Part shown: positions 1 to 64,000 of the stretch, piece by piece
Position numbering within the stretch: the stretch's first letter is position 1
How the letters are laid out: the number at the start of each line of letters is the position of its first letter
From: a bacterium
Lineage (GTDB): Bacteria > Patescibacteriota > Minisyncoccia > Phycocordibacterales > UBA2100
Reading direction: 5' to 3'
Length of the DNA: 64,000 bases
Assembly: GCA_016789445.1 (NCBI GenBank)
Contig: JAEUQT010000001.1
Span: 131,603 to 195,602 of the forward strand
Program-made: the position numbers and the translations under genes
The notes under the pieces: model-generated
Seen by the model: the letters and a program-made list of their open reading frames with translations, nothing else
The model's database searches: none
What the model was told of the DNA's origin: nothing

Positions 1-773
1 CACCGCACCGGCGGAAAGCGTGAAGAGATAGTCGGAATACGGGAGCCCTGCCAAGGCCATGAAATTCCAATCGTACTGGCGGAGGAAATTGAGACCGAAT
101 TCCGGATGCAGGATTTTTTCCGTAAAGCCCAGAATGAAAAGGGTCGCCCCCGTGCCGAGACGCAGGAGCGGCAATGCATACGAGCGATATGTATGCGCAA
201 GAGGCGCCACGGCGCGGAACGAGACGAGGCTGAAGTAGTCGTTCCCCATGATGAATACGAACGCGGCAGTCGAGAGTATCCAGACATCCTCGATCATCGG
301 GATGACGCCGATGACCGGAATGCCGATGAACCAAAGCGCCGCGAGCAGGATGGCGGCGAGACGCGCATAGATACCGAGGAGGAATGCGAGGCCGATGAGG
401 AATTGCAGATAGACGAAGAGCGGCGCGATCCCGAGATCTATCGCGAGATTCGGCGAGAACAGGAACCCATGGGTCCCGGCGATCATGAGGAACGCGCCCG
501 CCATCATCGTGAACGCCGATGCTGCACGATCAAACGAGTGCACTGCGCGTGGTTGCAGGAATCTCAGCGAGAGATACCCTCGCCGTTCAAGCCAGTACCC
601 GATGCCGACCGTTGCAGCTACGATGATCGTCCACGCACCGAGATAGAGGCCTGTCGGTTCTGATGCTTTGTACGGAAGCAGTTCTTCGTGTGCAAACCAG
701 CGTGTGTGCGCGGTCGTCACCGTCGGCACGATGAACATGAGAAGGCTGACGTAGAAGAACCGCTTGAGCATCA
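1..773 (-). CDS. Integral membrane protein, partial (continues beyond window start); start ATG at 771-773
   Basis: Uninterrupted minus-strand reading frame from 773 to position 1 encoding a hydrophobic multi-TM protein (MMLKRFFYVSLLMFIV...). It is not in the ORF track because no stop lies in the window. The overlapping plus-strand ORF 106..663 has a low-complexity Arg/Glu-rich translation and is judged spurious. Confidence 0.55.
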
Positions 774-820
774 TCGTATTGTCGCGTGATTCCTCGCTCA
801 CCGCACTCCCCGCATGTGCA

Positions 821-1345
821 TTACAGTTTGCGACTATCGTACGCCCAATGCAGAAGCGCCTGGCGCTGCACCGGTCGGCATGAGATGTCCCCTGGTTGGC
901 ATGCGCGCACGAGCTGGCCGATGTGACGGCGGATGTTGATCCATCGCTGTATCTGCCGTGCATCCTCTTTCGGCAATCGACGACCCAGGTAGTAGCGGCA
1001 GTACCATTGGAACCAGCCGCGCGGATCATCCGCATAGATCCAGCCTTTGCGCTGCCATTCTTTAAGCGACTGCGATGCTTTCACTTTGAAGAAGTTCTTG
1101 CTTCGGTCGTACCCTTCCGGCGAAAGCTTCGCCTTCGTAAACCAATCCTTCGGGAATTCCTTCGTGCAATCGGTCATGTATTTACCGCCGAAGATTCCCA
1201 GCGCGAGCATCTGTTTCGGCGTGAGATCGGGCTTGAAGCGCTTATCGAACTGCTTCCCCATCGGCGCCGTGAGGGTGTAGCGGTACTTTTTCTGCATCCG
1301 GTCGTTTACCGTGATCGTGCGCATATTAGCGGCGCATGATCGCAC
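821..1345 (-). CDS. Conserved hypothetical protein (Trp/Arg-rich, DUF-like)
   Basis: 174-aa ORF with no antisense alternative of comparable quality; family not recognised. Confidence 0.4.
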   Translation of the reverse strand: MRSCAANMRTITVNDRMQKKYRYTLTAPMGKQFDKRFKPDLTPKQMLALGIFGGKYMTDCTKEFPKDWFTKAKLSPEGYDRSKNFFKVKASQSLKEWQRKGWIYADDPRGWFQWYCRYYLGRRLPKEDARQIQRWINIRRHIGQLVRACQPGDISCRPVQRQALLHWAYDSRKL

Positions 1346-2021
1346 GTGCCGCGTACATGAACGGGATATCCACGATACCCACGAGCCACTTGGTCACCGT
1401 GAGCCCGATGACGAGCGGAAGAAGCGGCATCACACCCCAGAATGCGAAGGAAACGAAAACCACACTATCGATCGCCATCGCCGGGAGCGATGAGAACACA
1501 TTGCGCATCCAGAGATGTTTACCACCGGTGAGGGTGCGTAGCCATTGGTACAGATTCGCATCCAAGAGCTCGCTCACGAGGAATGCGAGAAGGCCTGCGA
1601 GCACGATACGAGGCACCATGCCGAAAACCGCCTCGAACGCGGCCTGATTCGTGAAGAACGGTGCGGCCGCTGCGTTGAGTACGAGATACGAAAAGACAAG
1701 GAATGCTACCTGTGCAAGAAGTCCCAGAAGGATCATGCGATATACCTCTTTTTTACCGAACTTCTCGTTGATGATGTCGGTAAGAAGAAACGTGACCGAG
1801 AATATAAGAACCGCACCCGGCGCGAAGAATTCCGCGAATCCGAAATCGAAAGAAATCGTCTTCGAAGCGAAGATGGAAGACGCGACCGCGAGCGTCACAT
1901 AGAATGCAAGGATCGCATCAGAGCGGTTGAAGGCGCGGACATACCACGCGCCGCCGAGCGCGAACAGCGCGATGACGGCTGACCAGATGACCGCGAGCGG
2001 AAGTGTCATACGCGGCAGCAT
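1326..2021 (-). CDS. yhhQ: Queuosine precursor transporter YhhQ/DUF165 family membrane protein
   Basis: 231-aa polytopic membrane protein with motifs resembling the YhhQ/VUT family (LTDIINEKFG, NVFSSLPAMAIDSVVF). Confidence 0.6.
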   Translation of the reverse strand: MLPRMTLPLAVIWSAVIALFALGGAWYVRAFNRSDAILAFYVTLAVASSIFASKTISFDFGFAEFFAPGAVLIFSVTFLLTDIINEKFGKKEVYRMILLGLLAQVAFLVFSYLVLNAAAAPFFTNQAAFEAVFGMVPRIVLAGLLAFLVSELLDANLYQWLRTLTGGKHLWMRNVFSSLPAMAIDSVVFVSFAFWGVMPLLPLVIGLTVTKWLVGIVDIPFMYAARAIMRR

Positions 2022-2050
2022 ACCGGAAGGTATGCTGCCGCGCTACAGAG

Positions 2051-2608
2051 CTAGATGGACAATCGGTAGACCCGGGCATCGAAGGCACCGAGATTGCGGA
2101 AGAGCGAGAGGACGTCGGTCTTTTCCGGTGCGATGACGGCCACTACGACGTTCTTCGGTTCTGCTTCCCCGCTGTAGAGGCGCATGCGTCGTCCCGCGAG
2201 TGCGAGTTCGGAAAGCGCGCCGACCAAGACGCCGAGCACCGTACCCATGATCGCGGTACCGATGATGATCGCGAGATTGCCGCTGATCCCGGCAAGCGCG
2301 AGGAAATCCGCCATGGGACCGATGGCGATAAGGCTGCTCAGGAATGGCGTAAGGCCCAAGACGGTCGTCACGCCGACGACGGAACCGAGGACGGCGCCGG
2401 TGAGCGCGCCGACGGAGACGTTGGCAGTGAGAGAACCTTGCTGTTTCTCGATGAGCGCATCCGTACGCACTTCACGCACCTCCCCTTCCGTACTGCGGTA
2501 GAGGAACGAGATGTCATCTGCAGGGATATTAAGTTGCTTGTAGACGGTGTCGATCGCCTTTTCAGCGTCGGCACGTTCTTCGAATACTCCGATGGTGGTC
2601 TGCTTCAT
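2051..2608 (-). CDS. Glycine-zipper membrane protein (general stress protein / DUF1269-like)
   Basis: Soluble N-terminal domain followed by a Gly/Ala-rich TM region (GxxxG repeats). Start trimmed to MKQTTIG. Confidence 0.45.
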   Translation of the reverse strand: MKQTTIGVFEERADAEKAIDTVYKQLNIPADDISFLYRSTEGEVREVRTDALIEKQQGSLTANVSVGALTGAVLGSVVGVTTVLGLTPFLSSLIAIGPMADFLALAGISGNLAIIIGTAIMGTVLGVLVGALSELALAGRRMRLYSGEAEPKNVVVAVIAPEKTDVLSLFRNLGAFDARVYRLSI

Positions 2609-2696
2609 AAGGCAAGTTTTAACGACTAACGTTCTCAATACAACCAAAGTCGGATGAAAGAATCGTTAAGCGAAAACGCCCCTTGCGGGGCGTTTT

Positions 2697-4487
2697 CTAG
2701 TTTCCTTCGCGCTTTGCCTTTGCTGCTGCGCTTTCGGTGAGATAGATCTTTCGCAGACGTACGCTCTCAGGAGTGACTTCGAGGTATTCATCCTTCTGCA
2801 TGAGCTCCAATCCGCGCTCGATGGAGAGCTCGTATGCCGGGACGAGATTGATGGCATCGTCGGTACCGGACGAACGCACGTTCGTGAGGTTCTTCCCCTT
2901 CGTCGGATTCACGTACATTTCGTCGCCCTTGGAGGTATCGCCGATGACCTGGCCTTCGTACACTTCGGTTCCCGGCGTGATGAAAAGACGGCCGCGATCC
3001 TGGAGATTCCAGAGCGAGAAGCCCAAGGCTTTTCCGGTCGCCATGGAAACCATCGAGCCCTGTGCACGGCGACGGATCTCTCCCGCGAACGGACGGAAGC
3101 CGATGACGCGTGCCGCGATGATACCCTCACCCTTCGTATCGATGATGAACTGGTTGCGGTAACCGAGAAGACCACGGGTCGGACCTTCGAAGATGAGACG
3201 CACCGTCGCTTCGTGGACGAGCATGTTGGTCATCTGGAAACCACGAGTACCGAGCTTTTCGATGACGGCGCCTTGGTATTCAGACGGGATATCGACGACG
3301 ACTTCTTCGAACGGCTCTTTCTTGACGCCCTCCTCTTCCTTCACGATGACCTGCGGCTGTGAGACCTGCATCTCGAAACCTTCACGGCGCATGTTCTCAA
3401 GGAGGATCGCGATATGGAGTTCGCCGCGACCAGAGACCTGGAAATTATCCGGCGACTGGAAGTCGACTTTGAGACCGACGTTGATCTCGAGCTCCTTCTC
3501 AAGGCGATCACGAAGCTGGCGCGAAGTGACGTACTTACCTTCGCGTCCGCCGAACGGAGAATTGTTGACGAGGAAGCTGAGTGTAATCGTCGGCTGATCG
3601 ACGGCGATTGCCGGAAGCGTCTCGACGTTGGCATCAGTCGTGACGGTCTCGCCGATTTCGATATCAGGCACGCCCGCGATGATGCAGATGTCTCCCGGTC
3701 CGACTTCCGTCGCTTCGACACGCTTGAGGCCCGTGAACGTGAACATCTTAGTGATCTTGCCGCTGCGGGTCTCTCCTGTAGGCTTCTTTACGAAGATGCT
3801 GCCGCCGGTCTTCAAAGTACCTTCGTACACGCGGCAGACCGCGAGGCGGCCGAGGAAGTTGTCGTACGCGAGGTTGAACGGCTGTGCGCGAAGTGCGGAA
3901 TCAGCAGACGCATTGGAGGCTACCGGAACCTTCTCAAGGATCATGTCGAGGAGCGGCGTGAGATCCTTGCGTTCATCATCGAGTTTGCGCATCGCGACAC
4001 CTTCGCGGCCGATGGCATACATGACCGGAAACTCTGCCTGCTCATCGGATGCGCCGAGCTCCAAGAAGAGTTCCAAGACCTGATCTTCTGCGCGAGCCGG
4101 ATCTGCGGCCGGCTTGTCGATCTTATTGAGGACGACGATCGGCTTGAGGCCGAGCTCGAGCGACTTCTTCAAGACGAATCGCGTCTGCGGCATCGGGCCT
4201 TCCTGCGCATCGACGACGAGAAGGACGCTGTCGATGGAGCGGAGCACGCGTTCGACCTCGGAACCGAAGTCAGCGTGGCCCGGCGTGTCAACGATGTTGA
4301 TCTTGGTACCCTTGTATTCCACCGAGGCATTCTTGGCGTAGATGGTGATGCCGCGCTCCTGTTCGAGCTTATTGGAGTCCATGGAAACCCCCTCCTCCGC
4401 TGCCCCGGTCTGCTTCAGGATGGCATCGGTAAGGGTCGTCTTCCCGTGGTCGACGTGGGCGATGATGGCGATGTTGCGGATTTCCAT
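2697..4487 (-). CDS. typA: Translational GTPase TypA/BipA
   Basis: G-domain motifs [17 protein letters not shown] and NKIDK with EF-G-like domains. Start trimmed to [18 protein letters not shown] (ATG at 4485-4487). Confidence 0.9.
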
Positions 4488-4601
4488 AAAAAAGAGGGCG
4501 AGAGGCCCTTGGTTCGACAATACTAACCTAAAACCGTCAAAAATCAAACTTTTCACTTTGGCTAATCGGGTCATTTGTATACAAATGACCCGATTAGGGG
4601 T

Positions 4602-5051
4602 TCAGGAATCCCAGAAATTCCTGCCGGTTTTCAACGCTTCGAAATAGGTCGGGAGCGCAGAGAAGTGCGGCGTCGGGATGTTTTCGATGTCACACCACTG
4701 CCATCCTTCCATCTTCTCTGGCTCCATCACCTTCGGGTCGCCATTCTTCCAGTCGGCAATGAGCCCGATGTCGACGTAGTGCTTTGGCGCATAATCTTTC
4801 AGATTGAGGAGACGGAGGAAGCGGACGTTCTCGATCTCGATCCCGGCTTCTTCCCTGACTTCGCGTTTCGCGCATTCTTCGAACGATTCCATATACTCCA
4901 TGTGTCCGCCGGGCCAGCTCCATTCGCCCGCGCCGTGCGAACTCACGCGCTTCCCCATGAGAACCTTCCCCTCCTTGAATACCATCACACCGACGCCGAC
5001 TTTCGGTCGTGGATTTTCTTCCATAGGGGAAGCATACGGGAAACGGGACAA
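4602..5051 (-). CDS. NUDIX hydrolase
   Basis: Nudix box GGHMEYMESFEECAKREVREEAGI. Confidence 0.8.
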   Translation of the reverse strand: MSRFPYASPMEENPRPKVGVGVMVFKEGKVLMGKRVSSHGAGEWSWPGGHMEYMESFEECAKREVREEAGIEIENVRFLRLLNLKDYAPKHYVDIGLIADWKNGDPKVMEPEKMEGWQWCDIENIPTPHFSALPTYFEALKTGRNFWDS

Positions 5052-5090
5052 AAAGAAACGGCGGCCGCGAAGCGGCCGCCGTACATGTCA

Positions 5091-5273
5091 TCAGAACCAA
5101 CTGACGACGATCTGGTATGCAGCGCGATACATCGCAACCGCTTGATCCTCAAGCCATTGCAGGGCGTCGTGCAAGTAATACACGAAGAGCCCCAAGATGA
5201 TGAACCCGATGATCAGTGCCAGAAAGCTGAGATCGCTCGGGGTCTCCGGCTTACGCGAATCCTCGTGATACAT
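5091..5273 (-). CDS. Small membrane protein (60 aa)
   Basis: Single TM helix; SD-like AGGGAG 7 nt upstream of the start. Confidence 0.4.
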   Translation of the reverse strand: MYHEDSRKPETPSDLSFLALIIGFIILGLFVYYLHDALQWLEDQAVAMYRAAYQIVVSWF

Positions 5274-5283
5274 CGCGCACTCC

Positions 5284-5442
5284 CTAGAGCCACAGGAACG
5301 ACGTCGGGGCCATGAAGAACGGCGCGGCCGCGAGCATCATGATCCCGAACGAGACCATCATGCCGATCATGCCGTAGATGAAACCCTTCGTCATCCATTC
5401 GCTGTTGTCGCCTAGCGGCGACACCGGGGGTATCTTGAACAT
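5284..5442 (-). CDS. Small membrane protein (52 aa, not in ORF track)
   Basis: Translation MFKIPPVSPLGDNSEWMTKGFIYGMIGMMVSFGIMMLAAAPFFMAPTSFLWL. Strong SD GAAAGGAGG 9 nt upstream (plus-strand rc at 5451-5459). Confidence 0.45.
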   Translation of the reverse strand: MFKIPPVSPLGDNSEWMTKGFIYGMIGMMVSFGIMMLAAAPFFMAPTSFLWL

Positions 5443-5573
5443 GCCACATCCTCCTTTCAGATGTACTGCCCCTCATACCCTACTCCTCTCTCGAGAAGGG
5501 TCAACTAGTGCGCGTGACCGAACCACTCCTCGACCCATGCACGTATTCACGATTCATAGCTCGAGTATACGGC

Positions 5574-6167
5574 CTAGTTCCCGTACCAGCTTGTTCTCCA
5601 GATGCGCATCATTTCGATCTCACGGCTCTGGGAAGTGATGATGTTGTCAGCAAGCGTGCGCATCTCATCACGAGCTGTGCTCGATTCCAACATCGAAGCC
5701 ATCATGACAGCCATCTCGTGATGCGGAATCATTTGGTCTATGAACTCACGATCGAATTGGGCGTCGGAAACGCTTCTGAGCTCGTCGTTGTCCCCGGTCA
5801 TGCCATCCATGTGCATGCCGTGCTCCGTTCCCATCCCGCCTTGCGGTGGCGCCGAGCCGAACCAATCCTGATACCAAGATTTCATTTCAGCGATCTCGCG
5901 CTCCTGTGCTTCGATGATGCCATTCGCCAATGAGATTATCTCTGGACGCTTCGAGCGCTCAAGCGCGATTTCTGCCATGGCGATCGCACCCTCGTGGTGC
6001 GGGATCATCTGTACGATGAAGTGCTGGTCGATATTCTGCCGCATCTCTGAGCCACCAGACATCATATGCATGCCTCCACGGCCTACGCTGGATTGTGTGA
6101 GGGTATATCCGATGCCGGTACCGAGAACAAGCATGGCTACACCGACAATAAGTGCGTTCTTTTCCAT
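5574..6167 (-). CDS. DUF305 family protein (two MIPHHExA repeats; putative metal homeostasis), signal-anchored
   Basis: Duplicated motifs MIPHHEGAIAMAE and MIPHHEMAVMMAS. Start trimmed to MEKNALIVGVAMLVL; the upstream 99 codons are Arg/Cys-rich junk. Confidence 0.7.
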   Translation of the reverse strand: MEKNALIVGVAMLVLGTGIGYTLTQSSVGRGGMHMMSGGSEMRQNIDQHFIVQMIPHHEGAIAMAEIALERSKRPEIISLANGIIEAQEREIAEMKSWYQDWFGSAPPQGGMGTEHGMHMDGMTGDNDELRSVSDAQFDREFIDQMIPHHEMAVMMASMLESSTARDEMRTLADNIITSQSREIEMMRIWRTSWYGN

Positions 6168-6210
6168 AGTGAAGTTGATTAGTTTCCGGATTAAGTGAAA
6201 CGTTACCGAG

Positions 6211-6558
6211 CTACGGTTCTTTGCGGTTATGGATACCGCGCGAGACAAGCTCTTGGTAGAGCGTCGGTCGTGGGTTCCATTGATATGAACGAAGCCGGAC
6301 AGTCTCAGATACGCACATCGGCGTTCCGACTCGAAACACAGCAAGGCCGATGAACAGGACGAAAACCGACAAGATGGAAGAGAACATACTCTGCCACAGC
6401 GAGAGATGTTCGAGAGCCGCTTCAGAGCAGAGCGCCGCCTGCGCGGTCTGCAGCGGACAACCAAAGTGATGATCGGTGTGCGAAAGCAGGACCGGTAGTC
6501 CGAAAGCAGCGACGAAAAGCAGGATCACGATAAGCACTGAGGCAAGCTGTGCTTTCAT
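6211..6558 (-). CDS. Hypothetical membrane protein (His/Cys-containing, possibly metal-related)
   Basis: Two TM helices and a HTDHHFGCP motif, adjacent to the DUF305 gene. Confidence 0.35.
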   Translation of the reverse strand: MKAQLASVLIVILLFVAAFGLPVLLSHTDHHFGCPLQTAQAALCSEAALEHLSLWQSMFSSILSVFVLFIGLAVFRVGTPMCVSETVRLRSYQWNPRPTLYQELVSRGIHNRKEP

Positions 6559-6593
6559 ACCTTCACGATACTCCTCCCTCAGGAAAACGCCAG

Positions 6594-7139
6594 CTAGAAC
6601 CAGCGACGTACTTTCTTCTTATATTCAAGATAGGTCTTCCCGAATTTCTTCTCGAGATACGCCTCCTCGCGCGCAACGACACCGTAGTGGAGGACGAAAT
6701 GCACGAAGACGATCATGCTCAGTATCCAGAGCGAATTGAGCCAGATCGCGAACCCAATGAGGATGAGCGTCATACCGAGATACATCGGATTGCGGCTCAG
6801 TGAATACGGAAGCGCCGTGACGATCGCAGTCGGAATCTTCCGCACATCGATCTCGGTTTTCGCATCAGCAAAGCGCTGCGCCGCCCACGCGATGAGGAAG
6901 ATGCCGAGCGCGATCACCGTGAGCCCGAGCGGCAGATCGTACGACTCAGGGATGAACGGCTTCGGTAAGAACCAATCGAGCACAAACCCGACGACAAGGC
7001 CGAAAAGGAAAATAAAAGGTGGTAATGCGATCACGTTCGGCGAATCAGTAGTGCTTTGCATGATCGTAGGATACGCGTTTGCGCCGCGGCTTTCAAGAAA
7101 GCGAAACGGCGGCTCTGTTGCCGCCGTTTCCATCATCAC
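6594..7139 (-). CDS. Isoprenylcysteine carboxyl methyltransferase (ICMT)/phospholipid methyltransferase family membrane protein
   Basis: C-terminal signature NPMYLG ... EE.YL...FG..Y..Y...V.RW. The true start is probably internal (MQSTTD...). Confidence 0.6.
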   Translation of the reverse strand: MMMETAATEPPFRFLESRGANAYPTIMQSTTDSPNVIALPPFIFLFGLVVGFVLDWFLPKPFIPESYDLPLGLTVIALGIFLIAWAAQRFADAKTEIDVRKIPTAIVTALPYSLSRNPMYLGMTLILIGFAIWLNSLWILSMIVFVHFVLHYGVVAREEAYLEKKFGKTYLEYKKKVRRWF

Positions 7140-7420
7140 CGCTTCCGGAAGAGCTTCGCTTTGAGAAGCATCATCATGCCTCCCGCCACCATTCCGCCGA
7201 GGAATGCGGCAAACGTCTTCTTCTGCGGCACGAATCGCCGCGGGACCGTAACCGGTAGTTTCGCGAGCGAGTTCGGACGCTTGAAATTCGCGAAGTCGAT
7301 GACGTTTGAATCCGTAATCATGACGCCCTCCTTTCGAGCCGACGGATCTCTCTGAAGCATACCTCCATGGATACGATGCACAAACAAGAAGCGCCGGGAT
7401 AATTCCGGCGCTCCGTTTTA

Positions 7421-7753
7421 CTAGTGGACACTTACGATCTCCAGCGCGCCTTCCATGGCATGACTGAGTGCAGCCTGTCGCGTATCAGTGAGTGCGATGG
7501 GCGTGCCGTCCGCCGCATGGAGTGCGAAGAGATTGATACCCAATGGGACTTCTTCAAGCGCTGGAAATCTCTTAAGCGCCTCCTCGGAAGATATCGTGGT
7601 AAGGTACGCGACCTGTCCACCACCGAGCCGAGCAAGCTCGATCTCAGTCATAACAGGCGCGTGGTGAGGTTCCTTGTGCCGTTTCCTCAGGCTTTTCTTC
7701 TTGGCCGAATCAGTTTTCCGAGCACGCATGGCAACCTCCTTTCCGTACGGCAA
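7421..7753 (-). CDS. Hypothetical protein
   Basis: 110-aa ORF with a basic N-terminus; family not recognised. Confidence 0.3.
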   Translation of the reverse strand: MPYGKEVAMRARKTDSAKKKSLRKRHKEPHHAPVMTEIELARLGGGQVAYLTTISSEEALKRFPALEEVPLGINLFALHAADGTPIALTDTRQAALSHAMEGALEIVSVH

Positions 7754-7858
7754 AGAACCGTATCAGCTGCATTCACACTAGCAACAGGCCAAAAAGGCGC
7801 AAGTGCACAACACAACGGCGGCCCAAGGGCCGCTGTTGTGTCTTTTAAGTGGAGGATT

Positions 7859-9217
7859 TTATTCGATGAACGTGAGCGCCTTGCCGGTCTGCCCTGCGCG
7901 GCCCGTACGACCGATGCGGTGCACGTAATCCTCGTAGGAATTCGGCTGGTCGAAGTTGATGACGTGGGTCACCTTCGGGATGTCGAGGCCACGTGCGGCG
8001 ACGTCCGTCGCGACAAGCACCTGCACATGCTCTTTCTTGAAGAGATCGAGTGCGCGCAAACGCTGACCGTGGGTCTTGTTGCCGTGGATGGATTCCGCAC
8101 TGAAACCTGAATCCTTGAGGATCTTCGAGAGCTTCTCGACGCCGTGTTTGGTGCGGCCGAAGACCAGCACCTTCGTAAACTCCGGATCACGGAGAAGATC
8201 TGCAAGATGATCGAACTTGGACTTGCCCGGTTCGACGCGGACGATGTCCTGATCGACATTCTTGGAAGTCTCATGCTTTTTCACCGAGACACGAAGCGGA
8301 TCGGTGAGGAATTCACCGATGAGCTTCTCGATCTCCGGCGAGAGTGTCGCCGAGAAGAAGAGCGTCTGGCGTTCAGGCGCCATGCTGCCGAGGATGCGGC
8401 GCATGCTGTCGATGAATCCCATGTCGAGCATGCGGTCGGCTTCGTCGAGGACGACGTTCGCGCACTTCGTGAGATTGAGCTCACGGCGCTCCATGAGGTC
8501 CATGAGACGGCCCGGAGTTCCTATAAGGAATTGGCCTCCACGGCGAAGATCACGGATCTGCGAATTGATGTTCGCGCCGCCGACCGCGACGATCGAGTGA
8601 AGGCCGAGGCCCGTGACGAAGCCCTTGAATTCATCGGCGATCTGGACGGCAAGTTCACGCGTCGGCGCCATGATGAGCACCTTCTCGTCCGGATTCTTCA
8701 GGACCTTGTCGATGAGCGGGATGAGGAATGCGCCGGTCTTGCCGGTACCGGTCTCCGCGAGCCCGACCATGTCGCGACCCGTAAGAGTAAGCGGCACCGA
8801 TTGGTCTTGGATCGGAGTCGGGGTCACGTAACCCTTCTTCGCGATGTTCGCCTTGAGGCGTGCATCGATGTCGAAATCATTGAAGGTGTGCTTCGGCTCA
8901 TACGGAGCCTCCGGCGCTACTGCTTCTGCCTTACGAATGAACTTCGAGTAGTGGATATCCTGTCCGCGATGCGCGTTGCGCTGCGGACGACCCCCGCGGA
9001 ATCCTCCGCCGCGTGAACCGCCACGGAAACCGCCCTGAGGACGCGAGCCGCCATACGAACTCCCGCTACGACCGCCTTGCGGACGAGAGTATGAACCACC
9101 ACGCTGACCGCCTCCCCCGGAGGAGCGGCGCTTGTGACGAGGCGTACTGTTAAATCGGAGGCGGAAACCGCCTACCATGTCGTCGCTATTCTGCGAACGA
9201 CTATCGTTCTGATGCAT
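7859..9217 (-). CDS. DEAD-box ATP-dependent RNA helicase with N-terminal RGG/Gly-Arg-rich tail
   Basis: Q-motif region TPIQ, Walker A GTGKT, DEAD (VLDEADRMLDMGF), SAT and HRIGRTGR motifs. Confidence 0.9.
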   Translation of the reverse strand: MHQNDSRSQNSDDMVGGFRLRFNSTPRHKRRSSGGGGQRGGSYSRPQGGRSGSSYGGSRPQGGFRGGSRGGGFRGGRPQRNAHRGQDIHYSKFIRKAEAVAPEAPYEPKHTFNDFDIDARLKANIAKKGYVTPTPIQDQSVPLTLTGRDMVGLAETGTGKTGAFLIPLIDKVLKNPDEKVLIMAPTRELAVQIADEFKGFVTGLGLHSIVAVGGANINSQIRDLRRGGQFLIGTPGRLMDLMERRELNLTKCANVVLDEADRMLDMGFIDSMRRILGSMAPERQTLFFSATLSPEIEKLIGEFLTDPLRVSVKKHETSKNVDQDIVRVEPGKSKFDHLADLLRDPEFTKVLVFGRTKHGVEKLSKILKDSGFSAESIHGNKTHGQRLRALDLFKKEHVQVLVATDVAARGLDIPKVTHVINFDQPNSYEDYVHRIGRTGRAGQTGKALTFIE

Positions 9218-9375
9218 ATTCTATGATGCGTTGCGGGCGCGAGCGGCCCTGGCTAATTCAACGCGTCTCGAGAGATTTCGGCCCCTGCTTGAACACCGGG
9301 ACGGCCTTGAGTTCTCTCAAGACAAAAACCACAGAGAAGGTTGATATCAGTAGTGTAGCAGAAATAAGGATTTTG

Positions 9376-9927
9376 TCAATCCGTTTTCCAACTCAGGTCG
9401 TAGGCGTACCGTTTGCCGCCGAGATCTTCGGCATGCACCTCACCGTCCAAACGCCCGTAGTCCATTACGCCTTGGAAGAATCCGGCGAAATGATCCAAGG
9501 GATAGTCATTGTTCTCCATAATGATACGGATGTTTCCTTTCCCTCGCTCCTCAGAAATGAAGCGCACCCCATTGAATACATAGCCGGCGATGTGGTTGGC
9601 ATTCATAAAGAAAAGGCGGATGTTCGAACGGAAGAGCGGCAGGATGAGTCCGCCGAGTTCCGTCTTGGAAAAGTTCTCGAAATGCAGTTTTCCTGCACTG
9701 AACGCACGTCGCTCCGGCGGCACGCTCGGATCGAGGATGTCGAGCACATGCTCGATGATAGCGACTTCTTCCCGCACCGGAACATTCTCGAACATACCGA
9801 AGCGGGTCGGCTTCCCGTAGCGCGTCATCAGCTCGACAACACCGTCGCGACCCCGCTCTGCTTCAAGCGCATTGATGTGACTCATGACGAACAGGCCTCG
9901 TATTGTAGGCGTAGGCTCTGGTTCCAT
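9376..9927 (-). CDS. Hypothetical protein (possibly DUF2378/TIGR02265-like)
   Basis: 183-aa ORF, better than the antisense alternative 9223..10017; family assignment is from weak recollection only. Confidence 0.35.
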   Translation of the reverse strand: MEPEPTPTIRGLFVMSHINALEAERGRDGVVELMTRYGKPTRFGMFENVPVREEVAIIEHVLDILDPSVPPERRAFSAGKLHFENFSKTELGGLILPLFRSNIRLFFMNANHIAGYVFNGVRFISEERGKGNIRIIMENNDYPLDHFAGFFQGVMDYGRLDGEVHAEDLGGKRYAYDLSWKTD

Positions 9928-10067
9928 ACTTATATGATACGAGACGTATCAGGAAGCGCCGCCTTTCACCCGTGCGCAAAGCACGGAGTACCCCTCACCC
10001 CCTTTTCATCCTCATGAAGGCACTATGGTATATTCACAAGGCTTATTAAGTTCACGAACCTATTGAT

Positions 10068-10556
10068 ATGAAAGGTTTCGCAGTACTTCTCGCAGCTCTC
10101 GTCGTCCTTGGTGGCGGCTATTACTGGTACATCTCGCAGCAGCCGGCCGCGACTGATCTCAATGTGACCGTCGACCAGATGGATGATATGGATCAGGATG
10201 ATATGGATCATTCGGCATCGACCAGCACCTCGACGTCGACCGCGACATCCTCTGCTCCTGCGACGGGCACACAGAACGGCAACGTGAAGGAATTCACCGT
10301 CACCGGCAAGAACTTCTCATTCGCACCTGCTGCGATGACGGTCAACAAGGGCGATCGCGTCCGCATCACCTTCGTCAACGACAGCGGTACGCACGATCTC
10401 GTCATCGATGAGTTCGATGTACGCACCAAGGTCATCCAAGGAGGCGCACGGGAGACGATCGAGTTCGTCGCCGACAAGACCGGCAGCTTCGAGTACTACT
10501 GCTCGGTCGGTCAGCATCGCCAGATGGGCATGAAGGGTACGCTTACGGTTAAGTAA
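10068..10556 (+). CDS. Cupredoxin (plastocyanin/azurin-like type 1 copper protein), secreted
   Basis: N-terminal TM/signal and acidic linker; type 1 Cu ligand set H (GTHDL) ... C (YYCSVGQH) ... H ... M (QMGM). Confidence 0.7.
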   Translation: MKGFAVLLAALVVLGGGYYWYISQQPAATDLNVTVDQMDDMDQDDMDHSASTSTSTSTATSSAPATGTQNGNVKEFTVTGKNFSFAPAAMTVNKGDRVRITFVNDSGTHDLVIDEFDVRTKVIQGGARETIEFVADKTGSFEYYCSVGQHRQMGMKGTLTVK

Positions 10557-10573
10557 GATCCCCTCTTCCGAAA

Positions 10574-10601
10574 GACGCCGGCGCGTGCCGGCGTTTTTTG
10601 G
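10574..10601 (+). terminator. Rho-independent terminator after cupredoxin gene
   Basis: GC hairpin GCCGGCGCGTGCCGGCG followed by TTTTTT. Confidence 0.6.
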
Positions 10602-11022
10602 CATACCCCTGCCTGCTTCACGCGCCCGTCGTCTGCTTGGCGATGATACGGATGAGTACGAACAAGAAGGCATACAGCAGTCCGTTGAAGAGCGTGAGGA
10701 TGATTACCTCCCCCGTCGATCCATCCGCCCCACCGATGAGAGAACCGAGTGCGCGCCCCGGATACATCAAAGGACTCACGAGGAGCTCGAGTATCGGATG
10801 CATCAAGGAAAGCATGGCGACGACATAGAGACCGATGGTCCCGAAGAGGAATCCATACGTCCCGTACGTGAGCGCTTTATTCATCCGGGAAGTATAGCAA
10901 GCCCGCTTTCATGAATACTGTGCAGAGGACAGAATTCATCGAAAATCAATCTTCCCGAATCCCACATCTCTGAGACAATGCATATATGTTAGTCGCTCAC
11001 TCACCTGCATCTATGTATCGCT

Positions 11023-11721
11023 ATGAGACCTCTCTTGTTTATTCTCTTCTTGGCGCTCTTCGTCGTACCTTTGGGAATCGATCGCCGTTCGCACGCCCCC
11101 TCGCCCTCCAACCTGTCCCCGTCCGAGTCGGAAACGGTAACGTGGGTAGATAGCAAACCTTCGCGGGTAAGCACCACTTCCGCACAAGCGACTGCTCGTG
11201 CAGAAACCCCTCAGCCCACAGTCGTCGCACCCGTGACGACTGTCGTTGCTGCTGAAGCAGCACCAGTGGTCGAGACCAAACCTGCTGCAGAGCCAACAAC
11301 CCCAATCGACGTCATCGCGGAGATGGAAACGGAGATCCTGCGTCTCACCAATGAAGAGCGTGTCGAACAAGGCCTACCAGCCCTCACCTTTGATACGAAA
11401 CTGCACAGCATCGCCACCCTCCACAGCGAGGACATGCTCGCGAATGATTATTTCGAGCACGAAGATCCGGATGGCTGCAGTTCATCGTGCCGCGCCACGA
11501 ATGCAGGATATCGCTGGCGAGCGATCGGCGAGAACATCTACATGATGTCGGGATATAAAATAGACCCTGCAAAGATGGCAGCACAGGTCGTTGCCGGCTG
11601 GATGGATTCCCCCGGTCATCGCGCCAACATCCTTGGCACGTCATTCGCTGAGAGCGGCGTCGGCGTCGCCATCAAAGGCAAAGACGTGTACGTTACGGCG
11701 GTGTACGGCAAGGAGCGCTGA
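11023..11721 (+). CDS. CAP/SCP/PR1-like secreted protein with Pro/Thr-rich linker
   Basis: Signal peptide and CAP motifs HSEDML, FEHED, GENIY, GWMDSPGHRANIL. Confidence 0.75.
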   Translation: MRPLLFILFLALFVVPLGIDRRSHAPSPSNLSPSESETVTWVDSKPSRVSTTSAQATARAETPQPTVVAPVTTVVAAEAAPVVETKPAAEPTTPIDVIAEMETEILRLTNEERVEQGLPALTFDTKLHSIATLHSEDMLANDYFEHEDPDGCSSSCRATNAGYRWRAIGENIYMMSGYKIDPAKMAAQVVAGWMDSPGHRANILGTSFAESGVGVAIKGKDVYVTAVYGKER

Positions 11722-13038
11722 TTACTGCTTGAAACCGACGGCCTGGATGACTGCATCGGCGAAGCCAGCGGTGCGGAATGTCGAACGCACTTCCGCTTTC
11801 CAGTTCGCGCCCGTTATATCGATATGCGGATCGACGCCGCGACCCTCGATCGGTTCGCCGTCGTCACGCAGCGTGAGGCTGTGCACGAGGAGGACGGTGA
11901 ATTTTTCATCATCAGTGAGCTGTGTCGATATCGGGAACGTATTCTCGACCGTCCCCCATCCGCGCGTTTTCGTTCCGACGATCGTCGCCAGCCGCATGCG
12001 CTTGAAGATCGCCGTCGTGAGTTCCGCCGTCGATTGCGACATGGCGTCCGTGAGGATCACGATTTCTTTGAAATTGCTGAGTGACGGAATCTTCGGCACC
12101 GCGGGTGTGCGCTCGAGCTTCAACTCCCCCTGTTGGAAGAGATCGAACGCGTACTGATTCGGCCCGATGAAAAGCGCCAAGAGATACTTCGCGAAATCCA
12201 AGGTGCCACCCACGTTCCCACGCACATCAATCACCATCGAAGTGAGCTGTGGATTGTCTTTCGTCTTCTCAAGCGTGTTCACGAATTCCTGCAGTGTTGC
12301 CGGAGTGACCTTCGAGAGATCGAGGTAGAGCGTCCTCGAGCCGAGCACTTGGCTCACGACCGAGGGCAGTATCTTCGTCTCATCATAGATACTCTTGGAA
12401 CCTGCATCAGCAAGCACCTCCTTCGCCTTCTCGACTTGTGCCAGCTGCTCCTTCGCCTGCGGCGATGAGCTCGCCGCAAGTTCTGCGGCCTTGGTTTCGT
12501 ACGCCTGCTGCACTTGTTCTGGTGACGCGCTCTTGTCGACGCCGAGCTGCGCATAGAGATCATTCTCGCGCTCGATATTATTTGCTTGATCACGAAATGC
12601 GAGTTCCTGTTTCTCCGAAAGGAGTCCGCTGCGTCCCTGTGGTGCAAGATTCGCCAAGACGACGATACCGGTATCCACCGCCAGCTGACGCTTCTTCTCT
12701 TCAGGTGTGCGTGCAAACGCCTCGGCGAGCATCTGGGCGGTACCGGCACGATCCGGAGTTGGGAGCTTCTCTTCCGCGGTTCCAGCAGCTTTAGCGAGCG
12801 CAAGGCGATAGATTTCCGCGAGATCGGCTTCGGTTCCCTTCTGCCAGTAATTGGCCATCACGATATCGAAGATCTCCATGTCGAAGCGGACGTATTTGTC
12901 GGCCTCGGCCTCGGTCTTGTAGGCAGCGGCGCTTGCCGTCTGCGAGCGTGCATCAGCGCTGTAGTACCAGTATCCGCCGATTCCCGAGGTGATGACGAGC
13001 GAGAGAGCAGCGAAGGTGAAGAGCAATTTCCGTGTCAC
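11722..13038 (-). CDS. S41 family peptidase (C-terminal processing / tail-specific protease-like)
   Basis: N-terminal TM; S41 catalytic region VIDVRGNVGG ... ILTDAMSQSTAE (Ser/Lys dyad context). Confidence 0.75.
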   Translation of the reverse strand: MTRKLLFTFAALSLVITSGIGGYWYYSADARSQTASAAAYKTEAEADKYVRFDMEIFDIVMANYWQKGTEADLAEIYRLALAKAAGTAEEKLPTPDRAGTAQMLAEAFARTPEEKKRQLAVDTGIVVLANLAPQGRSGLLSEKQELAFRDQANNIERENDLYAQLGVDKSASPEQVQQAYETKAAELAASSSPQAKEQLAQVEKAKEVLADAGSKSIYDETKILPSVVSQVLGSRTLYLDLSKVTPATLQEFVNTLEKTKDNPQLTSMVIDVRGNVGGTLDFAKYLLALFIGPNQYAFDLFQQGELKLERTPAVPKIPSLSNFKEIVILTDAMSQSTAELTTAIFKRMRLATIVGTKTRGWGTVENTFPISTQLTDDEKFTVLLVHSLTLRDDGEPIEGRGVDPHIDITGANWKAEVRSTFRTAGFADAVIQAVGFKQ

Positions 13039-13156
13039 GCTGGATAGTGTAGCAGAAAAAAACCCGTCGGATTTCCTTCATCTTCGGTACATCATCAATC
13101 CGTACGATAAGCCGTATTAGTGCCTGTCTGCGACAGGTTCGTTAGACAAACAAACT

Positions 13157-13408
13157 ATGGGTATCATTGCATTCTTGGTTCTCGGAGGTGTCGCTGGATG
13201 GATCGCGTCGCTCATCATGGGCACCGACGCATCCCAGGGCGTCCTGGCGAACATCGTCGTCGGCGTCGTGGGGGCTATGATCGGCGGCCTTCTCTTCAAC
13301 GCATTCGGCAATGCCGGAGTTACAGGCTTCAATCTCTACAGCCTCGTCGTAGCGACGCTTGGCGCCATCATCGGCCTCTATATCGTCCGTCTCGTCAGGA
13401 CGGCGTAA
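13157..13408 (+). CDS. GlsB/YeaQ/YmgE family (transglycosylase-associated) stress membrane protein
   Basis: 83-aa Gly-rich helical protein GWIASLIMG ... GAMIGGLLFN. Confidence 0.8.
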   Translation: MGIIAFLVLGGVAGWIASLIMGTDASQGVLANIVVGVVGAMIGGLLFNAFGNAGVTGFNLYSLVVATLGAIIGLYIVRLVRTA

Positions 13409-13417
13409 CGAGGATCC

Positions 13418-13447
13418 TCGAGTCAAAACGGCCGCTCACGCGGCCGT
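13418..13447 (+). terminator. Rho-independent terminator
   Basis: AACGGCCGCTCACGCGGCCGTTTTGTT hairpin plus T-run. Confidence 0.55.
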
Positions 13448-13518
13448 TTTGTTCATGAAATTTCTTGTATTGTCCCGCTCGCGCACGTGCATGAAGACGT
13501 TTATCCTACGGAGACTTC

Positions 13519-14118
13519 ATGGCGCGTTCACTTCTGATCTTCCTCTCTTCCCTTGCGCTTGCGGTACTCGTGGTACCCGTTATCGAGCATGCAGCGAGCA
13601 CTCCTACCCCGCTCGCTCCGGATGCCGGAGCCACTACCACCGCGATGGGCGATGCGCATTTCGAGGAACGTCTTCCGGATCCGACAGATAACCCTGCGCG
13701 CCTCATCATGCCCTCTATACAACTCGACACCTCGGTCATCGAAGTCGGTGTGACCGCGACGGGCGAGATGGACGTGCCGGATGGGAAGACGAAGAACGTC
13801 GGCTGGTATCGTTATGGCACTGTGCCGGGAGACCGGGGTAGCGCCGTCATGGATGCGCACGTCTATGCCGCCTTCAATAAGCTCCGGAATGTGAAGATCG
13901 GTGACGATATCTACGTGGTAAACATGCGCGGCGAGAAGCTCCACTTCCGCGTCACCGATTCGCGCGTGTACGAATACGACAAGCTCCCCTTGGAATACAT
14001 CTTCGCGAATAGCGACGGACGCCATCTCAATTTCATCACCTGTGCACGGAAATTCATCCCGTCGATCAACACCTACAGCCATCGCTTGGTGGTGTACACC
14101 GAACTCGTCGAAGATTGA
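13519..14118 (+). CDS. Sortase family transpeptidase
   Basis: Signal anchor; motif LIMPSIQLD; His (MDAHV); TLxTC-like FITCAR with downstream Arg. Confidence 0.75.
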   Translation: MARSLLIFLSSLALAVLVVPVIEHAASTPTPLAPDAGATTTAMGDAHFEERLPDPTDNPARLIMPSIQLDTSVIEVGVTATGEMDVPDGKTKNVGWYRYGTVPGDRGSAVMDAHVYAAFNKLRNVKIGDDIYVVNMRGEKLHFRVTDSRVYEYDKLPLEYIFANSDGRHLNFITCARKFIPSINTYSHRLVVYTELVED

Positions 14119-14997
14119 TTACTGTTGCGGAACGCCGAGGAGGACGGAATCGGCTACGGTACCGACCTTCGTACGCAGGAATTGTGCGGTCGCCTCGAAA
14201 AGGAGCACGGTCTGATCGATATCGCCGTCGGTATTCTCGTTCTTCGTCTTCACGATGAGTTCGTCGATGTCCCGCTGCAAGCCCTTCACGGTGAAGAACT
14301 TCCGTACGAAGAAGCGGTACCACGGCAGCTTCACGCTCACGCGCTCGTCCAAAGTAGGCGCCGCGGGAATCACCTTCACCCGCACCGGCAGCGACCACGG
14401 TATGATCGCCAGAAGATAGCCACGCGAACGATACACGATCTCATACGACGACGCGGTGAACGCGACCTCCTGCACGTTCGTATCGCGCAGCGCCGTAGAT
14501 GCGGCGATGAGACCGAGCTCTGCATCCGAAGCCTTCCCTTTTCCCTTACGCCAATACGAAAGTATTTCGCGCAGGTCGACGTCCCCCGAGAGAACTTGTC
14601 GCACTTTCGCGCCGATGACGCGTACGCCGAGTCCCCCGCTCGCCGTAGCCGCGGTCGTACCGCTGCCTTGCGCACCGACGCCTGTGAGCGCGCCGCCGCT
14701 AAGAAGCGTATTCACGAGCTCTTCCACGTCCGGATCATCGGAATCGTCTGGATCATCGGGAGTCGTCTCGGGTGTATTCGGTGCAGGATCATTCGGCACA
14801 ACGGTGCCCCCTGCCTGCGAACCGGGACCGTTTCCGCCGCCCGGTGTTGCAGTGCTGCCGGTATTGTTCGTCGAATCCGGACTCGGTTCCGGTAGCGAAC
14901 CGTCACCCACCTCGATCGTCTCCGTATTGTTGTAAAAAACCGCCTGCGCGTACCCTGTCGGCACCAAAAGAAGCGCGATGACGAGTGCGATCCTCAT
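14119..14997 (-). CDS. Secreted hypothetical protein (Pro/Thr/Asp-rich linker plus C-terminal domain)
   Basis: Signal peptide MRIALVIALLLVPTGYAQA (start trimmed from 15015); low-complexity acidic linker. Confidence 0.5.
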   Translation of the reverse strand: MRIALVIALLLVPTGYAQAVFYNNTETIEVGDGSLPEPSPDSTNNTGSTATPGGGNGPGSQAGGTVVPNDPAPNTPETTPDDPDDSDDPDVEELVNTLLSGGALTGVGAQGSGTTAATASGGLGVRVIGAKVRQVLSGDVDLREILSYWRKGKGKASDAELGLIAASTALRDTNVQEVAFTASSYEIVYRSRGYLLAIIPWSLPVRVKVIPAAPTLDERVSVKLPWYRFFVRKFFTVKGLQRDIDELIVKTKNENTDGDIDQTVLLFEATAQFLRTKVGTVADSVLLGVPQQ

Positions 14998-14998
14998 A

Positions 14999-15637
14999 TT
15001 AGCGGAGTGCCACATAGATAAGGGTCGCGAGCAGCGTGTACGTCGCGGTATTCACCGGCGCAGAAGTACCGAAGAGTTTCGTCGCCCCACCGAAGGTGCT
15101 CTTCGGATTGAACAAGACGCCATCAAGCGTGATGCCCGCATAGATTTCATCGAGGATGAGGTGCGTGAAGAATCCCGCCGCCATGGCTCCGCCGAAATAG
15201 AGAGCGACTTCTTGAGAGAATCCGTAGTGTTTCGCGAGAAGAAAGGTTCCGACGGCGGCTATACCCAGAGCCGGCAGCGAGTGGAACATACCGCGATGAT
15301 GCGTGAGTCGCTTGATGATGCCGCCGACCACTACCCAGAAAAAGACCAAAGACGCTCCGGGGATGCCGACAAGATACCGCCAATCAGTCGCATACGCCGA
15401 AGCGAGCGTATAGAACGTAACCACCGTCGTCACCGCAAGCGTCATCGCCCCGAACACGAGATAGAACGGCATACTCGAATCGCTGTCCGTATCGGGCAAA
15501 AATGAGCCGATGACGGTAACGCCGAAAAGAAACACGAGGAGCGCGATGTCGGTGACGAGCGCGTATGAATAGAGCGCGACAACGACCACCATCGCGACGA
15601 TGGCACCCCATGCGATATGTTCCCTGAACATCGCCAT
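14999..15637 (-). CDS. Membrane-bound metal-dependent hydrolase, YdjM/DUF457 family
   Basis: Multi-TM protein with conserved His/Asp residues (HRGMFHS, THLILDE). Confidence 0.6.
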   Translation of the reverse strand: MAMFREHIAWGAIVAMVVVVALYSYALVTDIALLVFLFGVTVIGSFLPDTDSDSSMPFYLVFGAMTLAVTTVVTFYTLASAYATDWRYLVGIPGASLVFFWVVVGGIIKRLTHHRGMFHSLPALGIAAVGTFLLAKHYGFSQEVALYFGGAMAAGFFTHLILDEIYAGITLDGVLFNPKSTFGGATKLFGTSAPVNTATYTLLATLIYVALR

Positions 15638-15651
15638 GGGACTATTTTAAG

Positions 15652-15894
15652 CTACGCGCGACGGCGGCTGAGCAGTTTCCCTACTACGTAGAGGATATAG
15701 GCATTAAGTACGATAGGAGCGAGGATGAGCACGTACGCGAGATCGCCGCTCACGCCGCCGAACTCGAAAGAGGCGAGGATCAGCGTCCAGGGCATCCCCA
15801 GGATGAGCGCGATGAAGCTCTCGCCGAAAAGGCCTTGGGTGAAGATGAAGTAAGCGCTTATGGCGAGATAGATGCCGGGCAGGAGGTATTTCAT
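15652..15894 (-). CDS. Small membrane protein (80 aa)
   Basis: Two TM helices. Confidence 0.4.
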   Translation of the reverse strand: MKYLLPGIYLAISAYFIFTQGLFGESFIALILGMPWTLILASFEFGGVSGDLAYVLILAPIVLNAYILYVVGKLLSRRRA

Positions 15895-15965
15895 GGGATT
15901 AAGTGTACCACTCTTCCCGTGCTAGATTGGAGCTAGTTGTATGGCTTTGACATGAGGAGACTCTG

Positions 15966-16199
15966 ATGAATAGTGAGAAACTGCCTGATTCTCTGACGTT
16001 GGCGACGAAGGTATTGCCGACCGGACAGGTCGAGGATCTTTCGAAGATTGATTTGATGGAACTCGTCGATCGAATGAATTTCGCAAGCCGGTACGCCCGA
16101 CAAGTCATTCCCACACATGGGAACGGAGACCTTTTCCGCCAAAGAACCGCGACTGCGATGAATGCGGTCGCTCACGGCAAGGATCCGCGTATCAAGTAA
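15966..16199 (+). CDS. Hypothetical protein (77 aa)
   Basis: ORF followed directly by a terminator hairpin GCCCCGCTTCTGCGGGGC (16207-16226). Confidence 0.35.
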   Translation: MNSEKLPDSLTLATKVLPTGQVEDLSKIDLMELVDRMNFASRYARQVIPTHGNGDLFRQRTATAMNAVAHGKDPRIK

Positions 16200-16253
16200 T
16201 TTACCTTGCCCCGCTTCTGCGGGGCTTTACCTTTAAACGATTCGTACTGCACT

Positions 16254-16502
16254 TTAAGAAAGCTCGAAACCTAAAATGCCTTTAGCTTCTATTTTCTCGA
16301 GATATCGAGGGTATGAGGCATATCGATTCTTCACCTGCTCAACGGTAAGCAATCCTGGCATCACTTTTGCAATCGGAACCTCGGCAAGCATCGCCTCAAC
16401 TGTGGGCCAGAAATAAATTTTCCGGACTTTTCTTGAGAACGAATCGCTCCCGCAGATGAACTGGATATCGTCTCCTTCTTTATATTGAAGAGTGCTGCTC
16501 AT
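16254..16502 (-). CDS. Hypothetical small protein (82 aa)
   Basis: ORF with conserved-looking composition; family not recognised. Confidence 0.35.
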   Translation of the reverse strand: MSSTLQYKEGDDIQFICGSDSFSRKVRKIYFWPTVEAMLAEVPIAKVMPGLLTVEQVKNRYASYPRYLEKIEAKGILGFELS

Positions 16503-16629
16503 TAACGGCTCGTGTCTCTACACTTTTGAGCCCGCTCTTGATTTCATCAAAGCGAGCGCGGTCTACCTCCCTGAATTCTAGATTGTGAATTTCCATATTA
16601 CATGCGAGTACGCCAGACAAGGATACTTT

Positions 16630-16748
16630 GGAAACCCTCGGTTTTCCAACGGTCGCCGAAGCGACCTGCCTTCCGACACGGGGAACTCCCGTTCCCCGAC
16701 CCCCTCCCTATCCAAGTCTGGCAACAAATCTCGTTGCACTCAATTTGT
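16630..16748 (+). repeat. Family B tRNA-3'-flank element (GAAACCCTCGGTTT ... CTTCCGACACGG ... GC hairpin ... CCGACCCCCTCCC ... inverted copy of tRNA-Gln 3' end)
   Basis: Shares ordered motifs with 21886-21989. It ends in an 18-bp perfect palindrome formed with the tRNA-Gln 3' end (CCAAGTCTGGCAACAAAT / ATTTGTTGCCAGACTTGG). Confidence 0.6.
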
Positions 16749-16817
16749 TGCCAGACTTGGATTCGAACCAAGATACACTCCTCCAGAGGGAGTAGTCCTA
16801 CCATTAGACGATCTGGC
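16749..16817 (-). tRNA. tRNA-Gln (anticodon CTG)
   Basis: Manual fold: acceptor GCCAGAT/GTCTGGC, anticodon stem ACTCC/GGAGT with loop CTCTGGA, T-arm CTTGG-TTCGAAT-CCAAG. Shortish at about 69-70 nt. Confidence 0.7.
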
Positions 16818-17073
16818 AATTCCTAGCCATTCTACACATTTTTCCCCCGCCCTCAACGTAGCGTTCATGCGGAAGATACGCGACAATAGGGATATGCAGG
16901 ACAATCTCCGGCTGATCTTTTCGGGCCTTTGGTTCCCCGCGACAGGATCGCTGTTCGCGAGCACCCTTCTTTTCGTACTTACTTTGGGTGACTATTGGGA
17001 ATTCCTCCTCTACGCACTCGGCGCATGGATCATCTGCACCAGCGTCGTGATCCTCACCTCCCTCAATTCGTAG

Positions 17074-18738
17074 CTATTTGATCTTCCGTGCGAGCGAAGC
17101 TTTGACGAACGCACTGAACAAGGGGTGCGGTGTGAGCGGTCGCGCCTTGAGTTCCGGATGGAACTGGGTACCGAGGAAGAATGGATGCTCATCCTTCGGC
17201 AATTCCGCGATTTCCATCAGCTTTCCATCAGGCGAGGTGCCTGAAAATACCAGACCTGCATCAGAAAGCTGCTCAACATACTCCGGATTCACTTCGAAAC
17301 GATGACGATGGCGTTCGGAAATCTCCCCTGCCCCATACGCCTTCTGCGCGACGGAGCCGCTCTTCAATTTGCACGGGTATGCACCCAAGCGCATCGAACC
17401 GCCGTAATCCTTTTTCTGCATCTTCTCGATCTGCTCAGGCAGGATCATGATGATCGGATGCTTGGTCTTCGGATCGATCTCCGTGGTGTGCGCTCCCGCC
17501 AGTTTCGCTACATGACGCGCGTATTCCACCGTAAGGAGCTGCATGCCGTAGCAAAGACCGAAGTACGGGATCTTGTTCTCGCGCACATATTTGATCACGT
17601 TGATCTTCCCCTCGATACCGCTTTCCCCGAAGCCCCCCGGCACAAGGATGCCATGATACTGAGAGAGCTCTTTCACCTTTGAAGGATCCTTCTGGTAATC
17701 CTTGGCGTTGAGCCAATGGATCTCCGGCTTTACACCGAGATGGAACGCGGAGAATTTGATTGCCTCGATGACTGAAAGATACGCGTCTGAAAGCACGAAA
17801 TCCCCCGTATCGAAATACTTGCCGACGATACCGATCTTAACCTTCTCGCGACCATTGTGCGCATGCGCCGCGAACTTACGCCACTCATTCATGTCCGACG
17901 CCTGCTTACCTTTCTTATTGAGCGCTTTGAGGAGGATGTCAGAGAGATTGTCGCGCTCGAAATTGAGCGGCACATCGTAGATGGAATCGACGTCCGGTGC
18001 GGAAATGATGTGATCCGCCGGGATGTTCACTTGGATCGAAAGTTTCTCCTTGCGCTTATCATCGAGCGGCGTATTCGCACGCGCGATGAGGAAATCCGGC
18101 TGCACGCCGTAGGCATTAAGCTGGCGCACGGCATTCTGCGTCGGCTTGGTCTTCATCTCGCCGATGGTCCCCGGCACCGGCATGTAGGAGACCATTACGA
18201 AAAGACAATCAGCCGGATTCTGAAGATGGATGACGCGTGCGGCATCGATGAAGAGCGCGTTCGAGAAATCCCCCAATGTCCCGCCGATCTCGATCACGGT
18301 CACATCGGATTTCGCGAGCTGCGCGCTACGCTTCAAACGCTCCACGACGGCGTCACGCACATGTGGCACTGCCTCGACACACTTGCCGCCGTAGCCGAGG
18401 TTGCGCTCGCGATCGATCACCTGCTTATAGATCATGCCGGAGGTCATGTAGTCCTCGGGGCCGAGATCGCGATTGAGGAAGCGTTCGTAGTTCCCCATGT
18501 CCTGGTCGGTCTCGAGGCCGCTATCCAAGACGAACACCTCGCCGTGTTCCGTCGGGTTCATAGTCCCCGCATCTACGTTGAGATACGGATCGATCTTCAC
18601 GAGATTCACCTTGAGACCTCGTGCGGCAAGAATCTTGCCGATCGAGGCAGTCGCGATCCCCTTACCGACGCCTGACATGACGCCTCCGATCACGAATATG
18701 TATTTATGGTTGTTTGCGCGCGCACGCGTTGCCGTCAT
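17074..18738 (-). CDS. pyrG: CTP synthase
   Basis: N-terminal synthase domain (GGVMSGVGKG) plus C-terminal class I glutamine amidotransferase (GLCYGMQ, HRHRFEVN). Confidence 0.95.
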   Translation of the reverse strand: MTATRARANNHKYIFVIGGVMSGVGKGIATASIGKILAARGLKVNLVKIDPYLNVDAGTMNPTEHGEVFVLDSGLETDQDMGNYERFLNRDLGPEDYMTSGMIYKQVIDRERNLGYGGKCVEAVPHVRDAVVERLKRSAQLAKSDVTVIEIGGTLGDFSNALFIDAARVIHLQNPADCLFVMVSYMPVPGTIGEMKTKPTQNAVRQLNAYGVQPDFLIARANTPLDDKRKEKLSIQVNIPADHIISAPDVDSIYDVPLNFERDNLSDILLKALNKKGKQASDMNEWRKFAAHAHNGREKVKIGIVGKYFDTGDFVLSDAYLSVIEAIKFSAFHLGVKPEIHWLNAKDYQKDPSKVKELSQYHGILVPGGFGESGIEGKINVIKYVRENKIPYFGLCYGMQLLTVEYARHVAKLAGAHTTEIDPKTKHPIIMILPEQIEKMQKKDYGGSMRLGAYPCKLKSGSVAQKAYGAGEISERHRHRFEVNPEYVEQLSDAGLVFSGTSPDGKLMEIAELPKDEHPFFLGTQFHPELKARPLTPHPLFSAFVKASLARKIK

Positions 18739-18800
18739 AACCGGAATATCTGTATCTTAGTCAGTAATATCCATCGTGACCGGAATGACTGTGCATAACC

Positions 18801-19718
18801 CTAGCTACGCAAATACCGGCGGACCGCCAGGAAGCTCGAGATGGCTCCCAGCGCGATGCCGAGTCCGATGATGGTGAAGAAAAGGCTCGGGAACGAGCTC
18901 ACGTAGTAGTCGAACACGTTGAAAGTGCCGAAGAATGCCTCAGACGCAGGCCCAAGCCAGATGGCCAACGGGTACAGGATAAGAAGCACGATGATGCCGG
19001 AAATGAGGCCGTAGAGAATACCCGCAACAACGAAGGGGCCGCGGACATACCAATGCCCTGCACCGACGAGATTCATGACCCCGATCTCATCACGCGCGGT
19101 ATAGATGGCGAGACGGATGGTATTGAACGCGATAAGCACGCTCGCTGCGGCGAGGAAGATAGCCGCGGCGATGCCGACGGTGCGCGAGGTCTCGATGATG
19201 TTGGTGAGGCGATCGATCGCCGTCTTGTTCTGGAAGAAGTTGACCTTGCTGATGGTGCTATCCGTCCCCTGCTGGGTCTCCAAGAACTGCGCGATCGATG
19301 CGTACTGCGACGTCTCCTTCGCGCGGATAGCAAGCGACGGACCGAGCGGATTCTCCGAGAGCTGATCGAGCGCCTGGATGGTCATCTGCTCGTTCTTATG
19401 GCGCTCACGGAACTCCGTCAGCGCCTGCTCGCGTGAGGTATACGCGACCGACGCGACTTCCGGCAATCGCTCAAGATCCTGCTTCACGCGCATCACCTGC
19501 TCTTCCGACGCAGTGGTGGTGAAGTAGACGTTCACATCCACCTTGTTGGTAAGCTGATCGAGCGTGGACTGGAGTGCAGCGCCGGAAACCATAAGGCATG
19601 CCATCACGAAGAGCGTGATGAGCATGATGAAGATCGCGGAGAGCGAAACGAAACCGTTACGGATGAAGCCGATGAGACCGTAGCGCGCGACACGTTTGGT
19701 GGTTACCCAGAATGACAT
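18801..19718 (-). CDS. ftsX: Cell division ABC transporter permease-like protein FtsX
   Basis: 4-TM FtsX topology with a large periplasmic loop; immediately downstream of ftsE. Confidence 0.85.
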   Translation of the reverse strand: MSFWVTTKRVARYGLIGFIRNGFVSLSAIFIMLITLFVMACLMVSGAALQSTLDQLTNKVDVNVYFTTTASEEQVMRVKQDLERLPEVASVAYTSREQALTEFRERHKNEQMTIQALDQLSENPLGPSLAIRAKETSQYASIAQFLETQQGTDSTISKVNFFQNKTAIDRLTNIIETSRTVGIAAAIFLAAASVLIAFNTIRLAIYTARDEIGVMNLVGAGHWYVRGPFVVAGILYGLISGIIVLLILYPLAIWLGPASEAFFGTFNVFDYYVSSFPSLFFTIIGLGIALGAISSFLAVRRYLRS

Positions 19719-19719
19719 A

Positions 19720-20409
19720 TTACAGAGTGTATTTACCTTCCTTATCGTCGCGCACGACGCGACCCTGATCCAAGGTCACGACGCGACGGCCGACCGAGTC
19801 GACAACGGTCTTGTTGTGGGTAGTGAGAAGTACGGTCGTCCCGAGGTTGTTGATCTTCTTGAGGATCTCCACGACGTCATGCGTGTTCACCGGATCGAGG
19901 TTGCCCGTCGGCTCATCGGCGATGAGGACGTCCGGCTGGTTGACGATCGCGCGCGCGATCGCGACGCGCTGCTGCTCACCGCCGGAGAGCTGTCGCGGGA
20001 AATGCCAGAGCTTGTCGCTGAGACCCACGAGATCGAGTACATGCGGGACATCCGCCTGGATGTCCTCATCAGGCTTCCCTGCCACTTCCATGGCGAACGC
20101 TACGTTCTCGTAGATGTTCTTGGATGGGATAAGACGGAAATCCTGGAAGATGGTGCCGATGTTGCGGCGAAGACCGAGGAGCTCCCTATCAGAAAGACCC
20201 GCGATCTCTCGCGAGCCGAAATAGACCGTCCCTTCCGTCGGGAAGATCTCAGCGAACAGCATCTTGAGGAGGGTCGTCTTACCGGCACCGGAATGCCCGA
20301 CGATGGATACGAATTCTCCCGGATCGATCGAGAGGGTGATGTCTTCGACAGCGGGCACGCCATCGCTATATTTCTTCGTCACTCGATCGAAATAAATCAC
20401 GGACCTCAT
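19720..20409 (-). CDS. ftsE: Cell division ATP-binding protein FtsE
   Basis: ABC ATPase with Walker [10 protein letters not shown], signature [14 protein letters not shown] and Walker [13 protein letters not shown]. Confidence 0.9.
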
Positions 20410-20533
20410 TATACCCCACTCATGCGAGGTGCAACAATTTCATGAATCCTAGGCCCCCAGCTCCTTTTCAGCGTCGATAGAAAGCCTCGCTTTATATAGA
20501 CTTGCTGGCTCGAGAATAGAAAACCCGGGTTTT

Positions 20534-21442
20534 CTATTCTACTCGCTGCGCGGCGTCTATGAACGACTGGATGTCCCCTTCGAGCACCTTCTCGATGTCA
20601 CGGCGCTCATGCTCGGTACGATGGTCTTTGACGAGCTGGTACGGATGCAGCACATACGAGCGGATCTGGCTTCCCCACTCGATCTTTGTCGAAGCCCCCG
20701 CCGAAAGTCCGCGCGCTTCCGCTTCCGCTGCCGCTTCACGCATCTGGAACAGCTTTCCGCGGATCATCTCGAGCGCTTTCTCTTTGTTCTGGAGCTGGCT
20801 GCGCTCCGACGTGACATGGACGGAAATTCCGCTCGGCTTGTGCGTCATGCGCACGGCCGTGTCGCGCTTATTTACGTTCTGTCCGCCGGGGCCGCCGCTG
20901 CGCGCGACAGTGATCTCAAGATCGGTCTCGGGGATATGGTCATCACCCACGTCGGGCAGTTTCGGCAATACTTCCGCGAGCGCGAACGAGGTCTGCCGCT
21001 TTCCCGCGGAGCCGAAGGGAGAAATACGCACCAAGCGATGCACGCCTGCTTCTTTCTTCAAGGCGCCGTATGCGCCGTTGCCGCTTACTTCGAATGAGAT
21101 ACTGCGGAATCCTCCCATCGAATTCTCGTTGGATGAGAGGAGTGCATTCTTCCATCCGCGGTTGGCAGCGTATTTGGCATACATGCTGTAAAGGATGCGC
21201 GCGAAATCCTCCGCATCATCCCCTCCCGCGCCTGCGATGATCGAGATGATTGCGTCACCCTTGTCGTAGGAGCCTGCACCCGCAAGTTTCGCCTTCAGAT
21301 CTTGGTACTCCTTCAGTGTCGCCTGTGCCTTATCTTTATCCGACCAGAAATCCGGCAACCCCATTGCCGCCTCGATCTCTACGATGCGTGCCTCGATCAC
21401 CTCTTTCCCTTGCATGGCGGGAGTATAGCAAGAGGGGCGCAT
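20534..21442 (-). CDS. prfB: Peptide chain release factor 2 (compact, 302 aa)
   Basis: SPF tripeptide ([10 protein letters not shown]) and GGQ ([11 protein letters not shown]). SD GAGGGG upstream of the ATG at 21442; in-frame TGA 4 codons upstream rules out a longer N-terminus. Confidence 0.85.
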
Positions 21443-21724
21443 CTGCGCCCCTCAATGCAACGGCACTGCACGTACCAACATGATACGTATCGCGCCTTCC
21501 CATTGGACGAGGTCCCACACTCGAAATCGCGAGATACCTTCACCGTCTCGCGACGGAAGCGGAATTTCTTCCGATGTCTCACCGATATTCAAAAGCATGA
21601 GTATGACTTCCTCGTGATCAGGGTCGAGCTCAGCAACAAACTGAGGCTCATTGAGCCGATTACGGCAGTCCGCGAATACTCGCATGCGCGACCTCCTTTC
21701 CTCTTCCTGAAGTGTACACCCTCT

Positions 21725-21800
21725 TGGAGCCGAAGACCGGGATTGAACCGGTGACCCCGTCTTTACGAAAGACGTGCTCTACCAACTGAGCTACTTCGGC
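21725..21800 (-). tRNA. tRNA-Thr (anticodon CGT), CCA encoded
   Basis: Manual fold: acceptor GCCGAAG/CTTCGGC, anticodon loop TTCGTAA, T-arm CCGGTTCAATCCCGG. Confidence 0.8.
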
Positions 21801-21885
21801 AATGCGGATATCCTACGCGAAAATGCTGGATTTTCAATCTTACGGTCCGGGATTTCACTGCTCGCCGTATTCTCGGCTGCGCTTT

Positions 21886-21989
21886 CGAAACCCTCGGTTT
21901 CGAATAACTTCCGACACGGAGGGGGTCCGGTGGGTCCCCCTCCGACCCTCCCCCGTTCAATCCCGGTCGGGCCTCTCGCTACGCTCGTG
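21886..21989 (+). repeat. Family B tRNA-3'-flank element (second copy) between the two tRNA-Thr genes
   Basis: Ordered motifs shared with 16630-16748: GAAACCCTCGGTTT, CTTCCGACACGG, GC hairpin GAGGGGGTCC...GGTCCCCCTC, CCGACCCTCCCC, then an inverted copy TTCAATCCCGGTCG of the tRNA-Thr(GGT) T-arm. Confidence 0.55.
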
Positions 21990-22062
<73 letters not shown>

Positions 22063-22078
22063 TAGTGGAGCCAAGATA

Positions 22079-22735
22079 TCACGCAATCGCGTAGTCCCAA
22101 AGCTCCCCTATGCGGGCCGTTATGGACGCATCGGCGATGTCTTCAGGATTCAGGTCGATACCGGAAAAGAGCATCTCTTCAAGCTTCAGGACGTTTACCG
22201 GGAACGTATCAGCGATATGTGCGGTCCCGTCCTCTTTCCAGGCAGCCGCATATCGCGCGGCCCCGTCTGCAAGGCGCTCCTGTACCGAGAGGACACCGAA
22301 CGGTCCGACGCGCATGTCCGCATACTGCACGATCTGCAGATTCACATCCTCACTCATCAGTATCTGCATCATATTGCGCAACCCCAGCTGATCAAAGATC
22401 CTCCGCTCAGCCCCCTTGCCTAACTCATCCAGTATCGCGTCGGTCGCCTCATGCTCCTCTGCTCCATATCGAGACCGGATCTTCTCCTGCACCCCCTCCC
22501 AATGAGGGATCTCATCTGGTGGGCAGAGTGATCGCAGGGCAGAATGCGTGGTATAGGTGAAATCGAATTTCACGATCGCACCGATATCGTGCAAGAGACA
22601 TGTCGAGAGGACGAGCCTGCTGTCCGCGCCCTGAATATGCTTCGCGAGCATCTCCCCTACTGCGGCCACGCGCAGCTGGTGCAGCTGCAGCCACGGCGGC
22701 ACCTGATATCGCTCGTAGAGTTCGCGAACGGTCAT
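22079..22735 (-). CDS. HD domain phosphohydrolase
   Basis: HD motif context CLLHDIGAIVKF with upstream His. Confidence 0.55.
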   Translation of the reverse strand: MTVRELYERYQVPPWLQLHQLRVAAVGEMLAKHIQGADSRLVLSTCLLHDIGAIVKFDFTYTTHSALRSLCPPDEIPHWEGVQEKIRSRYGAEEHEATDAILDELGKGAERRIFDQLGLRNMMQILMSEDVNLQIVQYADMRVGPFGVLSVQERLADGAARYAAAWKEDGTAHIADTFPVNVLKLEEMLFSGIDLNPEDIADASITARIGELWDYAIA

Positions 22736-22752
22736 CGGCCCACCTTAACACG

Positions 22753-24318
22753 TCAGACTAATGCGATACCCTTCTCTTCGATACGCTTCAAGAGGCGCAG
22801 AAGGACCTGCGGATCGACCGGCTTCACGAGGTGCTCGTCGAATCCGGCCGCCTTCGATTTCATGCGGTCACTCTCCTGCCCCCATCCGGTCATCGCGATG
22901 AGCGCCATATTCTGCCCCCACGACTGCTTACGGATGGTCTCCGCCGCTTCGTACCCGTTCATCCGCGGCATACCGATGTCCAAGAGGACCACATTCGGTC
23001 GGTACGTATTGGCGAGATCGACCGCCTCGATACCGTCACGTGCCGTCCGTGTCTGGTGTCCGGCAAGATGCAGCATCATGTTGAGTGTCGAGACCGCATC
23101 TTCGTTGTCGTCCACGATGAGGATGCGCATAGACGCCGCAGGGGTAGGCGCGCTTCGATGCGGTCGTTCCACTGATTCATCCACGACGATCGGCAAGTGG
23201 ACCGCGAACGAGCTTCCTTTGCCATGCCCCTTACTCTCCACATGGATGGAGCCGTGATGCATCTTGATGAGACGCTTCGCGAGCGTGAGCCCGATACCGA
23301 GCCCTCCTTTCGTTCCGGAAGAATTCTCCGCTTGCCGGAACATGTCGAACACGTGCGGGAGCATCTCCGCAGAGATACCGATACCGGAATCCCGCACGAC
23401 GATCACCACTTCCCTGCCACGACATTCTGCGGTGAGCCAGATATGTCCGCCGGATTCCGTGTACTTCGCCGCATTATTGAGGAGGTTCGAGATCGCCTGT
23501 GCGATGCGCACGAGATCTCCTTTCAGGAAGACAGAACCCTCCGGCATCGTGACCGAGAATTCATGGCCGGACGATTCGATGAGCGGCTTCGAGGTCTCGA
23601 TCGCGACGCGCAGCACATCGGCAAGCGGGATCACTTCTTTCTTAAGCTCGAGCTTGTTACCGGTGATGCGCGCGATATCCAGAAGATCATCGATGAGACG
23701 TGTCATCTGCTTCATCTGCCTGCTCATGATGTCGAGCGCCCATTGCGATTCCGCGCTGCGTTCTCCCTGCATCTGCAATATCTCTATGGCGTTACGCAAA
23801 GGAGCGAGCGGGTTGCGCAACTCATGCGCCAAAGTCGCCAGGAATTCATCCTTGGTGCGTGCGGAATTACGCAGTGCATCCTCCGCTTTGCGACGCGCGG
23901 TCACATCGCTCACGATCTTCATGACGCCCGTAATGCGCCCATCCTCGTATAGTGGCGCAGCGGAAAGATTCACATGCACGAGGGAACCGGATTTCGTGCG
24001 CCGGAATGTCTCGATATCATAGAAAGTCTCGCCGTGAGCGGCGCGGGTCCGGAAGTGCTCGAATTCCTCCACCTTGTCCCGCGGTACGAACGGTACCGGA
24101 TTCCCCAAAACCTCGGACGCCTTCCATCCGAAAAGACGCTCGGCCGCAGGATTCCAGAGACGCACGATACCGCTATCCGGATCAAGCACGATGATAGGAA
24201 GCGGCGCAGCCGCGATGAGCGTGCGCAGCATGGCGTTCGCACGACGCAATTCATCAAGCATGTGTGTCTCCTCGCCCGCGGGTCCTGACTGTCCATCCTG
24301 AGTGACGTAATGCGGCAT
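22753..24318 (-). CDS. Hybrid sensor histidine kinase (PAS - HisKA - HATPase_c - C-terminal REC)
   Basis: PAS region; H-box ATLAHELRNPL; N/G boxes (NLLNNAAKYT, DSGIGI, GGLGIGL); receiver domain ILIVDDNED ... LLDIGMP. Confidence 0.85.
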   Translation of the reverse strand: MPHYVTQDGQSGPAGEETHMLDELRRANAMLRTLIAAAPLPIIVLDPDSGIVRLWNPAAERLFGWKASEVLGNPVPFVPRDKVEEFEHFRTRAAHGETFYDIETFRRTKSGSLVHVNLSAAPLYEDGRITGVMKIVSDVTARRKAEDALRNSARTKDEFLATLAHELRNPLAPLRNAIEILQMQGERSAESQWALDIMSRQMKQMTRLIDDLLDIARITGNKLELKKEVIPLADVLRVAIETSKPLIESSGHEFSVTMPEGSVFLKGDLVRIAQAISNLLNNAAKYTESGGHIWLTAECRGREVVIVVRDSGIGISAEMLPHVFDMFRQAENSSGTKGGLGIGLTLAKRLIKMHHGSIHVESKGHGKGSSFAVHLPIVVDESVERPHRSAPTPAASMRILIVDDNEDAVSTLNMMLHLAGHQTRTARDGIEAVDLANTYRPNVVLLDIGMPRMNGYEAAETIRKQSWGQNMALIAMTGWGQESDRMKSKAAGFDEHLVKPVDPQVLLRLLKRIEEKGIALV

Positions 24319-24427
24319 ATGACCCCCGAAAGCGCGAAGACGCTGACATCCGGATTAAACCATCTCGATGATGAGGTGAAGATGAAGATTCCCTTGCACG
24401 CTTCATTTTGGAGGTATACTGGTCGGT

Positions 24428-24811
24428 ATGAATGAGATGTTCAGGAAGCTATCCCACCGCGCAAGTGCAAGCTTGGGTTCCCCATGGGCATTCGCCATAG
24501 CCCTCTCCATCGTCTTGCTGTGGGCATTCGCGGGGCCGCTGGTCAATTTTTCCACCACGTGGCAGCTTTTCATCAATACGATGACGACCATCCTCACCTT
24601 CCTCATGGTCTTCCTCATCCAGAACACTCAGAACCGCGATGCGCGCGCGATGCAGCTCAAGCTCGACGAGCTCATCCGCGCCGTCCGCCCTGCGCGCGAC
24701 ATGCTCATCGACATCGAGGATATGGAAGAAGAAGAGCTCATGCTTCTCCAGGATGAATTCAAGAAGTTCCGCGAGACCAAGATCAACGAAATCAGATCGA
24801 AGCGCCGCTAG
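24428..24811 (+). CDS. Low-affinity iron permease family (PF04120-like) small membrane protein
   Basis: Strong similarity to the family core [36 protein letters not shown]...LKLDELIRA. Confidence 0.65.
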   Translation: [127 protein letters not shown]

Positions 24812-24832
24812 TACGACTGCTACAATACGCAG

Positions 24833-25666
24833 ATGCTCGGTGTCATCCTGATCGCAGTCGGCGAACTCTTCGCCGAAGCAAGCGCTACGATCGGCCGCTA
24901 CGAAGTGAAGCACCGTAAAGAGACCCTCTATACGATGGGGTTCCTGAGCGGCTTCTGGGCCACGGTCTTCCTCGTCATCTACAGCTTCACGTGGGGAGAA
25001 TTCAGGTTTTCGTACGATAGTCTTCCGACATTCGGAGCGCGACTCGGCCTCGAGATAGCGCTTCTTCTTTTCTCATTGCACGCGATGGTTCAGGCCGATA
25101 GGAGCACGTTCGCGTTCCTGCGCACGTTCACTATCCCCCTGCTTCTTGCGGCAGACCTCGCGCTTGGATACCCGCTTTCCATCAATCAGGTATTCGGTGT
25201 ATCTCTTATCGTCATCGCGCTCCTCATCCTTCTTCTCAATCACGGCCTCAGCCGTCGCGGCAAGCTGCTCTCGCTCATGTCGGCGATCTGCGCGGTAGGG
25301 ACGATCACGCTCTACAAGTACAACATCACGTATTTCAATTCAGTCGAAGCCGAGCAGACATTGATGCACGTGTTCCTGCTGGTTGCGATCGCAGCAGCCG
25401 CAAAGCTTCAGACCGGCGAAGATGTCACCCGTCGCATGTTCAAACCGGTCTTCTTCGCACAATCGCTTCTCGCCGGTGTCGCGACCATGCTCTTCAGTTT
25501 CGCGTTCCTGTTCGCCCCGGCCTCTGTCATCACGGCGGTGAAGCGGTCCTTGGAGATCCTTGGTGCAATCGTCTTCGGTCGCAAGTATTTCCATGAGAAA
25601 CACGTGCTCCTGAAACTGCTCGCCTGTGCGCTCGTTGCGGGAGGGATCGGGCTGATGGTGGTGTAG
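24833..25666 (+). CDS. DMT superfamily (EamA-like) transporter
   Basis: About 10 predicted TM helices arranged as two 5-TM repeats. Confidence 0.5.
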   Translation: MLGVILIAVGELFAEASATIGRYEVKHRKETLYTMGFLSGFWATVFLVIYSFTWGEFRFSYDSLPTFGARLGLEIALLLFSLHAMVQADRSTFAFLRTFTIPLLLAADLALGYPLSINQVFGVSLIVIALLILLLNHGLSRRGKLLSLMSAICAVGTITLYKYNITYFNSVEAEQTLMHVFLLVAIAAAAKLQTGEDVTRRMFKPVFFAQSLLAGVATMLFSFAFLFAPASVITAVKRSLEILGAIVFGRKYFHEKHVLLKLLACALVAGGIGLMVV

Positions 25667-25685
25667 GTTTGAGTGACGGGACTCG

Positions 25686-25902
25686 GTCACAGATATTTCT
25701 TGCGCCGTCGGACAGATTTTTTCGCGACCATAGGCATCGTCTCGGCCAAGAGCTCATTCGTCGCCGTCGCTCCTCATTCCTCTCGGCCCTGATTTTGCGA
25801 CCCCGTCTGCTGACGGGTCCGCCGCAAAATCTTTCGAGTCCCGCCACTCTGCTGAAAAACGCAACAACCCCGACGGCATGCGTCGGGGTTGGCGTTTTGC
25901 GC
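25686..25902 (+). repeat. Family A tRNA-3'-end-associated miniature element, copy 1 (degenerate), at tRNA-Asp
   Basis: Begins GTCACAGATA plus a hairpin. Contains an inverted copy TTCGAGTCCCGCCACTC of the tRNA-Asp T-arm/acceptor and a terminator hairpin CCCCGACGGCATGCGTCGGGG. Flanked by a 15-bp direct repeat GAGTGACGGGACTCG (25671-25685 and 25903-25917) equal to tRNA-Asp nt 56-72. Confidence 0.7.
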
Positions 25903-25973
25903 GAGTGACGGGACTCGAACCCGCAGCCTTTCCCGTGACAGGGGAATGCTCTAACCAATTGAGCTACACCCGC
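25900..25973 (-). tRNA. tRNA-Asp (anticodon GTC)
   Basis: Manual fold: acceptor GCGGGTG/CACTCGC (G4-U69), anticodon stem TTCCC/GGGAA with loop CTGTCAC, T-arm GCGGGTTCGAGTCCCGT, discriminator G. Confidence 0.85.
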
Positions 25974-26088
25974 AAGTGAGGAGTAAAGAGGATGCTAGCA
26001 TACTCTTTCTCCGAGCGCAGCGGGTGTATGAGCTCACGATTACACCCGCATTCAGAGGCGGCTAAGCCGCATGAGCCCGTACAATATA

Positions 26089-26352
26089 TCACTTCCCTCC
26101 CCTTTTCAAACCCTTCTTCCCTAAGAGATGCTTCGCCACATCCATGCCGGAAACCAAGCCCCAGACAGCATTCACCACCATGAACGGCAGCACTCCCGAA
26201 TGGTACGCATACGTAAATAGGCCTATGGATGCGACGAAGTTCAAGAGGTCGTAGGTAAGGCTTTCCGCATCAAGTTTGCTCCACTCATTACCGACAAAGG
26301 CGGTCAGTGTAAGGGCCGCCGAGCCGATACCGATGATGTCTATAAACTCCAT
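26089..26352 (-). CDS. Small membrane protein (87 aa)
   Basis: Three predicted TM helices; hypothetical. Confidence 0.4.
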   Translation of the reverse strand: MEFIDIIGIGSAALTLTAFVGNEWSKLDAESLTYDLLNFVASIGLFTYAYHSGVLPFMVVNAVWGLVSGMDVAKHLLGKKGLKRGGK

Positions 26353-26387
26353 CTCTCTATTCTATCGTAGTGTCGAGGGTGGGGGTC

Positions 26388-26538
26388 GGTCACGAATAAT
26401 TTCTGTCCCGTCGGACAGAAATTTTCGCGACCCCGGCTCGCGGTCTCGCCTGCTGGCGAGACATCGCTCCGCCTTTCGACCCCCACACGCTGTGTGCGCA
26501 GGCACACAGCCCTCGACACAAATCCACTTCGTATATTT
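26388..26538 (+). repeat. Family A element, copy 2 (canonical), at tRNA-Met
   Basis: GTCACGAATAAT; hairpin ATTTCTGTCC-CGTC-GGACAGAAAT; core TTTTCGCGACCCCGGCTCGCG-GTCTCGCC-TGCT-GGCGAGAC-ATCGCTCCGCC. Then an inverted tRNA 3'-half mimic TTCGACCCCCAC[hairpin]CCTCGACAC. Flanked by a 19-bp direct repeat (26369-26387 and 26539-26557) equal to tRNA-Met nt 56-74. Confidence 0.8.
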
Positions 26539-26539
26539 G

Positions 26540-26613
26540 TGTCGAGGGTGGGGGTCGAACCCACGACCTTGGCTTTATGAATGCCACGCTCTAACCAACT
26601 GAGCTACCCCGAC
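26540..26613 (-). tRNA. tRNA-Met (anticodon CAT; elongator Met or lysidine-Ile type)
   Basis: Manual fold: acceptor GTCGGGG/CCTCGAC, anticodon loop TTCATAA, T-arm GTGGGTTCGACCCCCAC. Confidence 0.75.
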
Positions 26614-26723
26614 AAGTGAGGAACAAAATGAGGATATACCATATTCTCATTTTTTCCGAACGCAGTCGGGCGCATGAGCATGCGAGGACCCGACGTCCTG
26701 CCAAACGTATCATTTTAACGTGC

Positions 26724-27143
26724 TTATTTCAACGTTCCTTTTACGCTCTCGAAAAACTCCTTGTCCTTGGGATGCGTGAGTAATTTCGAGACGTCATCGA
26801 TCGGAACCCATCGCGCCTCGGGATTATCAGCATCGGTCGGTGCAAGCGCTTGCTGCAGGGTCTTATAGAGGAACATATGGATACGCTTCAGCTCACTCGT
26901 ATCCTCTCCCTCCCCGCCCTTACCGATCTTGTAGCGCTCGTACGACCCGAGGTCGCGAATGAACGCCAGCTGCGTGACGCCTGATTCTTCGATAATCTCA
27001 CGCTCCGCCGCTTGCTGCGGCGTCTCTCCCGGATCAACATGACCTTTCGGCAGAGACCACGAATCACCGCGCTGACTGACGACGATCACCTCATTGAGCT
27101 GGTTAAGCACGATACCTCCTGCGCTTTCGGTCACGTTCTGCAT
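26724..27143 (-). CDS. NUDIX hydrolase
   Basis: Nudix box GHVDPGETPQQAAEREIIEESG. Start trimmed to MQNVTESAGG (ATG 27141-27143); the listed 240-aa ORF runs on through the repeat/tRNA region and is not credible there. Confidence 0.75.
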   Translation of the reverse strand: MQNVTESAGGIVLNQLNEVIVVSQRGDSWSLPKGHVDPGETPQQAAEREIIEESGVTQLAFIRDLGSYERYKIGKGGEGEDTSELKRIHMFLYKTLQQALAPTDADNPEARWVPIDDVSKLLTHPKDKEFFESVKGTLK

Positions 27144-27164
27144 GGCGGTAGTATGCCATATGTA

Positions 27165-27421
27165 CGCAGGGCGGGCTTGGTCAAGAACATTTCTTGCTTC
27201 CGTCGAAGCAAGAAATTTCTCGGCCCTGATGTTGCGGGGGCGGGCTTGGTCACGGATAATCTTCGCGCCGTCGCGCGAAGATTTCCGCGACCCCGGCTCG
27301 CGGTTTCGCCCACTGGCGAAACATCGCTCCGCCTTGCAAGTCCAGCACGAAAAGCGCACCGGCGCTTTTCTCCCCGCGACTGCACAAACACAAAACCGCC
27401 CGTACGGCGGCTTTGTGTTTG
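27165..27421 (+). repeat. Family A element, copy 3 (canonical) plus a tandem partial unit (27165-27227), at tRNA-fMet
   Basis: Partial unit GGGCGGGCTTGGTCA plus hairpin ATTTCTTGCTTC-CGTC-GAAGCAAGAAAT. Full unit from 27247: GTCACGGATAAT, hairpin ATCTTCGCGC-CGTC-GCGCGAAGAT, core TTTCCGCGACCCCGGCTCGCG-GTTTCGCC-CACT-GGCGAAAC-ATCGCTCCGCC, inverted T-arm mimic TTGCAAGTCCAGC, terminators. Direct repeat TGTTGCGGGGGCGGG (27228-27242 and 27422-27436) equals tRNA-fMet nt 60-75. Confidence 0.8.
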
Positions 27422-27423
27422 CT

Positions 27424-27495
27424 TGTTGCGGGGGCGGGACTTGCACCCGCGACCTCCAGGTTATGAGCCTGGCGAGCTACTACTGCTCCACCCCG
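27424..27495 (-). tRNA. Initiator tRNA-fMet (anticodon CAT)
   Basis: Near-identical to the E. coli tRNA-fMet body (GCGGGGTGGAGCAG ... GCTCATAACC ... GGTCGCGGGTGCAAGTCCCGCCCCCGCAA) with an unpaired 1:72 position (A1/A72), the initiator hallmark. Confidence 0.75.
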
Positions 27496-27539
27496 CTATG
27501 AAGTGCGTAGTATACCTCACGAGGAAGTGTGAGGCAAAT

Positions 27540-28127
27540 CTAGATGAATCCGAATTCCTTGAAAACGCGGGCGTACTGACTGATGACGATATTCTTCTCA
27601 CGTTCGGTGAGGGGGTTTTCCGATCCTTCATGCGCGACGCGGTTACGGACCTTATGCGCTTCCCATGCCTCATCGATGGAATTGAAGTTCGCGCGGTTCA
27701 CCATTTTCATCTTCTCACCCATGGTCTCGCCCTTGTACCCCAGAACATCAAGAAGTTCATTGAGCATGATGTCCGCTTCGAGGATCGCCAATCGCCACTG
27801 GTGCTCATCGTTGGAATTCGCATGTTCCATGATGCGATTCCAGCGCAAGCGCGTTCGCGGCACGTCCTCGTGATGCACGGAGTGCGCGTGCCTATGGAAG
27901 TTCGCATGCTCGATCTTACGTATCTGCGAGATACGCAATGCGCAATATGCGATACCGACACAGAACAATAAGGAGACGATGACCGCCAAAGGATAGATCG
28001 GCCCCCACAAGAGAAAAACCGACTCGGGCGACCAGCCGGTACGCATCTCCTCTTGGGCGATCGCTGCCCAATCCGGATGTTCGGTAACCTCTATGAATTC
28101 GTATACCGGCGAATTTCCCTCCATCAC
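27540..28127 (-). CDS. Hypothetical membrane-anchored protein
   Basis: 195-aa ORF with one TM segment and a His-rich region; family not recognised. Confidence 0.4.
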   Translation of the reverse strand: MMEGNSPVYEFIEVTEHPDWAAIAQEEMRTGWSPESVFLLWGPIYPLAVIVSLLFCVGIAYCALRISQIRKIEHANFHRHAHSVHHEDVPRTRLRWNRIMEHANSNDEHQWRLAILEADIMLNELLDVLGYKGETMGEKMKMVNRANFNSIDEAWEAHKVRNRVAHEGSENPLTEREKNIVISQYARVFKEFGFI

Positions 28128-28153
28128 CGGATTATATCCTGCCCTGCTTGGCC

Positions 28154-29572
28154 TTAGGCAGCCTTCTCAACATCAGCGCCGATCATAAGAAGCGCGTCTT
28201 CTCCGTGATGTGGACCGATGAGCTGGAAACCTACCGGAAGAGCCTTTCCATCACGCTGCACTGATCCCGATGGAACCGAGAGCGCAGGGACACCTGCGAG
28301 ATTGACCGGCACGGTAAAGATGTCCGCTGCATACATCGCGACCGGATCCGATTTCTCACCAAGCTTCCACGCCGGGATCGGCGACGTCGGTGTTGCAATA
28401 GCATCGACACCCTCGAATGCTTTCTCGAGATCGGAACGGATGAGCGCACGGACAGCACGCGCCTTTCGATAGTACGCATCGGCGTATCCGGACGAGAGAA
28501 CGAACGTCCCCACGAGGATGCGGCGGCGCACTTCCGGACCGAAGCCCTGACCGCGCGATTTCTCATAGACGCTCGAGATATCTTCCGCAGGAACGGAGAG
28601 TCCGTAGCGGATGCCGTCGTAGCGCGCAAGGTTGGTCGAGACTTCGGCAGGATTGATGATGTAGTAGACCGCGAGCGAATGCGCAAGGTTCGGCAGCTCG
28701 ATATCACGGACCTCATATCCTGCGGTACGAAGATCGGTGAGCGTCTTTTCGAACGCAGCAAGCACATCGGGATCTACCCCCTTTTCAAGGAGCGCACGAG
28801 GTACGCCGATGACTTTCTTCAGATTCTTCGCCGCGGTGCGCACATTCTCAGGAAGCGACGTGCTGTCATTCGCGTCATATCCTGCGATCGCTTCGCGCAT
28901 GATGCGCGCGTCTTCGGTGTTCTTCGTGATGGGACCGATCTGATCGAGCGATGATGCTGCGGCCATGAGTCCGAAACGCGATACGGTGCCATACGTGGTC
29001 TTCAGTCCCACGACGCCACAGAATGCGGACGGCTGACGGATGGAGCCGCCGGTATCCGATCCAAGTGCTGCAAGCGCGAGATTCCCCGCGACCGCTGCCG
29101 ACGAACCACCGGAAGTGCCGCCCGGCACACGTGCCGTATCGATCGGATTCTTCGTCGGTCCGAATGCCGAGTTCTCGGTAGAACCGCCGAGCGCGAATTC
29201 ATCCATGTTGGTGCGGCCAAGAAAGATTGCCCCCTGTTCTTTCAGCTTGGTGATGACCGTCGCATCGTATGACGCACGATAGTTCTCCAACATCTTCGAT
29301 GCGGAAGATGCGATGCGACCCTTGATGAGAATATTGTCTTTCACCGCGATCGGGATACCGGTAAGCGGCTTCACATCGCCTTTTGCGATGCGCTCATCAG
29401 CCGCCTTCGCTTCTTCTCGCGCCGAATCCTTCCACACCTCGAGGTAGGCATGGATTTCCGGATCGCGCTTCTCGATCTCCGCAAGATACGCATCGGTGAG
29501 TTCGAGCGCCGTGAATTCCTTCGCATCAAGAGCTTTACGCGCCGAGGAGATAGTGAGTTTCGAGAGATCCAT
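28154..29572 (-). CDS. gatA: Glutamyl/aspartyl-tRNA amidotransferase subunit A
   Basis: Amidase signature GGSSGGSAAAVA with Ser-cisSer-Lys triad context; downstream of gatC. Confidence 0.9.
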   Translation of the reverse strand: MDLSKLTISSARKALDAKEFTALELTDAYLAEIEKRDPEIHAYLEVWKDSAREEAKAADERIAKGDVKPLTGIPIAVKDNILIKGRIASSASKMLENYRASYDATVITKLKEQGAIFLGRTNMDEFALGGSTENSAFGPTKNPIDTARVPGGTSGGSSAAVAGNLALAALGSDTGGSIRQPSAFCGVVGLKTTYGTVSRFGLMAAASSLDQIGPITKNTEDARIMREAIAGYDANDSTSLPENVRTAAKNLKKVIGVPRALLEKGVDPDVLAAFEKTLTDLRTAGYEVRDIELPNLAHSLAVYYIINPAEVSTNLARYDGIRYGLSVPAEDISSVYEKSRGQGFGPEVRRRILVGTFVLSSGYADAYYRKARAVRALIRSDLEKAFEGVDAIATPTSPIPAWKLGEKSDPVAMYAADIFTVPVNLAGVPALSVPSGSVQRDGKALPVGFQLIGPHHGEDALLMIGADVEKAA

Positions 29573-29573
29573 A

Positions 29574-31864
<2,291 letters not shown>

Positions 31865-31891
31865 TTAGCGTCTTTCGACGCTTTTTTCTAC

Positions 31892-32344
31892 CTAGTAGCT
31901 GAGCTCGACGGAGCGCTGGAGCGCGCGACCGGAGAGCGAAATATCCGAGCAGGGCGTGCTGAAACCATCGGCATGGATGACCGTCCGCGGATCGGTCGTC
32001 TTTTTCTCCACCGCCACCTGCACGCAGTAGCCATTCGGTTCGAACTCGAATTCCATGGTGTATGGCAGCGCTCCCGGCGCGCCGGTAATGGTGAGCGGTG
32101 CACCGTTGCATGCCGGATCGAGTCCCGGGGTCGTGCTGCTGAAATATTCATAGCGCACGTCCCAGTACAGCGCACACTCAGCGCCGGTATCCGCCGCATA
32201 GAATGCATATTGCGAACTGCGCCCCAAGGACGAGAGGATGACCTGTTTCTGCGCAACGCTGAAAATCGAGATGCCCAGCGTAAGGACCAAGGACGCTACG
32301 AGTGCCGAGAACAATATCGTGAAGCCGCGCTGGTTTTTCATCAT
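31892..32344 (-). CDS. Type IV pilin-like minor pilin/pseudopilin (no Glu5)
   Basis: N-terminal QRGFTILFSALVASLVL prepilin-like segment. Confidence 0.55.
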   Translation of the reverse strand: MMKNQRGFTILFSALVASLVLTLGISIFSVAQKQVILSSLGRSSQYAFYAADTGAECALYWDVRYEYFSSTTPGLDPACNGAPLTITGAPGALPYTMEFEFEPNGYCVQVAVEKKTTDPRTVIHADGFSTPCSDISLSGRALQRSVELSY

Positions 32345-32889
32345 ACGCTTCCATCGTTAACCCAGCGGTACAGATTCTCGTAGATCGTAAACGTGCGGAG
32401 CTGATTGAGGCCGCCCGTCGTCCATTCGACAGTGACGGTGACGCGGATCTCATCCTGCGTACCTTCGACGTACTCCGCCTCGACGGTCCGACGATATTTG
32501 GTACTCGCCCATCCGGTACTGTACCCGTAGAGGTCCCCATCAGTCTGCAGATACTGACAGGTGCCCGAGCAGGTAGCGATGGCGTTATTGCGCGTATCGA
32601 TGGTGAATGGTGTGCCGATCGGGATATTGCATAGCAGCGTCATCGGGGTGCACGCCGGATCAGGCTGATCATAGGCGATGCGCAGGATATTCCCGTCGCG
32701 GATCGAGCGCACCGATTCGATCGCCTCCTGTCCGAGATTGAATGCCGCGATCTGGTCACGTGCGTAATACGCAGCGGAAAGCGATTGCATGGTGAGTGAC
32801 ATCGGCGCCACGATCGCCACCGTGAGGATGGTGATCGCGACCAAGGTCTCGATGAGCGTCATCCCTTTTTGTGATTCGTGCGTTTTCAT
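32341..32889 (-). CDS. Pseudopilin with prepilin-type N-terminal cleavage/methylation domain
   Basis: KG/MTLIETLVAITILTVAIV motif; start trimmed to MKTHESQKG. Confidence 0.7.
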   Translation of the reverse strand: MKTHESQKGMTLIETLVAITILTVAIVAPMSLTMQSLSAAYYARDQIAAFNLGQEAIESVRSIRDGNILRIAYDQPDPACTPMTLLCNIPIGTPFTIDTRNNAIATCSGTCQYLQTDGDLYGYSTGWASTKYRRTVEAEYVEGTQDEIRVTVTVEWTTGGLNQLRTFTIYENLYRWVNDGSV

Positions 32890-32890
32890 A

Positions 32891-33466
32891 TCAGATATCG
32901 AGCGCACGCTGCACCGCGGTTGCCTGGATGTAGAACGTGGTACGGGTTTTCTCGTCATTGCCGGCACTTCCCTTCACCACGACCACGACCTTCGGCTGGG
33001 TGATGTCTCCCGGCTGGGTTCCGATGACATAGAACGTCAGTTCTTCGATGGAGATCTCCGGTGCCGTGATCGGGATCGAATTCGTGCCGCCGTTGAGCGA
33101 TCGATAGATGCGCCCTCCCTGGATGAAATATACCGCGCGCTCATTCTGCTGGGTGCTATCTGATCCATATGGAGCGAACGAAAAGAGATCGTCACCATTC
33201 GCGCAGTCTGCTCCTACGGCGCCTGGAATACCTGATCCGTTGCAATTGTAATGCGTACCCATGCGCGCGGCGCGTACCATGCTGTCCAGAGAGATATTGA
33301 GGTTGTTCATGACGCTCTCGAGCGTACGCGCCTTACGGTTCGCGTCCACGAGAGCCAGGAGCGCACCGACGGCGACCAGCATGATGATCGCGAAAAGCGA
33401 TACGGAAACCATCATCTCGACGAGCGAGAAACCCTTCTCAGAACGTATGTCGCGAGAAGATGTCAT
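32891..33466 (-). CDS. Pseudopilin with prepilin-type N-terminal cleavage/methylation domain
   Basis: KG/FSLVEMMVSVSLFAIIM. Confidence 0.7.
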   Translation of the reverse strand: MTSSRDIRSEKGFSLVEMMVSVSLFAIIMLVAVGALLALVDANRKARTLESVMNNLNISLDSMVRAARMGTHYNCNGSGIPGAVGADCANGDDLFSFAPYGSDSTQQNERAVYFIQGGRIYRSLNGGTNSIPITAPEISIEELTFYVIGTQPGDITQPKVVVVVKGSAGNDEKTRTTFYIQATAVQRALDI

Positions 33467-34053
33467 TGTACGGAGATCTGGCCCGAAGCTTCGACGATGA
33501 CTTCTGATTGTTCGCCGCTGCGAGACTGCAGCACGATACGCGCCCGGTCATCGAGCGTGGCCCCTGCGGAGCGGCGGATCATCGCATCCGGCTCGGGACG
33601 CCTGAAGAGCATGCTCAGCTGGGACAAACTACAGGTCTCGATCCCGTTCATCGCTCGGGCGCAGATATTCGCGATGCGGTATCCGCCGTTGAGCGTGGTC
33701 GAGGTGACCGTCTCTCCTGTATCGAAAACGCCGTTCTGGTTCACATCCCCGAACAGCACGTACGAACTCAGGGCATCCTCTGCCGGCTGCGTGATATGGA
33801 TCCCGTATCCCACATCGAAATTGACTCCTTGATACCGACGCACGGCGATACCGTAGACCTGTGCCTGACGGACCGAAAGCGCCATGTCATGCGCGAGGTT
33901 CTGTAAGACGATGAGATTGCCGAAGCGCGCGTTCGTCGAGAGGACCACGCCAGAGAGGATCATGAAGATCCCGGTCACTACCATCAATTCCACAAGACTA
34001 AAGCCCCGGGAAAGCCGAGAATCGGTGCGTAGGAATATATGAGAGCGAACCAT
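33463..34053 (-). CDS. Pseudopilin (prepilin N-terminal domain plus larger C-terminal domain)
   Basis: MVRSHIFLRTDSRLSRG/FSLVELMVVTGIFMIL; the start at 34053 overlaps the pilD 3' end by about 70 nt in another frame. Confidence 0.6.
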   Translation of the reverse strand: MVRSHIFLRTDSRLSRGFSLVELMVVTGIFMILSGVVLSTNARFGNLIVLQNLAHDMALSVRQAQVYGIAVRRYQGVNFDVGYGIHITQPAEDALSSYVLFGDVNQNGVFDTGETVTSTTLNGGYRIANICARAMNGIETCSLSQLSMLFRRPEPDAMIRRSAGATLDDRARIVLQSRSGEQSEVIVEASGQISVQ

Positions 34054-34835
34054 ACGATGCTGGTGCCGATGATGAGGAACGGTCCGAACGGCACTTCGCT
34101 CTTCATTGTAAATCCCTCCTTCCCTCCTCCCAAGCGAGTTATCCCAAGAGAATGGAGGACCTTCACGATATGCGGAAGCGGAATAAGGATGAATACTCCT
34201 ATGATCGCGCCGATGACGAAAGAATACATGAGCGCCAAATATCCGTACCCAAGGCCGAGAAGCCATCCCATACCGAGCGCGAATTTCACATCGCCGAACC
34301 CCATCCACGTACCACGCGAGATGAGCCACATGAGGAAAAGCGGGAGCGAAACCAGCGGCCCTGCCACGAGAAGCCACACGTAGGGCACCCACTCCCCCGT
34401 TGGCGCAAAGAGATACATGAGATAGAGGGAGAATACGAGCGCCAGAGCATTGAAACTCCACACCCATCGATCAGGCATGATCATGTGGTAGAGGTCGTAC
34501 ACGAATATCGCGATGCAGAAAATCGCAATCGCGCACCCGATCACCTGCGCGATAAGAGGAAGCGGCGCGAGACCGAGCATAAGAAACGAGATTCCTGCCG
34601 CGAGTTCGACTACGGGATACTGGACGGAGATCGAGGCACGGCACGAGGAGCACTTCCCGCGCAGCATGAGCCACGAAAGGACGGGAAGAAGCTCGTGCCA
34701 TGCAAGCACCCTGCCGCATTTCGGACACGAACTTCGTCCATCAAGCGCGCGCGTGCCGTGGCGAAGGATGAGCACATTCGTGAAGCTGCCGAAGATGAGG
34801 CCGAATCCGAGCCAGACGACGGCCTCGTAGAGCAT
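33984..34835 (-). CDS. pilD: Prepilin peptidase (A24 family)
   Basis: N-terminal Cys tetrad (CPKCG...CSSC), about 8 TM helices, catalytic Asp context (FGDVKFALGMG). Confidence 0.85.
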   Translation of the reverse strand: MLYEAVVWLGFGLIFGSFTNVLILRHGTRALDGRSSCPKCGRVLAWHELLPVLSWLMLRGKCSSCRASISVQYPVVELAAGISFLMLGLAPLPLIAQVIGCAIAIFCIAIFVYDLYHMIMPDRWVWSFNALALVFSLYLMYLFAPTGEWVPYVWLLVAGPLVSLPLFLMWLISRGTWMGFGDVKFALGMGWLLGLGYGYLALMYSFVIGAIIGVFILIPLPHIVKVLHSLGITRLGGGKEGFTMKSEVPFGPFLIIGTSIVWFALIYSYAPILGFPGALVLWN

Positions 34836-34896
34836 GCGGAGATTCTAACAGAAAAGCACACCTCTCGGTGTGCTTTTCCTTCAGAACAGAGAGAAA

Positions 34897-35388
34897 CTAC
34901 GGCGTTACGCAGAAGCGCGCGGTCGCACCACTGTCAGAGCAGTCGATGCCGCCGATCGGATTGGTATCAACATCGCCCGCAGGAACGGCCGAAGATCCAC
35001 CTTCGATATCAGCACCAATGACATAGCCTGGGCACGCTGGAGACGTTGTCGTACATGCAGTCGTACCGTCTGCCGCGAGCGCTGCATAGCTGTACGGCGC
35101 GAGCGTCGTCGGATCAAGCGGAAGCGCCGAGATGTACTTGCTGGTGACGAGCACCGACGTGGTTGCTGAGGCAAACGCTTCGGTAGCCGTCGGGAAACGC
35201 TGGTTTGCATCGTAGTAAAGCTCAAGCGCCAACTGAAGCTGCTTGATGTCGGAGATACGGCGTGCATCGCGACCCTTCTTACGGGCGCTGTTGAGTGACG
35301 CCAGGACGACCGACGAGAGGATACCGATGATGGCGATCACCACGAGGAGCTCGATGAGGGTGAAGCCGCGCTGAGATCGATTAAACAT
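34897..35388 (-). CDS. Type IV pilin (major pilin candidate, paralog 1)
   Basis: RG/FTLIELLVVIAIIGILSSVVLASL with Glu5; Cys-containing C-terminal domain. Confidence 0.85.
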   Translation of the reverse strand: MFNRSQRGFTLIELLVVIAIIGILSSVVLASLNSARKKGRDARRISDIKQLQLALELYYDANQRFPTATEAFASATTSVLVTSKYISALPLDPTTLAPYSYAALAADGTTACTTTSPACPGYVIGADIEGGSSAVPAGDVDTNPIGGIDCSDSGATARFCVTP

Positions 35389-35425
35389 AGTTATGATTGC
35401 GTTAATCCGCTAATGAATAACAAAC

Positions 35426-35872
35426 TTACGGTTGCTGACAGTACATCGGATCGGTGCAGGTTACGCTACCCACCGTACCGTCGATGTCCTGACTGAGCGC
35501 TGCGTTCGCCGTATCCTCAAGCGTTGCGCCGAGGATGTAGCTCGCACAGACACCGCCGCTTTGCGTACATGCTGCACCCGCGCTCGTAAGGTTATCGAAC
35601 GAGTACGAGCCCGATTGAGGATCTGTCGGCACGACTGAGATGTATGTCGGCGCAAGCTGCGAGAGAGCATCCGGATACTCGCTCGAGTTATTGTCATAAA
35701 AGAGCTCGAGCGCCAACTGAAGCTGCTTGATGTCGGAGATACGGCGTGCATCGCGACCCTTCTTACGGGCGCTGTTGAGTGACGCCAGGACGACCGACGA
35801 GAGGATACCGATGATGGCGATCACCACGAGGAGCTCGATGAGGGTGAAGCCGCGTTCATTTCGTGAAAACAT
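35426..35872 (-). CDS. Type IV pilin (major pilin candidate, paralog 2)
   Basis: N-terminal ~60 aa identical to paralog 1 (about 150 nt perfectly identical DNA); divergent C-terminal domain. Confidence 0.85.
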   Translation of the reverse strand: MFSRNERGFTLIELLVVIAIIGILSSVVLASLNSARKKGRDARRISDIKQLQLALELFYDNNSSEYPDALSQLAPTYISVVPTDPQSGSYSFDNLTSAGAACTQSGGVCASYILGATLEDTANAALSQDIDGTVGSVTCTDPMYCQQP

Positions 35873-35978
35873 AGAATTGTGAATAAACGGTTAAAATTTG
35901 ATCGCTATGCACGCTACGCGCGATGCAATCATCATACGGCACATCACACTCCCCTTGTCGAGTGGGTGTGTATAACCG

Positions 35979-37184
35979 CTAGATACCTGACGCGATGTTG
36001 TAGATAGGCACGAGGACCGACGCGAGAAGGATGGCGACGCCGACGGCGAGCATGACGATCATGAACGGCTCGATGAGTGAGACGAGCGTGTCCACTGCGT
36101 TATTCACTTCGCGGCGGTAGAACTTCGCAATGGAATCAAGGATCGAACCCATATTGCCGGTCTCTTCGCCGATCTTGATCATCGCCACCATGATGCCCGG
36201 GATCTCCGGATGCTTACGGAACGCTTCGGAAACCGGCATACCGGCCTTCACGTCGACCGCTGCTTCGCGCAGGACGCGCTCGTACGTCGGGTCTTCGACG
36301 ACGGTGCCGGTGATCTCGAGTCCGCGCAGCATCTGAATACCCGATCGGAGCATGGTTGAGAGGTTGTCAGCGAGACGCGAGAGATAGAGGTTCTGATAGA
36401 TACCGCCGAGGACCGGGACCTGTAATCGTGCACGCGAGAAGACCACCTGACCGGTTTGTGTCTTGATGTAGCGATAGAGGAAAAAACCCGCAAGGACGAC
36501 GAGGATACCCCAGAGCAGTGCGTAATTGGCGAAGAGATTACTCATGCCGATGACGACGCGAGTATAGACCGGCACCGACTGCCCCACTTCCGTGAGCATG
36601 CCCGCGAGCTTCGGGATCACCAGCGTCATCATGAGCACCATGACGATGACGAACGTTCCCACGATGAACGCCGGATAGATGAGTGCGTTCTTCGCTTTCG
36701 CCGTGATTTCGTAGTTACGATCGAGGTAATCCGCGAGATAGGCAAACGTCTCATCGAGCTTGCCGGATTCCTCGCCGGCACGGATCATGTTCACATAGAA
36801 ACCGGAGAAGACTTCCGGATGCCGGGAAAGCGCCGCTGAAATCGCGCTACCCGCTTGGATATCCGATGCGATCGCGGAGAGTTTTGCAGCAAGCTGCGGC
36901 GTGCGTGCCTCCGCCGCAAGGAGCTGGAATCCGCGAAGCGCGGAAACCTGCGCCTCGAACAGCGTCGTCATCTGACGCGAGAGCATCACGATATCGCTCC
37001 CCTTGATACCGCTGAATATCTGGATGCTCCTCTGAAGGCCGACTTTCTGATCCGCCGGATCGATGGATGCGATGATGAGGCCGCGGCGCTGCAGAGCCGC
37101 GATCGCGACATCGATGTTCACCGCATCGACCGTACCGCTACGATCCGCTCCCTTATCGTCGACTGCCTTGTAGGAAAACAACAT
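35979..37184 (-). CDS. pilC: Type IV pilus assembly platform protein PilC (GspF family)
   Basis: Two GspF repeats and three TM segments. Confidence 0.85.
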   Translation of the reverse strand: MLFSYKAVDDKGADRSGTVDAVNIDVAIAALQRRGLIIASIDPADQKVGLQRSIQIFSGIKGSDIVMLSRQMTTLFEAQVSALRGFQLLAAEARTPQLAAKLSAIASDIQAGSAISAALSRHPEVFSGFYVNMIRAGEESGKLDETFAYLADYLDRNYEITAKAKNALIYPAFIVGTFVIVMVLMMTLVIPKLAGMLTEVGQSVPVYTRVVIGMSNLFANYALLWGILVVLAGFFLYRYIKTQTGQVVFSRARLQVPVLGGIYQNLYLSRLADNLSTMLRSGIQMLRGLEITGTVVEDPTYERVLREAAVDVKAGMPVSEAFRKHPEIPGIMVAMIKIGEETGNMGSILDSIAKFYRREVNNAVDTLVSLIEPFMIVMLAVGVAILLASVLVPIYNIASGI

Positions 37185-37190
37185 ACTGGC

Positions 37191-38258
37191 TTAGAGCAAT
37201 TTCTGGAGCACGTTCGGATTGAGCGAATACTGGTAGGCGGTCTCGACGGTGATCTCTCCGCGCGAGACGAGTTCCGAAAGCGAGCGATTCATATCGATCA
37301 TGCCTTCCGCGGAAGAGGTCTCGATGACCGTATTGATCTCGTGCGTGCGTTTCTCGCGGATAAGATTCGCGACGGCTTTATTGTTGATGAGAAGCTCGTA
37401 CGCCGGGATGAGACCACCGGAAATGCGCGGCACGAGACGCTGCGAGAAGATCCCCGCGAGCGATGAGCCGAGCTGCAGGCGGATCTGATCCTGCTGCGAC
37501 GCCGGGAAGGTATCGATGATGCGGTCGATGGTCTGTGCTGCGTTGTTCGTGTGGAGCGTCGAGAAGACGAGGTGACCCGTTTCTGCCGCCGTGACCGCCG
37601 CGGCCATGGTTTCCGGTCCACGCATCTCCCCCACCAATATCACGTCCACGTCCTGACGGAATGCGCTCACCAGCGCGGTCGCGAAATCCTTCGTATCAAG
37701 AAGCACTTCACGCTGATCGATGATGGAGCGCTTCGGTTCGTAGATGTATTCGATCGGGTCCTCGATGGTGACGATGTGCTCCATGCGTTCCATGTTGATC
37801 ATCTCGATCATCGCGGAGAGCGTAGTCGATTTGCCCTGCCCGACCGGACCGACTACCAGGAAGAAGCCTTGGTTCTTGCGAGCGAACGTCGTGAGGATAT
37901 CCGGCAGGTTGAGCTCCTGCAGCGTCTTGATCTGCTTCGGAATAAGACGCAAAGCTATACCTACTGCACCGCGCTGGAAGAAAGCATTGCCGCGGAAGCG
38001 GTTTCCATCTGCGGTTTGATACGCGAAATCCAGCTCGAGCGTCGAGAAAAACCGGCTCTGCTGGTCCTGGTTGAGAAGCACCTTCGCGTACCCCATCGTG
38101 TCCTCTGCAGTAAGAACCGGCTCCTTGAGCATCGGGGTGAGATTCCCCGCGACACGGATCGTCGGGTGTGCACCGGTAGAAAAATGAAGGTCGGATCCGC
38201 CTTCATGCGTCAGGACCGTGATGTACTTCTTCAGCTGTGCATCGTAATCGAGCGCCAT
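37191..38258 (-). CDS. pilT: Type IV pilus retraction ATPase PilT
   Basis: 355-aa PilT-type secretion ATPase with Walker A GPVGQGKST, Asp box and His box. Confidence 0.85.
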   Translation of the reverse strand: MALDYDAQLKKYITVLTHEGGSDLHFSTGAHPTIRVAGNLTPMLKEPVLTAEDTMGYAKVLLNQDQQSRFFSTLELDFAYQTADGNRFRGNAFFQRGAVGIALRLIPKQIKTLQELNLPDILTTFARKNQGFFLVVGPVGQGKSTTLSAMIEMINMERMEHIVTIEDPIEYIYEPKRSIIDQREVLLDTKDFATALVSAFRQDVDVILVGEMRGPETMAAAVTAAETGHLVFSTLHTNNAAQTIDRIIDTFPASQQDQIRLQLGSSLAGIFSQRLVPRISGGLIPAYELLINNKAVANLIREKRTHEINTVIETSSAEGMIDMNRSLSELVSRGEITVETAYQYSLNPNVLQKLL

Positions 38259-38319
38259 GAAATATATTGTAACGTACTTTTATAGGTCCCCCTCCCTATC
38301 CACACGCCGATGACGCGTA

Positions 38320-38706
38320 TCACTTCATTCCGATCTCTTCCTTCACCATTGAGACGACTTCCGACGGGATCATACTCGCCTTCACGACGTATTTCTGCGC
38401 ACCGAGCTCTTCCGCGTGCTTGCGATCGGCATCGTTGCTCTGGTTCGTGAGCGCGATGAGACGCGCGGTGCCGCCGAGCTTCTCGTCGCGGACGCCTTTC
38501 AGGAATTCGAAACCATCCTGTCCCGGCATGGTGATATCGAACAGGATGACATCAGCTTTCGCACCGCCGCGCAGCGCTTCTATTGCCTCATGCACTGAGA
38601 AACACGAGATCACCGTGAATCCTTCCTGCGTGAATTTAAGGCTGTACATGTCGAGGAGGAACTTATCATCGTCCACCAACATCACTGTCTTTCCGTTTTC
38701 TGCCAT
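38320..38706 (-). CDS. Single-domain response regulator (CheY/PilH-like receiver)
   Basis: REC domain VMLVDDD ... ILFDITMPG ... K. Confidence 0.75.
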   Translation of the reverse strand: MAENGKTVMLVDDDKFLLDMYSLKFTQEGFTVISCFSVHEAIEALRGGAKADVILFDITMPGQDGFEFLKGVRDEKLGGTARLIALTNQSNDADRKHAEELGAQKYVVKASMIPSEVVSMVKEEIGMK

Positions 38707-38714
38707 AGTGAAAA

Positions 38715-40442
38715 TTAATTCGTTTTCGTATCTTCTGGTTCTTCAGTATCAGCGGGCGTCTCTTCGGTAGCGGCAGGCTTTTTCTCTTCCGGCTCTTCCT
38801 CCGTATCCAAGAGGAGCGATGAGAGCGTATTCACTTCAGAGAACGGGACCTGCTTCGCGAACGCTTTCATTGTAGCATCCTCGCGCATCGTGAGCATTCC
38901 CTGCTCGCGTGCCGACGCCCAGATCTTCGAATCCACCGGGTTGGTAAGGACGATCTTCTCGATTGCGGTCGTCATTTCCATCACCTCGAAGACCGCGGCA
39001 CGTCCACGCATACCCGTCGGACATGCGGCGGTACGCTCTGGCTCATACACGGTGTCTTGTATCGGGAATCGGTATTCCTTCGGAAGGCTCGCCATATCCA
39101 TTTCCATCGACTTTCGATCGCTGGCGGAGAGCGGTACTGCCTTGCCGGTACCAGGACAAAGCGTACGCACGAGACGCTGCGCCATCGAAAGGATAAGCAC
39201 CGGTGGAATGAGGTACGGCTCCACTCCCATATCGATAAGGCGAGGGATGGTGCCGACCGCATCGTTGGTGTGGATCGTTGAGAGCACCAAGTGACCGGTG
39301 AGCGCCGCCTGCATCGCGAGCTTCGCCGTCTCACCGTCGCGGATTTCGCCGACCATGATGACATCCGGGTCCTGACGGAGCGTCGTGCGCAGACCGTTCG
39401 CGAACGTATACCCGATCTCAGGACGCACTTGTGACTGGATGATACCGTCGACGTGATATTCGATCGGATCCTCGAGTGAGAGCACGTTCTTATGCTCGCG
39501 ATCGAGCTCCGCAAGCATCGAGTAGAGCGTCGTGGATTTACCGGAACCGGTCGGACCCGAGATGAGGATGAGTCCGTGCGGTCGTTGGATCGCGTCGCGC
39601 ATGAGACGGAGATTGCGTTCCGAAAGACCGATCTGATCAAGTGGGATGAATCCCTGATCACGATCGAGGATACGCATCACCACCTTCTCACCGGCATACG
39701 ACGGGAATGTGGAGACACGGAAGTCGATCTGGCGATTGTCGAATGACGCCGAAAAGCGTCCGTCCTGCGGCTTACGTCGCTCGTCGAGTCGGATCGAGGA
39801 GAGGACCTTGATACGGGCGACAACTGCGCGATGCGTCTCAAGCGGCAAGACGACGCTGGTATGCAGATCGCCGTCGACACGATAACGGACGCGAAGCCCG
39901 GCGGAGGTCGGTTCGACGTGGATATCGGATGCTTTTCCGTCGATCGCATAGCGCAGGATCGTCGAGACGATCTTGATCGCTGGCGCGTCCTCGGTGATTG
40001 AACCTCCTCCTTCGGTAGCTCCCGCAAGATTGCCGAGCTGCAGCATCCCTTCATCGTCGGTCTCTTCTTTCTTGCGACCACTGGTACGCTCTTCCGATTC
40101 GAGGTCAGAGAGCGCCTTATCGACCTCCCCACCCAAACCCTTATACATCGAGAGGATCTTCTGCAGATCCTGTTCGCTCATGCGGAAGATCTTGAACGGC
40201 ATTCCCGTCTTGCGGGCGATGAAGTTCAATGCATCGATAGCAGCGATGTTATCGGGATCCACCATGCCGACCTCCAAGACATCCTCGACGACACCGAGCG
40301 GCGCGAGCTTATAGTGTTCCGCGGATTCCTGCGGGATGAATTTGAGGACATCGTACGGGATCTTCTGCTCGCCAAGAGTACGCGTCGGGATCGCGTTCGC
40401 GGCATTTCCCTGCCCTGCGCCTGCCTGGACCTCAGGAGGCAT
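38715..40442 (-). CDS. pilB: Type IV pilus assembly ATPase PilB (GspE family)
   Basis: N-terminal GspII-like domain; Walker A GPTGSGKSTTLY; Asp/His boxes; tetracysteine region. Confidence 0.85.
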   Translation of the reverse strand: MPPEVQAGAGQGNAANAIPTRTLGEQKIPYDVLKFIPQESAEHYKLAPLGVVEDVLEVGMVDPDNIAAIDALNFIARKTGMPFKIFRMSEQDLQKILSMYKGLGGEVDKALSDLESEERTSGRKKEETDDEGMLQLGNLAGATEGGGSITEDAPAIKIVSTILRYAIDGKASDIHVEPTSAGLRVRYRVDGDLHTSVVLPLETHRAVVARIKVLSSIRLDERRKPQDGRFSASFDNRQIDFRVSTFPSYAGEKVVMRILDRDQGFIPLDQIGLSERNLRLMRDAIQRPHGLILISGPTGSGKSTTLYSMLAELDREHKNVLSLEDPIEYHVDGIIQSQVRPEIGYTFANGLRTTLRQDPDVIMVGEIRDGETAKLAMQAALTGHLVLSTIHTNDAVGTIPRLIDMGVEPYLIPPVLILSMAQRLVRTLCPGTGKAVPLSASDRKSMEMDMASLPKEYRFPIQDTVYEPERTAACPTGMRGRAAVFEVMEMTTAIEKIVLTNPVDSKIWASAREQGMLTMREDATMKAFAKQVPFSEVNTLSSLLLDTEEEPEEKKPAATEETPADTEEPEDTKTN

Positions 40443-40445
40443 ACG

Positions 40446-40814
40446 TTAGCGTGAACCTTGCGAGGTGGAAGTTGCAGCTCGTGTCGTCGTCGCGGTCTGG
40501 GTCGGCGTCTGGGTCATTCCAGGAAGCGGGAGGAACGGATTCTCACGACCCACCGGCTCAGGAACAATCTGCGTACCGTTATCCTTGAGCGCGACGAATG
40601 CGGGATCAGAGAAAATCGTGCCCGAGAGCGTGATGGCGCGCAGTTGCAACAACGTCTCGACGACATCCTTGTCCGCTCCGCTGGACGTCGTCAGATCCTC
40701 GGTCGTAAGAAGCGCCTGTGGCGTCGTGTCACGCAAGAAGAGGTACCACGCCGCGGTGGCAGCGACCACGCTACCCAGGATCAGTATCACGAATTTATTC
40801 TGGAGTATCGCCAT
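40446..40814 (-). CDS. Pilus assembly accessory protein (PilP-like candidate), single TM
   Basis: N-terminal TM and Thr-rich C-terminus; lies between pilB and pilO. Confidence 0.35.
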   Translation of the reverse strand: MAILQNKFVILILGSVVAATAAWYLFLRDTTPQALLTTEDLTTSSGADKDVVETLLQLRAITLSGTIFSDPAFVALKDNGTQIVPEPVGRENPFLPLPGMTQTPTQTATTTRAATSTSQGSR

Positions 40815-40817
40815 ACA

Positions 40818-41399
40818 TTATTTGAGCCAGTAGGTACGGAGCGTAATGTCGAATCGGTAGATCGGCTCACCCCCTGCTGCAGAAGCCGCATCAGCATCGA
40901 GCGTAAGGTTTACGACATCGACCAAACGGAGACTTCCCTCAAGGGCGGTAATGAACTCGACGAATTTCGGATACGTACCGCTGGTTGCGAATTTGAGAGT
41001 AAGCGAGTCGTAGGTCTGACGACTTGGCCCGATCGAGACCTGCTGTTCCGCACCGTTCGCACCCGCGGTGCCGGTACCCGGAGCATTGATGACGACGTTC
41101 TGCAGCGCGAATCCGTACTGGCTCGCAAGCGTATCGAGATCCAAGACCAGTCGGACGTTATCGACGTGATCCGGAAGCAGTTTGTGGAGTCGATCGACAT
41201 CCGTAGGATTGAACGCGTTATAGCGAGACAGCAACTGTTGCTTGAGACGCTGCAATTCGGCTGCTTTATTGAGCGCCTGATCATATTGGGCGATCTGGGC
41301 CTGCACGCTTCGGACACCATCGTAAGCAGGACGGGTGTAGAAGAAGAACAGTCCGCCGGCTGCTGCTAGGAAAAGGAGCGAGAAAAGTGTGCGTGTCAT
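40818..41399 (-). CDS. pilO: Type IV pilus assembly protein PilO
   Basis: N-terminal TM, coiled coil and C-terminal PilO-like fold region (YDSLTLKFATSGTYPKFVEFITALE). Confidence 0.6.
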   Translation of the reverse strand: MTRTLFSLLFLAAAGGLFFFYTRPAYDGVRSVQAQIAQYDQALNKAAELQRLKQQLLSRYNAFNPTDVDRLHKLLPDHVDNVRLVLDLDTLASQYGFALQNVVINAPGTGTAGANGAEQQVSIGPSRQTYDSLTLKFATSGTYPKFVEFITALEGSLRLVDVVNLTLDADAASAAGGEPIYRFDITLRTYWLK

Positions 41400-42130
41400 A
41401 GCTGGGGTTCAGGTTGTGCGTCTTGTGCGGGCGGCGTCTGTTGTTGTGATCCCTGCGGCTGGGCGCCGGTCATGTCCTGCGGGAGACCGAACGGCGTAGC
41501 TGGCTCTTCGGGCGCCGCCTGCTGCTGCATGCTTGCGCCCCCTGCACGCACCGAGCGGTATCGCAGGCCTTCAGGATTGATACCGGACGTAAAATCGAAA
41601 CGGACGCCCTGCGGCGTACGATTCATATTCGAGAAGATCGGACTCGTGATGACGCCGCTCTTGGACAGGAGGTCCGCTTCAAGCGCGATGGAATTCACAC
41701 TCTGCGCGACACCCTGCATGGCAAGCGTCATGTCGCTGGAGTTCTGCGCCGAGAAATCAAGGGTCGAGAACGCGACGGTCTGAAGCGTCAGCTGCTGGAG
41801 CACATTGAAAAGCGCGGACGGTGCCACGTGGATCGAAAGGACTTCATCCGCAGCGCGCATACGATCATCAAGACGCGTGAGCTCCGCGATGAGCGCCGGT
41901 TCGAATGCCGCCTTGGCACGATTGAGCTGATCGAGCTTGCTCGTCGCGGTGGTGTTCAGGAACTGCACATACAGGAAGACACCGACAGCCAGCACCGCCG
42001 ACGCGATGAAGAGAATGAGCCCCAGCAGCATGAACATGTCGAAACCGCCGCCTCCGGGTCCTTTCGATCCGGGAGTCGGTGCAGCTACAGGCGATTGCGG
42101 TATGAACGATGAGCGTATGTTTGATTCCAT
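41396..42130 (-). CDS. pilN: Type IV pilus assembly protein PilN
   Basis: Single TM after a short cytoplasmic N-terminus, periplasmic domain and Gln/Pro-rich tail; located between pilM and pilO. Confidence 0.55.
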   Translation of the reverse strand: MESNIRSSFIPQSPVAAPTPGSKGPGGGGFDMFMLLGLILFIASAVLAVGVFLYVQFLNTTATSKLDQLNRAKAAFEPALIAELTRLDDRMRAADEVLSIHVAPSALFNVLQQLTLQTVAFSTLDFSAQNSSDMTLAMQGVAQSVNSIALEADLLSKSGVITSPIFSNMNRTPQGVRFDFTSGINPEGLRYRSVRAGGASMQQQAAPEEPATPFGLPQDMTGAQPQGSQQQTPPAQDAQPEPQL

Positions 42131-42133
42131 ATC

Positions 42134-43285
42134 TTAGCCTTGTCGAAGTTCCCTTAAGGCCAGACCGACGGCTACCGCGAAACCAGGACCGATCGCCTGA
42201 AGGACCTGATCGAGGAATGCCGGTGATTCCGTACGACTGAACGGATTCGCGATTTCGACCTGCGCATGCAGGGCCTGATTCGCGAAACCAAGAAGACCGG
42301 GAAGCGATGCCCCGCCCCCGGTCAGGAGGACGTGCGATACGTCTTTATTGTATCGTTTCCCGTAGCTCAATAGTACCTTATCCGCTTCACCGAAGATCCT
42401 TTCCAGTGTGGATATGAGCGACGACTTGATGCGATCGTTCTCGTCCGTCGAATACGCAGCGGATTCCGTGAGGCCGCGCTCACGCTTCACGCGCTCGGCC
42501 TTCTCGAATTCCCACGAGAGCGATCGCGCGAGCTGCTCGGTCATCTGCTGTCCTCCCATGTTCGCGAGGTGGGTCATGCGCACGACACCGCGTTCGACGA
42601 TGTACATCTTCGTAGTCGACGCACCCAAGTCGATGACGAGGACGGGCGCAACGCCGTGCCCCAACGAGGAACGGATCGCGCTGAAGATCTCGATCTCGTA
42701 GAAATGCGTGGAAAGACCGGCACCCGTTGAGATGACCTGGTAGTTGCGGACCGTATCGTTATGGATGGCGACGAGCAGCACCTCCTGCCCTTTCGCCTGC
42801 AGCGGCGCTTTCCCTTGGATGCGATCGAACGCTTCATTCGAGCCCTCATCCGGCGGGATGATGAACCAATCGAGCATGACTTCGGAGACCTGCATCGGGA
42901 TATATTTGCGCGCCTCGATCGGAATCATCTGCTTCAGCTGTTCAGGATCGGTCTTCGGAAGATCCAGGATGGAGACGAGACTCGAGGAGAATGGAATAGA
43001 GATGCCCGCTGCCTTTGCGGTCACGTTCGCCTCCTTCATGAGATCCAGGAGCACCTGGGTGGTCTGCTCGGGAGAGAGCTTCACCACCTTACCGACGGGT
43101 TCTTTTGCGTAGGGGCCAAGCGCGATCTCACCATACGTTTCAAGAACGGCAGCGCCATGCGCGCCACGCAACTGCACGACTTTCGCAGAAGATGCGCCGA
43201 TATCCACTCCGATCACGCTCGTATCACCTTTTCCCGTGAGTGCACCGGTCAATTTCTGCGTCAAAGATCCCAGCGACAACGCCAT
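42134..43285 (-). CDS. pilM: Type IV pilus assembly ATPase-like protein PilM (actin/FtsA fold)
   Basis: VIGVDIGASSAKVVQL phosphate-1 motif and FtsA/actin-like architecture. Confidence 0.8.
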   Translation of the reverse strand: MALSLGSLTQKLTGALTGKGDTSVIGVDIGASSAKVVQLRGAHGAAVLETYGEIALGPYAKEPVGKVVKLSPEQTTQVLLDLMKEANVTAKAAGISIPFSSSLVSILDLPKTDPEQLKQMIPIEARKYIPMQVSEVMLDWFIIPPDEGSNEAFDRIQGKAPLQAKGQEVLLVAIHNDTVRNYQVISTGAGLSTHFYEIEIFSAIRSSLGHGVAPVLVIDLGASTTKMYIVERGVVRMTHLANMGGQQMTEQLARSLSWEFEKAERVKRERGLTESAAYSTDENDRIKSSLISTLERIFGEADKVLLSYGKRYNKDVSHVLLTGGGASLPGLLGFANQALHAQVEIANPFSRTESPAFLDQVLQAIGPGFAVAVGLALRELRQG

Positions 43286-43307
43286 GGGCGGAATTATATC
43301 ACTGATA

Positions 43308-43679
43308 TTAGGTGATCTTGTCTATCTTTGCGGCCAGGATGAAGTCATTTTCCGAGAGGCCGCCGATCGCGTGCGTCGAGAGCTCGATCTCCACCCTTCC
43401 CCACGAGATAAGAAGATCGGGATGATGTCCTTCTTCTTCAGCCAGCGCAGCGATCTTCGTCGCGCACGCGAATGCATCTTTGAAATTCTTGAATTTAAGC
43501 GAGCGCGATATGGTCGATGCATCCGGCCAGAGCATCCATGCGGGAGTATCTTTGAGCAGTTTCTCCGCCTCGTCTCGTGTGAGCGGAAACGCGCCCCCTT
43601 CGCACGGCACACACTTCTTAGCCGCAAGATCCACCCCGTTAGAAGCTTTGCCCCGATCTGCATCGTCCGACTGGTTCAT
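43308..43679 (-). CDS. Pterin-4-alpha-carbinolamine dehydratase
   Basis: Motif CVPCEGG ... EEGHHPDL ... G.VEIEL.TH; start trimmed to MNQSDD (ATG 43677-43679). Confidence 0.75.
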   Translation of the reverse strand: MNQSDDADRGKASNGVDLAAKKCVPCEGGAFPLTRDEAEKLLKDTPAWMLWPDASTISRSLKFKNFKDAFACATKIAALAEEEGHHPDLLISWGRVEIELSTHAIGGLSENDFILAAKIDKIT

Positions 43680-43746
43680 ATCGTTCGATACGTTACTGTT
43701 CCGACAGAGAGATGGCTTCTGACGGGGTCCATGCCACAATGCTAGC

Positions 43747-44412
43747 ATGCTCGGCCTCTTCTCCAGGGCTGCCGCATCCATCCAGACGCTGCTCGACATC
43801 GTCCTGCCGCGTAACGAGCGCGTGATCCGCGCCGACGCGTACACTCTTGAGGATATTGCGGTCAATCCGCAGGTTCACGAAGCGTCCCGCATCGCGATCA
43901 CCACACTGCTCTCCTATCGCGATACGGTGGTCGAAGACCTGATACGTGCGGTCAAATATGACGGATCCCGACATGCCGCTGGACTGCTTGCCGAGGTGCT
44001 TGCCGAATACCTTCGGGAGGAAATCGCTTCCCTGCACGCCTTCTCGACGCGATCGATCATCCTCATCCCGCTGCCTCTCCATGTACGACGCGCACAAGAG
44101 CGCGGATTCAATCAGATCGCATTCATCATGGAACAGCTCCCGGAGGAATTCCGGGACGGATCACTCGCGCGGATCGAACATGACGCACTCATGCGCATCC
44201 GTGAGACGAGACCGCAGACGCGTCTCACACGCGCCGAGCGGCTCGTCAATGTAAAAGACGCTTTCGCGGTGCGCGACATCGCGGCAGCCCTTGATTGTCA
44301 CGCCTTCGTCATCGATGACGTGACGACAACGGGGGCCACCCTCGCCGAAGCTGTGCGTCCGTTACAGGGACTCAATATACCGGTGAGTCCGCTCGCGTTA
44401 GCAAAAGCCTAG
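43747..44412 (+). CDS. comF: ComF/GntX family phosphoribosyltransferase-domain protein
   Basis: PRTase motif VIDDVTTTGATL and ComF-like N-terminal region. Confidence 0.7.
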   Translation: MLGLFSRAAASIQTLLDIVLPRNERVIRADAYTLEDIAVNPQVHEASRIAITTLLSYRDTVVEDLIRAVKYDGSRHAAGLLAEVLAEYLREEIASLHAFSTRSIILIPLPLHVRRAQERGFNQIAFIMEQLPEEFRDGSLARIEHDALMRIRETRPQTRLTRAERLVNVKDAFAVRDIAAALDCHAFVIDDVTTTGATLAEAVRPLQGLNIPVSPLALAKA

Positions 44413-44435
44413 AATTGCGGAGAGGGAGGGATTCG

Positions 44436-44582
44436 GTCACGGATAATTTTCTGCTGAAAATTTCCGCGACCCCGCCTCGTCGCCTACGCTCCTGCGACTT
44501 TCGAATCCCTCCGTTTCGCTATGCGAAACCGCCACCCTTTCGGGCGGCGCTCTCCGCAAAAAACTTGCGGGTCTCGTTTTTT
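44436..44582 (+). repeat. Family A element, copy 4 (variant), at tRNA-Ser
   Basis: GTCACGGATAAT; hairpin AATTTTC-TGCT-GAAAATT; TTTCCGCGACCCCGCCTCG; covarying hairpin GTCGC...GCGAC. Inverted tRNA-Ser 3'-half mimic TTCGAATCCCTCC[hairpins]CTCTCCGCAA. Flanked by a 21-bp direct repeat TTGCGGAGAGGGAGGGATTCG (44415-44435 and 44583-44603) equal to tRNA-Ser nt 56-76. Confidence 0.8.
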
Positions 44583-44585
44583 TTG

Positions 44586-44674
44586 CGGAGAGGGAGGGAT
44601 TCGAACCCTCGAGACAGTTTGACCCGCCTAACACGTTAGCACCGTGCCGCCTTCGACCACTCGGCCACCTCTCC
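44586..44674 (-). tRNA. tRNA-Ser (anticodon GCT), long variable arm
   Basis: Manual fold: acceptor GGAGAGG/CCTCTCC, anticodon stem GCACG/CGTGT with loop GTGCTAA, extended variable arm, T-arm GAGGGTTCGAATCCCTC. Confidence 0.8.
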
Positions 44675-44708
44675 TTCGTTCGCTACCCTACCATAAAACC
44701 GCGCCGTT

Positions 44709-45338
44709 TTATACCGCTTTCGCCCCCTCACGCGCATGCATCTCTAGTGAGAGGATGCATCCCTCGGCATCAATCTCATAGATGCGCGCCTCGGCAACAC
44801 CGATTTCCACCTGCGCGACCTCGCGGTCATCCAGATCCTCGAGATGACGCATGAGTGCTCGAAGCGAATTGCCATGCGCGACGATGAGCACATTCTTTCC
44901 CTCTTCGATGACAGGAAGTATGGAATTCACGTAGTACGGCACCACGCGATCATAGACATCCTTCAGCGATTCCCCTTCCGGAATCGGCACATCCCAGCCG
45001 CGACGCAGTCTCTGGAAGGCTTCCTCGCCGATCTCATCGCGGACTTCCCACTTGTTCTTTCCCGTGTAGGTGCCGTAATTGCGTTCATTGAGCGCTTCGT
45101 GCGCGATCGTCGGGAGGTTCGTGATACCGAGCTTCTCTTTCAGCTTACGGAGCGTCTCCGACGCGCGGCGGAGCGTAGAAGTGAACGCCGCGTGATACTC
45201 GATCTCAGGAAGCCGTTCGGCAAGGATCGCTACCTCCTCATCGGCGTGCGCGGAGAGCCCGACATCACGCCAGCCGGTCCACATACCTTTAGCGTTCCAC
45301 TCCGATCGGGCGTGGCGCACGAGAACAAGCTGCGCCAT
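44709..45338 (-). CDS. gpmA: 2,3-bisphosphoglycerate-dependent phosphoglycerate mutase / histidine phosphatase family
   Basis: LVLVRHARSEWN (RHG motif variant), ERNYG and AHGNSLRAL; 209 aa. Confidence 0.7.
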   Translation of the reverse strand: MAQLVLVRHARSEWNAKGMWTGWRDVGLSAHADEEVAILAERLPEIEYHAAFTSTLRRASETLRKLKEKLGITNLPTIAHEALNERNYGTYTGKNKWEVRDEIGEEAFQRLRRGWDVPIPEGESLKDVYDRVVPYYVNSILPVIEEGKNVLIVAHGNSLRALMRHLEDLDDREVAQVEIGVAEARIYEIDAEGCILSLEMHAREGAKAV

Positions 45339-45339
45339 G

Positions 45340-45714
45340 TTACAAGGCCTTCTGGATGAACCACGAGATAATCGAAAGCACTATCGAACCCAAGAGCGCC
45401 GGCACGAAACCCGCAATAGTGAATCCGGGCACGATCAGTGTCATCGCCCAGAACAGGAGCGCATTGAGGATGAATGAGAAAAGACCGAGCGTCACGATCG
45501 TAATCGGAAGCGCGAGAAGCTGCAGTACCGGTCGGATCACCGTGATGATCACCGACCACACGAGACTCACCAGAAGAAGCGTCGTCCACCCTCCGGCAAC
45601 CGAAATACCCGGGACGATATTGACCGTGAGATAGACCGCGACGGCGACGGCGACGAATTTAAGAAGGAAATGCATGCCGTATGCTACCGAGACTCGGTGC
45701 TCTATGCAAGACAA
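45340..45714 (-). CDS. DUF360/YvlD-like 4-TM membrane protein (holin-4 family-like)
   Basis: 124-aa, four hydrophobic helices, small-residue rich. Confidence 0.5.
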   Translation of the reverse strand: MSCIEHRVSVAYGMHFLLKFVAVAVAVYLTVNIVPGISVAGGWTTLLLVSLVWSVIITVIRPVLQLLALPITIVTLGLFSFILNALLFWAMTLIVPGFTIAGFVPALLGSIVLSIISWFIQKAL

Positions 45715-45762
45715 AAGAAAAAACCCCGCGCAACTCGGGGCCTTTTCCTGATCCTCCCTATT

Positions 45763-45885
45763 CTACTCGCTTGTCTCCTCTTCGTCTTCACCTTCTTCGA
45801 CTTCATCATCATCTACTTCCTCGGCAAGCTCGTCAATCGCTGCAGGATCAAGCACATCATCTTTCTCGTCGTCACTCATCATCAT
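45763..45885 (-). CDS. Small highly acidic protein (40 aa, MMMSDDEKDDVLDPAAIDELAEEVDDDEVEEGEDEEETSE)
   Basis: Short ORF absent from the track, followed by terminator hairpin CCCCGAGTTGCGCGGGG plus T-run (plus-strand coordinates 45716-45745). Confidence 0.25.
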   Translation of the reverse strand: MMMSDDEKDDVLDPAAIDELAEEVDDDEVEEGEDEEETSE

Positions 45886-46029
45886 AACGCCGCTGCATTT
45901 ATCACTTCTAAATTACAAACTCCGCTATCGTACCCGGGACACGCATTCGTGCAAGCCGGGATGATCGGCGCGCATGTGTATAACTCATCCTCCCCTCGCA
46001 TGCAAGCGCATCCTCGCTACAATGCGGCT

Positions 46030-48189
46030 ATGCATCCAGACGACGCACTGACAAAATCCCTTCGCCTTGCAGCGCCACAGGTGAGCGCACTGCGCCGCCT
46101 TGGAATCGTAAGCGTACGCGATCTCCTGTATCACTTCCCCTCCCGTCATGAGCGCGCAGGAGCCAGCGCGTCGACGACGCAGCTCATTCCCGGGACGAAG
46201 GTGACGCTCATCGGCCAACTCAGCAAGCTCGAAGCCAAGCGGCTCTGGAAAAGCCGTCGTCCCGCAACAGAAGGATGGTTTACCGATGCGCACGGCCGCG
46301 TGAAAGTCATGTGGTTCAACCAGCCGTACATGGCGAAGATGGCGCCGCAGGAAGTACCGGTGCGTCTCACCGGTTCTGTCGGCGGCTCTGCCGAGCGCCC
46401 TTACATCACGAATCCAGAAGTTGTCGCGGTAACTACCGAGGAGCTCGCCGCCGGTCTTTTCAAACCGGAAAACGAATCTGAAGCAAAGCTGGAAATATTT
46501 CCGATCTATCCTGAGAGCCGCGGCATATCATCGAAATGGTTTTACCACGCCCTGAAGCGGGTCTTTGAAGCAAAAGTGCACGAAACCATACAGGATCCGA
46601 TTCCGGCAGAATTACGCGAACGCTATCATCTCCCTGACCTCTCCACCGCCCTTCTCTGGATTCACCTTCCTGAAGAAGAAAAACATGCCGTCGCCGCGCG
46701 GAAGCGTTTCGCGTTCGAGGAGATATTCACGCTCCAGGTCGCGCGTGCGAAGGATAAGGCAGAGAACGCGTCACTGCCTTCGTTCCGTATCACCGACGCC
46801 CGCGAGCACGCCGCACGATTCCTGAAAGACATCCCGTTTCCGCCGACGAACGCACAGAAACGCGCGATCGAGGAGATCATCACGGATTTCGAGAAGCCGC
46901 ATCCGATGGCACGCCTCCTCGAGGGTGATGTCGGCGCCGGCAAGACGCTCGTCGCCGCGGCAACGGCATATGCCGCCGTCCATTCCCGTCCACCGGGACG
47001 CCTCTCCGGCACGCTGCAGGTCGCGTATATGGCCCCGACGGAAATCCTCGCGACGCAGCATTTCGAATCATTCATCGAGTATTTCAAAGACCTCCCTATC
47101 AACATCGCACTTGTCACCGGCTCCGGTGCCAAGAAATTCCCCTCGAAGACGGCACGCGGCGGCGCAACCGACATCTCGCGCACCCAGCTCCTGAAGTGGA
47201 TCAAGAACGGTGAGATCGCGATGCTCGTCGGGACGCATGCACTCATCCAGAAGAAAGTAGGCTTCCAACATCTCGCATATGCGATCGTCGATGAACAGCA
47301 CCGATTCGGTACGCGGCAGCGCCGCGAACTCGCGCACAAGGGTGACGCCGCACCGCACTTCCTTTCCATGACCGCGACGCCGATCCCACGTACGCTCGCC
47401 CTCACCATCTACGGTGATCTCGATCTTTCGATTCTCGATGAACTTCCACCGGGCCGCGCAAAGATCACGACGGAAATCGTGATGCCGAAGGATCGCGCGA
47501 AGGCCTACGCAAGAATCCGCGAGGAATTGGAGAAAGGTCGTCAGGCGTATGTCATTTGTCCGCGCATCAACGAACCCGATCCTCAGAAAATGAATGCCAT
47601 CCAGGCGAAGAGCGCAAAAGCAGAGGCCGAGCGATTACAGAAAGACGTGTTCCCAGATTATGAAGTGGGACTCCTTCATGGCGGTATGAAGCCTGCGGAA
47701 AAAGACAGGGCGATGACGCGATTCGAAAATGGCGAGACGCACATCCTCGTCGCAACCTCCGTCGTCGAGGTCGGTATCAACGTGCCGAACGCGACCTGCA
47801 TCCTCATCGAGGGCGCCGAACGCTTCGGCTTGGCCCAGCTCCATCAGCTGCGCGGTCGTGTCCAGCGCTCGTCACATCCCCCGTTCTGTTTTCTCTTGCC
47901 GGAGACCAAGGGCGAAGCGGCAATGAAGCGCTTGAAAGCACTCGAGAAATCGAGTGATGGATTCAAATTGGCCGAAGCGGATCTTGAGACCCGCGGCGCA
48001 GGAGATCTCTACGGCAGCCGTCAATGGGGCATGTCGGATCTGGGTATGGAAGCGCTCCAGAATGCGAAACTCATCCAAGCCGCACGCTCTGAAGCACATG
48101 ACCTTGTCGCGAAAGACCCTTCGCTCTCGCGACACCCTGCCCTTCTCGCGAAAGTCGAGAAGGCACAGGCGGCACATCATCGCGAATGA
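46030..48189 (+). CDS. recG: ATP-dependent DNA helicase RecG
   Basis: Wedge/OB N-terminal domain; helicase motifs GDVGAGKT, DEQHRFG, SMTATPIPRT, HGGM and QLRGRVQR. Start trimmed to MHPDDALTKSLRL (ATG 46030), because the 5' extension of ORF 45670 overlaps the upstream minus-strand gene. Confidence 0.85.
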   Translation: MHPDDALTKSLRLAAPQVSALRRLGIVSVRDLLYHFPSRHERAGASASTTQLIPGTKVTLIGQLSKLEAKRLWKSRRPATEGWFTDAHGRVKVMWFNQPYMAKMAPQEVPVRLTGSVGGSAERPYITNPEVVAVTTEELAAGLFKPENESEAKLEIFPIYPESRGISSKWFYHALKRVFEAKVHETIQDPIPAELRERYHLPDLSTALLWIHLPEEEKHAVAARKRFAFEEIFTLQVARAKDKAENASLPSFRITDAREHAARFLKDIPFPPTNAQKRAIEEIITDFEKPHPMARLLEGDVGAGKTLVAAATAYAAVHSRPPGRLSGTLQVAYMAPTEILATQHFESFIEYFKDLPINIALVTGSGAKKFPSKTARGGATDISRTQLLKWIKNGEIAMLVGTHALIQKKVGFQHLAYAIVDEQHRFGTRQRRELAHKGDAAPHFLSMTATPIPRTLALTIYGDLDLSILDELPPGRAKITTEIVMPKDRAKAYARIREELEKGRQAYVICPRINEPDPQKMNAIQAKSAKAEAERLQKDVFPDYEVGLLHGGMKPAEKDRAMTRFENGETHILVATSVVEVGINVPNATCILIEGAERFGLAQLHQLRGRVQRSSHPPFCFLLPETKGEAAMKRLKALEKSSDGFKLAEADLETRGAGDLYGSRQWGMSDLGMEALQNAKLIQAARSEAHDLVAKDPSLSRHPALLAKVEKAQAAHHRE

Positions 48190-49548
48190 TTACTGTACGA
48201 TCGTGATCGCTGCGGTATCGGTATTCTGCAGCGAAGCACCGCGCTTGAGCGTAATAGTGTATGAACCAGGACCCGAATACGTGTGCGTGAGATCCTTGCC
48301 GATGACCCCTGAAGAGCACGAGCCTTCCGCCTGTACGGCATGCGCCGTGCCATCACCCCAATCGAGATCGTAGCGCGAGCACGAAGAATTGATATCGAAG
48401 AGTGCACGCGCCTGCAGCGGATTGCCGTTGATGCCGCCGGAGACCGAGAACTGACCACCCGATGAGGACACAGAGCCGCCCGCATTGACCGAGACCGAGC
48501 CGACATTCACTGCCGGAGTACCACGATAAAGACGCGCGACATACGTGCCGCTGGAAGTATAGGTGTGCGGCACCGAGAAGTTCGTCGCACTGCAGCCTGC
48601 GACCGCGATATTCGCACTGGAGCCGTCACCGAAATCGATTCGATACGGACCGGAATTACACTGCGCACCCGAATTCACGAGACCCGTGAAATTGACCGTG
48701 AGCGGCGTTGCACCTGAAGTCGGCGAGCCGGTTACCGTATCAGAGGATGGATTTACCACTTCATTACCCTGCGTGACCGTGACCGTTGCCGAGACCTGGT
48801 GCGTTCCTGCACGCAACAACACCTGATACGTGCCTCCGCGCTGATACGTATGCGGGAAGGTCTGCTGGATCTCATTGCATCCGTTTTGCGGCACGGAGAC
48901 CGAAGAGCTAGGCGTGCCGTCTCCGTAATCGATGACGTAATTCATGGAACCGCAGTTGCGCGCCGTATTCACGGTCGCTTCGACCATGACATTGAGCGGT
49001 GAGACGCCGGTCGTCGGGGTGACGCGGATGAATCCGCTTACCTGCCCTGCCGTACCGCCAGTCGAGGTCGTTGCGCCGCCATCAGGACACTGCAGCGCAA
49101 GCAACGCCGCAGTACGCGGACCCGTGACGCCATATCCGGTCGTCGCCGGCGTTCCATCGCAGACGAGCTTGTTCTTGCACTGGAAGCGCTTCACCGCAGC
49201 CTCGGTAAGTGCGCCGTAATAACCGGTGACTGAGCGCTCAGGATAGACGGATGAATCCTGCGCGAGGAATTGCTGGAGACGCGTGACATCCGCACCACTA
49301 TCTCCAAGTTTAAGGACGCGACTGACGCGCGGACATGAACCCGCTGGTGCGGGCGACGTCGGCGTCGAAGTGGTAGGAGTCGTCGGCGTGCTGCCTATCT
49401 GCTGCTGTAGCTGTTGGATGCGCTGCAAGAGGCTGCTGATCTGGGCGGCAAGCTCTTCCTGCGTTGCGGCACTGACAGCGACCGGGACGAGGATCGCGCT
49501 GATAATCAGGGTCTGGATGATTCGTGACATGGGACAATTGTCCCACAC
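48190..49548 (-). CDS. Secreted protein with N-terminal coiled coil, peptidoglycan-binding (PG_binding_1-like) domain and PKD-like repeats
   Basis: Signal peptide; LKLGDSGADVTRLQQFLA...YYGALTEAAVKRFQ (PGBD); repeated Gly/Thr-rich beta-sandwich units with conserved ...DFGDGS.../...DWGDGT... motifs. Confidence 0.65.
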   Translation of the reverse strand: MWDNCPMSRIIQTLIISAILVPVAVSAATQEELAAQISSLLQRIQQLQQQIGSTPTTPTTSTPTSPAPAGSCPRVSRVLKLGDSGADVTRLQQFLAQDSSVYPERSVTGYYGALTEAAVKRFQCKNKLVCDGTPATTGYGVTGPRTAALLALQCPDGGATTSTGGTAGQVSGFIRVTPTTGVSPLNVMVEATVNTARNCGSMNYVIDYGDGTPSSSVSVPQNGCNEIQQTFPHTYQRGGTYQVLLRAGTHQVSATVTVTQGNEVVNPSSDTVTGSPTSGATPLTVNFTGLVNSGAQCNSGPYRIDFGDGSSANIAVAGCSATNFSVPHTYTSSGTYVARLYRGTPAVNVGSVSVNAGGSVSSSGGQFSVSGGINGNPLQARALFDINSSCSRYDLDWGDGTAHAVQAEGSCSSGVIGKDLTHTYSGPGSYTITLKRGASLQNTDTAAITIVQ

Positions 49549-49567
49549 CCTACCCTCGCCGCAACCG

Positions 49568-50029
49568 TCAATTCACAAGCGCCATCCTCAGAGCAGCAAT
49601 GGTCGCCTCGATGCCTTTATTCGCTTTGCCGCGCGATCGCGCCTTCGCCTGTGCGAGATTATTCGGAGTGATGACGCCAAATCCGATGGGTACGCCGGTA
49701 GTGAGCATAAGCTGGGTGAGGCCGTGCGCGACGGCGTTGGCGATGTATTCATCGTGCTTGGTCTCGCCCTTGATGATGCACCCAAGTGTGATGACGACGT
49801 CCACCTTCTTCTTGATCAGTTTCGCGCTGGCGAGCGGCAATTCGAAACTACCAGGGGCACGCATGACCGTAATGGCCTTTTCAGGAACCCTCCACTCTTT
49901 GAGCGTTGCGAGTGCCGCCTCGAACATCGAGCCGGTTATATCATCGTTGAATTCGGATATGGCTATACCAACTTTGAGGCGGGACGCGTCACCGACTGCC
50001 TGCGCCTTCGCATAGTGGGAACGTTGCAT
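49568..50029 (-). CDS. ribH: 6,7-dimethyl-8-ribityllumazine synthase
   Basis: Full-length similarity to the RibH fold (KVGIAISEFNDDIT ... VITLGCIIKGETKHDEYI ... PIGFGVIT). Confidence 0.9.
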   Translation of the reverse strand: MQRSHYAKAQAVGDASRLKVGIAISEFNDDITGSMFEAALATLKEWRVPEKAITVMRAPGSFELPLASAKLIKKKVDVVITLGCIIKGETKHDEYIANAVAHGLTQLMLTTGVPIGFGVITPNNLAQAKARSRGKANKGIEATIAALRMALVN

Positions 50030-50041
50030 CGGGACACCGTA

Positions 50042-50623
50042 TCACCTTCCCTTCAGGGTCGCTAGATGACGAGCGATCAGATCTGTTTCGATATTCACAC
50101 GGCTGCCTTTTTTGAGCGCGCCGAGTGTCGTGTGCAGGAGCGTATGTGGAATGAGGGCGACCGTGAATGAGTCCGCGGTACGCGCGGCCACGGTCAGGCT
50201 GACCCCGTTCACGGTAATCGAACCCTTCGGCGCCAGATATTTCATATGGATGCGCGGGATGCCGATGCGTATCTCTCGCGAAGTCCCGCGCACCTTGATT
50301 TCTTTCACAACACCGAGACAATCGACGTGACCTTGCACGAAGTGCCCGTCGAGCCGGTCCCCTATTTTGAGTGATCGCTCCAGGTTTACGATGCTACCCT
50401 GCGTAAAATCTGCCGCGGTCGATACGCGAAGTGTCTCGGGCATATACGTCGCGCTGAACGAGCCCTTCCCAATCCCTTCGACGGTCGTACAGATTCCATC
50501 AACTGAGATGCTCTGTCCGGGTATCAGCTTCCATCCATGCGGCTTCTCGATGCGGACCTGGAGGCTTTTCGCTTTCTCCACTGCACGGATGCGCGCCTTC
50601 GCCTCAATGATGCCCGTAAACAT
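50042..50623 (-). CDS. ribE: Riboflavin synthase (alpha chain)
   Basis: MFTGII start and two lumazine-binding repeats (GQSISVDGICTTV / GSITVNGVSLTV). Confidence 0.9.
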   Translation of the reverse strand: MFTGIIEAKARIRAVEKAKSLQVRIEKPHGWKLIPGQSISVDGICTTVEGIGKGSFSATYMPETLRVSTAADFTQGSIVNLERSLKIGDRLDGHFVQGHVDCLGVVKEIKVRGTSREIRIGIPRIHMKYLAPKGSITVNGVSLTVAARTADSFTVALIPHTLLHTTLGALKKGSRVNIETDLIARHLATLKGR

Positions 50624-50625
50624 AG

Positions 50626-50961
50626 TTATGCGAAATACGCCATGATCGCATCGATGTCGGCCGCGATCGCCTTCTTGAGTTCCGCCTCGTCTTCAAATCG
50701 CTGGTCCTCGCGAATCTTCTTCTTCAATTCAATCGTCGCCTCGAGGCCATAGAGGTCATCTTCAAAATGCAGGAGATGCGCTTCAAGGAGCTTGCGGCGC
50801 GTGTCTGCATACGCAGCCGCGTGATACGGAGAACCTTTGATCGTCACGATGGCAGCATAGATTCCGGAAACCGTCTCGTCCTCGAGCGGGATATTCAGCG
50901 TCGGGAAACCGAGCGTCTTTCCGGTCCCATTGCCGTGCTGGATGATGCCTTTGAAGATCAT
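50626..50961 (-). CDS. Riboflavin kinase (RibF C-terminal domain only; no FAD synthetase domain)
   Basis: GxGxGKTLGFPTLN flavokinase motif; start probably the internal MIFKG (50959-50961). The longer ORF to 50979 abuts a family A copy. Confidence 0.7.
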   Translation of the reverse strand: MIFKGIIQHGNGTGKTLGFPTLNIPLEDETVSGIYAAIVTIKGSPYHAAAYADTRRKLLEAHLLHFEDDLYGLEATIELKKKIREDQRFEDEAELKKAIAADIDAIMAYFA

Positions 50962-50982
50962 GTGCACGCACTGTCTCATGTC

Positions 50983-51148
50983 GTCACGGATAATTCAATG
51001 AGTGTCAATATCGAGTCCCCAGGGATAATTTTGTCGCCGTCGCTCCAAAATTTCCCCGGGCCTGGCTCGCGGTCGCGCGTACTCGCGCGACATCGCTCCG
51101 CCTCGGACCAGTAAACAAAAACAGCGCTCAATGCGCTGTTTTTGATTC
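50983..51148 (+). repeat. Family A element, copy 5 (composite/degenerate), at tRNA-Ile
   Basis: GTCACGGATAAT at 50983, then a second GATAAT at 51023 with hairpin ATTTTGTCGC-CGTC-GC..CAAAAT; core TTTCCCCGGGCCTGGCTCGCG-GTCGCGCG-TACT-CGCGCGAC-ATCGCTCCGCC; partial inverted copy of the tRNA-Ile 3' end (CGGACCAG); terminator AAACAGCGCTCAATGCGCTGTTTTT. No clean direct repeat found. Confidence 0.6.
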
Positions 51149-51225
51149 TGGTCCGCCCTCTTGGATTCGAACCAAGGACCGCAAAGGTATAAGCTTTGTG
51201 CTCTAACCAACTGAGCTAAGGGCGG
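51149..51225 (-). tRNA. tRNA-Ile (anticodon TAT), CCA encoded
   Basis: Manual fold: acceptor CCGCCCT/AGGGCGG, anticodon stem CAAAG/CTTTG with loop CTTATAC, T-arm CTTGGTTCGAATCCAAG, discriminator A, then CCA. Confidence 0.7.
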
Positions 51226-51260
51226 ATGCAAGCGATTATAGGCGCGCTTCCCTGTGGACG

Positions 51261-52400
51261 CTAGCGTATGACTTTCGCGACCGCCTTCGCGACTCGTTTG
51301 TCGAACATATCCGGCAATATCTTCCCTGCAGTCGGCTTCGGCGTGAGCGCCGCAATCGCCTTCGCGGCTTTCAGTTTCATTTCTTCGGTGATGCGCGTCA
51401 CCTTATGGTCGATCGCACCGCGGAAGATTCCCGGAAAGACGAGCGAATTGTTGAGCTGATTCGGGAAATCACTGCGTCCGGTTGCAATAACTGCCGCTCC
51501 ACCCTTCTTCGCTTCGTCCGGCATGATTTCAGGAATCGGATTCGCGAGCGCGAAGACGATCGCGCCCTTCTTCATGAGTTTGATATCTTTTGCTGTTGCG
51601 AGCCCAGGACCGGAAACACCGATGAGTACATCCGCACCGATGAGCGCATCCTGCAAGTTTCCGGCAAGATTCTCCGGATTCGTAAACCCCGCAAGCTCCA
51701 TCTTCTGGCGAGAAAGATCTTCGCGATGCACGCCGATGAGACCCTTGCTATCGAGGATGAGGATGTGTTTTGCACCCGCAGCACGCAAGAGATACGTGAC
51801 CGCCGCACCTGCGGCCCCTGCCCCGCTCACCACGATGCGTACATCTGACATCTTCTTCTTCACGACTTTCAGTGCATTGATGAGCCCCGCAAGGACGACG
51901 ATCGCGGTCCCGTGCTGATCATCGTGCATGACCGGTACATTCAATCGCTCGATGATACGTCGTTCGATATCGAAACACTTCGGCGCGGCGATGTCTTCCA
52001 AGTTTATGCCGCCGAACGCCGGCGCGATGCGCACCACTGTTTCTACGATCTCATCCGGCTCCTGTGTGTCCAGAACGATCGGCACCGCATCGAGATCGGC
52101 GAAGGTCTTGAAAAGAGCAGCTTTCCCTTCCATGACCGGCAACGCGCCAAGTGCGCCGATATTACCCAAACCGAGAACCGCGGAGCCATCCGAGATAACA
52201 GCGACCGTCCGGCCTTTCATGGTGTACTCGCGGGCCTTCTCTTTATTCTTCGCAACGAAGGTAGAGACCGCTCCCACTCCCGGCGTATAGACGAGCGAGA
52301 GATCGATGCGGTTCTTGATGGGTTTTGCCGGCACAATACGAAGCTTGCCGCCTAATTTCTTGTGGAGCGCGAGGGCTTTCTTGGAGACGTCTTTTGCCAT
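51261..52400 (-). CDS. NAD(P)-dependent malic enzyme (short MaeB/YtsJ-type)
   Basis: Malic enzyme N-terminal and NAD-binding domains (VYTPGVG, GAGAAG Rossmann). Confidence 0.8.
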   Translation of the reverse strand: MAKDVSKKALALHKKLGGKLRIVPAKPIKNRIDLSLVYTPGVGAVSTFVAKNKEKAREYTMKGRTVAVISDGSAVLGLGNIGALGALPVMEGKAALFKTFADLDAVPIVLDTQEPDEIVETVVRIAPAFGGINLEDIAAPKCFDIERRIIERLNVPVMHDDQHGTAIVVLAGLINALKVVKKKMSDVRIVVSGAGAAGAAVTYLLRAAGAKHILILDSKGLIGVHREDLSRQKMELAGFTNPENLAGNLQDALIGADVLIGVSGPGLATAKDIKLMKKGAIVFALANPIPEIMPDEAKKGGAAVIATGRSDFPNQLNNSLVFPGIFRGAIDHKVTRITEEMKLKAAKAIAALTPKPTAGKILPDMFDKRVAKAVAKVIR

Positions 52401-52495
52401 ATCAGCGGGAGTATAGCACCCGGTCTCCAGCGCTTGCTATTCCCTCCCAGAAGTGGATACTGGGCTTTTAGTGTGCTCTTACAAAGGAGGAATTA

Positions 52496-53722
52496 ATGGC
52501 ACCTCGTAGAGCGACCGCACCTGCGGCTCGCACGAAGCCGAAACTGAGGCGTAACCACGAGCTTCTGCCGTGGTACGACCAGGAAGTGCTGCGCATGTGC
52601 GCAGAGTTCGGCGGAATCTTCAACGCACACGCACATCTTGACCGTGCGCATACGCTTGAAGATACGTACTTGCGACACATCGGCACCACGCCGCTTGAAG
52701 CAAGCAGCCTCCCCCTCTCGGTGAAGCAGAATCTCGTCGGTGACCTCCACAAAGGACCCGCCTATACGAGAGAGAATCTCACCAAACGGATGAGTTACGC
52801 GATCGACCTTCAGATCGCGTATGGCGTTACGCGGCTCGATACCAATATCGACGCAACGCCTGATCTTCCGGATGATGGCCTGCTCGCTATCAACGTCGCC
52901 CTTGAGCTGAAGAAGAAGTACGCAGCGCAAGGATTCGATCTTCGCATCGCGCCGACACCCATCTTCGGGTTCAAGCACGATGAAAACGATCGACTGAGCC
53001 GATGGGAGGTCTTCGCGAAGGCAGCCGAGAAGTGCGATTACCTCTCGTTGCTGCCGGAAAAGGACGACTACCCCAAAGGAAGCAATCCTGACGGGAAAGT
53101 CGGTTTCAAGCGACACATTCGCATGGGAATGGAGCTTGCCTGCAAGCTCGGCAAGGAGGTGCAGTTCCACCTCGACCAGATGAATGTTCCCGGCGAATGC
53201 GGCACCGAGCGATTGCTCGATGTCCTCGAAGTACTGGACATGCCGTTCGTCTCCGGCCAGAAATTGCCGGCACCGACGGTCTGGATCATTCACATGATCT
53301 CGCCGTCGGCATACGACGAACTGCGGTTCGCACGCCTCATTGACCGCCTCTTGGAATTCCATGTGGGCGTCATCGTCTGCCCCAGTGCCGCGCTCTCGAT
53401 GCGTCAGCTTCGTTCTATCGAAGCCCCGACGCACAACTCGATCGCACGCGTTCTGGAGCTGGTGAAGCGCAGGGTCCCGATCCGACTTGGTACCGACAAC
53501 ATCGCAGATGTCTTCGTCCCGCAAGGCGACGGCGACATGCTTACCGAGATCAAGATAGGCGGCGTGGGCCTTCGGCTCAATCCTCCATCGATCTGGGCGA
53601 AGCTCGCGAGCGGCAAAGCGCCGAACAATGTCGATATCAACGGCGTCGGACGGATCCTCCACGAGGAACGCAAGGCCAACAGCAACGTCGGGCCTCCCGG
53701 CTGGAAACCAGCCGTCGAATAG
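52496..53722 (+). CDS. Amidohydrolase superfamily protein (cytosine deaminase-like metallo-dependent hydrolase)
   Basis: N-terminal H-x-H metal motif (NAHAHLD) and TIM-barrel-like length/periodicity with downstream His/Asp residues. Confidence 0.5.
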   Translation: MAPRRATAPAARTKPKLRRNHELLPWYDQEVLRMCAEFGGIFNAHAHLDRAHTLEDTYLRHIGTTPLEASSLPLSVKQNLVGDLHKGPAYTRENLTKRMSYAIDLQIAYGVTRLDTNIDATPDLPDDGLLAINVALELKKKYAAQGFDLRIAPTPIFGFKHDENDRLSRWEVFAKAAEKCDYLSLLPEKDDYPKGSNPDGKVGFKRHIRMGMELACKLGKEVQFHLDQMNVPGECGTERLLDVLEVLDMPFVSGQKLPAPTVWIIHMISPSAYDELRFARLIDRLLEFHVGVIVCPSAALSMRQLRSIEAPTHNSIARVLELVKRRVPIRLGTDNIADVFVPQGDGDMLTEIKIGGVGLRLNPPSIWAKLASGKAPNNVDINGVGRILHEERKANSNVGPPGWKPAVE

Positions 53723-53732
53723 TCGCAAAAAA

Positions 53733-53768
53733 GCCGCGGCGCACATGCGCCGCGGCTATTCTTTATTG
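53733..53768. terminator. Bidirectional terminator between convergent amidohydrolase and ftsH genes
   Basis: AGCCGCGGCGCACATGCGCCGCGGCT hairpin flanked by A-run and T-run. Confidence 0.55.
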
Positions 53769-53778
53769 GCTTTTTTTG

Positions 53779-55707
53779 TTAGACGAGCGGCGCGTGCTCG
53801 ATGTCCTCCTTCTTCTTCGGCACGATGCCGTTGGCGATGAGAATCTTCTCGAATTCATCGCGCTCAAGGTTTTCTACTTCGACGAGCGCTGCGGCAATCG
53901 CATCGAGTGCCTTGCGATGCTTCTTGATGACGTCTTCCGCGCGCTTATACGCACCCATCACGATCTCCTTCACTTCATCGTCGATCTTCGCGGAGACATC
54001 CTGCGAGAGCTCGCCCGGTTCGATACCGGCACCGAAGAGCGTGCGGCCCGGCGCCATTTCAAGCGCCATCGGTCCCATCTTTTCGGACATGCCGTACTTC
54101 GTGACCATATCGCGCGCAAGCGCGGTCAAGACCTGCAAGTCGTTCGATGCACCGGTCGTGATGTCGCCATACACCTCCTTCTCGGCGATGTAACCGCCAA
54201 GGGAGACTGCGATGTCATCGAGGAACTCGAGCTTGGACTGCATGCGGCGATCTTCGAGCGGAAGCTTCAACGTGTACCCTGCTGCGCGACCGCGGGAGAT
54301 GATCGAGACCTTGTGGACCGGATCTGCGTACTTGAGGATGGATGCGATGATCGCATGACCCGCCTCGTGATACGCCGTGATCTCCTTCTCCTTCTTGTTG
54401 AGGACATGCGAGCGGCGCTCAGGTCCGAGCATGACCTTCTCGATCGAACGGATGAGGTCGTACTGCGTGATTTCCGTGCGATCTTCGCGCGCCGCGAGGA
54501 TGGCACCTTCGTTCATGAGATTCGCGAGATCAGCGCCTGAGAAACCAGGAGTTCGCTCGGAGATGACACCGAGGTTCACATCCGGACCCATCGGCTTCTG
54601 GCGTGCATGGACATTGAGGATCTCCTCGCGATCACGACGGTCCGGCAGATCGATGGTGACACGGCGGTCGAAGCGACCCGGGCGAAGAAGCGCAGGGTCG
54701 AGGACATCCGGTCGGTTGGAGGCAGCCATCACGATGACTTTCTCGTTCGGCTCGAAGCCATCCATCTCGACGAGGATCTGGTTGAGGGTCTGTTCGCGCT
54801 CATCGTTACCGCCACCGACGCCCGTACCGCGGATGCGGCCGACGGCATCGATTTCATCCATGAATACGATCGCGGGAGCTGCACGCTTTGCCTGTTGGAA
54901 GAGATCACGTACACGCGATGCGCCGACACCCACGAACATCTCGACGAATTCTGAACCGGAGATCGAGAAGAACGGGACACCCGCCTCGCCGGCAACTGCA
55001 CGAGCGAGAAGCGTCTTACCGGTTCCCGGAGCACCCATGAGAAGCACACCCTTCGGGATACGCGCACCGATCTGGATGAACTTCTTCGGATTCTTCAAGA
55101 AATCGACGATCTCGGTGAGTTCGACTTTCGCTTCGCGTGCACCGGCGACGTCCTTGAACGTGACTTTCTGGCCATCATCTTCCGGCGAGACGAGGCGCGC
55201 CATCGAGCGACCGAAGGTGAATGCCTGCATGCCTGCGCCGCGCACCTGACGCGAGAGGTACCACATGATGCCGAGCAAGAGGAGGACCGGGATGAGAAGC
55301 GGGGCGAGCGTGAGCGCCCAGAAGCGGACACCACCCTGATCTTCCACCGTCACCTTCACGCTCGCGATCTCATCCGGCGTGAGGCCGTAGTTCGCGAGGG
55401 TCTCCGTAAACGACGCTTCGGTTTCCTTGCGGGATTCCTTTTCGGATTTGTCGTTGTAGGTCGCGGTGATGGTGTCCCCTGCTACCGTGAGTTCGGCAAC
55501 GATGCCCGAGCGGACATCCGCAGCGATCTGCGAGAGCGGGACCTCTTCGGTCTCCGTCATGAAATATTCGCGCACCGCACTGTAACCAGCGGAGAGCACG
55601 AGGAAGATCGCAAACGCGATCGCGAGCTGGGTCCAGATGTTCGGACCCTGCGGCAGGACGACTGGCTTCTTGCCTTTCTTCGGCTTCTCGGAGTTCTCTT
55701 CGGCCAT
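53779..55707 (-). CDS. ftsH: ATP-dependent zinc metalloprotease FtsH
   Basis: AAA+ Walker A GPPGTGKT and Walker B, SRH, HEAGHA zinc motif. Start trimmed to MAEENSEKP (ATG 55705-55707). Confidence 0.95.
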
Positions 55708-55782
55708 GATTGGCGCATTATACATATATGGGCACTGAACGGAAGATGAAGCCAGCGGCACCATGAATGCTATAGTCTCCCC

Positions 55783-56226
55783 ATGTCTCTCATCCGGAAC
55801 GACAAAGTCGGATTCGATTACACCATCCTTGAGGAGATCGAGGCAGGTTTGGAATTACTCGGCCTTGAGGTGAAATCCCTGCGTGCCGGACAAGGTTCTC
55901 TTAAAGGAGCACGCGTCGTCGCCCGCGGCGGTGAGGCATACTTGGTAGGAGCAACGATCCCCGCTTGGCAGGTGCTCAACGCTCCGAAGACCTACGACGC
56001 CCTGCGGACCCGCAAACTCCTCCTCTCAAAGAAACAAATTGCCCATATTTCAAGCGCCGAAGGACAGGATGGCTTGACAGTAGTGCCTCTTGCGGTGTAT
56101 AATAAAGGAAGGAGATTGAAGCTCGGTATCGCCATCGCCCGCGGTAAGAAGAAGGCTGACAAACGTCAGACTATCAAGGAACGCGACACGAAACGGCAGA
56201 TCGAGAGGACATTGAAAACTAAATAG
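55783..56226 (+). CDS. smpB: SsrA-binding protein SmpB
   Basis: 147-aa full-length SmpB similarity (NKKA-like core, GxxIKSLR motif region) plus a basic C-terminal tail. Confidence 0.85.
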   Translation: MSLIRNDKVGFDYTILEEIEAGLELLGLEVKSLRAGQGSLKGARVVARGGEAYLVGATIPAWQVLNAPKTYDALRTRKLLLSKKQIAHISSAEGQDGLTVVPLAVYNKGRRLKLGIAIARGKKKADKRQTIKERDTKRQIERTLKTK

Positions 56227-56346
56227 CGACTGATTCCCTTTCAGTCCTTCCCCATGAGATATTGGTCATTTTGCAGAGTACGACAGTTACAGAAAATTCC
56301 TGACACGAAAGAACTCGGTAGCAGAACAGTAATTCGATATCTCACG

Positions 56347-56730
56347 GGGGATGATTGGCTTCGACAGGGAGATCGATGCATATACATGCATGGCGGAAGT
56401 GGGTATCTTCCCAAAAACACCCAAACTCTAAGTGCAAACAAAACTGCACGGGGGGTTCTCTCGCCTATTCAGGTGAAGGACCTCGGCTTTGCTTTCGCGT
56501 AAGCCAAGGCAACCGTTCGTTCAGAGGTCTCCAATACTCTGATGCGAGCGTCATATCATTGGATACGGCTTCCCTATCACACCGTAGGTTAGTCTAAAGA
56601 AAGAGTGTCCGACGCGAAGCGATCTTGTGCGTTCCATACTCTCCGCGTTCAAAACCTTTGAACGCCCTACGCCTTGTAGATGTGTGTATGCGTTTCTCTT
56701 TGCACCGCGGTTCGATTCCGCGCATCTCCA
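56347..56730 (+). ncRNA. ssrA: tmRNA (ssrA), standard one-piece
   Basis: Directly downstream of smpB. 5' end GGGGATGATTGGCTTCGACAGGG matches the tmRNA 5' consensus. The acceptor stem GGGGATG/CATCTCC has a G3-U wobble (Ala identity). 3' T-arm CGCGGTTCGATTCCGCG plus discriminator A. Candidate tag frame from GCA 56434 to TAA 56500-56502 (...VKDLGFAFA). Terminator hairpin GCAAGCCGCC...GGCGGCTTTTGC at 56739-56766. Confidence 0.8.
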
Positions 56731-56743
56731 CAGCCAATGCAAG

Positions 56744-56912
56744 CCGCCTTCCAGGCGGCTTTTGCATTTGCATTGCGACGGTGGAGATGAAGAAAGCGCC
56801 TGCGCGCTTTCTGCGGGGGTCTCGAAAGGCGGAGCGCTGTTCCGACAGCAGGCGGAACCGCGAGCCGGGGTCGCGGAAATTCAAAGGCGACGGCGTTTGA
56901 ATTATCTGTGAC
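56744..56912 (-). repeat. Family A element, copy 7 (inverted orientation), at tmRNA gene 3' end
   Basis: Reverse complement reads GTCACAGATAAT, hairpin (TTCAAACGCC-GTC-GCCTTTGAA), TTTCCGCGACCCCGGCTCGCG-GTTCCG-CCTGCTGT-CGGAAC-AGCGCTCCGCC, T-arm-like TTTCGAGACCCCCGC, a hairpin, then TCATCTCCAC (copy of the tmRNA 3' acceptor strand). Direct repeat CGATTCCGC (56713-56721 and 56913-56921) equals the tmRNA T-loop from nt 56. Confidence 0.75.
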
Positions 56913-56972
56913 CGATTCCGCCGCCGATATTCCTTCATGCAACCTTATGTGTTTTGATACGTCCACTGAGAT

Positions 56973-58298
56973 ATGCCGAAGCGATACTGGTGGAAGGATG
57001 CGAAGATATACGAGCTCTACGTCGATCGCTTCGCGGGGAATTTCCAGAACCTGACGGCACAATTGGATTACCTGGAGCGTCTTGGCATCAACGCACTCCA
57101 CATCCTCCCCCACTACCCGTCGCCCATGGCCGATGGCGGCTATGACGTGATGGAATATCTCAACGTCCGGCCGGAACTCGGCACGATCGAGGATTTCGAT
57201 ACCTTCCTCAAAGAAGCGCACCGCCGCGATATCAAAGTCATCATCGACTTCGTCCTCAATCACGTCTCAGAACATCATCCTTGGTTCTTGGAGGCGCGAT
57301 CATCGAAAGACAACAACAAGCGCGATTACTTTTTATGGAGCGAGAGCGGACACGAACTCGCCCTCGGTTGGAATGCCTTCCCCGACATCAAGCCTGGCAA
57401 TTGGATATTCAACGAAGAGACGCAGGACTACTACTATGCGACCTTCTATCCGCAGCAGCCGGATCTGAATTGGGACAATCCGGAAGTCTTCGCAAGCATG
57501 ATGCAGAACATGGATTTCTGGGCCGGCCGCGGCGTGGACGGCTTCCGCTTGGACGCAGCGGTGACGCTCATCAAACGAGACGGCACGCTCTCGAAAGGAT
57601 TGCCGGAAACGCACCAGCTCATCAAACGCATCCGCAAACACTTGGACACGAAATTCGGCGGCGAGATCGTCCTTCTTGCTGAAGCGCATCAGCACGTCAA
57701 AGAGATGAAGACGTATTTCGGGGACGGCGACGAATGCCATCTCGTGTACCATTTCTCACTCACCGAGCAGCTCTTCCTCGCTCTTATGCGCAATGATCGC
57801 ACCGAACTCGATGCGATGCTTGAGGAATCACGCGACATCCCGGAGAACTGCCAGTGGGCGATCTTTCTGCGCAATCACGACGAACTCTCGCTCGCGACAC
57901 TCGCCCCTGAAGTACGCACCGAGCTCATCACCTATCTTGATCCGAAGAGCGAATATCTTTTCAATGGCGGCGCAGCGACCGCCAAGAGGTTGGGCAGCAT
58001 GTTCGACGAAGCGAAGCTGCGCGAAGCGATTTCTCTCCTCTACTCGCTTCCGGGGGCGCCTATCATGTACTACGGCGACGAGATCGGCATGCAGAATCTT
58101 CCACGTACGGAAGGCGTGATCGACAGCCGCGTGTACGTCCGCGGTGAATTCGATTGGCTTGAGGCCGGGCTGCAGCGCAGTGATCCTGATTCCCTCTACA
58201 ACTTCACGAAGGGTGTCATCCGTAAATCACTCTGGCCATATAAGCGGGATTTCAATTCACCTCCCCCAGAAGAGGGATCGCCAAGCGACGACGAGTAG
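56973..58298 (+). CDS. GH13 alpha-amylase family protein (trehalose synthase/amylosucrase-like)
   Basis: GH13 motifs: DFVLNHVS (region I), GVDGFRLDAA (region II, catalytic Asp), EAHQ (region III Glu), FLRNHDE (region IV). The N-terminus WKDAKIYELYVDRFAG resembles TreS. Confidence 0.7.
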   Translation: MPKRYWWKDAKIYELYVDRFAGNFQNLTAQLDYLERLGINALHILPHYPSPMADGGYDVMEYLNVRPELGTIEDFDTFLKEAHRRDIKVIIDFVLNHVSEHHPWFLEARSSKDNNKRDYFLWSESGHELALGWNAFPDIKPGNWIFNEETQDYYYATFYPQQPDLNWDNPEVFASMMQNMDFWAGRGVDGFRLDAAVTLIKRDGTLSKGLPETHQLIKRIRKHLDTKFGGEIVLLAEAHQHVKEMKTYFGDGDECHLVYHFSLTEQLFLALMRNDRTELDAMLEESRDIPENCQWAIFLRNHDELSLATLAPEVRTELITYLDPKSEYLFNGGAATAKRLGSMFDEAKLREAISLLYSLPGAPIMYYGDEIGMQNLPRTEGVIDSRVYVRGEFDWLEAGLQRSDPDSLYNFTKGVIRKSLWPYKRDFNSPPPEEGSPSDDE

Positions 58299-59556
58299 TC
58301 TCACCTTTGAAGAGTTGCCGCGTCCGCTCCGGCATGTCTCCTCGCTCGCCAAGATGCGCGCCGAATTTCATCGCCTGGAAACTCGAACCGAGGAAGACTG
58401 CGTGTTTACCGTATCGTTCCGATATCGCATCCACGCTCTCGAACACCATCTTCAATCCTTGGGATTCTTCCACTTTGCCGAAAAGATCGAGCTGAAGACT
58501 GTCCGCGGGGCGCAGCTGCGCGAGGGTCACGCCGCTCGCACGATACAGCTTCCCGTTCTCGAAAACCTGCGGGAAGAATTTAGCGACCTCGCGCAGGACA
58601 TCCTGCGGGACATTCGTGGGGTGCGGGAGCTTCACTTCGATACCGTGGTATCTGAAATCCTGTGTCTTGAGAAAGAAGAACACGCGATCACTCGCGAGAT
58701 TCCATCGGCGCGCCTTGATGCACGCATTCTCGACATTTTTGGAGAGCTGACTGAAGATAAACTTCGCATCGCGCAATGGTGGCGTGAAGGTCTTGGTCTT
58801 CTGGATGCTCTGGTAGCTGGTCTTCTTTTCCGTCGTGAGTGGATAGATGGCTTCGCCATTGAGCTCCCGCCAGATCTCCTGCACCGGCTTCGAAACTTTC
58901 GCACGCACCCATGGTTCGTTCTTGCGCGCAAAATCGAGCGCGCTCTGAATACCGAACTTATTGAGATACGCCGCAGTGTTTGGCCCGATCCCCCATACAT
59001 TCCCTACCGGCAGCTTTCCGAGAAATTTTGATGCGTCGCTGAGCGGTATCGAGGTGAGACCATCAGGCTTCTTCCATTTCGAACCGACCTTCGCCAGGAC
59101 TTTCGTCGCCGAGAGACCCACACTGAACGTGATGCCGAGCTTCACCTGCAGCTCCTGCTTAATGGAATGCGCCATGTCGTGGTAGTTCATCCGATTCACG
59201 CGGCGCATACCGGTGAGGTCCGCGAAGCATTCATCAATGGAATACTCCTCGACGGCAGGCGTGTAGCGACGCACGATCTCGTACATACGCTCTGAATATA
59301 GACTGTAGGTCTCGTAATCCGACGGCAGCACGATCGCATCTGGGCACGCTTCAAGAGCTTCGCTTAATTTGACCCCGCGCTTCACGCCGCGACGCTTCGC
59401 CTCGTAGGTGCACGCAGAGACGATGCCGCGCTCTTTGCCGGTGATGACCGGCTTACCGCGCAGCTTTGGATTCTTTGCCACTTCGACTGCAGCAAAGAAA
59501 GAGTCACCATCCACGTGCAGGATGGCTCTGGGATACGAGTATGACTTACCCCACAT
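58252..59556 (-). CDS. dinB: DNA polymerase IV (Y-family translesion polymerase DinB)
   Basis: ILHVDGDSFFAAVE palm motif, Y-family fingers and little-finger regions; 434 aa. Confidence 0.85.
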   Translation of the reverse strand: MWGKSYSYPRAILHVDGDSFFAAVEVAKNPKLRGKPVITGKERGIVSACTYEAKRRGVKRGVKLSEALEACPDAIVLPSDYETYSLYSERMYEIVRRYTPAVEEYSIDECFADLTGMRRVNRMNYHDMAHSIKQELQVKLGITFSVGLSATKVLAKVGSKWKKPDGLTSIPLSDASKFLGKLPVGNVWGIGPNTAAYLNKFGIQSALDFARKNEPWVRAKVSKPVQEIWRELNGEAIYPLTTEKKTSYQSIQKTKTFTPPLRDAKFIFSQLSKNVENACIKARRWNLASDRVFFFLKTQDFRYHGIEVKLPHPTNVPQDVLREVAKFFPQVFENGKLYRASGVTLAQLRPADSLQLDLFGKVEESQGLKMVFESVDAISERYGKHAVFLGSSFQAMKFGAHLGERGDMPERTRQLFKGETTRRRLAIPLLGEVN

Positions 59557-59576
59557 AGGCCATGTACGTCCGGACT

Positions 59577-59645
59577 GTCACGGATAATTTTCTGCTGAAA
59601 ATTTCCGCAACCCCGCCTCGACACCTAAAGTGTCTCCGGCCTTGC
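59577..59645 (+). repeat. Family A element, copy 6 (orphan partial copy, no adjacent tRNA)
   Basis: GTCACGGATAATTTTCTGCTGAAAATTTCCGCAACCCCGCCTCGACACCTAAAGTGTC, nearly identical to the first 60 nt of copy 4. Lies in the intergenic gap between the dinB start and the mazF-like gene. Confidence 0.65.
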
Positions 59646-59682
59646 GAAGCTCCATGTATTCGCTTCTCACCCCAGACCATAG

Positions 59683-60168
59683 CTACCTGAACTTAAGCGT
59701 GTAGGCTGGCTTGAATGCAGGAAGTGGTGCGTACCGCGAAGTGCGTGGTAGCGGCGTCCGCATGCGTGATGGCCGGATCTGTTTCGCAGGCTTTACCGGA
59801 TTCGTCTCGGCAAGAAATTCCATGACCGCGAGATTCACCGTAGCGAATTGCCGATCACTGATGCGACCGAGACGACGGATAAGCTGGTCCTTCCGCAGCA
59901 TGCGCATCTGCGAAAGGGTTCCGGTGCGGTTCGCACCCTTGAGTGACGTAAGAAAATAAAACGGGGTTTCCTTACCGCTCGCACGCGACGTAAGCGGCAA
60001 TCCCCAGAACGTATCGGTACCGAGCGTACGGAACACCAAGACCGGCCTCTCAGCTGCAGCGTCGGTTGCCGAAGGCACCGAACACCACCAGATATCCTGC
60101 GCACGATATTTCACTTCTCGTACGCGCGCTGTCTTCTTCGAAAAAATGTGGGAAAGCTGTTTAAACAT
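59683..60168 (-). CDS. PemK/MazF-like toxin domain protein (putative mRNA interferase) with C-terminal Pro/Arg-rich extension
   Basis: Pattern D.WW ... ERPVLVFRT ... GLPLTS ... typical of the PemK/MazF fold; longer than canonical at 161 aa. Confidence 0.45.
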   Translation of the reverse strand: MFKQLSHIFSKKTARVREVKYRAQDIWWCSVPSATDAAAERPVLVFRTLGTDTFWGLPLTSRASGKETPFYFLTSLKGANRTGTLSQMRMLRKDQLIRRLGRISDRQFATVNLAVMEFLAETNPVKPAKQIRPSRMRTPLPRTSRYAPLPAFKPAYTLKFR

Positions 60169-60187
60169 ATGCTGGTTGGTTCCGCTA

Positions 60188-60760
60188 CTAATACTTCCGT
60201 ACGACGCCCGTGACTACTGCTTCGACTTTGAACGATTCTGTCGGATAAATGTTGCTGAACTTCTCATTCGCCGGCTCCAGATAATGATTCCCCTTCTTGT
60301 CCTGTCTCAGGTATTTCATGGTGTACTCGCCGTCGACCATCGCGATCACGATCTGCCCGACCTTGTACGTGTTGCGACGCTCGACGACTACCATGTCTCC
60401 CGGACGGATCCCCGCATCGATCATGGATTCGCCTTTTACTTTCAAGATGTAACTCGATTCCTTATTCGGCGTCAGGAACTCGTCGAAATCCATCGTATCG
60501 AGCAGCTCCTCCTCCGCTGCCGACGGAAAGCCCGCTTCGACTAAGCCAAGGAGAGGGACACCTCCTCCGAAATTTCCGGGAGAAAGACGGCCCTGTCGGT
60601 CTTTGACGACCACACCCTCGTCGACAAGTTTTTCGATGAGCTTGAACACAGCGTTCTTGGATCTAAAACCCGTGAAGACCATGATCTCCTTGTAGCCCGG
60701 GAAACGCCCATGCTTCTCATAAAACGCGACCAACTTCTGTTTATAGTGCTCATACGTCAT
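60188..60760 (-). CDS. lexA: LexA repressor (S24 peptidase)
   Basis: N-terminal wHTH; C-terminal S24 domain with Ser (GESM) and Lys (KVGQIVIAMVDGEYTMKYL). Start set at MTYEHYKQ (60760) so the SOS box lies upstream; the alternative start at 60808 would overlap the box. Confidence 0.8.
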   Translation of the reverse strand: MTYEHYKQKLVAFYEKHGRFPGYKEIMVFTGFRSKNAVFKLIEKLVDEGVVVKDRQGRLSPGNFGGGVPLLGLVEAGFPSAAEEELLDTMDFDEFLTPNKESSYILKVKGESMIDAGIRPGDMVVVERRNTYKVGQIVIAMVDGEYTMKYLRQDKKGNHYLEPANEKFSNIYPTESFKVEAVVTGVVRKY

Positions 60761-60799
60761 ACATGTTTTCCCTAGTAATTCCTTATGGAGTTCAGTGTA

Positions 60800-60815
60800 G
60801 TGAACCATGGTTCAC
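60800..60815. promoter_or_regulatory. Putative LexA operator (Cheo-box-like GTGAAC-N4-GTTCAC perfect palindrome)
   Basis: GTGAACCATGGTTCAC lies 40-55 nt upstream of the proposed lexA start; it matches the Gram-positive-type SOS box core GAAC-N4-GTTC. Confidence 0.55.
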
Positions 60816-60887
60816 CAGTCAAATATTTTGCTGTGGATAAACGAAAAAGGCGGCTTGCGGCCGCCTTTTTCCGAGAGGAATGCTGGG

Positions 60888-61181
60888 TTACTGCGTCGGT
60901 GTCGGAGTGTTCGTAGTGCCCCCCGATGGCTGCGTTCCCTGCTGGGCGCCCGCGCCTGCTCCGGCGCCCTGGATTCCTTGCTGGACGCCTTCCGGAAGCT
61001 GGACGTTCACATCGATAGCTCCTGGTGTCGATGCGTTGCCAGTAGAAGTACGGGTCATGCCCGGCCACACGAAGAGGCCGAAGAGAACGACGCCGAGAAG
61101 TACGATGACCGCGACAGCCCAACCGGCCGCGCTGGAATCGTTACGCTCATATGCACTCGGGGTGATGACGGTGTCTGCCAT
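60888..61181 (-). CDS. Small membrane protein with Gly/Gln-rich tail
   Basis: Single TM helix; low-complexity C-terminus. Confidence 0.35.
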   Translation of the reverse strand: MADTVITPSAYERNDSSAAGWAVAVIVLLGVVLFGLFVWPGMTRTSTGNASTPGAIDVNVQLPEGVQQGIQGAGAGAGAQQGTQPSGGTTNTPTPTQ

Positions 61182-61251
61182 AGATATTGCAGTTATATTC
61201 GCTTGCTAATACCTAGCAGAATAGCGAGGGGGCGTGAAGCGAGGGTGAATC

Positions 61252-62136
61252 TCACGCGCGTACGATACGTATGTACGAACGGTCGTCGATGTTCTCAGGC
61301 ATGACGCCACGGGTCGAGAGCATGTCGCCGATTGCGAGCTTGTCGCGATCCCTGATCTCTTTCAAGGCCGCTTCAGTCTCTGCGAGACTCGGTTTCAGGG
61401 ATTGCGGCGGATAACCATCTGTAGCAAGGATGATCGATGATGCCCCTTTGGGCACTTCGATATACTCGACGAGATCTTCAGGCACATCATGACCGTTCAT
61501 GACGGGATATCGGTATGTATCGAAAATCGTATCGTTGCCGGAGAGCGGCGCGTTCGCGAGACGTGGTTGGATATCTTTCGTAAGCGCGCGCATGCGAGGA
61601 CGCGTAGGATCATTGGCAAGTAACGCATCCACATCAGCTCCCTGTTCGATCTCTTCACGCAGGCGACGTGCACGATCTTTTGATTTCAGACGATCGATCG
61701 CAAGACCAGGATTATCCCCCACACCATCAATGAGGTACGAACAATCCGCAACGCGGATGATCATCCCGTTCTCCCCAAAATTCGGGAAGAACGCCGCGAA
61801 GACGAAGCTTGGCGTCGTAGTGAGTGTGTACGGCCCCAACGCTTCGCGTAGACGACGCGAAACGAACGGAACTACTTCCTTTGGATCAGAGAGCTTCGCC
61901 GCATCCTTCAGAGCTTCCATACCTACTTGCACGGCGAATTGTCCCGGCGTGAGGCCTTCGATCTTCTCTGTCGAATCTCCGGATGAGACGCCGTCGAGGG
62001 CCGCGATGCATTCAGGATCGGTCAGCGTGCCATCTTCAGACGGACGACGCGCTTCATCTCGTGCGATATTCACTCGCTCGGCGATCCGCCATGCCTGAGG
62101 CGTCTCACGCCCTTCACGTCGCCGGATGCGTTCCAT
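61252..62136 (-). CDS. Hypothetical protein (294 aa)
   Basis: Long ORF with balanced composition; family not recognised. Confidence 0.4.
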   Translation of the reverse strand: MERIRRREGRETPQAWRIAERVNIARDEARRPSEDGTLTDPECIAALDGVSSGDSTEKIEGLTPGQFAVQVGMEALKDAAKLSDPKEVVPFVSRRLREALGPYTLTTTPSFVFAAFFPNFGENGMIIRVADCSYLIDGVGDNPGLAIDRLKSKDRARRLREEIEQGADVDALLANDPTRPRMRALTKDIQPRLANAPLSGNDTIFDTYRYPVMNGHDVPEDLVEYIEVPKGASSIILATDGYPPQSLKPSLAETEAALKEIRDRDKLAIGDMLSTRGVMPENIDDRSYIRIVRA

Positions 62137-62198
62137 TGCCGAAGCGTACTATGCGAGATGCTCACTCTCAAGAAGCGGGCGGTTCGTAATGAGGTATA

Positions 62199-63206
62199 GT
62201 GTGCCGCATGCAGCCAGACCTCAGCGTGATTGCCGCCGCATTCCCCATCGGCACTATCCGTTCAATCGAACCTCTCGGCAATGGACGCATACACGCGACC
62301 TATCTCGTACGGAGCGATATGGGAGAATACGTCCTTCAGAAGATTGGAGTTCTCTTCGTTCCAGCACTGCCTGACATCGAAGCCGTCACCGCACACATCG
62401 CCGCAAAAGGGCTCCTGACGAGCCGAGTGGTCCGGACGGAGGACGGCGCACTGTCCCGACAGGACGGTGATAGTGCATGGCGCCTCATGACATTCATCCC
62501 TGGTATGACGATCGAGACAGAACCGACGCCCGCACAGGCGGCGAACGGTGCAGCATTCATCGCACAGTTCCATACCGCACTCGCCGACTATACCCAGCCC
62601 TTCGCTTACCGCATCCCGCACTATCGCGACACTGGCTATGCTCTTGGACATCTGCACGAACTCGACCGCAGAAATACGGGATCATCCAAATATGAGAAAT
62701 GCCACCCGCTTGCCGAGGAGATCGAGCATCGGCGAACCCTCCTCTCTCCCGCAATGTCCGCACTCCCTCTGCATACACTTCATGGTGACCTCAAGCTCAA
62801 CAACCTCCGATTCGACACGGAAGGCGTGGAAGCGATCGCGCTCCTCGATCTGGATACGCTCGGCAGCTATCCTCTGCCGCTCGAGCTCGGAGACATGCTT
62901 CGGAGCTGGTGTAAGCGCGGAACAGGAATCGACACGGAAACATGGAAGACTCTTATGAAGACATATCGCGAACATGCCGCATTCATGCACGATGACGAAT
63001 GGAGACTCATCCCCGACGGATTCTTCGAGATAACGCTTTCGCTCGCTGCGCGCTACTGCGCAGATGCGTATGAAGAAACATGGTTCAAGCACAACCCAGA
63101 GTACCCTTCTCTGTTCGAACAGAATGTCGCGAGCACCGAGCGATGCCTCGCGCTTCTTGATGATTTCACCACGAAGCTGCCCGAACTGCGTCAACTGCAC
63201 GATTAA
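62199..63206 (+). CDS. Phosphotransferase enzyme family (APH/homoserine kinase II-like) protein kinase-fold protein
   Basis: Brenner motif HGDLKLNNLRF and downstream LLDLDTLG (DxD) metal-binding motif. Confidence 0.65.
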   Translation: MCRMQPDLSVIAAAFPIGTIRSIEPLGNGRIHATYLVRSDMGEYVLQKIGVLFVPALPDIEAVTAHIAAKGLLTSRVVRTEDGALSRQDGDSAWRLMTFIPGMTIETEPTPAQAANGAAFIAQFHTALADYTQPFAYRIPHYRDTGYALGHLHELDRRNTGSSKYEKCHPLAEEIEHRRTLLSPAMSALPLHTLHGDLKLNNLRFDTEGVEAIALLDLDTLGSYPLPLELGDMLRSWCKRGTGIDTETWKTLMKTYREHAAFMHDDEWRLIPDGFFEITLSLAARYCADAYEETWFKHNPEYPSLFEQNVASTERCLALLDDFTTKLPELRQLHD

Positions 63207-63234
63207 AAAACAAGCGCCCGATCATGGGCGCTTG

Positions 63235-64000
63235 TCAGGTCTGATTCTTTTTTGCACGAATCACAGCGATCAGGGCACTGCGAAAGATGTCGTCGCTCGA
63301 TGCGCCACGCGAGAGGTCGTGCACCGGACTCTTGAACCCGTGAACGATAGGTCCGAGCGCCTGCGCACCAGGCACGAGACGCTCGACGAGCTTGTACGCG
63401 ATGTTCGCAGCATCAAGCGATGGGAAGATAAGCACGTTCGCTGTTCCGGCAACCGCGCTTCCTGGCACCTTACGTTCAGCGACCGAGGCAACGAGTGCCG
63501 CATCTCCTTGCAATTCGTGTTCGGCAAGCAAGATATCAGGACGTCGTTTCTGAACGAGACCGATCGCGTCGCGCACGCGCGCAACCGATTCGCTCGTTCC
63601 CCCTGAACCCTTCGTGCTGAACGAGAGAAATGCGAGACGCGGCTCGTCGCCGACGATGAACGTTCGCGCATCGGCGGCGGCAATCGCGATATCCGCAAGC
63701 TGCTCCGAGGTTGGTGTCTCCACGACGCCACAATCAGCGAACGTGATGACTTCTTCGAAACCGCCACGAAACGGTGGCACAAGCATGTAGAAGGAACTTG
63801 AGATCGTCTTGATCCCCTCTTCCTTCTCGACAAGCCAGAGACCTGCGCGGAGCACATCGGACGTAGTGCGTACCGCACCCGCCACAAGTGCATCTGCTTC
63901 ACCAATGCGAAGCAGATACATCCCATAGATCAAAGGATCGCGAGAGAGACGTTTCGCCTCATCCTCGGTCATGCCTTTGTGTCCGCGCAGTTCGACGAGC
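63235..64000 (-). CDS. pta: Phosphate acetyl/butyryltransferase (Pta family), C-terminal part; N-terminus beyond window end
   Basis: Pta C-terminal domain motifs (FSTKGSGG, GTANVLIFPSLDAANIAYKLV, GPIVHGFKSPVHDLSRG). Confidence 0.7.
   Translation of the reverse strand, partial: LVELRGHKGMTEDEAKRLSRDPLIYGMYLLRIGEADALVAGAVRTTSDVLRAGLWLVEKEEGIKTISSSFYMLVPPFRGGFEEVITFADCGVVETPTSEQLADIAIAAADARTFIVGDEPRLAFLSFSTKGSGGTSESVARVRDAIGLVQKRRPDILLAEHELQGDAALVASVAERKVPGSAVAGTANVLIFPSLDAANIAYKLVERLVPGAQALGPIVHGFKSPVHDLSRGASSDDIFRSALIAVIRAKKNQT

What the first reader, a model, noticed from the sequence alone, without database searches (positions are those of the whole stretch)
16630..16748. Second repeat family (B) in tRNA 3' flanks (tRNA-Gln and tRNA-Thr GGT), also ending in an inverted copy of the host tRNA 3' end
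16630-16748 and 21886-21989 share an ordered core. It reads GAAACCCTCGGTTT, then CTTCCGACACGG, then a GC-rich hairpin, then CCGACCC(C)CTCCC. Each then carries an inverted copy of the neighbouring tRNA 3' end. For tRNA-Gln this is CCAAGTCTGGCAACAAAT, forming an 18-bp perfect palindrome with the gene end. For tRNA-Thr it is TTCAATCCCGGTCG. Possible degenerate far-end duplications exist: GCCAGAC at 16622 and CCGGGATT at 21856. Together with family A, this suggests a general, lineage-specific organisation of tRNA trailers by tailored elements.
Basis: seen in the sequence. Interest (0 to 1): 0.65.

Follow-up and report, generated by a model that had tools for sequence, protein, structure and literature searches.

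The report
Target-tailored insertion cassettes behind CPR tRNA genes
The two "family B" repeats are real members of a widespread and apparently undescribed class of small protein-less cassettes in Patescibacteria (CPR bacteria) that sit at the ends of tRNA, tmRNA and ribosomal-protein genes and carry a built-in complement of their own target next to a conserved folded core, which suggests insertion guided by base pairing.

Summary
A covariance model finds exactly two family-B cores in the window, each 3' of a tRNA gene (Gln, Thr-GGT).

In the tRNA-sense orientation each cassette has this order:
- the gene end (T);
- a short GNA-triloop hairpin;
- an antisense copy of T (antiT; 20/20 nt for Gln);
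- a conserved core of 75-100 nt;
- a degenerate direct copy of T (T').

Named genomes are nearly all Patescibacteria. About 60-70% of hits lie behind tRNA/tmRNA genes (31 anticodons). Most others lie at the ends of protein genes such as rpsI and rpmG, where the distal copy is a second, synonymously different gene end.

Tandem, nested, cargo-carrying, circularly permuted and empty sites all exist. A strain whose flanks are 96% identical carries a different B subtype at the same tRNA.

The core has a covarying hairpin and a covarying mirror repeat that follows the purine triple-helix code. It is absent from Rfam 15, from IMG/VR and from the papers I could search. No recombinase was found.

Best reading (about 0.5): a non-autonomous, base-pairing-guided, site-specific insertion cassette that acts as folded single-stranded nucleic acid, with an unknown enzyme supplied in trans.

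The parts
16747..16818 (-). tRNA-Gln(CTG), host gene. Its last bases plus 4 trailer nt (16743-16762) are the target segment T.
   Evidence: ARAGORN; Rfam tRNA; palindrome arm
16730..16742 (-). 13-nt apex between T and antiT (TGAGTGCAACGAG). It contains a GNA-triloop mini-hairpin, GTGCAAC.
   Evidence: Sequence. The same class of apex (GAGCGAAGTGAGC-like) recurs in many B modules.
16710..16729 (-). antiT(Gln): perfect 20-nt reverse complement of the tRNA-Gln 3' end plus trailer. Guide-like segment.
16699..16709 (-). J segment (AGGGAGGGGGT). Purine run that mirrors the 5' strand of hairpin P_a; proposed third strand of a triplex.
   Evidence: mirror covariation
16679..16698 (-). Hairpin P_a (CGGGGAAC-GGGA-GTTCCCCG)
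   Evidence: covariation of the helix
16669..16678 (-). Conserved joiner. With the last three bases of P_a it reads CCGTGTCGGAAGG (invariant CCGTG..GGAAG).
   Evidence: Invariant columns in alignment A2
16649..16668 (-). Optional hairpin (CAGGTCGC-TTCG-GCGACCGT). Present in a subset of family members.
16629..16648 (-). Hairpin P_b (TGGAAAACC-GAG-GGTTTCCA) with the invariant AAACCGWGGGTTT.
16608..16628 (-). Linker plus T'(Gln): AAG-TATCCTTGTCTGGCGTAC, a degenerate direct copy of the tRNA-Gln 3' end. It pairs with antiT 12/14, with a TT/TT mismatch. Locus L049 has the same TATCCTTG variant.
   Evidence: (I2)
21989..22062 (-). tRNA-Thr(GGT), host gene. Its 3' end (21996-22016) is the target segment T.
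21955..21975 (-). antiT(Thr): GAGGCCCGACCGGGATTGAAC. 14 nt are an exact complement of the T loop and T stem; the acceptor part is degenerate.
21884..21954 (-). B core (Thr copy): J 21945-21954, P_a 21917-21944, joiner 21905-21916, P_b 21884-21904. Subtype B2.
   Evidence: covariance-model hit 21881-21956
21855..21883 (-). B2-specific 3' extension (AGCGCAG...CGAGCAGTGA) that precedes T' in this subtype.
   Evidence: Same extension in L016, L019, L100, L101, L102; coordinates
21842..21854 (-). T'(Thr): AATCCCGGACCGT, a degenerate direct copy of the tRNA-Thr 3' end. Intact (ATCCCGGTCGTCGGCTCCA) in the related strain L003.
26370..26519 (-). Family A cassette behind tRNA-Met (26539-26613), shown for comparison. 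Two-part antiT (26510-26519, 26475-26488), core 26388-26474, exact 18-nt T' 26370-26387.
56780..56922 (+). Family A cassette behind the tmRNA gene (56347-56731). Same architecture, on the strand of its host gene.

Best explanation
Family B is one core type of a superfamily of small, protein-less insertion cassettes in Patescibacteria. Families A and at least one more (C) are other core types.

Each cassette lies at the end of a highly conserved gene. Read along the target, it consists of:
1. a replacement copy of the gene end, downstream of the junction;
2. a terminator or a GNA-triloop mini-hairpin;
3. a 15-22-nt reverse complement of the target (antiT);
4. a conserved folded core: a purine strand J laid against hairpin P_a as a triple helix, the joiner CCGTG..GGAAGG, and hairpin P_b;
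5. a short arm that imitates the 5' half of the target's own small hairpin but carries a deliberate 1-3-nt mismatch;
6. the displaced original gene end (T').

Proposed mechanism. The cassette is mobilised as a folded single strand. DNA is favoured; RNA is not excluded. antiT is held beside the scaffold and is first paired imperfectly with the cassette's own T-like arm. It then swaps onto the perfectly matching target strand. An enzyme supplied in trans, not identified, exchanges strands at the 3' edge of the target's hairpin loop. The gene is thereby rebuilt from the cassette's copy and its old end is pushed downstream.

Shown here: the anatomy, the tailoring, the distribution, the covarying structure, and the signs of turnover, tandem arrays, nesting and cargo.

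Inferred: the single-stranded intermediate, the strand swap, the point of exchange and the existence of a dedicated enzyme.

The two window copies are older members. antiT is intact for Gln and partly intact for Thr, and both T' copies are decayed.
For: Architecture and tailoring
- 62 of 224 tRNA/tmRNA genes in the loci and window have a B core flanked, in order, by at least 9 exact nt of antisense and at least 9 exact nt of direct copy of their own 3' end.
- 86/121 genome hits lie 43-265 nt 3' of a same-strand tRNA, covering 31 anticodons. In metagenomes the figure is 72/122.

Insertion signatures
- At rpsI and rpmG a second copy of the gene end follows the core, and it differs from the first at synonymous positions (TCC/AGC, AGT AAG CGA / TCG AAA AGA).
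- Tandem arrays: L041, L017, L049, and A followed by B in L013.
- A family-C element is nested in the P_a loop of a B element in L236.
- Cargo of 1-2.2 kb lies between T and antiT in L090, L102 and L120.
- Empty sites exist.
- The window and L003 have 96% identical flanks but carry different B subtypes at tRNA-Thr.

Guide-like behaviour
- The 20 nt 5' of J match the upstream functional gene end (median 15/20) better than T' (median 11/20; control 10) in 91 of 108 modules.
- The proximal part of T' is constant for the element and mismatched with antiT. Examples are TATCCTTG versus AATCCAAG, CTGCTGG/CTGCTTG versus CTGCAAA, and CATTGG versus CAATGG.

Folded core
- P_a is 96.9% paired and 6 of 9 pairs show changes on both sides. 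The covariation score is 0.352 against 0.134 in shuffles, reached by 0/500 shuffles.
- The J/P_a mirror relation follows G.G, A.A or T.A in 292 of 368 cells, against 222 +/- 7 in shuffles, reached by 0/2000.
- Circularly permuted versions occur in L035 and L037.

Favouring DNA over RNA
- T-runs lie upstream of about 64% of the B modules assessed, 53 of 83.
- Only about 1% of P_a cells are G.U, despite heavy covariation.
- The apexes are of the GNA/GCGAAGC mini-hairpin type.
- The smallest units are about 110 nt (L034), too small for a double-stranded circle (my inference).

Not already catalogued: no Rfam match.
Against: - No recombinase, transposase, HUH enzyme or reverse transcriptase was found in the 64-kb window, among genes recurring next to the modules, or in the cargo.
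- No free (unintegrated) copy was seen, and IMG/VR gave no hits.
- Core similarity hardly tracks the target (0.773 for the same target against 0.743 for different targets). Either retargeting is easy, by a route I cannot specify, or cores are shuffled by gene conversion.
- B modules occupy orthologous sites (Gln, Thr-GGT) across genomes whose PyrG is only about 79% identical. That also fits long-term retention for a host function.
- The orientation and the chemistry (DNA or RNA) of the active strand are not determined. The same mirror repeat would give a pyrimidine-motif triplex on the opposite strand.
Confidence: 0.5

Rival explanations
1. The same cassettes, but with no dedicated enzyme. They would be selfish 'gene-end duplication' cassettes that spread only through natural transformation and RecA recombination or homology-facilitated illegitimate recombination. 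The conserved gene would serve as the left homology arm and T' as a short right arm. antiT and the core would stabilise or protect the incoming single strand rather than guide a recombinase.
For: No enzyme was found. The window encodes a complete type IV pilus set (PilB, PilT, PilC, PilM, pseudopilins), and CPR bacteria are known to take up DNA (my knowledge). The targets are the most conserved sequences of a genome: tRNA, tmRNA, rpsI, rpmG. Replacement of one B subtype by another at the same site between close strains is what homologous replacement would produce.
Against: It does not explain why antiT is always present and tailored. It does not explain the strongly conserved, covarying and permutable core. 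It does not explain how new targets are colonised. A right arm of 13-18 nt is very short for RecA (my knowledge).
Confidence: 0.2
2. A host-serving cis-acting structured RNA in the 3' trailers of tRNA and ribosomal-protein transcripts, for example for 3'-end processing, termination or quality control. On this view the antisense segment pairs with the transcript's own 3' end, and T' neutralises it after folding.
For: - Very high occupancy: 8 of 9 tRNA/tmRNA genes in the window and about two thirds of 224 genes in the loci.
- The module always has the orientation of its target.
- Orthologous sites are retained across distant genomes.
- Modules are enriched at tRNA genes that do not encode CCA: 103/176 against 16/44.
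- Family A has a conserved G.T wobble in a covarying helix on the sense strand (sequences).
Against: - Terminator-like T-runs separate the gene from the module in about 64% of the B modules assessed, and there is no room for a promoter.
- Modules also occur at the 5' ends of opposite-strand protein genes.
- The duplicated gene ends with synonymous differences, the tandem arrays, the nesting and the cargo are insertion signatures.
- At least three unrelated cores share the same layout.
- G.U pairs are nearly absent from P_a.
Confidence: 0.15
3. Decayed attL/attR scars of ordinary tyrosine-integrase islands or prophages that once sat in these tRNA genes. The conserved 'core' would be a shared attP arm.
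For: There are direct repeats of the tRNA 3' end that start in the T loop. tmRNA and tRNA genes are classic integrase targets. Protein genes have restored ends, as with dusA-type islands (my knowledge).
Against: One core is found with more than 30 different targets. The units are as short as about 110 nt and carry no integrase. The target complement, the triplex-hairpin core and the circular permutation have no counterpart in attP arms. There are no hits in viral contigs.
Confidence: 0.05
4. Chance similarity, or ordinary intrinsic terminators that happen to use the tRNA acceptor strand.
For: Hairpins after tRNA genes are common.
Against: Each motif occurs exactly twice in the window, and shuffles give 0.51. 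The covariance-model E-values are 1e-15 to 3e-17. There are hundreds of copies elsewhere. The window B copies contain no terminator-like site.
Confidence: 0.01

Closest known systems
IS110/IS1111 elements with bridge RNA / seekRNA
   Same: A mobile element carries, next to a conserved structured scaffold, a sequence complementary to its own target. Targets are often hairpin-forming. Specificity could in principle be changed by changing the guide.
   Different: No DEDD/serine recombinase gene was found. There is a single contiguous guide (two-part in family A) instead of two loops with split guides for target and donor. The duplication is 13-50 nt of the gene end rather than a 2-nt core. The cassette rebuilds the gene. 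Features point to DNA rather than RNA. The core matches no Rfam model.
IS200/IS605 single-strand transposons and their miniature PATE derivatives
   Same: Small hairpin-rich elements that act as single-stranded DNA. The cleavage site is found by base pairing, including base triples, with a 'guide' beside a hairpin foot. Non-autonomous copies are mobilised in trans.
   Different: The guide there is 4-5 nt, not 15-22 nt. There is no duplication of the target, there are two distinct ends, and the targets are tetra- or pentanucleotides. No Y1 transposase was seen here.
Folded single-strand recombination sites: integron attC and CTX-phage attP(+)
   Same: An imperfect hairpin whose stem mimics a double-stranded recombination site and has an unpaired central patch. 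Small cassettes accumulate in tandem. Cassettes may carry promoterless cargo.
   Different: In attC the stem boxes are conserved and the centre varies. Here the stem varies (it equals the target) and the centre is conserved. The targets are many gene ends, not attI or dif. No IntI was found, and a role for Xer was not tested.
Tyrosine-integrase genomic islands in tRNA/tmRNA genes
   Same: Insertion in the T-loop region. There is a direct repeat from the T loop to the 3' end. The gene is restored by an element-borne copy. Protein gene ends can also be targets.
   Different: No integrase is present, and units are as small as about 110 nt. One core serves more than 30 targets. The element carries a complement of the target.
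MITEs / REP-like repeats
   Same: Short, structured, multi-copy, non-coding and non-autonomous.
   Different: There are no terminal inverted repeats and no short target-site duplication. Each copy is individually tailored to its insertion site.

Membership tests
Tyrosine-integrase tRNA island (att scar) | Direct repeats of the 3' part of the tRNA gene flank the insert | tested here: met
   Exact direct copies of 8-21 nt follow the core. They are degenerate in the two window copies and intact in L003.
Tyrosine-integrase tRNA island (att scar) | An integrase gene inside the element or beside it | tested here: not met
   Pfam scans of the window ORFs found none. The cargo ORFs look like UbiA-like, dCTP-deaminase-like, GNAT and JAB-like proteins; I assigned these by eye from the translations and did not scan them with Pfam. 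The recurrent neighbouring ORFs, likewise read from their translations, look like ribosomal proteins, RpoA and a release factor.
Tyrosine-integrase tRNA island (att scar) | One attP arm goes with one target or very few | tested here: not met
   The same core is found at 31 anticodons plus tmRNA, rpsI, rpmG and other genes.
IS110/IS1111 bridge-RNA element | Element-encoded DEDD (RuvC-like) plus Tnp recombinase | tested here: not met
   No such ORF in the window or in the cargo.
IS110/IS1111 bridge-RNA element | A non-coding RNA with two internal loops, each carrying split guides for target and donor | tested here: not met
   The core is J plus P_a, a joiner and P_b, with one guide 5' of it. No Rfam model matched at E up to 10.
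IS110/IS1111 bridge-RNA element | The element carries a complement of its target | tested here: met
   antiT is an exact 9-24 nt complement of the upstream gene end. The median match is 15/20, against a control of 10.
IS200/IS605 / PATE | Insertion 3' of a 4-5-nt target, without target duplication | tested here: not met
   13-50 nt of the gene end are present twice.
IS200/IS605 / PATE | A Y1 HUH transposase available in the genome | not testable with these tools
   Only 64 kb of this genome and 8-kb pieces of the others were readable. None was seen in them.
Integron attC / CTX attP(+) type folded site | An imperfect hairpin with an unpaired central patch, active as a single strand | tested here: inconclusive
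   The antiT:T' stem has 4-5 bp, then a 1-3-nt mismatch, then at least 7 bp in every target class I examined. Activity as a single strand was not tested.
Integron attC / CTX attP(+) type folded site | Conserved R/L boxes (GTTRRRY) or Xer-binding arms in the stem | tested here: not met
   The stems are the target sequences themselves and share no motif beyond the T loop.
Known structured RNA families (Rfam 15, including self-cleaving ribozymes) | A match to a curated covariance model | tested here: not met
   At gathering score only tRNA and tmRNA were found in the window, and only tRNA plus one unrelated LOOT hit in 18 loci. At E up to 10 only hairpin/miRNA noise appeared.
Intrinsic terminator | A GC-rich hairpin followed by a U-run | tested here: not met
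   There is no terminator-like site within either window B copy. The hairpins are followed by purine-rich sequence.
MITE | Terminal inverted repeats plus a short target-site duplication generated on insertion | tested here: not met
   The inverted partner of antiT is the target itself. The two copies of the gene end differ at synonymous sites, so they are homologous ends and not a fill-in duplication.

The most novel reading that the evidence does not exclude
Patescibacteria harbour a previously unrecognised, nucleic-acid-programmed site-specific integration system. A scaffold of about 70 nt, built around a purine-motif triple helix, presents a complement of about 20 nt to the target. It works as folded single-stranded DNA and lets a trans-acting (possibly host) enzyme insert small cassettes into any matching hairpin-bearing gene end while rebuilding the gene. 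This would be a DNA-based counterpart of bridge-RNA recombination, with a single guide serving both donor and target.
Probability: 0.3. Interest if true: 0.92.

Novelty: new variant of a known kind. Interest (0 to 1): 0.8.

Why it matters
If the reading is right, a large and poorly understood part of the bacterial tree carries, at most of its tRNA genes, a compact element that encodes its own target address by base pairing and needs no gene of its own. Three things would follow.
1. It would explain why CPR assemblies break at tRNA genes and why tRNA flanks look repetitive.
2. It would add a new solution to how mobile DNA finds safe sites, namely rebuilding the end of an essential gene.
3. It would point to a short programmable scaffold, and an enzyme still to be found, of possible use for targeted insertion.

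The triple-helix covariation is also a rare natural case of a conserved purine-motif triplex. The hypothesis can be tested directly in the Saccharibacteria that are now transformable.

Tried and rejected
1. Rfam at gathering score and at E up to 10, on the window and 18 loci. No family matched.
2. Ribozyme, PBS-like and box C/D readings.
   - No Rfam ribozyme model matched.
   - antiT includes TGG only when CCA is encoded in the gene (window Ile, L096). It therefore complements the gene and not the mature tRNA, which argues against a primer-binding site.
3. Search for an enzyme.
   - Pfam on about 50 window ORFs.
   - Clustering of 1391 ORFs around 121 modules.
   - ORFs in six cargo candidates.
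   - No recombinase was found.
4. Viral contigs for the B and A cores: 0 hits.
5. Test for purifying selection, using strains about 97% identical at the tRNA-Ile family-A module. The module is nearly identical, but divergence in these strains is mosaic, with identical tracts of up to 1.4 kb. No inference is possible.
6. Replication-strand test. GC skew is negative across the whole window, and the tmRNA module is on the opposite strand from the others. Orientation therefore follows the target and not the replication fork.
7. Counting G.T against A.C mismatches to fix the active strand. There are too few mismatches to decide.
8. Further strain contigs around the Asp/Met and tmRNA loci were 100% identical to the window and uninformative.
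9. Eight literature searches, including the literal core sequences, found no description. The library lacks most subscription journals.
10. Chi-site, DNA-uptake-sequence and single-strand-origin readings of the GCGAAGC motifs were considered. They are not supported by copy number or context.
Full report
**1. Observation**

All eight tRNA genes of the window lie on the minus strand, and a tmRNA gene lies on the plus strand.

GAAACCCTCGGTTT and CTTCCGACACGG each occur exactly twice in the 64 kb, in the same order and orientation. Shuffled sequence gives 0.51 matches to the 14-mer even with two mismatches allowed.

The inverted copy of the tRNA-Gln end is a perfect 20-nt palindrome, 16710-16729 with 16743-16762. 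The tRNA-Thr copy is 14 nt exact within arms of 21 nt at 90% complementarity. The far-end direct copies exist but sit about 10 nt from the stated positions, at 16612 and 21847.

A covariance model built from 46 family members and run without filters finds exactly these two copies. They score 67.9 and 62.2 bits, with E between 1e-15 and 3e-17.

**2. Anatomy on the tRNA strand**

Each copy reads as follows:
- the gene end T;
- a short apex with a GNA-triloop mini-hairpin;
- antiT, the reverse complement of T;
- a purine segment J;
- hairpin P_a;
- the joiner CCGTG..GGAAGG;
- an optional hairpin (Gln copy only);
- hairpin P_b, with the invariant AAACCGWGGGTTT;
- a linker;
- a degenerate direct copy T'.

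A contig from a strain whose flanking genes are 96% identical (L003) carries a different B subtype at the same tRNA-Thr. There T' is intact: ATCCCGGTCGTCGGCTCCA.

Family A shows the same logic with a different core and a two-part antiT. It lies behind tRNA-Asp, two tRNA-Met genes, tRNA-Ser, tRNA-Ile and the tmRNA gene. Several copies have exact 17-18-nt T' copies that begin in the T loop. Thus 8 of the 9 tRNA/tmRNA genes in the window carry a module. Only tRNA-Thr(CGT) is empty.

**3. Distribution**

The pattern CCGTGNNGGAAG-N(3-30)-AAACCGWGGGTTTC has about 24 specified bases. By my estimate well under one chance hit is expected in 596 Gb.
Nearly all named records are Patescibacteria: Saccharibacteria, Paceibacterota/Parcubacteria, Kaiser-, Nomura-, Yonath-, Taylor-, Campbell-, Wolfe- and Zambryskiibacteria.
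- It hit at least 120 stretches in JGI metagenomes.
- It hit nothing in IMG/VR.

The window itself belongs to this group. Its prfB-ftsE-ftsX-pyrG block, flanked by Thr-GGT/Thr-CGT and tRNA-Gln, is syntenic with L020, L046, L049 and L051. PyrG is 74-79% identical to theirs.

**4. Association and tailoring**

In the genome set 86 of 121 cores lie 43-265 nt downstream of a same-strand tRNA, and 31 anticodons are represented. In metagenomes the figure is 72 of 122.

Among 224 tRNA/tmRNA genes in the loci and window, 62 have a B core bracketed, in order, by at least 9 exact nt of antisense and at least 9 exact nt of direct copy of their own end. A further 13 have the same bracket around cores that matched neither of my family A or B patterns. 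These include B-like and A-like variants and a distinct family C whose core ends in GTACYG..CCTGTAAGGA.

**5. Not only tRNA genes**

Many of the remaining cores sit at the ends of protein genes, with the same layout:
- the C terminus of ribosomal protein S9 (...KKARKAPQWSKR*);
- the CKWC region of L33;
- the N-terminal ends of genes on the opposite strand.

At these sites the core is followed by a second copy of the gene end that differs from the functional one at synonymous positions. The two copies are therefore homologous ends of different origin. They are not a fill-in duplication.

All targets contain a small hairpin:
- the T arm of tRNAs;
- CTCCA-CAA-TGGAG in rpsI;
- CTGCA-AATGG-TGCAG in rpmG.

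**6. Signs of insertion and turnover**
- Tandem arrays: L041, L017, L049, and A followed by B in L013.
- A family-C element nested in the P_a loop of a B element (L236).
- Insertions inside P_a (L058, L088).
- Cargo of 1-2.2 kb between T and antiT, with no recombinase.
- Empty orthologous sites.
- Replacement of one B subtype by another between close strains.
- Short-read contigs of this organism end inside the modules, as expected for multi-copy repeats.

**7. antiT behaves like a guide for the target**

The 20 nt next to J match the upstream functional gene end better than T'. The median is 15/20 against 11/20, with a control of 10. This holds in 91 of 108 modules.

The proximal part of T' is constant for each class of element. 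It differs from the target by 1-3 nt in the loop or stem of the target's hairpin:
- Gln: TATCCTTG in both the window and L049, against AATCCAAG in the tRNA;
- rpmG: CTGC-TGG/TTG/TAACG-TGGTGC against CTGC-AAA-TGGTGC;
- rpsI: CATTGG against CAATGG;
- tRNAs: GTTCG-TAG-TC against GTTCG-AA-TC.

The stem formed by antiT and T' therefore always has 4-5 bp, a mismatch, and then at least 7 bp. The antiT-target duplex is continuous.

I infer two things from this. The junction lies at the 3' edge of the target's hairpin loop. The mismatch biases antiT to leave its own arm for the target.

**8. The core is a folded single strand**

In alignment A2, P_a is 96.9% paired and 6 of its 9 pairs change on both sides. 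The covariation score is 0.352 against 0.134 in shuffles (0 of 500 reach it), and it falls when the partner is slid.

Unexpectedly, J is a mirror image of the purine strand of P_a and covaries with it:
- GGGGAAAG with GGGAAAAC;
- GGGGGAAG with GGGGAAAC;
- GGGGAGAGA with GGGAGAGA;
- GGGTAGGGAG with GGAAGGGGAG.

Like-with-like or T.A holds in 292 of 368 cells, against 222 +/- 7 in shuffles (0 of 2000 reach it).

G.G, A.A and T.A on antiparallel strands are the code of the purine-motif triple helix (established knowledge of triplex DNA). On the opposite strand the same repeat would give a pyrimidine-motif triplex.

Circularly permuted cores occur in L035 and L037, and probably in L153 and L172. 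In these the P_a loop is opened and the former ends are joined. This indicates that the fold matters and not the linear order.

**9. DNA or RNA?**

DNA is favoured, for these reasons:
- About 64% of the B modules assessed (53 of 83) are preceded by a run of at least four T, terminator-like, with no room for a promoter.
- P_a has only about 1% G.U despite heavy covariation.
- The apex and optional hairpins are mostly of the GNA/GCGAAGC type, known to be unusually stable in DNA (my knowledge).
- The purine motif is a DNA motif.
- The smallest units are about 110 nt (L034).

Some points run the other way. There is a UUCG loop in the window Gln copy and a conserved G.T wobble in a family A helix. 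No expression data are available. The question stays open.

**10. Enzyme**

None was found. The window encodes housekeeping genes, a type IV pilus set, RecG, LigA, and a DinB, a MazF-like protein and a LexA-like protein. It has no integrase, transposase, HUH enzyme or reverse transcriptase. The ORFs that recur near modules, read from their translations without a family search, look like ribosomal proteins, RpoA and a release factor.

The cassettes are therefore non-autonomous. The partner is either elsewhere in the genomes, or is a host function, or does not exist. The last case is the second-ranked explanation: spread by transformation and recombination only.

**11. Comparison with known systems**

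The cassettes work most like guide-bearing site-specific elements:
- IS110/IS1111 with bridge or seek RNA;
- IS200/IS605 with DNA guides and base triples;
- folded single-strand sites (integron attC, CTX attP).

Their outcome is that of tRNA-targeting integrase islands: the gene end is rebuilt and the old end displaced.

They fail defining features of each family (see the membership table), so I do not file them under any. No Rfam family matched, and no paper in the searchable library describes them or contains the core sequences. That library lacks most subscription journals.

**12. Verdict**

The two B copies are ageing members of a Patescibacteria-wide superfamily of target-tailored, protein-less gene-end cassettes with a covariation-supported triplex-hairpin core.

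My confidence that they are base-pairing-guided insertion cassettes acting as folded single strands is about 0.5. The main rivals are:
- the same cassettes spreading by recombination alone (0.2);
- a host-serving cis-RNA (0.15);
- scars of ordinary integrase islands (0.05).

I rate the novelty as a new variant of a known kind, namely site-specific mobile elements that find their target by base pairing. Interest is 0.8.

Noticed in passing
window 25671-25849, 26370-26519, 27231-27343, 44417-44557, 50983-51110 (all -), 56780-56922 (+): Six family A cassettes lie behind tRNA-Asp, two tRNA-Met genes, tRNA-Ser, tRNA-Ile and the tmRNA gene. Each has a two-part antisense, the core AGGCGGAGCGATG-hairpin-CCGCGAGCCGGGGTCGCGRAAAT-hairpin-ATTATYYGTGACC, and then a direct copy of the gene end. 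The Asp copy has an extra insert of about 60 nt. The Ile copy has a duplicated 3' motif and no clear T'.
   Followed up: partly
window 59577-59619 (-): An orphan 3' half of a family A core (GAGGCGGGGTTGCGGAAAT...ATTATCCGTGAC) lies about 20 nt upstream of the start of a DinB-type polymerase gene (58252-59556). It is next to MazF-like (59683-60168) and LexA-like (60188-60808) genes, with no tRNA nearby. Short-read contigs end here.
   Followed up: partly
L005, L013, L031, L039, L122; L236 about 9100-9210: A third core family (C) has the same antisense-core-direct-copy layout and ends in GTACYG..CCTGTAAGGA before T'. In L236 one copy is nested inside the P_a hairpin loop of a family B element at rpsI.
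   Followed up: partly
L035, L037; L153, L172: Circularly permuted family B cores. P_a closes the whole module, and J follows P_b instead of preceding P_a.
   Followed up: partly
window 56347-56731 (+): The tmRNA has an unusually long predicted tag, ANKTARGVLSPIQVKDLGFAFA. The smpB gene lies just upstream (55783-56226; SmpB domain seen on the identical contig L131).
   Followed up: no
window 20534-21680 (-): prfB is split into a short upstream ORF (77 aa in the contig gene calls) and a 302-aa ORF. This is consistent with the usual programmed +1 frameshift of release factor 2.
   Followed up: no
window 32341-43285: A type IV pilus/competence-type cluster: pseudopilins with an N-methylation motif, PilC (T2SSF), PilT and PilB (T2SSE), and PilM. 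This is relevant to uptake of single-stranded DNA.
   Followed up: no
L001 end (window 16674), L002 end (16749), L129 end (25786), L131/L132 end (59606): Independent short-read assemblies of the same organism break inside or at the edge of A and B modules. This indicates that the modules are multi-copy in the genome.
   Followed up: partly
L100 6610-6725 (-): An Rfam LOOT RNA hit (73.7 bits) in a CPR contig, unrelated in position to the B module of that locus.
   Followed up: no
loci: Modules are more frequent behind tRNA genes that do not encode CCA (103 of 176) than behind those that do (16 of 44).
   Followed up: partly

Follow-up and report, generated by a model that had tools for sequence, protein, structure and literature searches.

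Most tRNA genes of the source genome are followed by a folded non-coding module of ~105 bases, here called family A, and the 64,000-nucleotide stretch of DNA that was analyzed (the window) holds seven full and two partial copies of it. Six of the seven full copies lie directly 3′ of a tRNA or tmRNA gene and on the same strand. We propose, with as much room for doubt as for confidence, that in Patescibacteria the 3′ trailers of tRNA and tmRNA genes are occupied by non-autonomous, cassette-like insertion modules whose folded core is family A.

The repeated nature of the element is evident from motif counts as well as from a covariance model. The motif GTCACRRATAAT, with up to one mismatch, occurs 8 times in the window against 0.79 expected, and none of 100 shuffles reaches 8; CGCGACCCCGGCTCGCG is likewise enriched, and ATCGCTCCGCC by itself shows no significant enrichment in the window. 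The covariance model, trained on 45 copies from 42 genomes, recovers the seven full copies, every one on the tRNA-sense strand, along with two units consisting of P3 only (Table 1), in line with the seven copies in 64 kb counted in the initial annotation. The fold is strand-specific, with scores up to 115 bits in the sense direction versus no more than 23 bits for antisense matches in the window. In the initial annotation the elements were read in plus-strand direction, antisense for all copies but the tmRNA-linked one, and the CGTC loop described there corresponds to the P3 loop CGACG in reverse complement. Its placement of a 3′ element at each of the tRNA-Asp, tRNA-Met and tRNA-fMet genes agrees with both the coordinates and the covariance-model matches; tRNA-Ser, tRNA-Ile(UAU) and the tmRNA gene also have the identities given there, each with a family A copy behind it. 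Motif enrichment, covariation and covariance-model matches all indicate cross-locus conservation, against the possibility that these are ordinary, unrelated trailers.

Table 1. Positions of family A and family B modules, their parts and the associated tRNA genes in the window
Feature	Position	Strand	Details
Family B module behind tRNA-Gln	16611..16746	-	layout as family A, unrelated core
Gln family B module, X′	16710-16729	-	ATTTGTTGCCAGACTTGGAT
Gln family B module, X2	16611-16624	-	decayed
Family B module behind tRNA-Thr(GGT)	21882..21988	-	X′ CCGACCGGGATTGAAC at 21955-21970
tRNA-Asp(GTC)	25899..25973	-	X1 = last 15 nt before GCG, 25903-25917
Asp module	25671..25898	-	variant family A core
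Asp module, intrinsic-terminator-like hairpin	25865-25891	-	
Asp module, X′	25835-25849	-	GAGTGGCGGGACTCG
Family A full copy (Asp)	25736-25843	-	covariance model, 42 bits
Asp module, additional P3-only unit	25685-25729	-	
P3-only partial unit	25686-25729	-	covariance model
Asp module, X2	25671-25685	-	CGAGTCCCGTCACTC
tRNA-Met(CAT), elongator	26539..26613	-	X1 = 26539-26557
Met module	26370..26538	-	trailer loop; family A core, P2 + P3, ending GTGAC
Met module, acceptor part of X′	26510-26518	-	TGTCGAGGG
Met module, P0 hairpin	26490-26509	-	CTGC loop
Met module, T part of X′	26477-26486	-	GTGGGGGTCG
Family A full copy (Met)	26380-26485	-	covariance model, 115 bits
Met module, X2	26370-26388	-	CGACCCCCACCCTCGACAC; 19-nt exact repeat of tRNA 3′ end
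tRNA-Met(CAT), initiator-like (fMet)	27425..27497	-	X1 = 27424-27438
fMet module	27230..27424	-	
fMet module, terminator-like hairpin	about 27395-27410	-	
fMet module, T part of X′	27335-27343	-	GGACTTGCA
Family A full copy (fMet), core	27240-27345	-	covariance model, 113 bits
fMet module, X2	27230-27244	-	CCCGCCCCCGCAACA
5′-truncated second unit beyond fMet module	27165..27229	-	
Second unit, P3-like hairpin	27179-27225	-	GGCCGAGAAAT...TTCTTGACC
P3-only partial unit	27180-27226	-	covariance model
Second unit, third tRNA-end repeat	27165-27179	-	CAAGCCCGCCCTGCG; decayed
tRNA-Ser(GCT) module	44415..44584	-	family A core type II, short P3
Ser module, X′	44550-44559 + 44502-44512	-	two parts
Family A full copy (Ser), core	44427-44510	-	covariance model, 59 bits
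Ser module, X2	44415-44435	-	21-nt exact repeat of 44583-44603
tRNA-Ile(UAU) module	50983..51148	-	terminator; X2 decayed
Ile module, X′	51104-51111	-	CTGGTCCG; complements real tRNA end 51148-51155
Family A full copy (Ile), core	51009-51114	-	covariance model, 101 bits
Ile module, 3′ fragment	50983-50999	-	ATTGAATTATCCGTGAC
tmRNA module	56732..56925	+	terminator; P0 hairpin with CTGC loop
tmRNA module, X′	56780-56789	+	GGTGGAGATG
Family A full copy (tmRNA), core	56816-56921	+	covariance model, 104 bits
tmRNA module, partial X2	56913-56921	+	CGATTCCGC
Orphan copy, "orph" subtype	59572..59668	-	start GAGAAGCGAATACATGGAGCTTCGCAAGG, end ...ATTATCCGTGAC
Family A full copy (orphan)	59572-59652	-	covariance model, 43 bits

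Most tRNA-linked copies are laid out in the same way, in the order X1, trailer or terminator, the exact complement X′, the core ending in GTGAC, and the direct repeat X2. X1 starts at C56 of the T loop or, in a second class, at the last acceptor bases, and stops a few bases beyond the discriminator. The conserved core of ~80 nt has P2 first and P3 next, with GTGAC at its end, and on the sense strand the module forms a three- or four-way junction that is closed by a helix, P1, between X′ and X2. Since X′ and X2 are both copied from the tRNA end, P1 reproduces the tRNA gene's 3′ end in double-stranded form. In class A copies it reproduces the 3′ strands of the acceptor and T stems plus the discriminator, and it is kept even where X2 has drifted from the tRNA, for example behind the tmRNA gene; P1 has no likeness to a tRNA in class B and Elusimicrobia copies. 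X′ is able to pair with either X1 or X2. The junction of core and tRNA repeat reads GTGAC^C(G/A)A.. or GTGAC^CACAA... A terminator-like hairpin with a T-run lies between tRNA and core in many copies, including four in the window, which argues against obligatory co-transcription. Two further cores, B and C, are unrelated to A and have the same layout.

An X2 match of at least 10 nt to the cognate tRNA is found in 30 of 87 tRNA-motif pairs versus 1 of 418 mismatched controls, and an X′ of at least 10 nt at 53 of 203 tRNAs versus 2% in controls; X′ directly abuts the core in more than 100 genomes. The direct repeats at tRNAs are of no fixed length and range from about 7 to 27 nt, the longest extending into the trailer; those of the Asp, Met, fMet and Ser modules in the window are 15, 19, 15 and 21 nt. 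X1, X′ and X2 co-vary between the window and the genome L016, which is annotated as Candidatus Kaiserbacteria.

On the tRNA-sense strand the family A core folds into a three-way junction of P1, P2 and P3, with 37 consensus pairs derived from the 45 copies and compensatory changes at 26 of them. Pairing is observed in 92.8% of cells compared to 74.3% after shuffling, and 332 cells are doubly changed compared to 97, with none of 500 shuffles as high in either measure; when the structure is shifted by 1-3 columns, merely 32-46% of cells pair. One G·U pair and one bulged A are invariant, and a second position is either G·U or G-C. Paralogous copies in the window have diverged through compensatory changes and not by decay; the Ile module has a P3 with a compensated helix base (CCCGGGG/CCCTGGGG). 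Orthologous modules persist between species, at tRNA-fMet in the window and L016 and at tRNA-Asp in the window and L131. Such behavior is that of a selected RNA and not of junk sequence, a point against the insertion-module reading. It should be mentioned that covariation with G·U pairs is equally compatible with RNA and with single-stranded DNA; the fold of the Met module has a stability z of -12.3 as RNA and -11.4 as DNA.

The core is present in at least 120 genomes, mostly of Patescibacteria with some Elusimicrobia, its spread covering Saccharibacteria, Kaiserbacteria and Elusimicrobia. An undescribed tRNA-3′-linked repeat family, as the initial annotation had it, is borne out, but with conservation across Patescibacteria and Elusimicrobia it is not a genome-specific MITE. 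The proposed association with tRNA 3′ ends extends to other genomes, where 83 of 124 motif matches have a same-strand tRNA or tmRNA gene no more than 300 nt upstream of them and 2 follow an opposite-strand gene. The tRNAs that share one and the same core have at least 34 different anticodons. The Elusimicrobia copies examined are dispersed and without an upstream tRNA; they have a sharp end at GTGAC, and their flanks are copy-specific and form P1 by pairing. Many of the ~130 loci examined contain tandem arrays of 2-3 copies, and at L005 two copies flank a gene for a 166-aa protein, the sole case of cargo. The orphan copy in the window is located between MazF-like and DinB-like genes, and its subtype is also found nested inside another element in L122. 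It is noted that the source genome belongs to Kaiserbacteria, within the candidate phyla radiation.

Comparison of close relatives reveals turnover at these positions. L134 is 99.81% identical to the window across 7,871 bp, but its family A module at tRNA-fMet is swapped for a family B module, complete with a terminator and an fMet-specific X′ of its own. Similarity to the window is lost near the 3′ end of tRNA-fMet (X1) and regained inside X2, breakpoints that are given by this one strain-level swap; the truncated second unit beyond the fMet module is conserved in L134. In other relatives the fMet slot holds B (L129), an A variant (L127 and L128) or just a scar (L130), and in L131 the tRNA-fMet gene is inverted and carries no element. 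The tRNA-Met slot is occupied by A in the window and by an inverted B in L127, L128 and L134, and is empty in L130 and L131. At tRNA-Gln, the window and L125 have B and L124 has A; L122 and L123 have a B into which an A copy is nested at GGGGT^C, in L122 without target duplication. The stretch between X1 and X2 is gained, lost, nested, tandemly repeated or core-replaced among near-identical strains. The presence/absence polymorphism that the initial annotation suggested looking for takes the form of alternative states at one tRNA, which may have A, an A variant, the unrelated core B or no element; that annotation had missed the strain polymorphism, the presence of tRNA 3′ ends in duplicated and inverted form, the conservation across phyla and the second core family at tRNA-Gln and tRNA-Thr. 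The relatives show occupied, scarred or empty states, and no insertion into a virgin site was caught among them.

Searches for known families and for mobility genes were negative, in agreement with the initial annotation, which had recognized no known repeat family and no integrase, transposase or reverse transcriptase. In the window, just tRNA and tmRNA pass the gathering thresholds of Rfam 15; at E ≤ 10 the element regions yield noise matches far under threshold and no ribozyme match, and RtT is absent from the matches in an Rfam E-value scan of 25600-27520. Family A has 0 matches in the 2.9 million viral contigs of IMG/VR and none in plasmid and phage collections, and literature searches found no description of it. 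Pfam, run on window proteins alone, detected no integrase, transposase, tyrosine recombinase or reverse-transcriptase domain in 60 of 68 candidate window ORFs. Among 933 ORFs at 121 loci there is neither a recurrent transposase-like neighbor nor a protein family that recurs beside the motif, the most frequent family occurring at 12 of the 121 loci; ten families with some recurrence, judged by eye from their sequences, look housekeeping-like (SmpB, RuvA, UvrC and others). Neither a mobility gene traveling with the module, nor a parent element with a transposase, nor a recombinase or other trans-acting factor was found in these 60 window ORFs or among the neighbors at the 121 loci of relatives. 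No Y1 HUH transposase (TnpA) was seen in the 64-kb window or in the ~8 kb covered at each related locus.

Folded-single-strand recombination, as by integron cassettes through attC and CTX phage through attP, leaves R, content, inverted R, hairpin tip and R behind in the same order as in the modules, which is why a recombinase is proposed. In the insertion-module model, the X repeats would serve as an att-like recombination site, and a recombinase encoded elsewhere in the genome would recognize the conserved P3/P2 tip and carry out strand exchange with the tRNA gene at the GTGAC^C junction. At occupied slots, ordinary homologous recombination may also carry whole modules from one strain or species to another, with the highly conserved tRNA and its copy X2 as homology arms. 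Such recombination could by itself account for the A-to-B swap, which counts against the insertion-module reading. A broader and more tentative proposal, which we regard as possible though somewhat short of probable, is a new class of mobile elements: gene-less modules of 100-200 nt in which a folded single strand, DNA or RNA, carries a replica of its target in double-stranded form (X′:X2) and a conserved junction recruits a host enzyme, with at least three cores (A, B, C) having converged on this design and a mirror-image version of it at tRNA 5′ ends. Docking would be programmed through base-pairing with, or mimicry of, the tRNA that the module serves. Since the flanks are tRNA sequence, among the most conserved DNA of the genome, such modules could cross species boundaries by recombination.

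The main rival to the insertion-module reading is a tRNA-like small RNA with a function of its own, which would arise by read-through from the tRNA promoter and be mobile only secondarily; from the sequences we judge it unlikely but well worth weighing. Its closing helix would imitate the upstream tRNA's stacked acceptor and T arms, RNase P may cut the 5′ side, RNase Z and the CCA-adding enzyme may finish the 3′ end, and the conserved junction could bind a protein or act in trans. Such processing has precedents, as mascRNA is cut from MALAT1, and rtT RNA released from the E. coli tyrT operon, by tRNA-type processing. The strong covariation with its invariant G·U and a second position with either G·U or G-C, the co-orientation with the tRNA (83 same-strand versus 2 opposite-strand), the mimicry by class A P1 of the acceptor and T-stem 3′ strands and the discriminator, the upkeep of P1 despite X2 drift at tmRNA, the compensatory divergence of paralogues with retention of orthologues across species, and the RNA fold stability of the Met module all agree with an RNA function. 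However, T-run terminator-like hairpins separate tRNA and core in many copies, the module is dispensable (absent in L130 and L131) and replaceable by a structurally unrelated core that at tRNA-Met has the opposite orientation, and P1 is not tRNA-like in class B and Elusimicrobia copies. A different kind of RNA, in which cores A, B and C are distinct small ribozymes that self-cleave or ligate, appears improbable. They would act in trailer processing or in insertion and excision at the RNA level, with X′ as an internal guide for docking the tRNA 3′ end. Three unrelated cores can take each other's place in one slot, as different self-cleaving ribozyme classes do in other systems; invariant junction nucleotides and the invariant G·U adjoin the GTGAC^C boundary, and X′ pairs with X1 or X2. 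Against this, there is neither an Rfam ribozyme match, even at E ≤ 10, nor a recognizable catalytic-core signature, and nesting, tandem copies and the cargo gene, being at the DNA level, would need a reverse transcriptase. Group II introns are reported absent from Patescibacteria in a survey of 95 complete genomes (PMC13011429), a further point against this reading.

Two DNA-level alternatives to the insertion module involve known types of elements. We see little prospect that the modules are paired ends of an IS200/IS605-type single-strand DNA transposon (palindrome-associated transposable element), with a Y1 HUH transposase elsewhere excising one strand and inserting it 3′ of a short target, GG(G/T)T for example, without duplicating the target. 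In L122 the nested copy adjoins GGGGT^C precisely and its target is not duplicated, the T-loop junction is of the same form (GGTT^C), the 3′ end is sharp at GTGAC beside a conserved hairpin foot, and the fold is strand-specific. These junctions fit the target pattern of the family, but the long repeats at tRNA-linked copies, up to 27 nt, contradict it and are not produced by these transposons; moreover, no counterpart of X′ as a target complement is known there other than the 4-nt guides of IS608, and no transposase-like gene recurs among the 933 neighboring ORFs at 121 loci or is detected by Pfam in the 60 window ORFs. That the modules are decayed att scars, left by ordinary prophages or genomic islands that integrated at tRNAs and whose interiors were deleted, is very improbable. 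Direct repeats of tRNA 3′ ends are documented here, and repeats that start in the T loop or 3′ end are said to be the classic tyrosine-integrase footprint. However, the core with its RNA-like covariation and cross-phylum conservation is unlike att arms, X′ abuts the core directly in more than 100 genomes, none of the 2.9 million viral contigs or the phage and plasmid collections gives a match, and no integrase neighbor was seen in the window ORFs tested or at the 121 loci.

Patescibacteria account for a large share of bacterial diversity with tiny genomes, and the window spends 150-250 nt per module behind most tRNAs. With its wide conservation, its clear covariation and the lack of an Rfam match, the core is a substantial feature that stands unannotated in at least 120 genomes. 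If the modules are RNAs, they would form a new multi-copy class of tRNA-like RNA. If they are mobile, they would target tRNA genes without an integrase of their own, with flanks that stay homologous across species, and would bear on gene-cassette movement in organisms with very few recognizable mobile elements; the target-mimic design might be reprogrammable, and a mobile-element class of this kind could be among the main forces behind the plasticity of tRNA loci in the candidate phyla radiation. Families A, B and C are markers of strain-level variation, and explain assembly breaks and odd tRNA flanks in metagenome-assembled genomes of the group.

We have compared the modules to known systems. 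CTX phage reportedly integrates a folded single-stranded attP through the host XerCD. There, as in the modules, a hairpin from two inverted copies reproduces the double-stranded chromosomal target, direct repeats bracket the integrated element with the inverted copy and a hairpin tip of about 90 nt at one end, and no element-encoded recombinase is needed. The module differs in that its target is a tRNA gene rather than dif, and in being 150-250 nt long and gene-less, with no phage form found in IMG/VR or the phage collection. Integron cassettes have the same chromosomal order of short repeat, content, inverted repeat copy, variable or branched hairpin tip and repeat; they also fold on one strand only with a conserved extrahelical base, comprise ORF-less and ORF-carrying units, form tandem arrays and depend on a recombinase outside the cassette, as is proposed for the modules. 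Their attC site is an imperfect one-strand hairpin with conserved extrahelical bases and a variable tip (PMC5027507). Family A resembles it in strand specificity and in an invariant bulged A and G·T(U), yet conserves the tip (P2/P3) and not the stem. The module repeat is 7-27 nt of the host tRNA 3′ end and not the 7-nt GTTRRRY, no IntI-like gene or attI platform was found near modules, and each tRNA is its own docking site. Integron core sites read RYYYAAC ... GTTRRRY with crossover at G^TT, and no GTTRRRY occurs at the module boundaries, a point against the insertion-module reading as well. With regard to an intI/attI/Pc platform, no tyrosine recombinase is present in the tested window ORFs and no neighbor family recurs elsewhere.

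Genomic islands are said to use T-loop and 3′-end integration sublocations in tRNA and tmRNA genes, and integrase-less island derivatives reportedly exist as cis-mobilizable elements. The modules share with islands a direct tRNA 3′ repeat at both ends (30/87 versus 1/418) that runs from the T loop (C56) or acceptor end to just past the tRNA 3′ end, an intact tRNA, and tandem accretion at the regenerated site. However, they are 100 to 1000 times smaller, have no integrase nearby, and add the inverted copy X′ and a covarying core, one core serving at least 34 anticodons. An island or prophage with an internal integrase and kb-scale cargo was rejected given modules of 150-250 nt, no integrase in the window ORFs tested or at the 121 loci, and 0 viral matches. 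MITE, REP and palindrome-associated elements (Correia, RPE, REP/RAYT, IS200/IS605-derived) are similarly short, non-coding, multi-copy, hairpin-rich, non-autonomous and polymorphic between strains. The modules differ in their compensatory cross-phylum conservation, in an outer helix derived from the host tRNA, and in that no parent IS was found in the 60 window ORFs or beside the motif at the 121 loci. A MITE was rejected since there are no terminal inverted repeats of the element's own, X′ and X2 of tRNA-linked copies being copies of the adjacent tRNA that differ at every tRNA, and no fixed-length target duplication, the repeats being ~7-27 nt and missing at the nested L122 copy. The E. coli tyrT operon contains 178-bp repeats, each ending in a copy of the tRNA 3′-terminal segment. 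It resembles the modules in having a repeat unit downstream of a tRNA gene that closes with a tRNA 3′ copy, and in the release of a small RNA by tRNA processing, which the small-RNA reading predicts for the modules; it has no sequence or Rfam relationship with them and lacks X′, the conserved three-way junction and the cross-phylum spread. rttR is mentioned in bioRxiv 10.1101/2024.07.17.603846.

The repeated element noticed behind the Asp, Met and fMet tRNA genes is real, as judged from motif enrichment and from a covariance model of family A, the folded non-coding core of about 105 nt found 3' of tRNA and tmRNA genes. The motif GTCACRRATAAT occurs 8 times in the window (≤1 mismatch), against 0.79 occurrences expected by chance. 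The covariance model, built on 45 copies out of 42 genomes, recovers seven full copies, the same number as counted in the initial annotation for 64 kb, plus two units with the last hairpin only. All window copies behind tRNA or tmRNA genes lie, without exception, on the strand of the adjoining gene, and model scores peak at 115 bits on the sense strand and are ≤23 bits on the antisense strand. The content of the element had been described correctly, but for every copy except that at the tmRNA gene it was the antisense strand that had been read. Chance and ordinary tRNA trailers are ruled out by the motif enrichment, the covariance model and conservation in at least 120 genomes.

Positions of tRNA genes, element copies and associated repeats in the window
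Feature	Position	Strand	Remarks
tRNA-Asp gene	25899-25973	minus	
tRNA-Met gene	26539-26613	minus	
tRNA-Met gene, initiator-like (fMet)	27425-27497	minus	
Family A, full copy	25736-25843	minus	covariance model
Family A, full copy	26380-26485	minus	covariance model
Family A, full copy	27240-27345	minus	covariance model
Family A, full copy	44427-44510	minus	covariance model
Family A, full copy	51009-51114	minus	covariance model
Family A, full copy	56816-56921	plus	covariance model
Family A, full copy	59572-59652	minus	covariance model
Family A, last hairpin only	25686-25729		covariance model
Family A, last hairpin only	27180-27226		covariance model
5'-truncated unit	25685-25729		
5'-truncated unit	27165-27229		
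5'-truncated unit	50983-50999		
Family B behind tRNA-Gln	16611-16746	minus	
Family B behind tRNA-Thr(GGT)	21882-21988	minus	
X2 repeat of tRNA-Met	26370-26388 = 26539-26557		19 nt
X2 repeat of tRNA-Ser			21 nt
X2 repeat of tRNA-Asp			15 nt
X2 repeat of tRNA-fMet			15 nt
5'-side element at tRNA-Asp	25974-26075	minus	
5'-side element at tRNA-Met	26614-26700	minus	

Read on the tRNA-sense strand, the family A core runs (G)AAAG - GNCGGAGCG - variable hairpin - CGCGAGNCGG - GGTCGCGRAAAT - variable hairpin - ATTATYYGTGAC. Its consensus fold is a three-way junction formed, in order, by the outer helix P1 and the core hairpins P2 and P3. Compensatory double changes are found in 26 of the 37 consensus pairs. 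Paired cells amount to 92.8%, against 74.3% in column shuffles, and doubly changed cells to 332, against 97; none of 500 shuffles reached the observed values, and when the 3' partners were shifted by 1-3 columns, pairing fell to 32-46%. The sequence at the base of P3 is invariant, with one invariant G·U, one position that is either G·U or G-C, and one invariant bulged A, and the internal loop GGA/GA of P2 is conserved. Type I copies carry the loop AGCA on P2 and CGACGG on P3; in type II copies, which have a short P3, the two loops are exchanged. Their presence on swapped hairpins in the two subtypes suggests that the loops count jointly and not by position, owing to a tertiary contact or to a ligand common to both. 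The fold of the tRNA-Met copy has z = -12.3 as RNA and z = -11.4 as sense-strand DNA relative to shuffled sequence. The structure of family A is therefore real and strand-specific, and it is compatible with RNA and single-stranded DNA alike.

A feature overlooked in the initial annotation is that the segment at the tRNA's 3' terminus typically occurs three times, in the gene itself and around the core. X1 is the 3' segment of the tRNA gene itself. X' is exactly complementary to this segment; it directly precedes the core and is interrupted in some copies by an extra hairpin, P0, with the loop CTGC. X2, a direct repeat of the segment, begins straight after the GTGAC of the core. Since X' before the core is complementary to X2 after it, the outer helix P1 is a double-stranded replica of the 3' terminus of the tRNA gene; X' is also able to pair with X1. 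Both complement and repeat extend past the discriminator into the trailer (CTCTCCGCAAAAAA / TTTTTTGCGGAGAG at tRNA-Ser), so they are copied from genomic DNA and not from the mature CCA-ended tRNA. In other genomes too, a repeat of at least 10 nt (longest 27 nt) is present in 30 of the 87 cases where the motif lies downstream of a tRNA, against 1 of 418 deliberately mismatched control pairs. Of 203 tRNAs, taken from the fetched loci together with the window, 53 have an inverted copy of at least 10 nt within 300 nt downstream, against 2% in controls. Class A copies have a repeat that starts exactly at T-loop C56; in class B copies it starts at the final acceptor bases, CAC(A)AA.

Other origins of these repeats were considered and rejected. 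A degenerate second tRNA gene with a T-loop insertion is ruled out by the perfect complementarity of X' to X, T-loop and trailer bases included, and a copy of the tRNA 5' strand by an A-T in the tRNA-Met module where the tRNA has G·T. A primer-binding site of retroviral type for mature tRNA would not pair with the genomic trailer (N73-C-A-A...) in place of CCA, as X' does. A T-loop intron is excluded because X1 completes a normal tRNA, while X2 is often decayed, as in the tmRNA and tRNA-Ile copies. Group I introns of Patescibacteria tRNAs have been described in anticodon loops (PMC13011429).

When one genome per species was scanned for the motif GGTCGCGRAAAW N(8-32) WTATYYGTGAC, at least 120 loci matched. 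Among the matches listed, nearly all are from Patescibacteria (Saccharibacteria, Paceibacterota, Kaiser-, Adler-, Nomura-, Taylor- and Zambryskibacteria), with several from Elusimicrobia and one from a genome labelled Atribacteria. The window organism is itself a Candidatus Kaiserbacteria, with a CTP synthase 90% identical to that of RIFCSPHIGHO2_01_FULL_56_24. A same-strand tRNA or tmRNA gene lies ≤300 nt upstream of 83 of the 124 motif hits listed, and for only 2 hits is such a gene on the opposite strand; the linked tRNAs represent 34 different anticodons, and several tmRNA genes overlooked by ARAGORN were picked up with Rfam. The covariance model found 129 copies in loci L001-L100 of the scan and 39 in 30 further loci (L101-L120 and ten contigs of relatives, L122-L131), with two to four copies per locus in many of them. 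Six copies from six Elusimicrobia genomes have a near-identical block in common and mostly sit in differing gene surroundings, L061 and L092 being the only two with the same neighbour families. This block stops abruptly at GTGAC, and its unrelated, copy-specific flanks pair together as P1 of a four-way junction.

The claim that the window holds no integrase, transposase or reverse transcriptase was borne out by Pfam, which found none in 60 of the 68 candidate window ORFs. Clustering of 933 ORFs from 121 loci gave no linked protein partner, the commonest family occurring in 12 of the 121, and the recurrent neighbour families whose sequences were inspected look housekeeping-like. A phage or plasmid att region is ruled out by 0 family A matches in IMG/VR viral contigs and the absence of blastn matches in plasmid and phage collections. 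A metagenome scan with the tRNA-Met 3' half gave no match. A known RNA family is likewise ruled out, since none of the three cores A, B and C has a match in Rfam 15, either at the gathering threshold or at E≤10; with no prior description in the literature searched either, family A appears to be undescribed, as first supposed.

Window tRNA genes without family A carry other modules. Behind tRNA-Gln and tRNA-Thr(GGT) lies the complement of the tRNA's own 3' end, followed by an unrelated core, family B (GGGGTCGGGRAAC ... CCCGTGNNGGAAG ... AAACCGNGGGTTTC); in the tRNA-Gln module a decayed copy of the tRNA 3' end is present as well. Family B recurs in L029, L114 and L117 of the motif scan and, inverted, behind tRNA-Met in three contigs of relatives (L127, L128, L134). 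In other Patescibacteria the same slot as that of A is taken by family C, whose core, ...CCAATCGGGGTACTG-stem-CTGTAAG-stem with GGTACTG before the first stem, runs directly into the repeated tRNA T-loop/3' end. Family C was found in L015 (tRNA-Ser ACT), L035 (tRNA-Tyr), L073 (tRNA-Val), L103 (tRNA-Leu), L046 and L077. In the window, tRNA-Asp and tRNA-Met are preceded on their 5' side by mirror-image elements. Each consists, in order, of a repeat of the initial 6-9 nt of its tRNA, a loop, the complement and a promoter-like leader, after which the tRNA follows. The repeat comprises the first 9 nt (GCGGGTGTA, 26041-26049; complement 26020-26028) or 6 nt, and the conserved leader ends in TCCTCACTT right before the tRNA. 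Upstream of tRNA-Asp, L131 has no 5' element and L130 has a different small insertion with the repeat ATGCGG.

The decisive evidence on the nature of the modules is their polymorphism among strains. Syntenic contigs of relatives were fetched through pyrG and gatA homologues, and the slots behind their tRNA genes differ in presence and absence. L134 and the window are 99.81% identical over 7,871 bp; the similarity ends near the 3' end of tRNA-fMet and restarts inside X2 at window 27241. The interval between these breakpoints comprises 142 nt of family A in the window and 92 nt of family B in L134, where the B module brings a terminator and an fMet-specific X' of its own. The fMet slot holds family B in L129 (93% GatA identity), an Asp-type A variant in L127 and L128 (96%), and only a short scar in L130 (91%); L131 (90%) has the tRNA-fMet gene (7784-7856) turned round with respect to the conserved genes beside it, and no element lies downstream of it. 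The tRNA-Met slot is occupied by A in the window, by inverted B in L127, L128 and L134, and is empty in L130 and L131. The tRNA-Gln slot contains B in the window and L125, and A in L124 (97% PyrG identity, identical tRNA). In L122 and L123 the B element of this slot has an A of the "orph" subtype, that of the window's orphan copy, nested exactly at GGGGT^C without target duplication, and a further 44-nt insertion (CGACCTCGCGACAATTTATTACCGGAGGAAGTACCCTTGCGGTG; ~7640-7690 in L122) splits its distal hairpin.

Other modules are shared. The tRNA-Asp module is common to the window and L131, and the fMet family A module to the window and L016, a locus from a genome annotated as Candidatus Kaiserbacteria with ~72% nucleotide identity in the neighbouring DNA; X1, X' and X2 of the latter module have changed together, reading CCCGC in the window and CCCAC in L016. 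These slot states show that the modules are discrete, dispensable and interchangeable between core families, some being old and others recently exchanged. An essential cis-acting tRNA-processing element is ruled out by the empty slots of L130 and L131 and by the unrelated core in the 99.8%-identical strain. Insertion into a virgin site was not observed among the loci compared. Tandem arrays of two or three units were present in many loci examined, as in L059, where tRNA-Lys is followed by three copies and one of them seems to interrupt another, and the 5'-truncated units in the window retain the GTGAC end and a further tRNA-end repeat. Downstream of the tmRNA gene in L005 (5736-6634), two A copies bracket a gene for a 166-aa membrane-anchored protein on the opposite strand, and the second repeat unit begins at the last bases of the tmRNA and its trailer; the arrangement looks like a cargo-carrying cassette.

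The module is a structured, strand-specific, non-coding unit, bracketed by repeats of tRNA 3' ends, that turns over between strains and has no mobility gene. It is probably a mobile or exchangeable cassette, and we infer that the X repeats are its recombination sites. CTX-type phages with a folded attP leave a series made up of a repeat, the content, an inverted repeat, a hairpin tip and a second direct repeat. The same order is left in the chromosome by attC-bearing integron cassettes after folded-single-strand recombination (PMC5027507), and it is also found in the modules. Based on this order, we favour a cassette-like element that would be handled by a recombinase encoded elsewhere. That the recombinase acts on a folded single strand, as the analogy might suggest, is a tentative and rather doubtful proposal; P3 stacked on P1 would then present a conserved arm and a target-identical arm with the GTGAC^C junction between them. 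In occupied slots, whole modules may additionally be exchanged by homologous recombination, which is possible because both flanks, the tRNA and X2, remain conserved from species to species. Many modules have terminator-like hairpins between tRNA and core, which, as predicted structures, would fit a DNA-level role and leave tRNA expression undisturbed. The main rival explanation, a processed tRNA-like small RNA, is favoured by covariation rich in G·U, by an orientation that strictly follows that of the tRNA, by long retention with compensatory evolution, and by the mimicry of an acceptor/T arm by P1 in class A copies. However, such an RNA is at odds with terminators upstream of the core, with the dispensability of the module and its replacement by unrelated or inverted cores, and with the P1 of class B and Elusimicrobia copies, which is not tRNA-like. 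The cassette and RNA readings are compatible, as a selfish module could produce an RNA as well.

Lower weight is given to ends of IS200/IS605-like single-strand transposons, which agree with the nested insertion without target duplication but not with the long repeats at tRNAs, and no transposase was found. At similarly lower weight, the interchangeable cores could be viewed as putative small ribozymes, yet they match no ribozyme family. Scars of classical integrating islands, also of lower weight, conflict with the core covariation and with the finding of neither viral hits nor an integrase. Returning to a cassette, the elements share part of their design with attC cassettes and CTX-type integration, integrase-less tRNA-island derivatives, tyrT/rtT repeats, and MITEs or palindrome-associated elements, and differ from each in defining features that were tested. 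Conservatively, they are classed as site-specific, non-autonomous insertion elements of a new variant; there is a substantial chance that they are a new kind of target-mimicking element.

The window also contains a tRNA-Ile gene with the anticodon UAU (51149-51225), which is uncommon in bacteria. CCA is not encoded in the other tRNA genes of the window, and CA(A) follows the discriminator in most of them. Copies of the "orph" subtype occur convergent with the 3' end of the 5S rRNA gene in two Patescibacteria (L071, 4109-4332; L075, 991-1201), so the association is not confined to tRNA and tmRNA genes. The orphan copy in the window (surroundings 58252-60808) lies between genes for a DinB/Pol IV-like polymerase (58252-59556) and a MazF/PemK-like toxin (59683-60168), the latter followed by an S24/LexA-like peptidase (60188-60808), a neighbourhood that looks like a damage-response cluster.

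Follow-up and report, generated by a model that had tools for sequence, protein, structure and literature searches.

Elements at tRNA-Met and other genes of the window

The window, i.e., the whole 64-kb stretch of DNA that was analyzed, carries on its reverse strand a tRNA-Met gene that is followed by a short structured element and then by a second copy of the gene's own 3' end. Read in the orientation of the host gene, the locus has the following parts:

26539..26613, reverse strand: host gene tRNA-Met (CAU) (ARAGORN; Rfam, 65.2 bits; sequence)
26539-26557, reverse strand: X(a), the last 19 nt of the gene, from T-loop C56 to the 3' end
26520..26538, reverse strand: spacer AAAUAUACGAAGUGGAUUU, the loop of the X(a)/b hairpin (comparison with related loci)
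26510..26519, reverse strand: b1, GUGUCGAGGG, antisense to tRNA nt 65/66-74
26487..26509, reverse strand: hp0, a conserved hairpin (CUGC loop), which interrupts the antisense sequence at a distance of 9-10 nt from the junction
26475..26486, reverse strand: b2 plus 2 nt, GUGGGGGUCG-AA, antisense to tRNA nt 56-65
26435..26473, reverse strand: P2, with a covarying GNC/GNC stem, a GGA/GAG internal loop (tandem G.A) and hairpin hp2 (alignment, RNAalifold)
26389..26434, reverse strand: P3, GGGGUCGCGAAAA-hp1-UUAUUCGUGAC, a long hairpin with one bulged A, which forms the right end of the element
26370..26388, reverse strand: X(c), a second, displaced copy of tRNA-Met (nt 56 to the 3' terminus), beyond which lies the flank that originally followed the gene

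T54 and T55, which lie upstream of the junction, are complementary to the AA that follows b2. This copy scores 104.7 bits (26389-26476) with a covariance model of the core, which recovers seven copies in the window (E ~2e-23 to 4e-5), all on the same strand as the adjoining host gene. All but one of the nine RNA genes in the window carry a family-1 or family-2 module. Two of the copies, after tRNA-Ile (51019-51110) and after a mazF-like gene (59577-59678), were absent from an earlier note on this DNA, as were two relics at 27169-27226 and 50983-50999. Searching with the P3 pattern gave 8 matches at 2 mismatches, compared to 2.4 expected in shuffled sequence. The other copies are composed as follows:

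27249..27443, reverse strand: tRNA-fMet copy (covariance model, 104.1 bits; terminator prediction), with X(a) 27421-27443, terminator 27385-27420, b1 27372-27380, hp0 27347-27371, b2 27335-27346, P2 27295-27333 and P3 27249-27294
27169..27248, reverse strand: sequence downstream of the tRNA-fMet copy (covariance model, 19.1 bits), with X(c1) 27227-27248, an older, degenerate relic of P3 27180-27226 and X(c2) 27169-27179
25671..25917, reverse strand: tRNA-Asp copy, composite (covariance model, 28.7 bits for 25745-25834), with X(a) 25899-25917, terminator 25855-25898, b 25833-25849, nested degenerate core 25730-25832, P3 25686-25729 and X(c) 25671-25685
44415..44603, reverse strand: tRNA-Ser copy, short type (covariance model, 46.7 bits), with X(a) 44583-44603, spacer 44558-44582, b1 44550-44557, two hairpins 44513-44549, b2 44500-44512, P2 44474-44498, P3 44436-44473 and X(c) 44415-44435
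56713..56921, forward strand: tmRNA copy (covariance model, 97.1 bits), with X(a) 56713-56732, terminator 56733-56775, b1 56780-56789, hp0 56790-56812, b2 56813-56826, P2 56828-56866, P3 56867-56912 and X(c) 56913-56921
50983..51157, reverse strand: tRNA-Ile copy, joined at the tRNA 3' end and not in the T loop (covariance model, 91.9 bits), with tRNA end 51147-51157, terminator 51111-51146, b 51101-51110, P2 51064-51100, variant P3 51019-51063 and an older half-P3 relic 50983-50999
59577..59678, reverse strand: copy at the 3' end of a mazF-like toxin gene (covariance model, 50.5 bits), with hp0 variant 59640-59678, P2 59615-59639 and P3 59577-59614
59683-60168, reverse strand: mazF-like toxin gene, host of the 59577-59678 copy

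The P3 relic and X(c2) behind tRNA-fMet are common to the relatives L121, L126 and L129.

Direct repeats and junctions

The earlier note had described direct repeats at five RNA genes, each directly 3' of a conserved element end GTGAC in host-RNA orientation. All five are present in the sequence, and the coordinates given for them were off by only 0-2 nt. Agreement is exact for tRNA-Asp (25671-25685 and 25903-25917, 15 nt), tRNA-Ser (44415-44435 and 44583-44603, 21 nt) and tmRNA (56713-56721 and 56913-56921, 9 nt). The repeat at tRNA-Met (26370-26388 and 26539-26557, 19 nt) is likewise real, but its first range had been set 1 nt too low, and both ranges of the tRNA-fMet 15-mer (27230-27244 and 27424-27438) had been set 2 nt too low; this 15-mer is followed, after a 1-nt deletion, by CTTG. 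At these five genes the element ends in ...UUAUYYGUGAC and the second copy (c) of the host RNA begins with C56 of the T loop, i.e., between GGTT and CGA, or between GGTG and CAA in fMet. A 9-nt match in this fixed register has p ~4e-6 per copy, and since the covariance-model E-values point the same way, the repeats are not due to chance, as had been argued before.

The identical register noted for the five genes holds within the 64-kb window but not elsewhere. Junctions in other genomes fall between nt 54 and 55 (L004), between nt 53 and 54 (L101), 3 nt before the tRNA 3' end, or within protein genes. The T-loop register is frequent, but not universal. Nor can the T loop itself be the determinant, because elements with this core are also found elsewhere in tRNAs and at the ends of topA, rplL and mazF-like genes. 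The feature that goes with the junction in all cases is an antisense segment inside the element, which had been overlooked. The host contexts have G at -3 in 39/40 and C at +1 in 37/40 cases, mirrored by GAC followed by C at the element end; the cut position is thus after G-N-N and before C at the target and at the end of the element alike. Targeting of GTTC as by IS91 was rejected, since it fits the T loop alone and the remaining targets are GNNC at best.

Structure and antisense segment

On the strand of the host gene the element forms a three-way junction (P2, P3) with covariation support, including compensatory changes in 20 of the 30 predicted pairs (alignment, RNAalifold). The fold is more stable on the host strand in 103/103 cores. 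Outside the pattern-fixed positions, G.U pairs number 59 on the host strand and 30 on the opposite strand, in copies ascertained by a strict P3 pattern that fixes part of the P3 stem, its G.U pair included. The subterminal hairpins are hp0 and P3, and GUGAC pairs with GUCGC within P3. For six of the seven window copies the structured strand is the lagging-strand template. Sequence alone cannot decide between a DNA and an RNA form, a general point that has also been made by others (PMC5737381).

Segment b, which is antisense to the same host 3' end, sits upstream of the three-way junction, and its complementarity to the intact target spans -2 to +9..+19. Host -1/-2 pair with the dinucleotide next to b2 in 32/39 and 34/39 cases and covary with it (TT/AA, GA/TC, TC/GA, GT/AC, GG/CC), whereas this dinucleotide could pair with the element's own AC in just 1-2/39. 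Two mutually exclusive pairings, a/b and b/c, can form. The role of the pairing between b2 and (c) is uncertain, because it has decayed in many copies and its pairs (P1) are only weakly asymmetric between the strands (28 G.U vs 17 A.C). Intrinsic terminators are predicted between the tRNA and b in most copies examined, and no internal promoter is predicted in the element.

A scan of the window with Rfam 15 at the gathering threshold returned tRNAs and tmRNA only, a scan of 25600-27500 at E<=10 gave no credible match on the element, and the HDV, hammerhead, twister, pistol and hatchet models had no match there. A self-cleaving ribozyme that processes the trailer (e.g., HDV-like theta) therefore appears unsuited, as no known core is matched and the predicted terminator would separate the core from the tRNA. 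P2 and P3 recall domains V and VI of group II introns in the bulged A 8 nt before the end and the terminal AC. However, the resemblance fails in geometry and size: neither the triad nor the bulge geometry of domain V is present in P2, the element is <330 nt, and Rfam gave no intron match above noise. An H/ACA-like or external-guide (RNase P) role of the split antisense was discarded because no target nucleotides stay unpaired, because the split keeps the same distance to the junction (9-10 nt) for all targets, and because there are protein genes among the targets. Kissing of the CUGC loop of hp0 with GCAG in the hp2 or hp1 loops was also dropped, as it is lost in, e.g., the window fMet and L127 fMet copies.

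Distribution, empty sites and displaced gene ends

The element occurs at at least 120 loci in Patescibacteria and Elusimicrobia, in independent assemblies from different projects, and the covariance model gave 173 matches across these two groups. A same-strand tRNA or tmRNA precedes 78 of 124 copies (20 types), to which three tmRNAs detected by Rfam alone are added; the same core is found at 20 tRNA types, tmRNA, topA, rplL and mazF-like genes. Repeat length is gene-specific (9-65 nt), and X(a) and X(c) are spaced 91-330 nt apart in all copies. The family is widespread in candidate-phyla bacteria and apparently undescribed so far, as no earlier description of it was found in the literature searched. 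That the related sequences stem from metagenome assemblies is the one point in favor of an assembly artefact or chance similarity; with covariance-model E-values to ~1e-23, the same architecture in >120 independent assemblies and the excess of pattern matches in the window, such an explanation is exceedingly improbable.

Related loci show the site with and without the element. L125 has the same tRNA-Met and tRNA-fMet and no element, while L127 and L128 are filled, and the flank after (c) in L127 is the flank that follows the tRNA in the empty site of L125. The spacer of the tRNA-Met copy is element-specific in that it is missing in L125, present in L127/L128 and retained in the remnant L129. 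Between orthologous X(a) and (c)-plus-relic, the window and L129 hold different cassettes (family 1 vs family 2, with different terminators). Tandem and nested arrays were found, with the newer unit gene-proximal in the clearest cases. Relics often retain just the 3' part, P3 and X, with variable end points (P2-P3 in L061, P3 alone in L126).

Five topA genes and one rplL gene are followed, after GTGAC, by a displaced C-terminal coding piece that is still readable. Working and displaced topA copies differ by 38 synonymous and 8 non-synonymous codons at four loci, and by 6 synonymous and 4 non-synonymous codons in L007. Working and displaced copies therefore derive from different lineages. The site-specific mechanism that had been proposed is supported by filled and empty sites, readable topA C-termini and tandem layering: the junctions reflect insertion at specific sites, by which the 3' end of the host gene is duplicated or displaced. 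De novo insertion is inferred and was not observed, as empty sites could be secondary losses through recombination between the X repeats.

These comparisons bear on whether the element moves at all. It might instead be a vertically inherited cis-acting RNA module of the 3' trailer, serving in processing, termination or as a switch in which b would alternate between the tRNA 3' end (a) and (c). Such a module would agree with the shared strand, the position directly downstream of the host RNA, the mutually exclusive pairings, the conservation of structure across phyla, and the presence of family-1 or family-2 modules at nearly all RNA genes of the window. It would, however, leave unexplained the empty sites with identical tRNAs, the replacement of cassette families, the tandem and nested arrays, and the displaced coding-like topA/rplL ends with their synonymous divergence from the working copy. 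The terminators upstream of the core and the decay of (c) also speak against a module of this kind, which we consider improbable.

Local copying of b and c after insertion downstream of a host terminator was suggested by an inverted tRNA-fMet in L124, and was dropped in view of the filled/empty pair at tRNA-Met and of the cassette-specific terminator sequences. As to the primer or template-switch copying considered in the earlier note, priming by the mature tRNA is excluded because the copies run into the genomic trailer and not into CCA (L042, L011); tRNA-primed reverse transcription with b as a PBS-type site fails for the same reason, as both b and c follow the trailer (window Met, L042, L011).

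A different retroelement route is conceivable, in which a non-autonomous R2/SIDE- or SINE-type element is co-transcribed with the host gene and inserted by target-primed reverse transcription once its 3' X has annealed to a nicked target, the upstream host sequence in the transcript restoring the gene. The element does lie on the host-gene strand always, has RNA-like structure with G.U and tandem G.A pairs, and combines a precise right junction with an imported gene-end tract of variable length on the left. Relics that consist of the 3' part would also fit, but their variable end points are explained equally well by ordinary deletion. Strong intrinsic terminators lie between the host RNA and a core that has no predicted promoter of its own, the copies hold genomic trailer rather than CCA, and clustering of the ORFs around the 124 copies revealed no reverse transcriptase near any of them. 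This route is thus unlikely.

Absence of a linked enzyme

No cargo or recombinase gene was found within the element in 124 copies, and no ORF fits inside. Clustering of all ORFs within 4 kb of these copies gave housekeeping genes alone and no conserved neighbor, and the 20 ORFs of the window include no transposase, integrase or reverse transcriptase. Searches for distant X(a) copies, as marks of large elements, and a scan of IMG/VR gave no matches, and neither an excised form nor a circle junction was seen. A tblastn search with an IS608 TnpA query, a test of low power that covered ~1% of each genome, had no match in 0.95 Mb from ~125 genomes. XerD-like genes are present in the sampled DNA.

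The lack of cargo and of a recombinase gene makes a classical integrase island, as a source of the integrase-like attB targeting suggested earlier, unlikely. Its derivatives need separate consideration: the copies might be attL/attR scars, or integrase-less CIME-like remnants of tyrosine-integrase islands or prophages, with P3 and b as leftovers of the attP arms. Repeats of this kind, replacement of the gene end and tandem arrays are said to be classic for integrase-mediated integration (the sublocation classes of Williams 2002). Like our element, islands, prophages and CIME insert in the 3' part of genes, bring a replacement 3' end and leave a displaced repeat; they also use T-loop and 3'-end registers, form arrays with the newest unit proximal, and target tmRNA. 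The T-loop-to-3'-end repeats, displaced fragments, replacement ends and such arrays are all present here, and the XerD-like genes would be compatible.

However, the element measures 110-330 bp, X(a) and X(c) are at most 330 nt apart and free of cargo in 124/124 copies, no integrase or conserved neighbor lies nearby, and IMG/VR is without matches. Whereas one island lineage uses one attB, the same structured core is found at >20 different targets; a single sequence-specific integrase would not recognize all of them, as they comprise at least 20 tRNA types, tmRNA, topA, rplL and mazF. What is conserved is base-paired structure with compensatory changes and not arm-type or other protein-binding repeats, and a junction-spanning internal antisense follows each target, -1/-2 included. 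An origin as integrase scars is therefore doubtful, and we give it a low probability.

Comparison with other mobile systems

Elements of the IS200/IS605 (PATE) and REP/REPIN-RAYT types share strand specificity, end hairpins and gene-distal positions with our element. Their cleavage site or target is chosen by a short internal guide, to which the pairing of b plus 2 nt across the left junction corresponds, small non-autonomous derivatives are mobilized in trans, and excision is precise. Yet the known guides have 4 nt and pair 5' of the cut, whereas here 11-21 nt pair mostly 3' of it. The known elements also act without target duplication or gene-end replacement at a fixed 4-5 nt target (TAM), in contrast to gene-specific repeats of 9-65 nt at sites that have just a G at -3 and a C at +1 in common. 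Neither a Y1 transposase nor TnpB turned up in the DNA sampled, and by sequence the core resembles no known ends or omega RNAs (Rfam).

The bridge RNA or seekRNA of IS110/IS1111 is likewise a structured strand in which bipartite programmable segments around a hairpin set the DNA target; its pairing also reaches 2 nt across the exchange point, and insertion is highly site-specific. Known bridge-RNA guides, however, have 4-9 nt, read both strands from separate target- and donor-binding loops and are encoded within the element next to a DEDD recombinase. In our element both b1 and b2 read the same strand, without a gap, the fold has a single three-way junction, the 3' segment of the target is duplicated, and there is neither a linked recombinase nor an evident donor-binding loop.

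Integron attC sites and CTX-type IMEX resemble the element in the folded single strand, the bulged base, the variable distal hairpin and structure-based recognition, and in having the newest unit proximal in arrays and the enzyme in trans. They differ in that the element lacks the GTTRRRY core (its junction is GNN before C, after GUGAC) and a dif site, and has many gene-end targets, a three-way junction and a target-specific antisense arm; no IntI was seen in the sampled DNA. Miniature elements (MITEs) such as Correia and ERIC are also short, structured, non-autonomous, multicopy, intergenic or gene-distal, and may serve as terminators. Their terminal inverted repeats and short duplication are fixed, whereas the b/c inverted repeat is derived from the target and different at every site.

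Proposed mechanism

The explanation we favor, and consider probable, is a miniature (~110-330 bp) non-autonomous site-specific insertion element that carries a replacement for the gene end and uses its own antisense segment as an address. The left side would read gene ...G-N-N, then X(a) and the rest of the gene end, with a terminator hairpin in most copies examined; the right side would read b1, hp0, b2, 2 nt, P2, P3 ...GUGAC, then X(c) with the original gene end and flank. X(a) would be the replacement 3' segment brought by the element, by which the tRNA, tmRNA or protein stays intact, X(c) the displaced original gene end, and b the antisense address for the uninterrupted target.

The acting form may be one folded host-sense strand, either DNA (the lagging-strand template for co-oriented genes) or read-through RNA, with P2, P3 and hp0 as the scaffold for a trans-acting enzyme. 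Pairing of b with the target, X(a) or X(c) would place the break between G-N-N and C. The dinucleotide just 5' of the break would pair with the 2 nt that follow b2 at the target and left end, and inside P3 at the right end. Cutting at both ends would release X(a)...P3 and reseal the gene, and rejoining at a naive allele would duplicate X. The survivors would be only those insertions whose carried gene end fits the interrupted gene.

The enzyme that mobilizes the element would be encoded elsewhere, unlinked to it. By analogy with IS200/IS605 or REP/RAYT systems, we favor an HUH/Y1-type single-strand transposase; a recombinase acting on folded single-stranded DNA, or an RNA-guided one, is a possible alternative. 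More tentatively, and as a suggestion that may well not hold, the element could represent a new class of programmable DNA insertion by a ~150-nt folded strand with its own address of 11-21 nt (b1-hp0-b2 plus 2 nt) and a constant three-way-junction scaffold. The unlinked enzyme, which many Patescibacteria and Elusimicrobia may share, would then read the address, cut after G-N-N and insert at any matching site, and retargeting would take a new address and a matching replacement gene end, nothing else.

Significance

Read cautiously, the element is a very widespread repeat family that is missing from Rfam and from the literature searched. If the antisense segment is a working address, it would be a natural case of guide-directed insertion with a very small nucleic-acid part and a separable enzyme, and its practical interest would equal that of bridge RNAs and OMEGA systems. 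The family would account for the structured repeats and gene fragments that, in the very small genomes of candidate-phyla bacteria, lie behind genes for tRNA, tmRNA and some essential proteins. For annotation, partial tRNA copies and pseudo C-termini would be footprints of these elements, which may offer a tractable marker for horizontal exchange in uncultured lineages.

Direct repeats and element copies in the window

By ARAGORN and Rfam, the window has nine RNA genes, eight for tRNAs on the minus strand and one for tmRNA on the plus strand. The sequence ...UUAUYYGUGAC is found 150-230 nt past five of these nine genes in host orientation, and GUGAC is directly followed by a second copy of the host RNA from C56 of the T-loop onwards. 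These five direct repeats had been reported in the earlier note and do exist, its coordinates being off by only 0-2 nt when checked against the sequence. The exact ranges are as follows:

Direct repeats of host RNA 3' ends in the window
25671-85 and 25903-17, minus strand, tRNA-Asp repeat
26370-88 and 26539-57, minus strand, tRNA-Met repeat
27230-44 and 27424-38, minus strand, tRNA-fMet repeat
44415-35 and 44583-603, minus strand, tRNA-Ser repeat
56713-21 and 56913-21, plus strand, tmRNA repeat

With a covariance model of the main element core (family 1), seven copies are detected along the 64 kb (E 2e-23 to 4e-5) in addition to relics, and all of them share the strand of the adjoining gene, which excludes chance, as that note had held. 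Among the tRNA genes themselves, the initiator-type tRNA-Met (27425-27497) has an unusual T loop, UGCAAGU with G at 55 and not UUCRAAU, and the anticodon of the tRNA-Ile (51149-51225) is UAU, an uncommon choice among bacteria.

Anatomy and structured strand

Each element copy holds the host segment a third time, inverted, which the earlier note had not described. Read along the host gene, the parts come in this order: the gene with the 3' segment carried by the element, X(a); a spacer; the segment b, antisense to X, whose parts b1 and b2 are divided by a conserved hairpin (hp0) 9-10 nt from the junction; a linker of 2-4 nucleotides; the core stem P2; GG(G); the core stem P3; and the second sense copy, X(c). 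The spacer holds a predicted intrinsic terminator at tRNA-Asp and tRNA-fMet, and a similar hairpin at tmRNA and tRNA-Ile. The stem of P2 is 3 bp of GNC/GNC, its GGA/GAG loop contains tandem G.A, and its hairpin varies; P3 is a long hairpin with a single bulged A that terminates in GUGAC. In an alignment of 46 cores, compensatory changes occur in 20 of 30 predicted pairs, and one P2 pair is GC in 19 cores, CG in 14, AU in 11 and UA in 2, with none broken.

The structured strand is the host-gene strand, acting as RNA or single-stranded DNA, because the host-sense strand gives the stabler fold in 103/103 cores and has more G.U pairs than the complement (59 vs 30). The search for copies relied on a strict P3 pattern that fixes part of the P3 stem, and the fixed positions were left out of the G.U counts; the tRNA-Ile copy, which this pattern does not match, retains the same G.U position with compensated flanks. 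As a general point, sequence alone does not settle between RNA and single-stranded DNA (PMC5737381).

Some copies deviate in the left module. Those without tRNA attachment (window 59640-59678; loci L051, L054, L063 and L067 from other genomes) have GGGUGAGAAGCGAAUACUUGGAGCUUCGCAAGG in place of b1-hp0-b2, and Elusimicrobia copies have GGUGAGGCCCGGC...GUCCGGGCCGCAAGG at the same place. The tRNA-Asp element is composite, with a degenerate second core nested between b and P3 (25730-25832; model match 25745-25834, 28.7 bits) that is better preserved in L124 and L129.

Junction rules and the antisense segment

The claim that the register is identical holds for the five window genes, whose second copies all start at C56. 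Elsewhere, the usual 55|56 gives way to 54|55 (L004) or 53|54 (L101), a large second class has its junction about 3 nt before the 3' end, and in protein genes junctions fall at codon positions. Host contexts with a clear X(a) have G at -3 in 39/40 and C at +1 in 37/40, and the element's own end, G-A-C|C, follows the same rule. The dinucleotide that follows b2 pairs with host -1/-2 in 32/39 and 34/39 cases and covaries with them (TT/AA, GA/TC, TC/GA, GT/AC, GG/CC), whereas pairing with the element's own AC is possible in only 1-2 of 39. Therefore, b can pair with the intact target over positions -2 to +9..+19. Host position -3 is unpaired with b, and b tracks the junction at every register. We consider the chances about even that b is a functional address.

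The copies run on into trailer sequence of the genome, by 8 nt in L042 and by 11 nt in L011, but never include CCA. Their source is thus DNA or a primary transcript, and mature tRNA is ruled out. Among the mechanisms that the earlier note had offered, integrase-like targeting and primer or template-switch copying, copying from mature tRNA falls away.

Copies in protein genes

Protein-gene hosts comprise five topA, one rplL and one mazF-like gene, the last in the window. In topA, the displaced C-terminal coding piece starts right after GUGAC and is readable as ...KTIPERCS.K.CPNHNPHK... Working and displaced copies differ by 38 synonymous and 8 non-synonymous codons across four loci, and by 6 and 4 in L007. 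This synonymous excess indicates that the topA copies were functional genes of separate lineages while they diverged, and that one of them came with the element. In the window, a cluster at 58252-60808 encodes a DinB-type polymerase, a MazF/PemK-like toxin and an S24 (LexA-like) peptidase, with an element copy located between the toxin gene and dinB.

Empty, filled and stacked sites

The syntenic fMet-NUDIX-Met-CBU_0592-Asp region was recovered from relatives with 79-88% identity in the NUDIX protein. L125 has an identical tRNA-Met without an element, followed directly by AAACGACTTGTACATC..., and no match to the covariance model, while L127 and L128 read tRNA, spacer, b, core, X(c) and then AAACGACTCGTACATC...; X(c) and its flank are therefore the original gene end. 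L129 is a deletion remnant at this site, as only the spacer and part of X(c) are kept. The tRNA-fMet site also differs among genomes, being empty in L125 and occupied by a family-1 copy in L127/L128. In L129 and L121, a second core type (family 2) with a different terminator lies between the same X(a) and the orthologous X(c)-plus-relic. In L126, three pieces follow one another, each with an X copy behind it: family 2, the P3 belonging to the family-1 copy of the window, and the old relic. Units are also stacked. The L036 tmRNA has two full units in tandem, units are nested in L054 and L061, and in L094, where the older unit sits intact at the tRNA 3' end, a T-loop unit has been inserted upstream of it. 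The empty sites may have arisen by secondary loss.

A purely cis-acting RNA module would leave the displaced coding ends, the empty sites and the cassette replacement unexplained. Scars of integrase islands would explain repeats and arrays, but neither the uniform small size and the use of one core at many targets nor the conserved structure and the antisense segment across the junction. A retroelement co-transcribed with the host gene accounts for the orientation and the 3'-retaining relics; however, terminators lie upstream of the core, relic end points vary, and ORFs within 4 kb of the copies include no reverse transcriptase. We hold it probable that the elements are mobile, gene-end-replacing insertions.

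Older copies have left relics at 27169-27226 (a degenerate P3 with a further X copy) and 50983-50999 (half a P3), on the stretch that separates the present element from the next gene downstream; the fMet relic is common to L121, L126 and L129. The family-2 core, GGGGGUCGG-hairpin-CCGUGUCGGAAGG...GGAAAACCGAGGGUUUCC, looks unrelated to family 1 but follows the same logic, the tRNA 3' end recurring in antisense ahead of the core and in sense behind it. This core stands in for family 1 at tRNA-fMet in close relatives. It occurs in L061, L121, L126 and L129, and in the window at:

Family-2 copies in the window
16608-16746, after tRNA-Gln
about 21839-21988, after tRNA-Thr (GGU)

L121, L124 and L126 have a partial second tRNA-Met copy (anticodon stem to 3' end) 8 nt past the complete gene, and the syntenic tRNA-Met T-arm sequence varies between close relatives; this sequence pattern suggests another kind of 3'-half replacement, at an anticodon-loop register. 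At about 2870-2950 in L124 (locus coordinates), where no element is present, tRNA-fMet and its terminator have the opposite orientation, with respect to the genes on either side, from that in the window, L125 and L127.

Distribution and relation to known elements

The exact-pattern scan (one genome per species) gave at least 120 loci, and among the matches listed nearly all are Patescibacteria (Saccharibacteria, Paceibacteria and Parcubacteria groups), together with Elusimicrobia. The covariance model finds 173 copies within these and related loci. Of 124 pattern copies, 78 have a tRNA or tmRNA on their own strand 46-380 nt upstream, with 20 types represented, and three further copies stand behind tmRNAs detected by Rfam only. 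Wherever X(a) is recognizable, the X(a)-X(c) distance is 91-330 nt. No copy carries cargo, ORF clustering within 4 kb gives housekeeping neighbors only (e.g., SmpB, FtsH, IF-2, RuvA), and the pattern has no match in IMG/VR. Near individual elements, a conserved stretch GCAATCGGRGCGTAC...AAGCCACCACGCACGCGGAGCGTGCGAAGT, which may be another structured repeat, lies upstream of two copies in different genomes (L058, about 3900-4000; L059, 1-80), and a LOOT RNA (Rfam, 72.7 bits) lies at L036 6513-6628, a few kb from the tandem pair at tmRNA.

The element shares 3'-end integration with replacement, tRNA/tmRNA preference and proximal stacking with known integrative elements. It lacks at least one defining trait of each specific family considered, these being integrase islands, IS200/IS605/PATE, REP/RAYT, IS110, MITEs, attC cassettes, group II introns and Rfam families. 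No Rfam family matches the element and no description was found in the literature searched, where a self-carried, junction-spanning address on a scaffold of roughly 150 nt is, as far as we found, undescribed.

Proposed mechanism

The element would act as one folded strand, in which P2, P3 and hp0 form a constant scaffold for an enzyme acting in trans. Segment b would pair with X of the target, or with X(a)/X(c) when integrated, leaving the scissile bond after G-N-N with helices on either side. Cutting at both ends would release X(a)...P3 and reseal the gene, joining at a naive allele would recreate the X duplication, and selection would purge insertions whose carried gene end mismatches the interrupted gene. 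The closest logic is that of the HUH/Y1 single-strand transposases of IS200/IS605 and REP/RAYT, whose internal guides pair with cleavage and target sites. By analogy, an HUH-class enzyme is conceivable here, although we think it unlikely. A tblastn search of low power, with an approximate IS608 TnpA query, gave no match in 0.95 Mb from about 125 genomes (~1% of each). A recombinase working on folded single-stranded DNA, as for integron attC and CTX, or an RNA-guided one, as for IS110, is possible by the same kind of comparison. Based on the plus-strand GC skew (-0.033) and the location of most genes on the minus strand, the structured strand is the lagging-strand template for six of the seven window copies.

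The element is an inserted, non-autonomous cassette that is gained, lost, replaced and stacked. It swaps the 3' end of a gene for its own copy, displaces the original, bears a segment antisense to the intact target and ends in a conserved hairpin.
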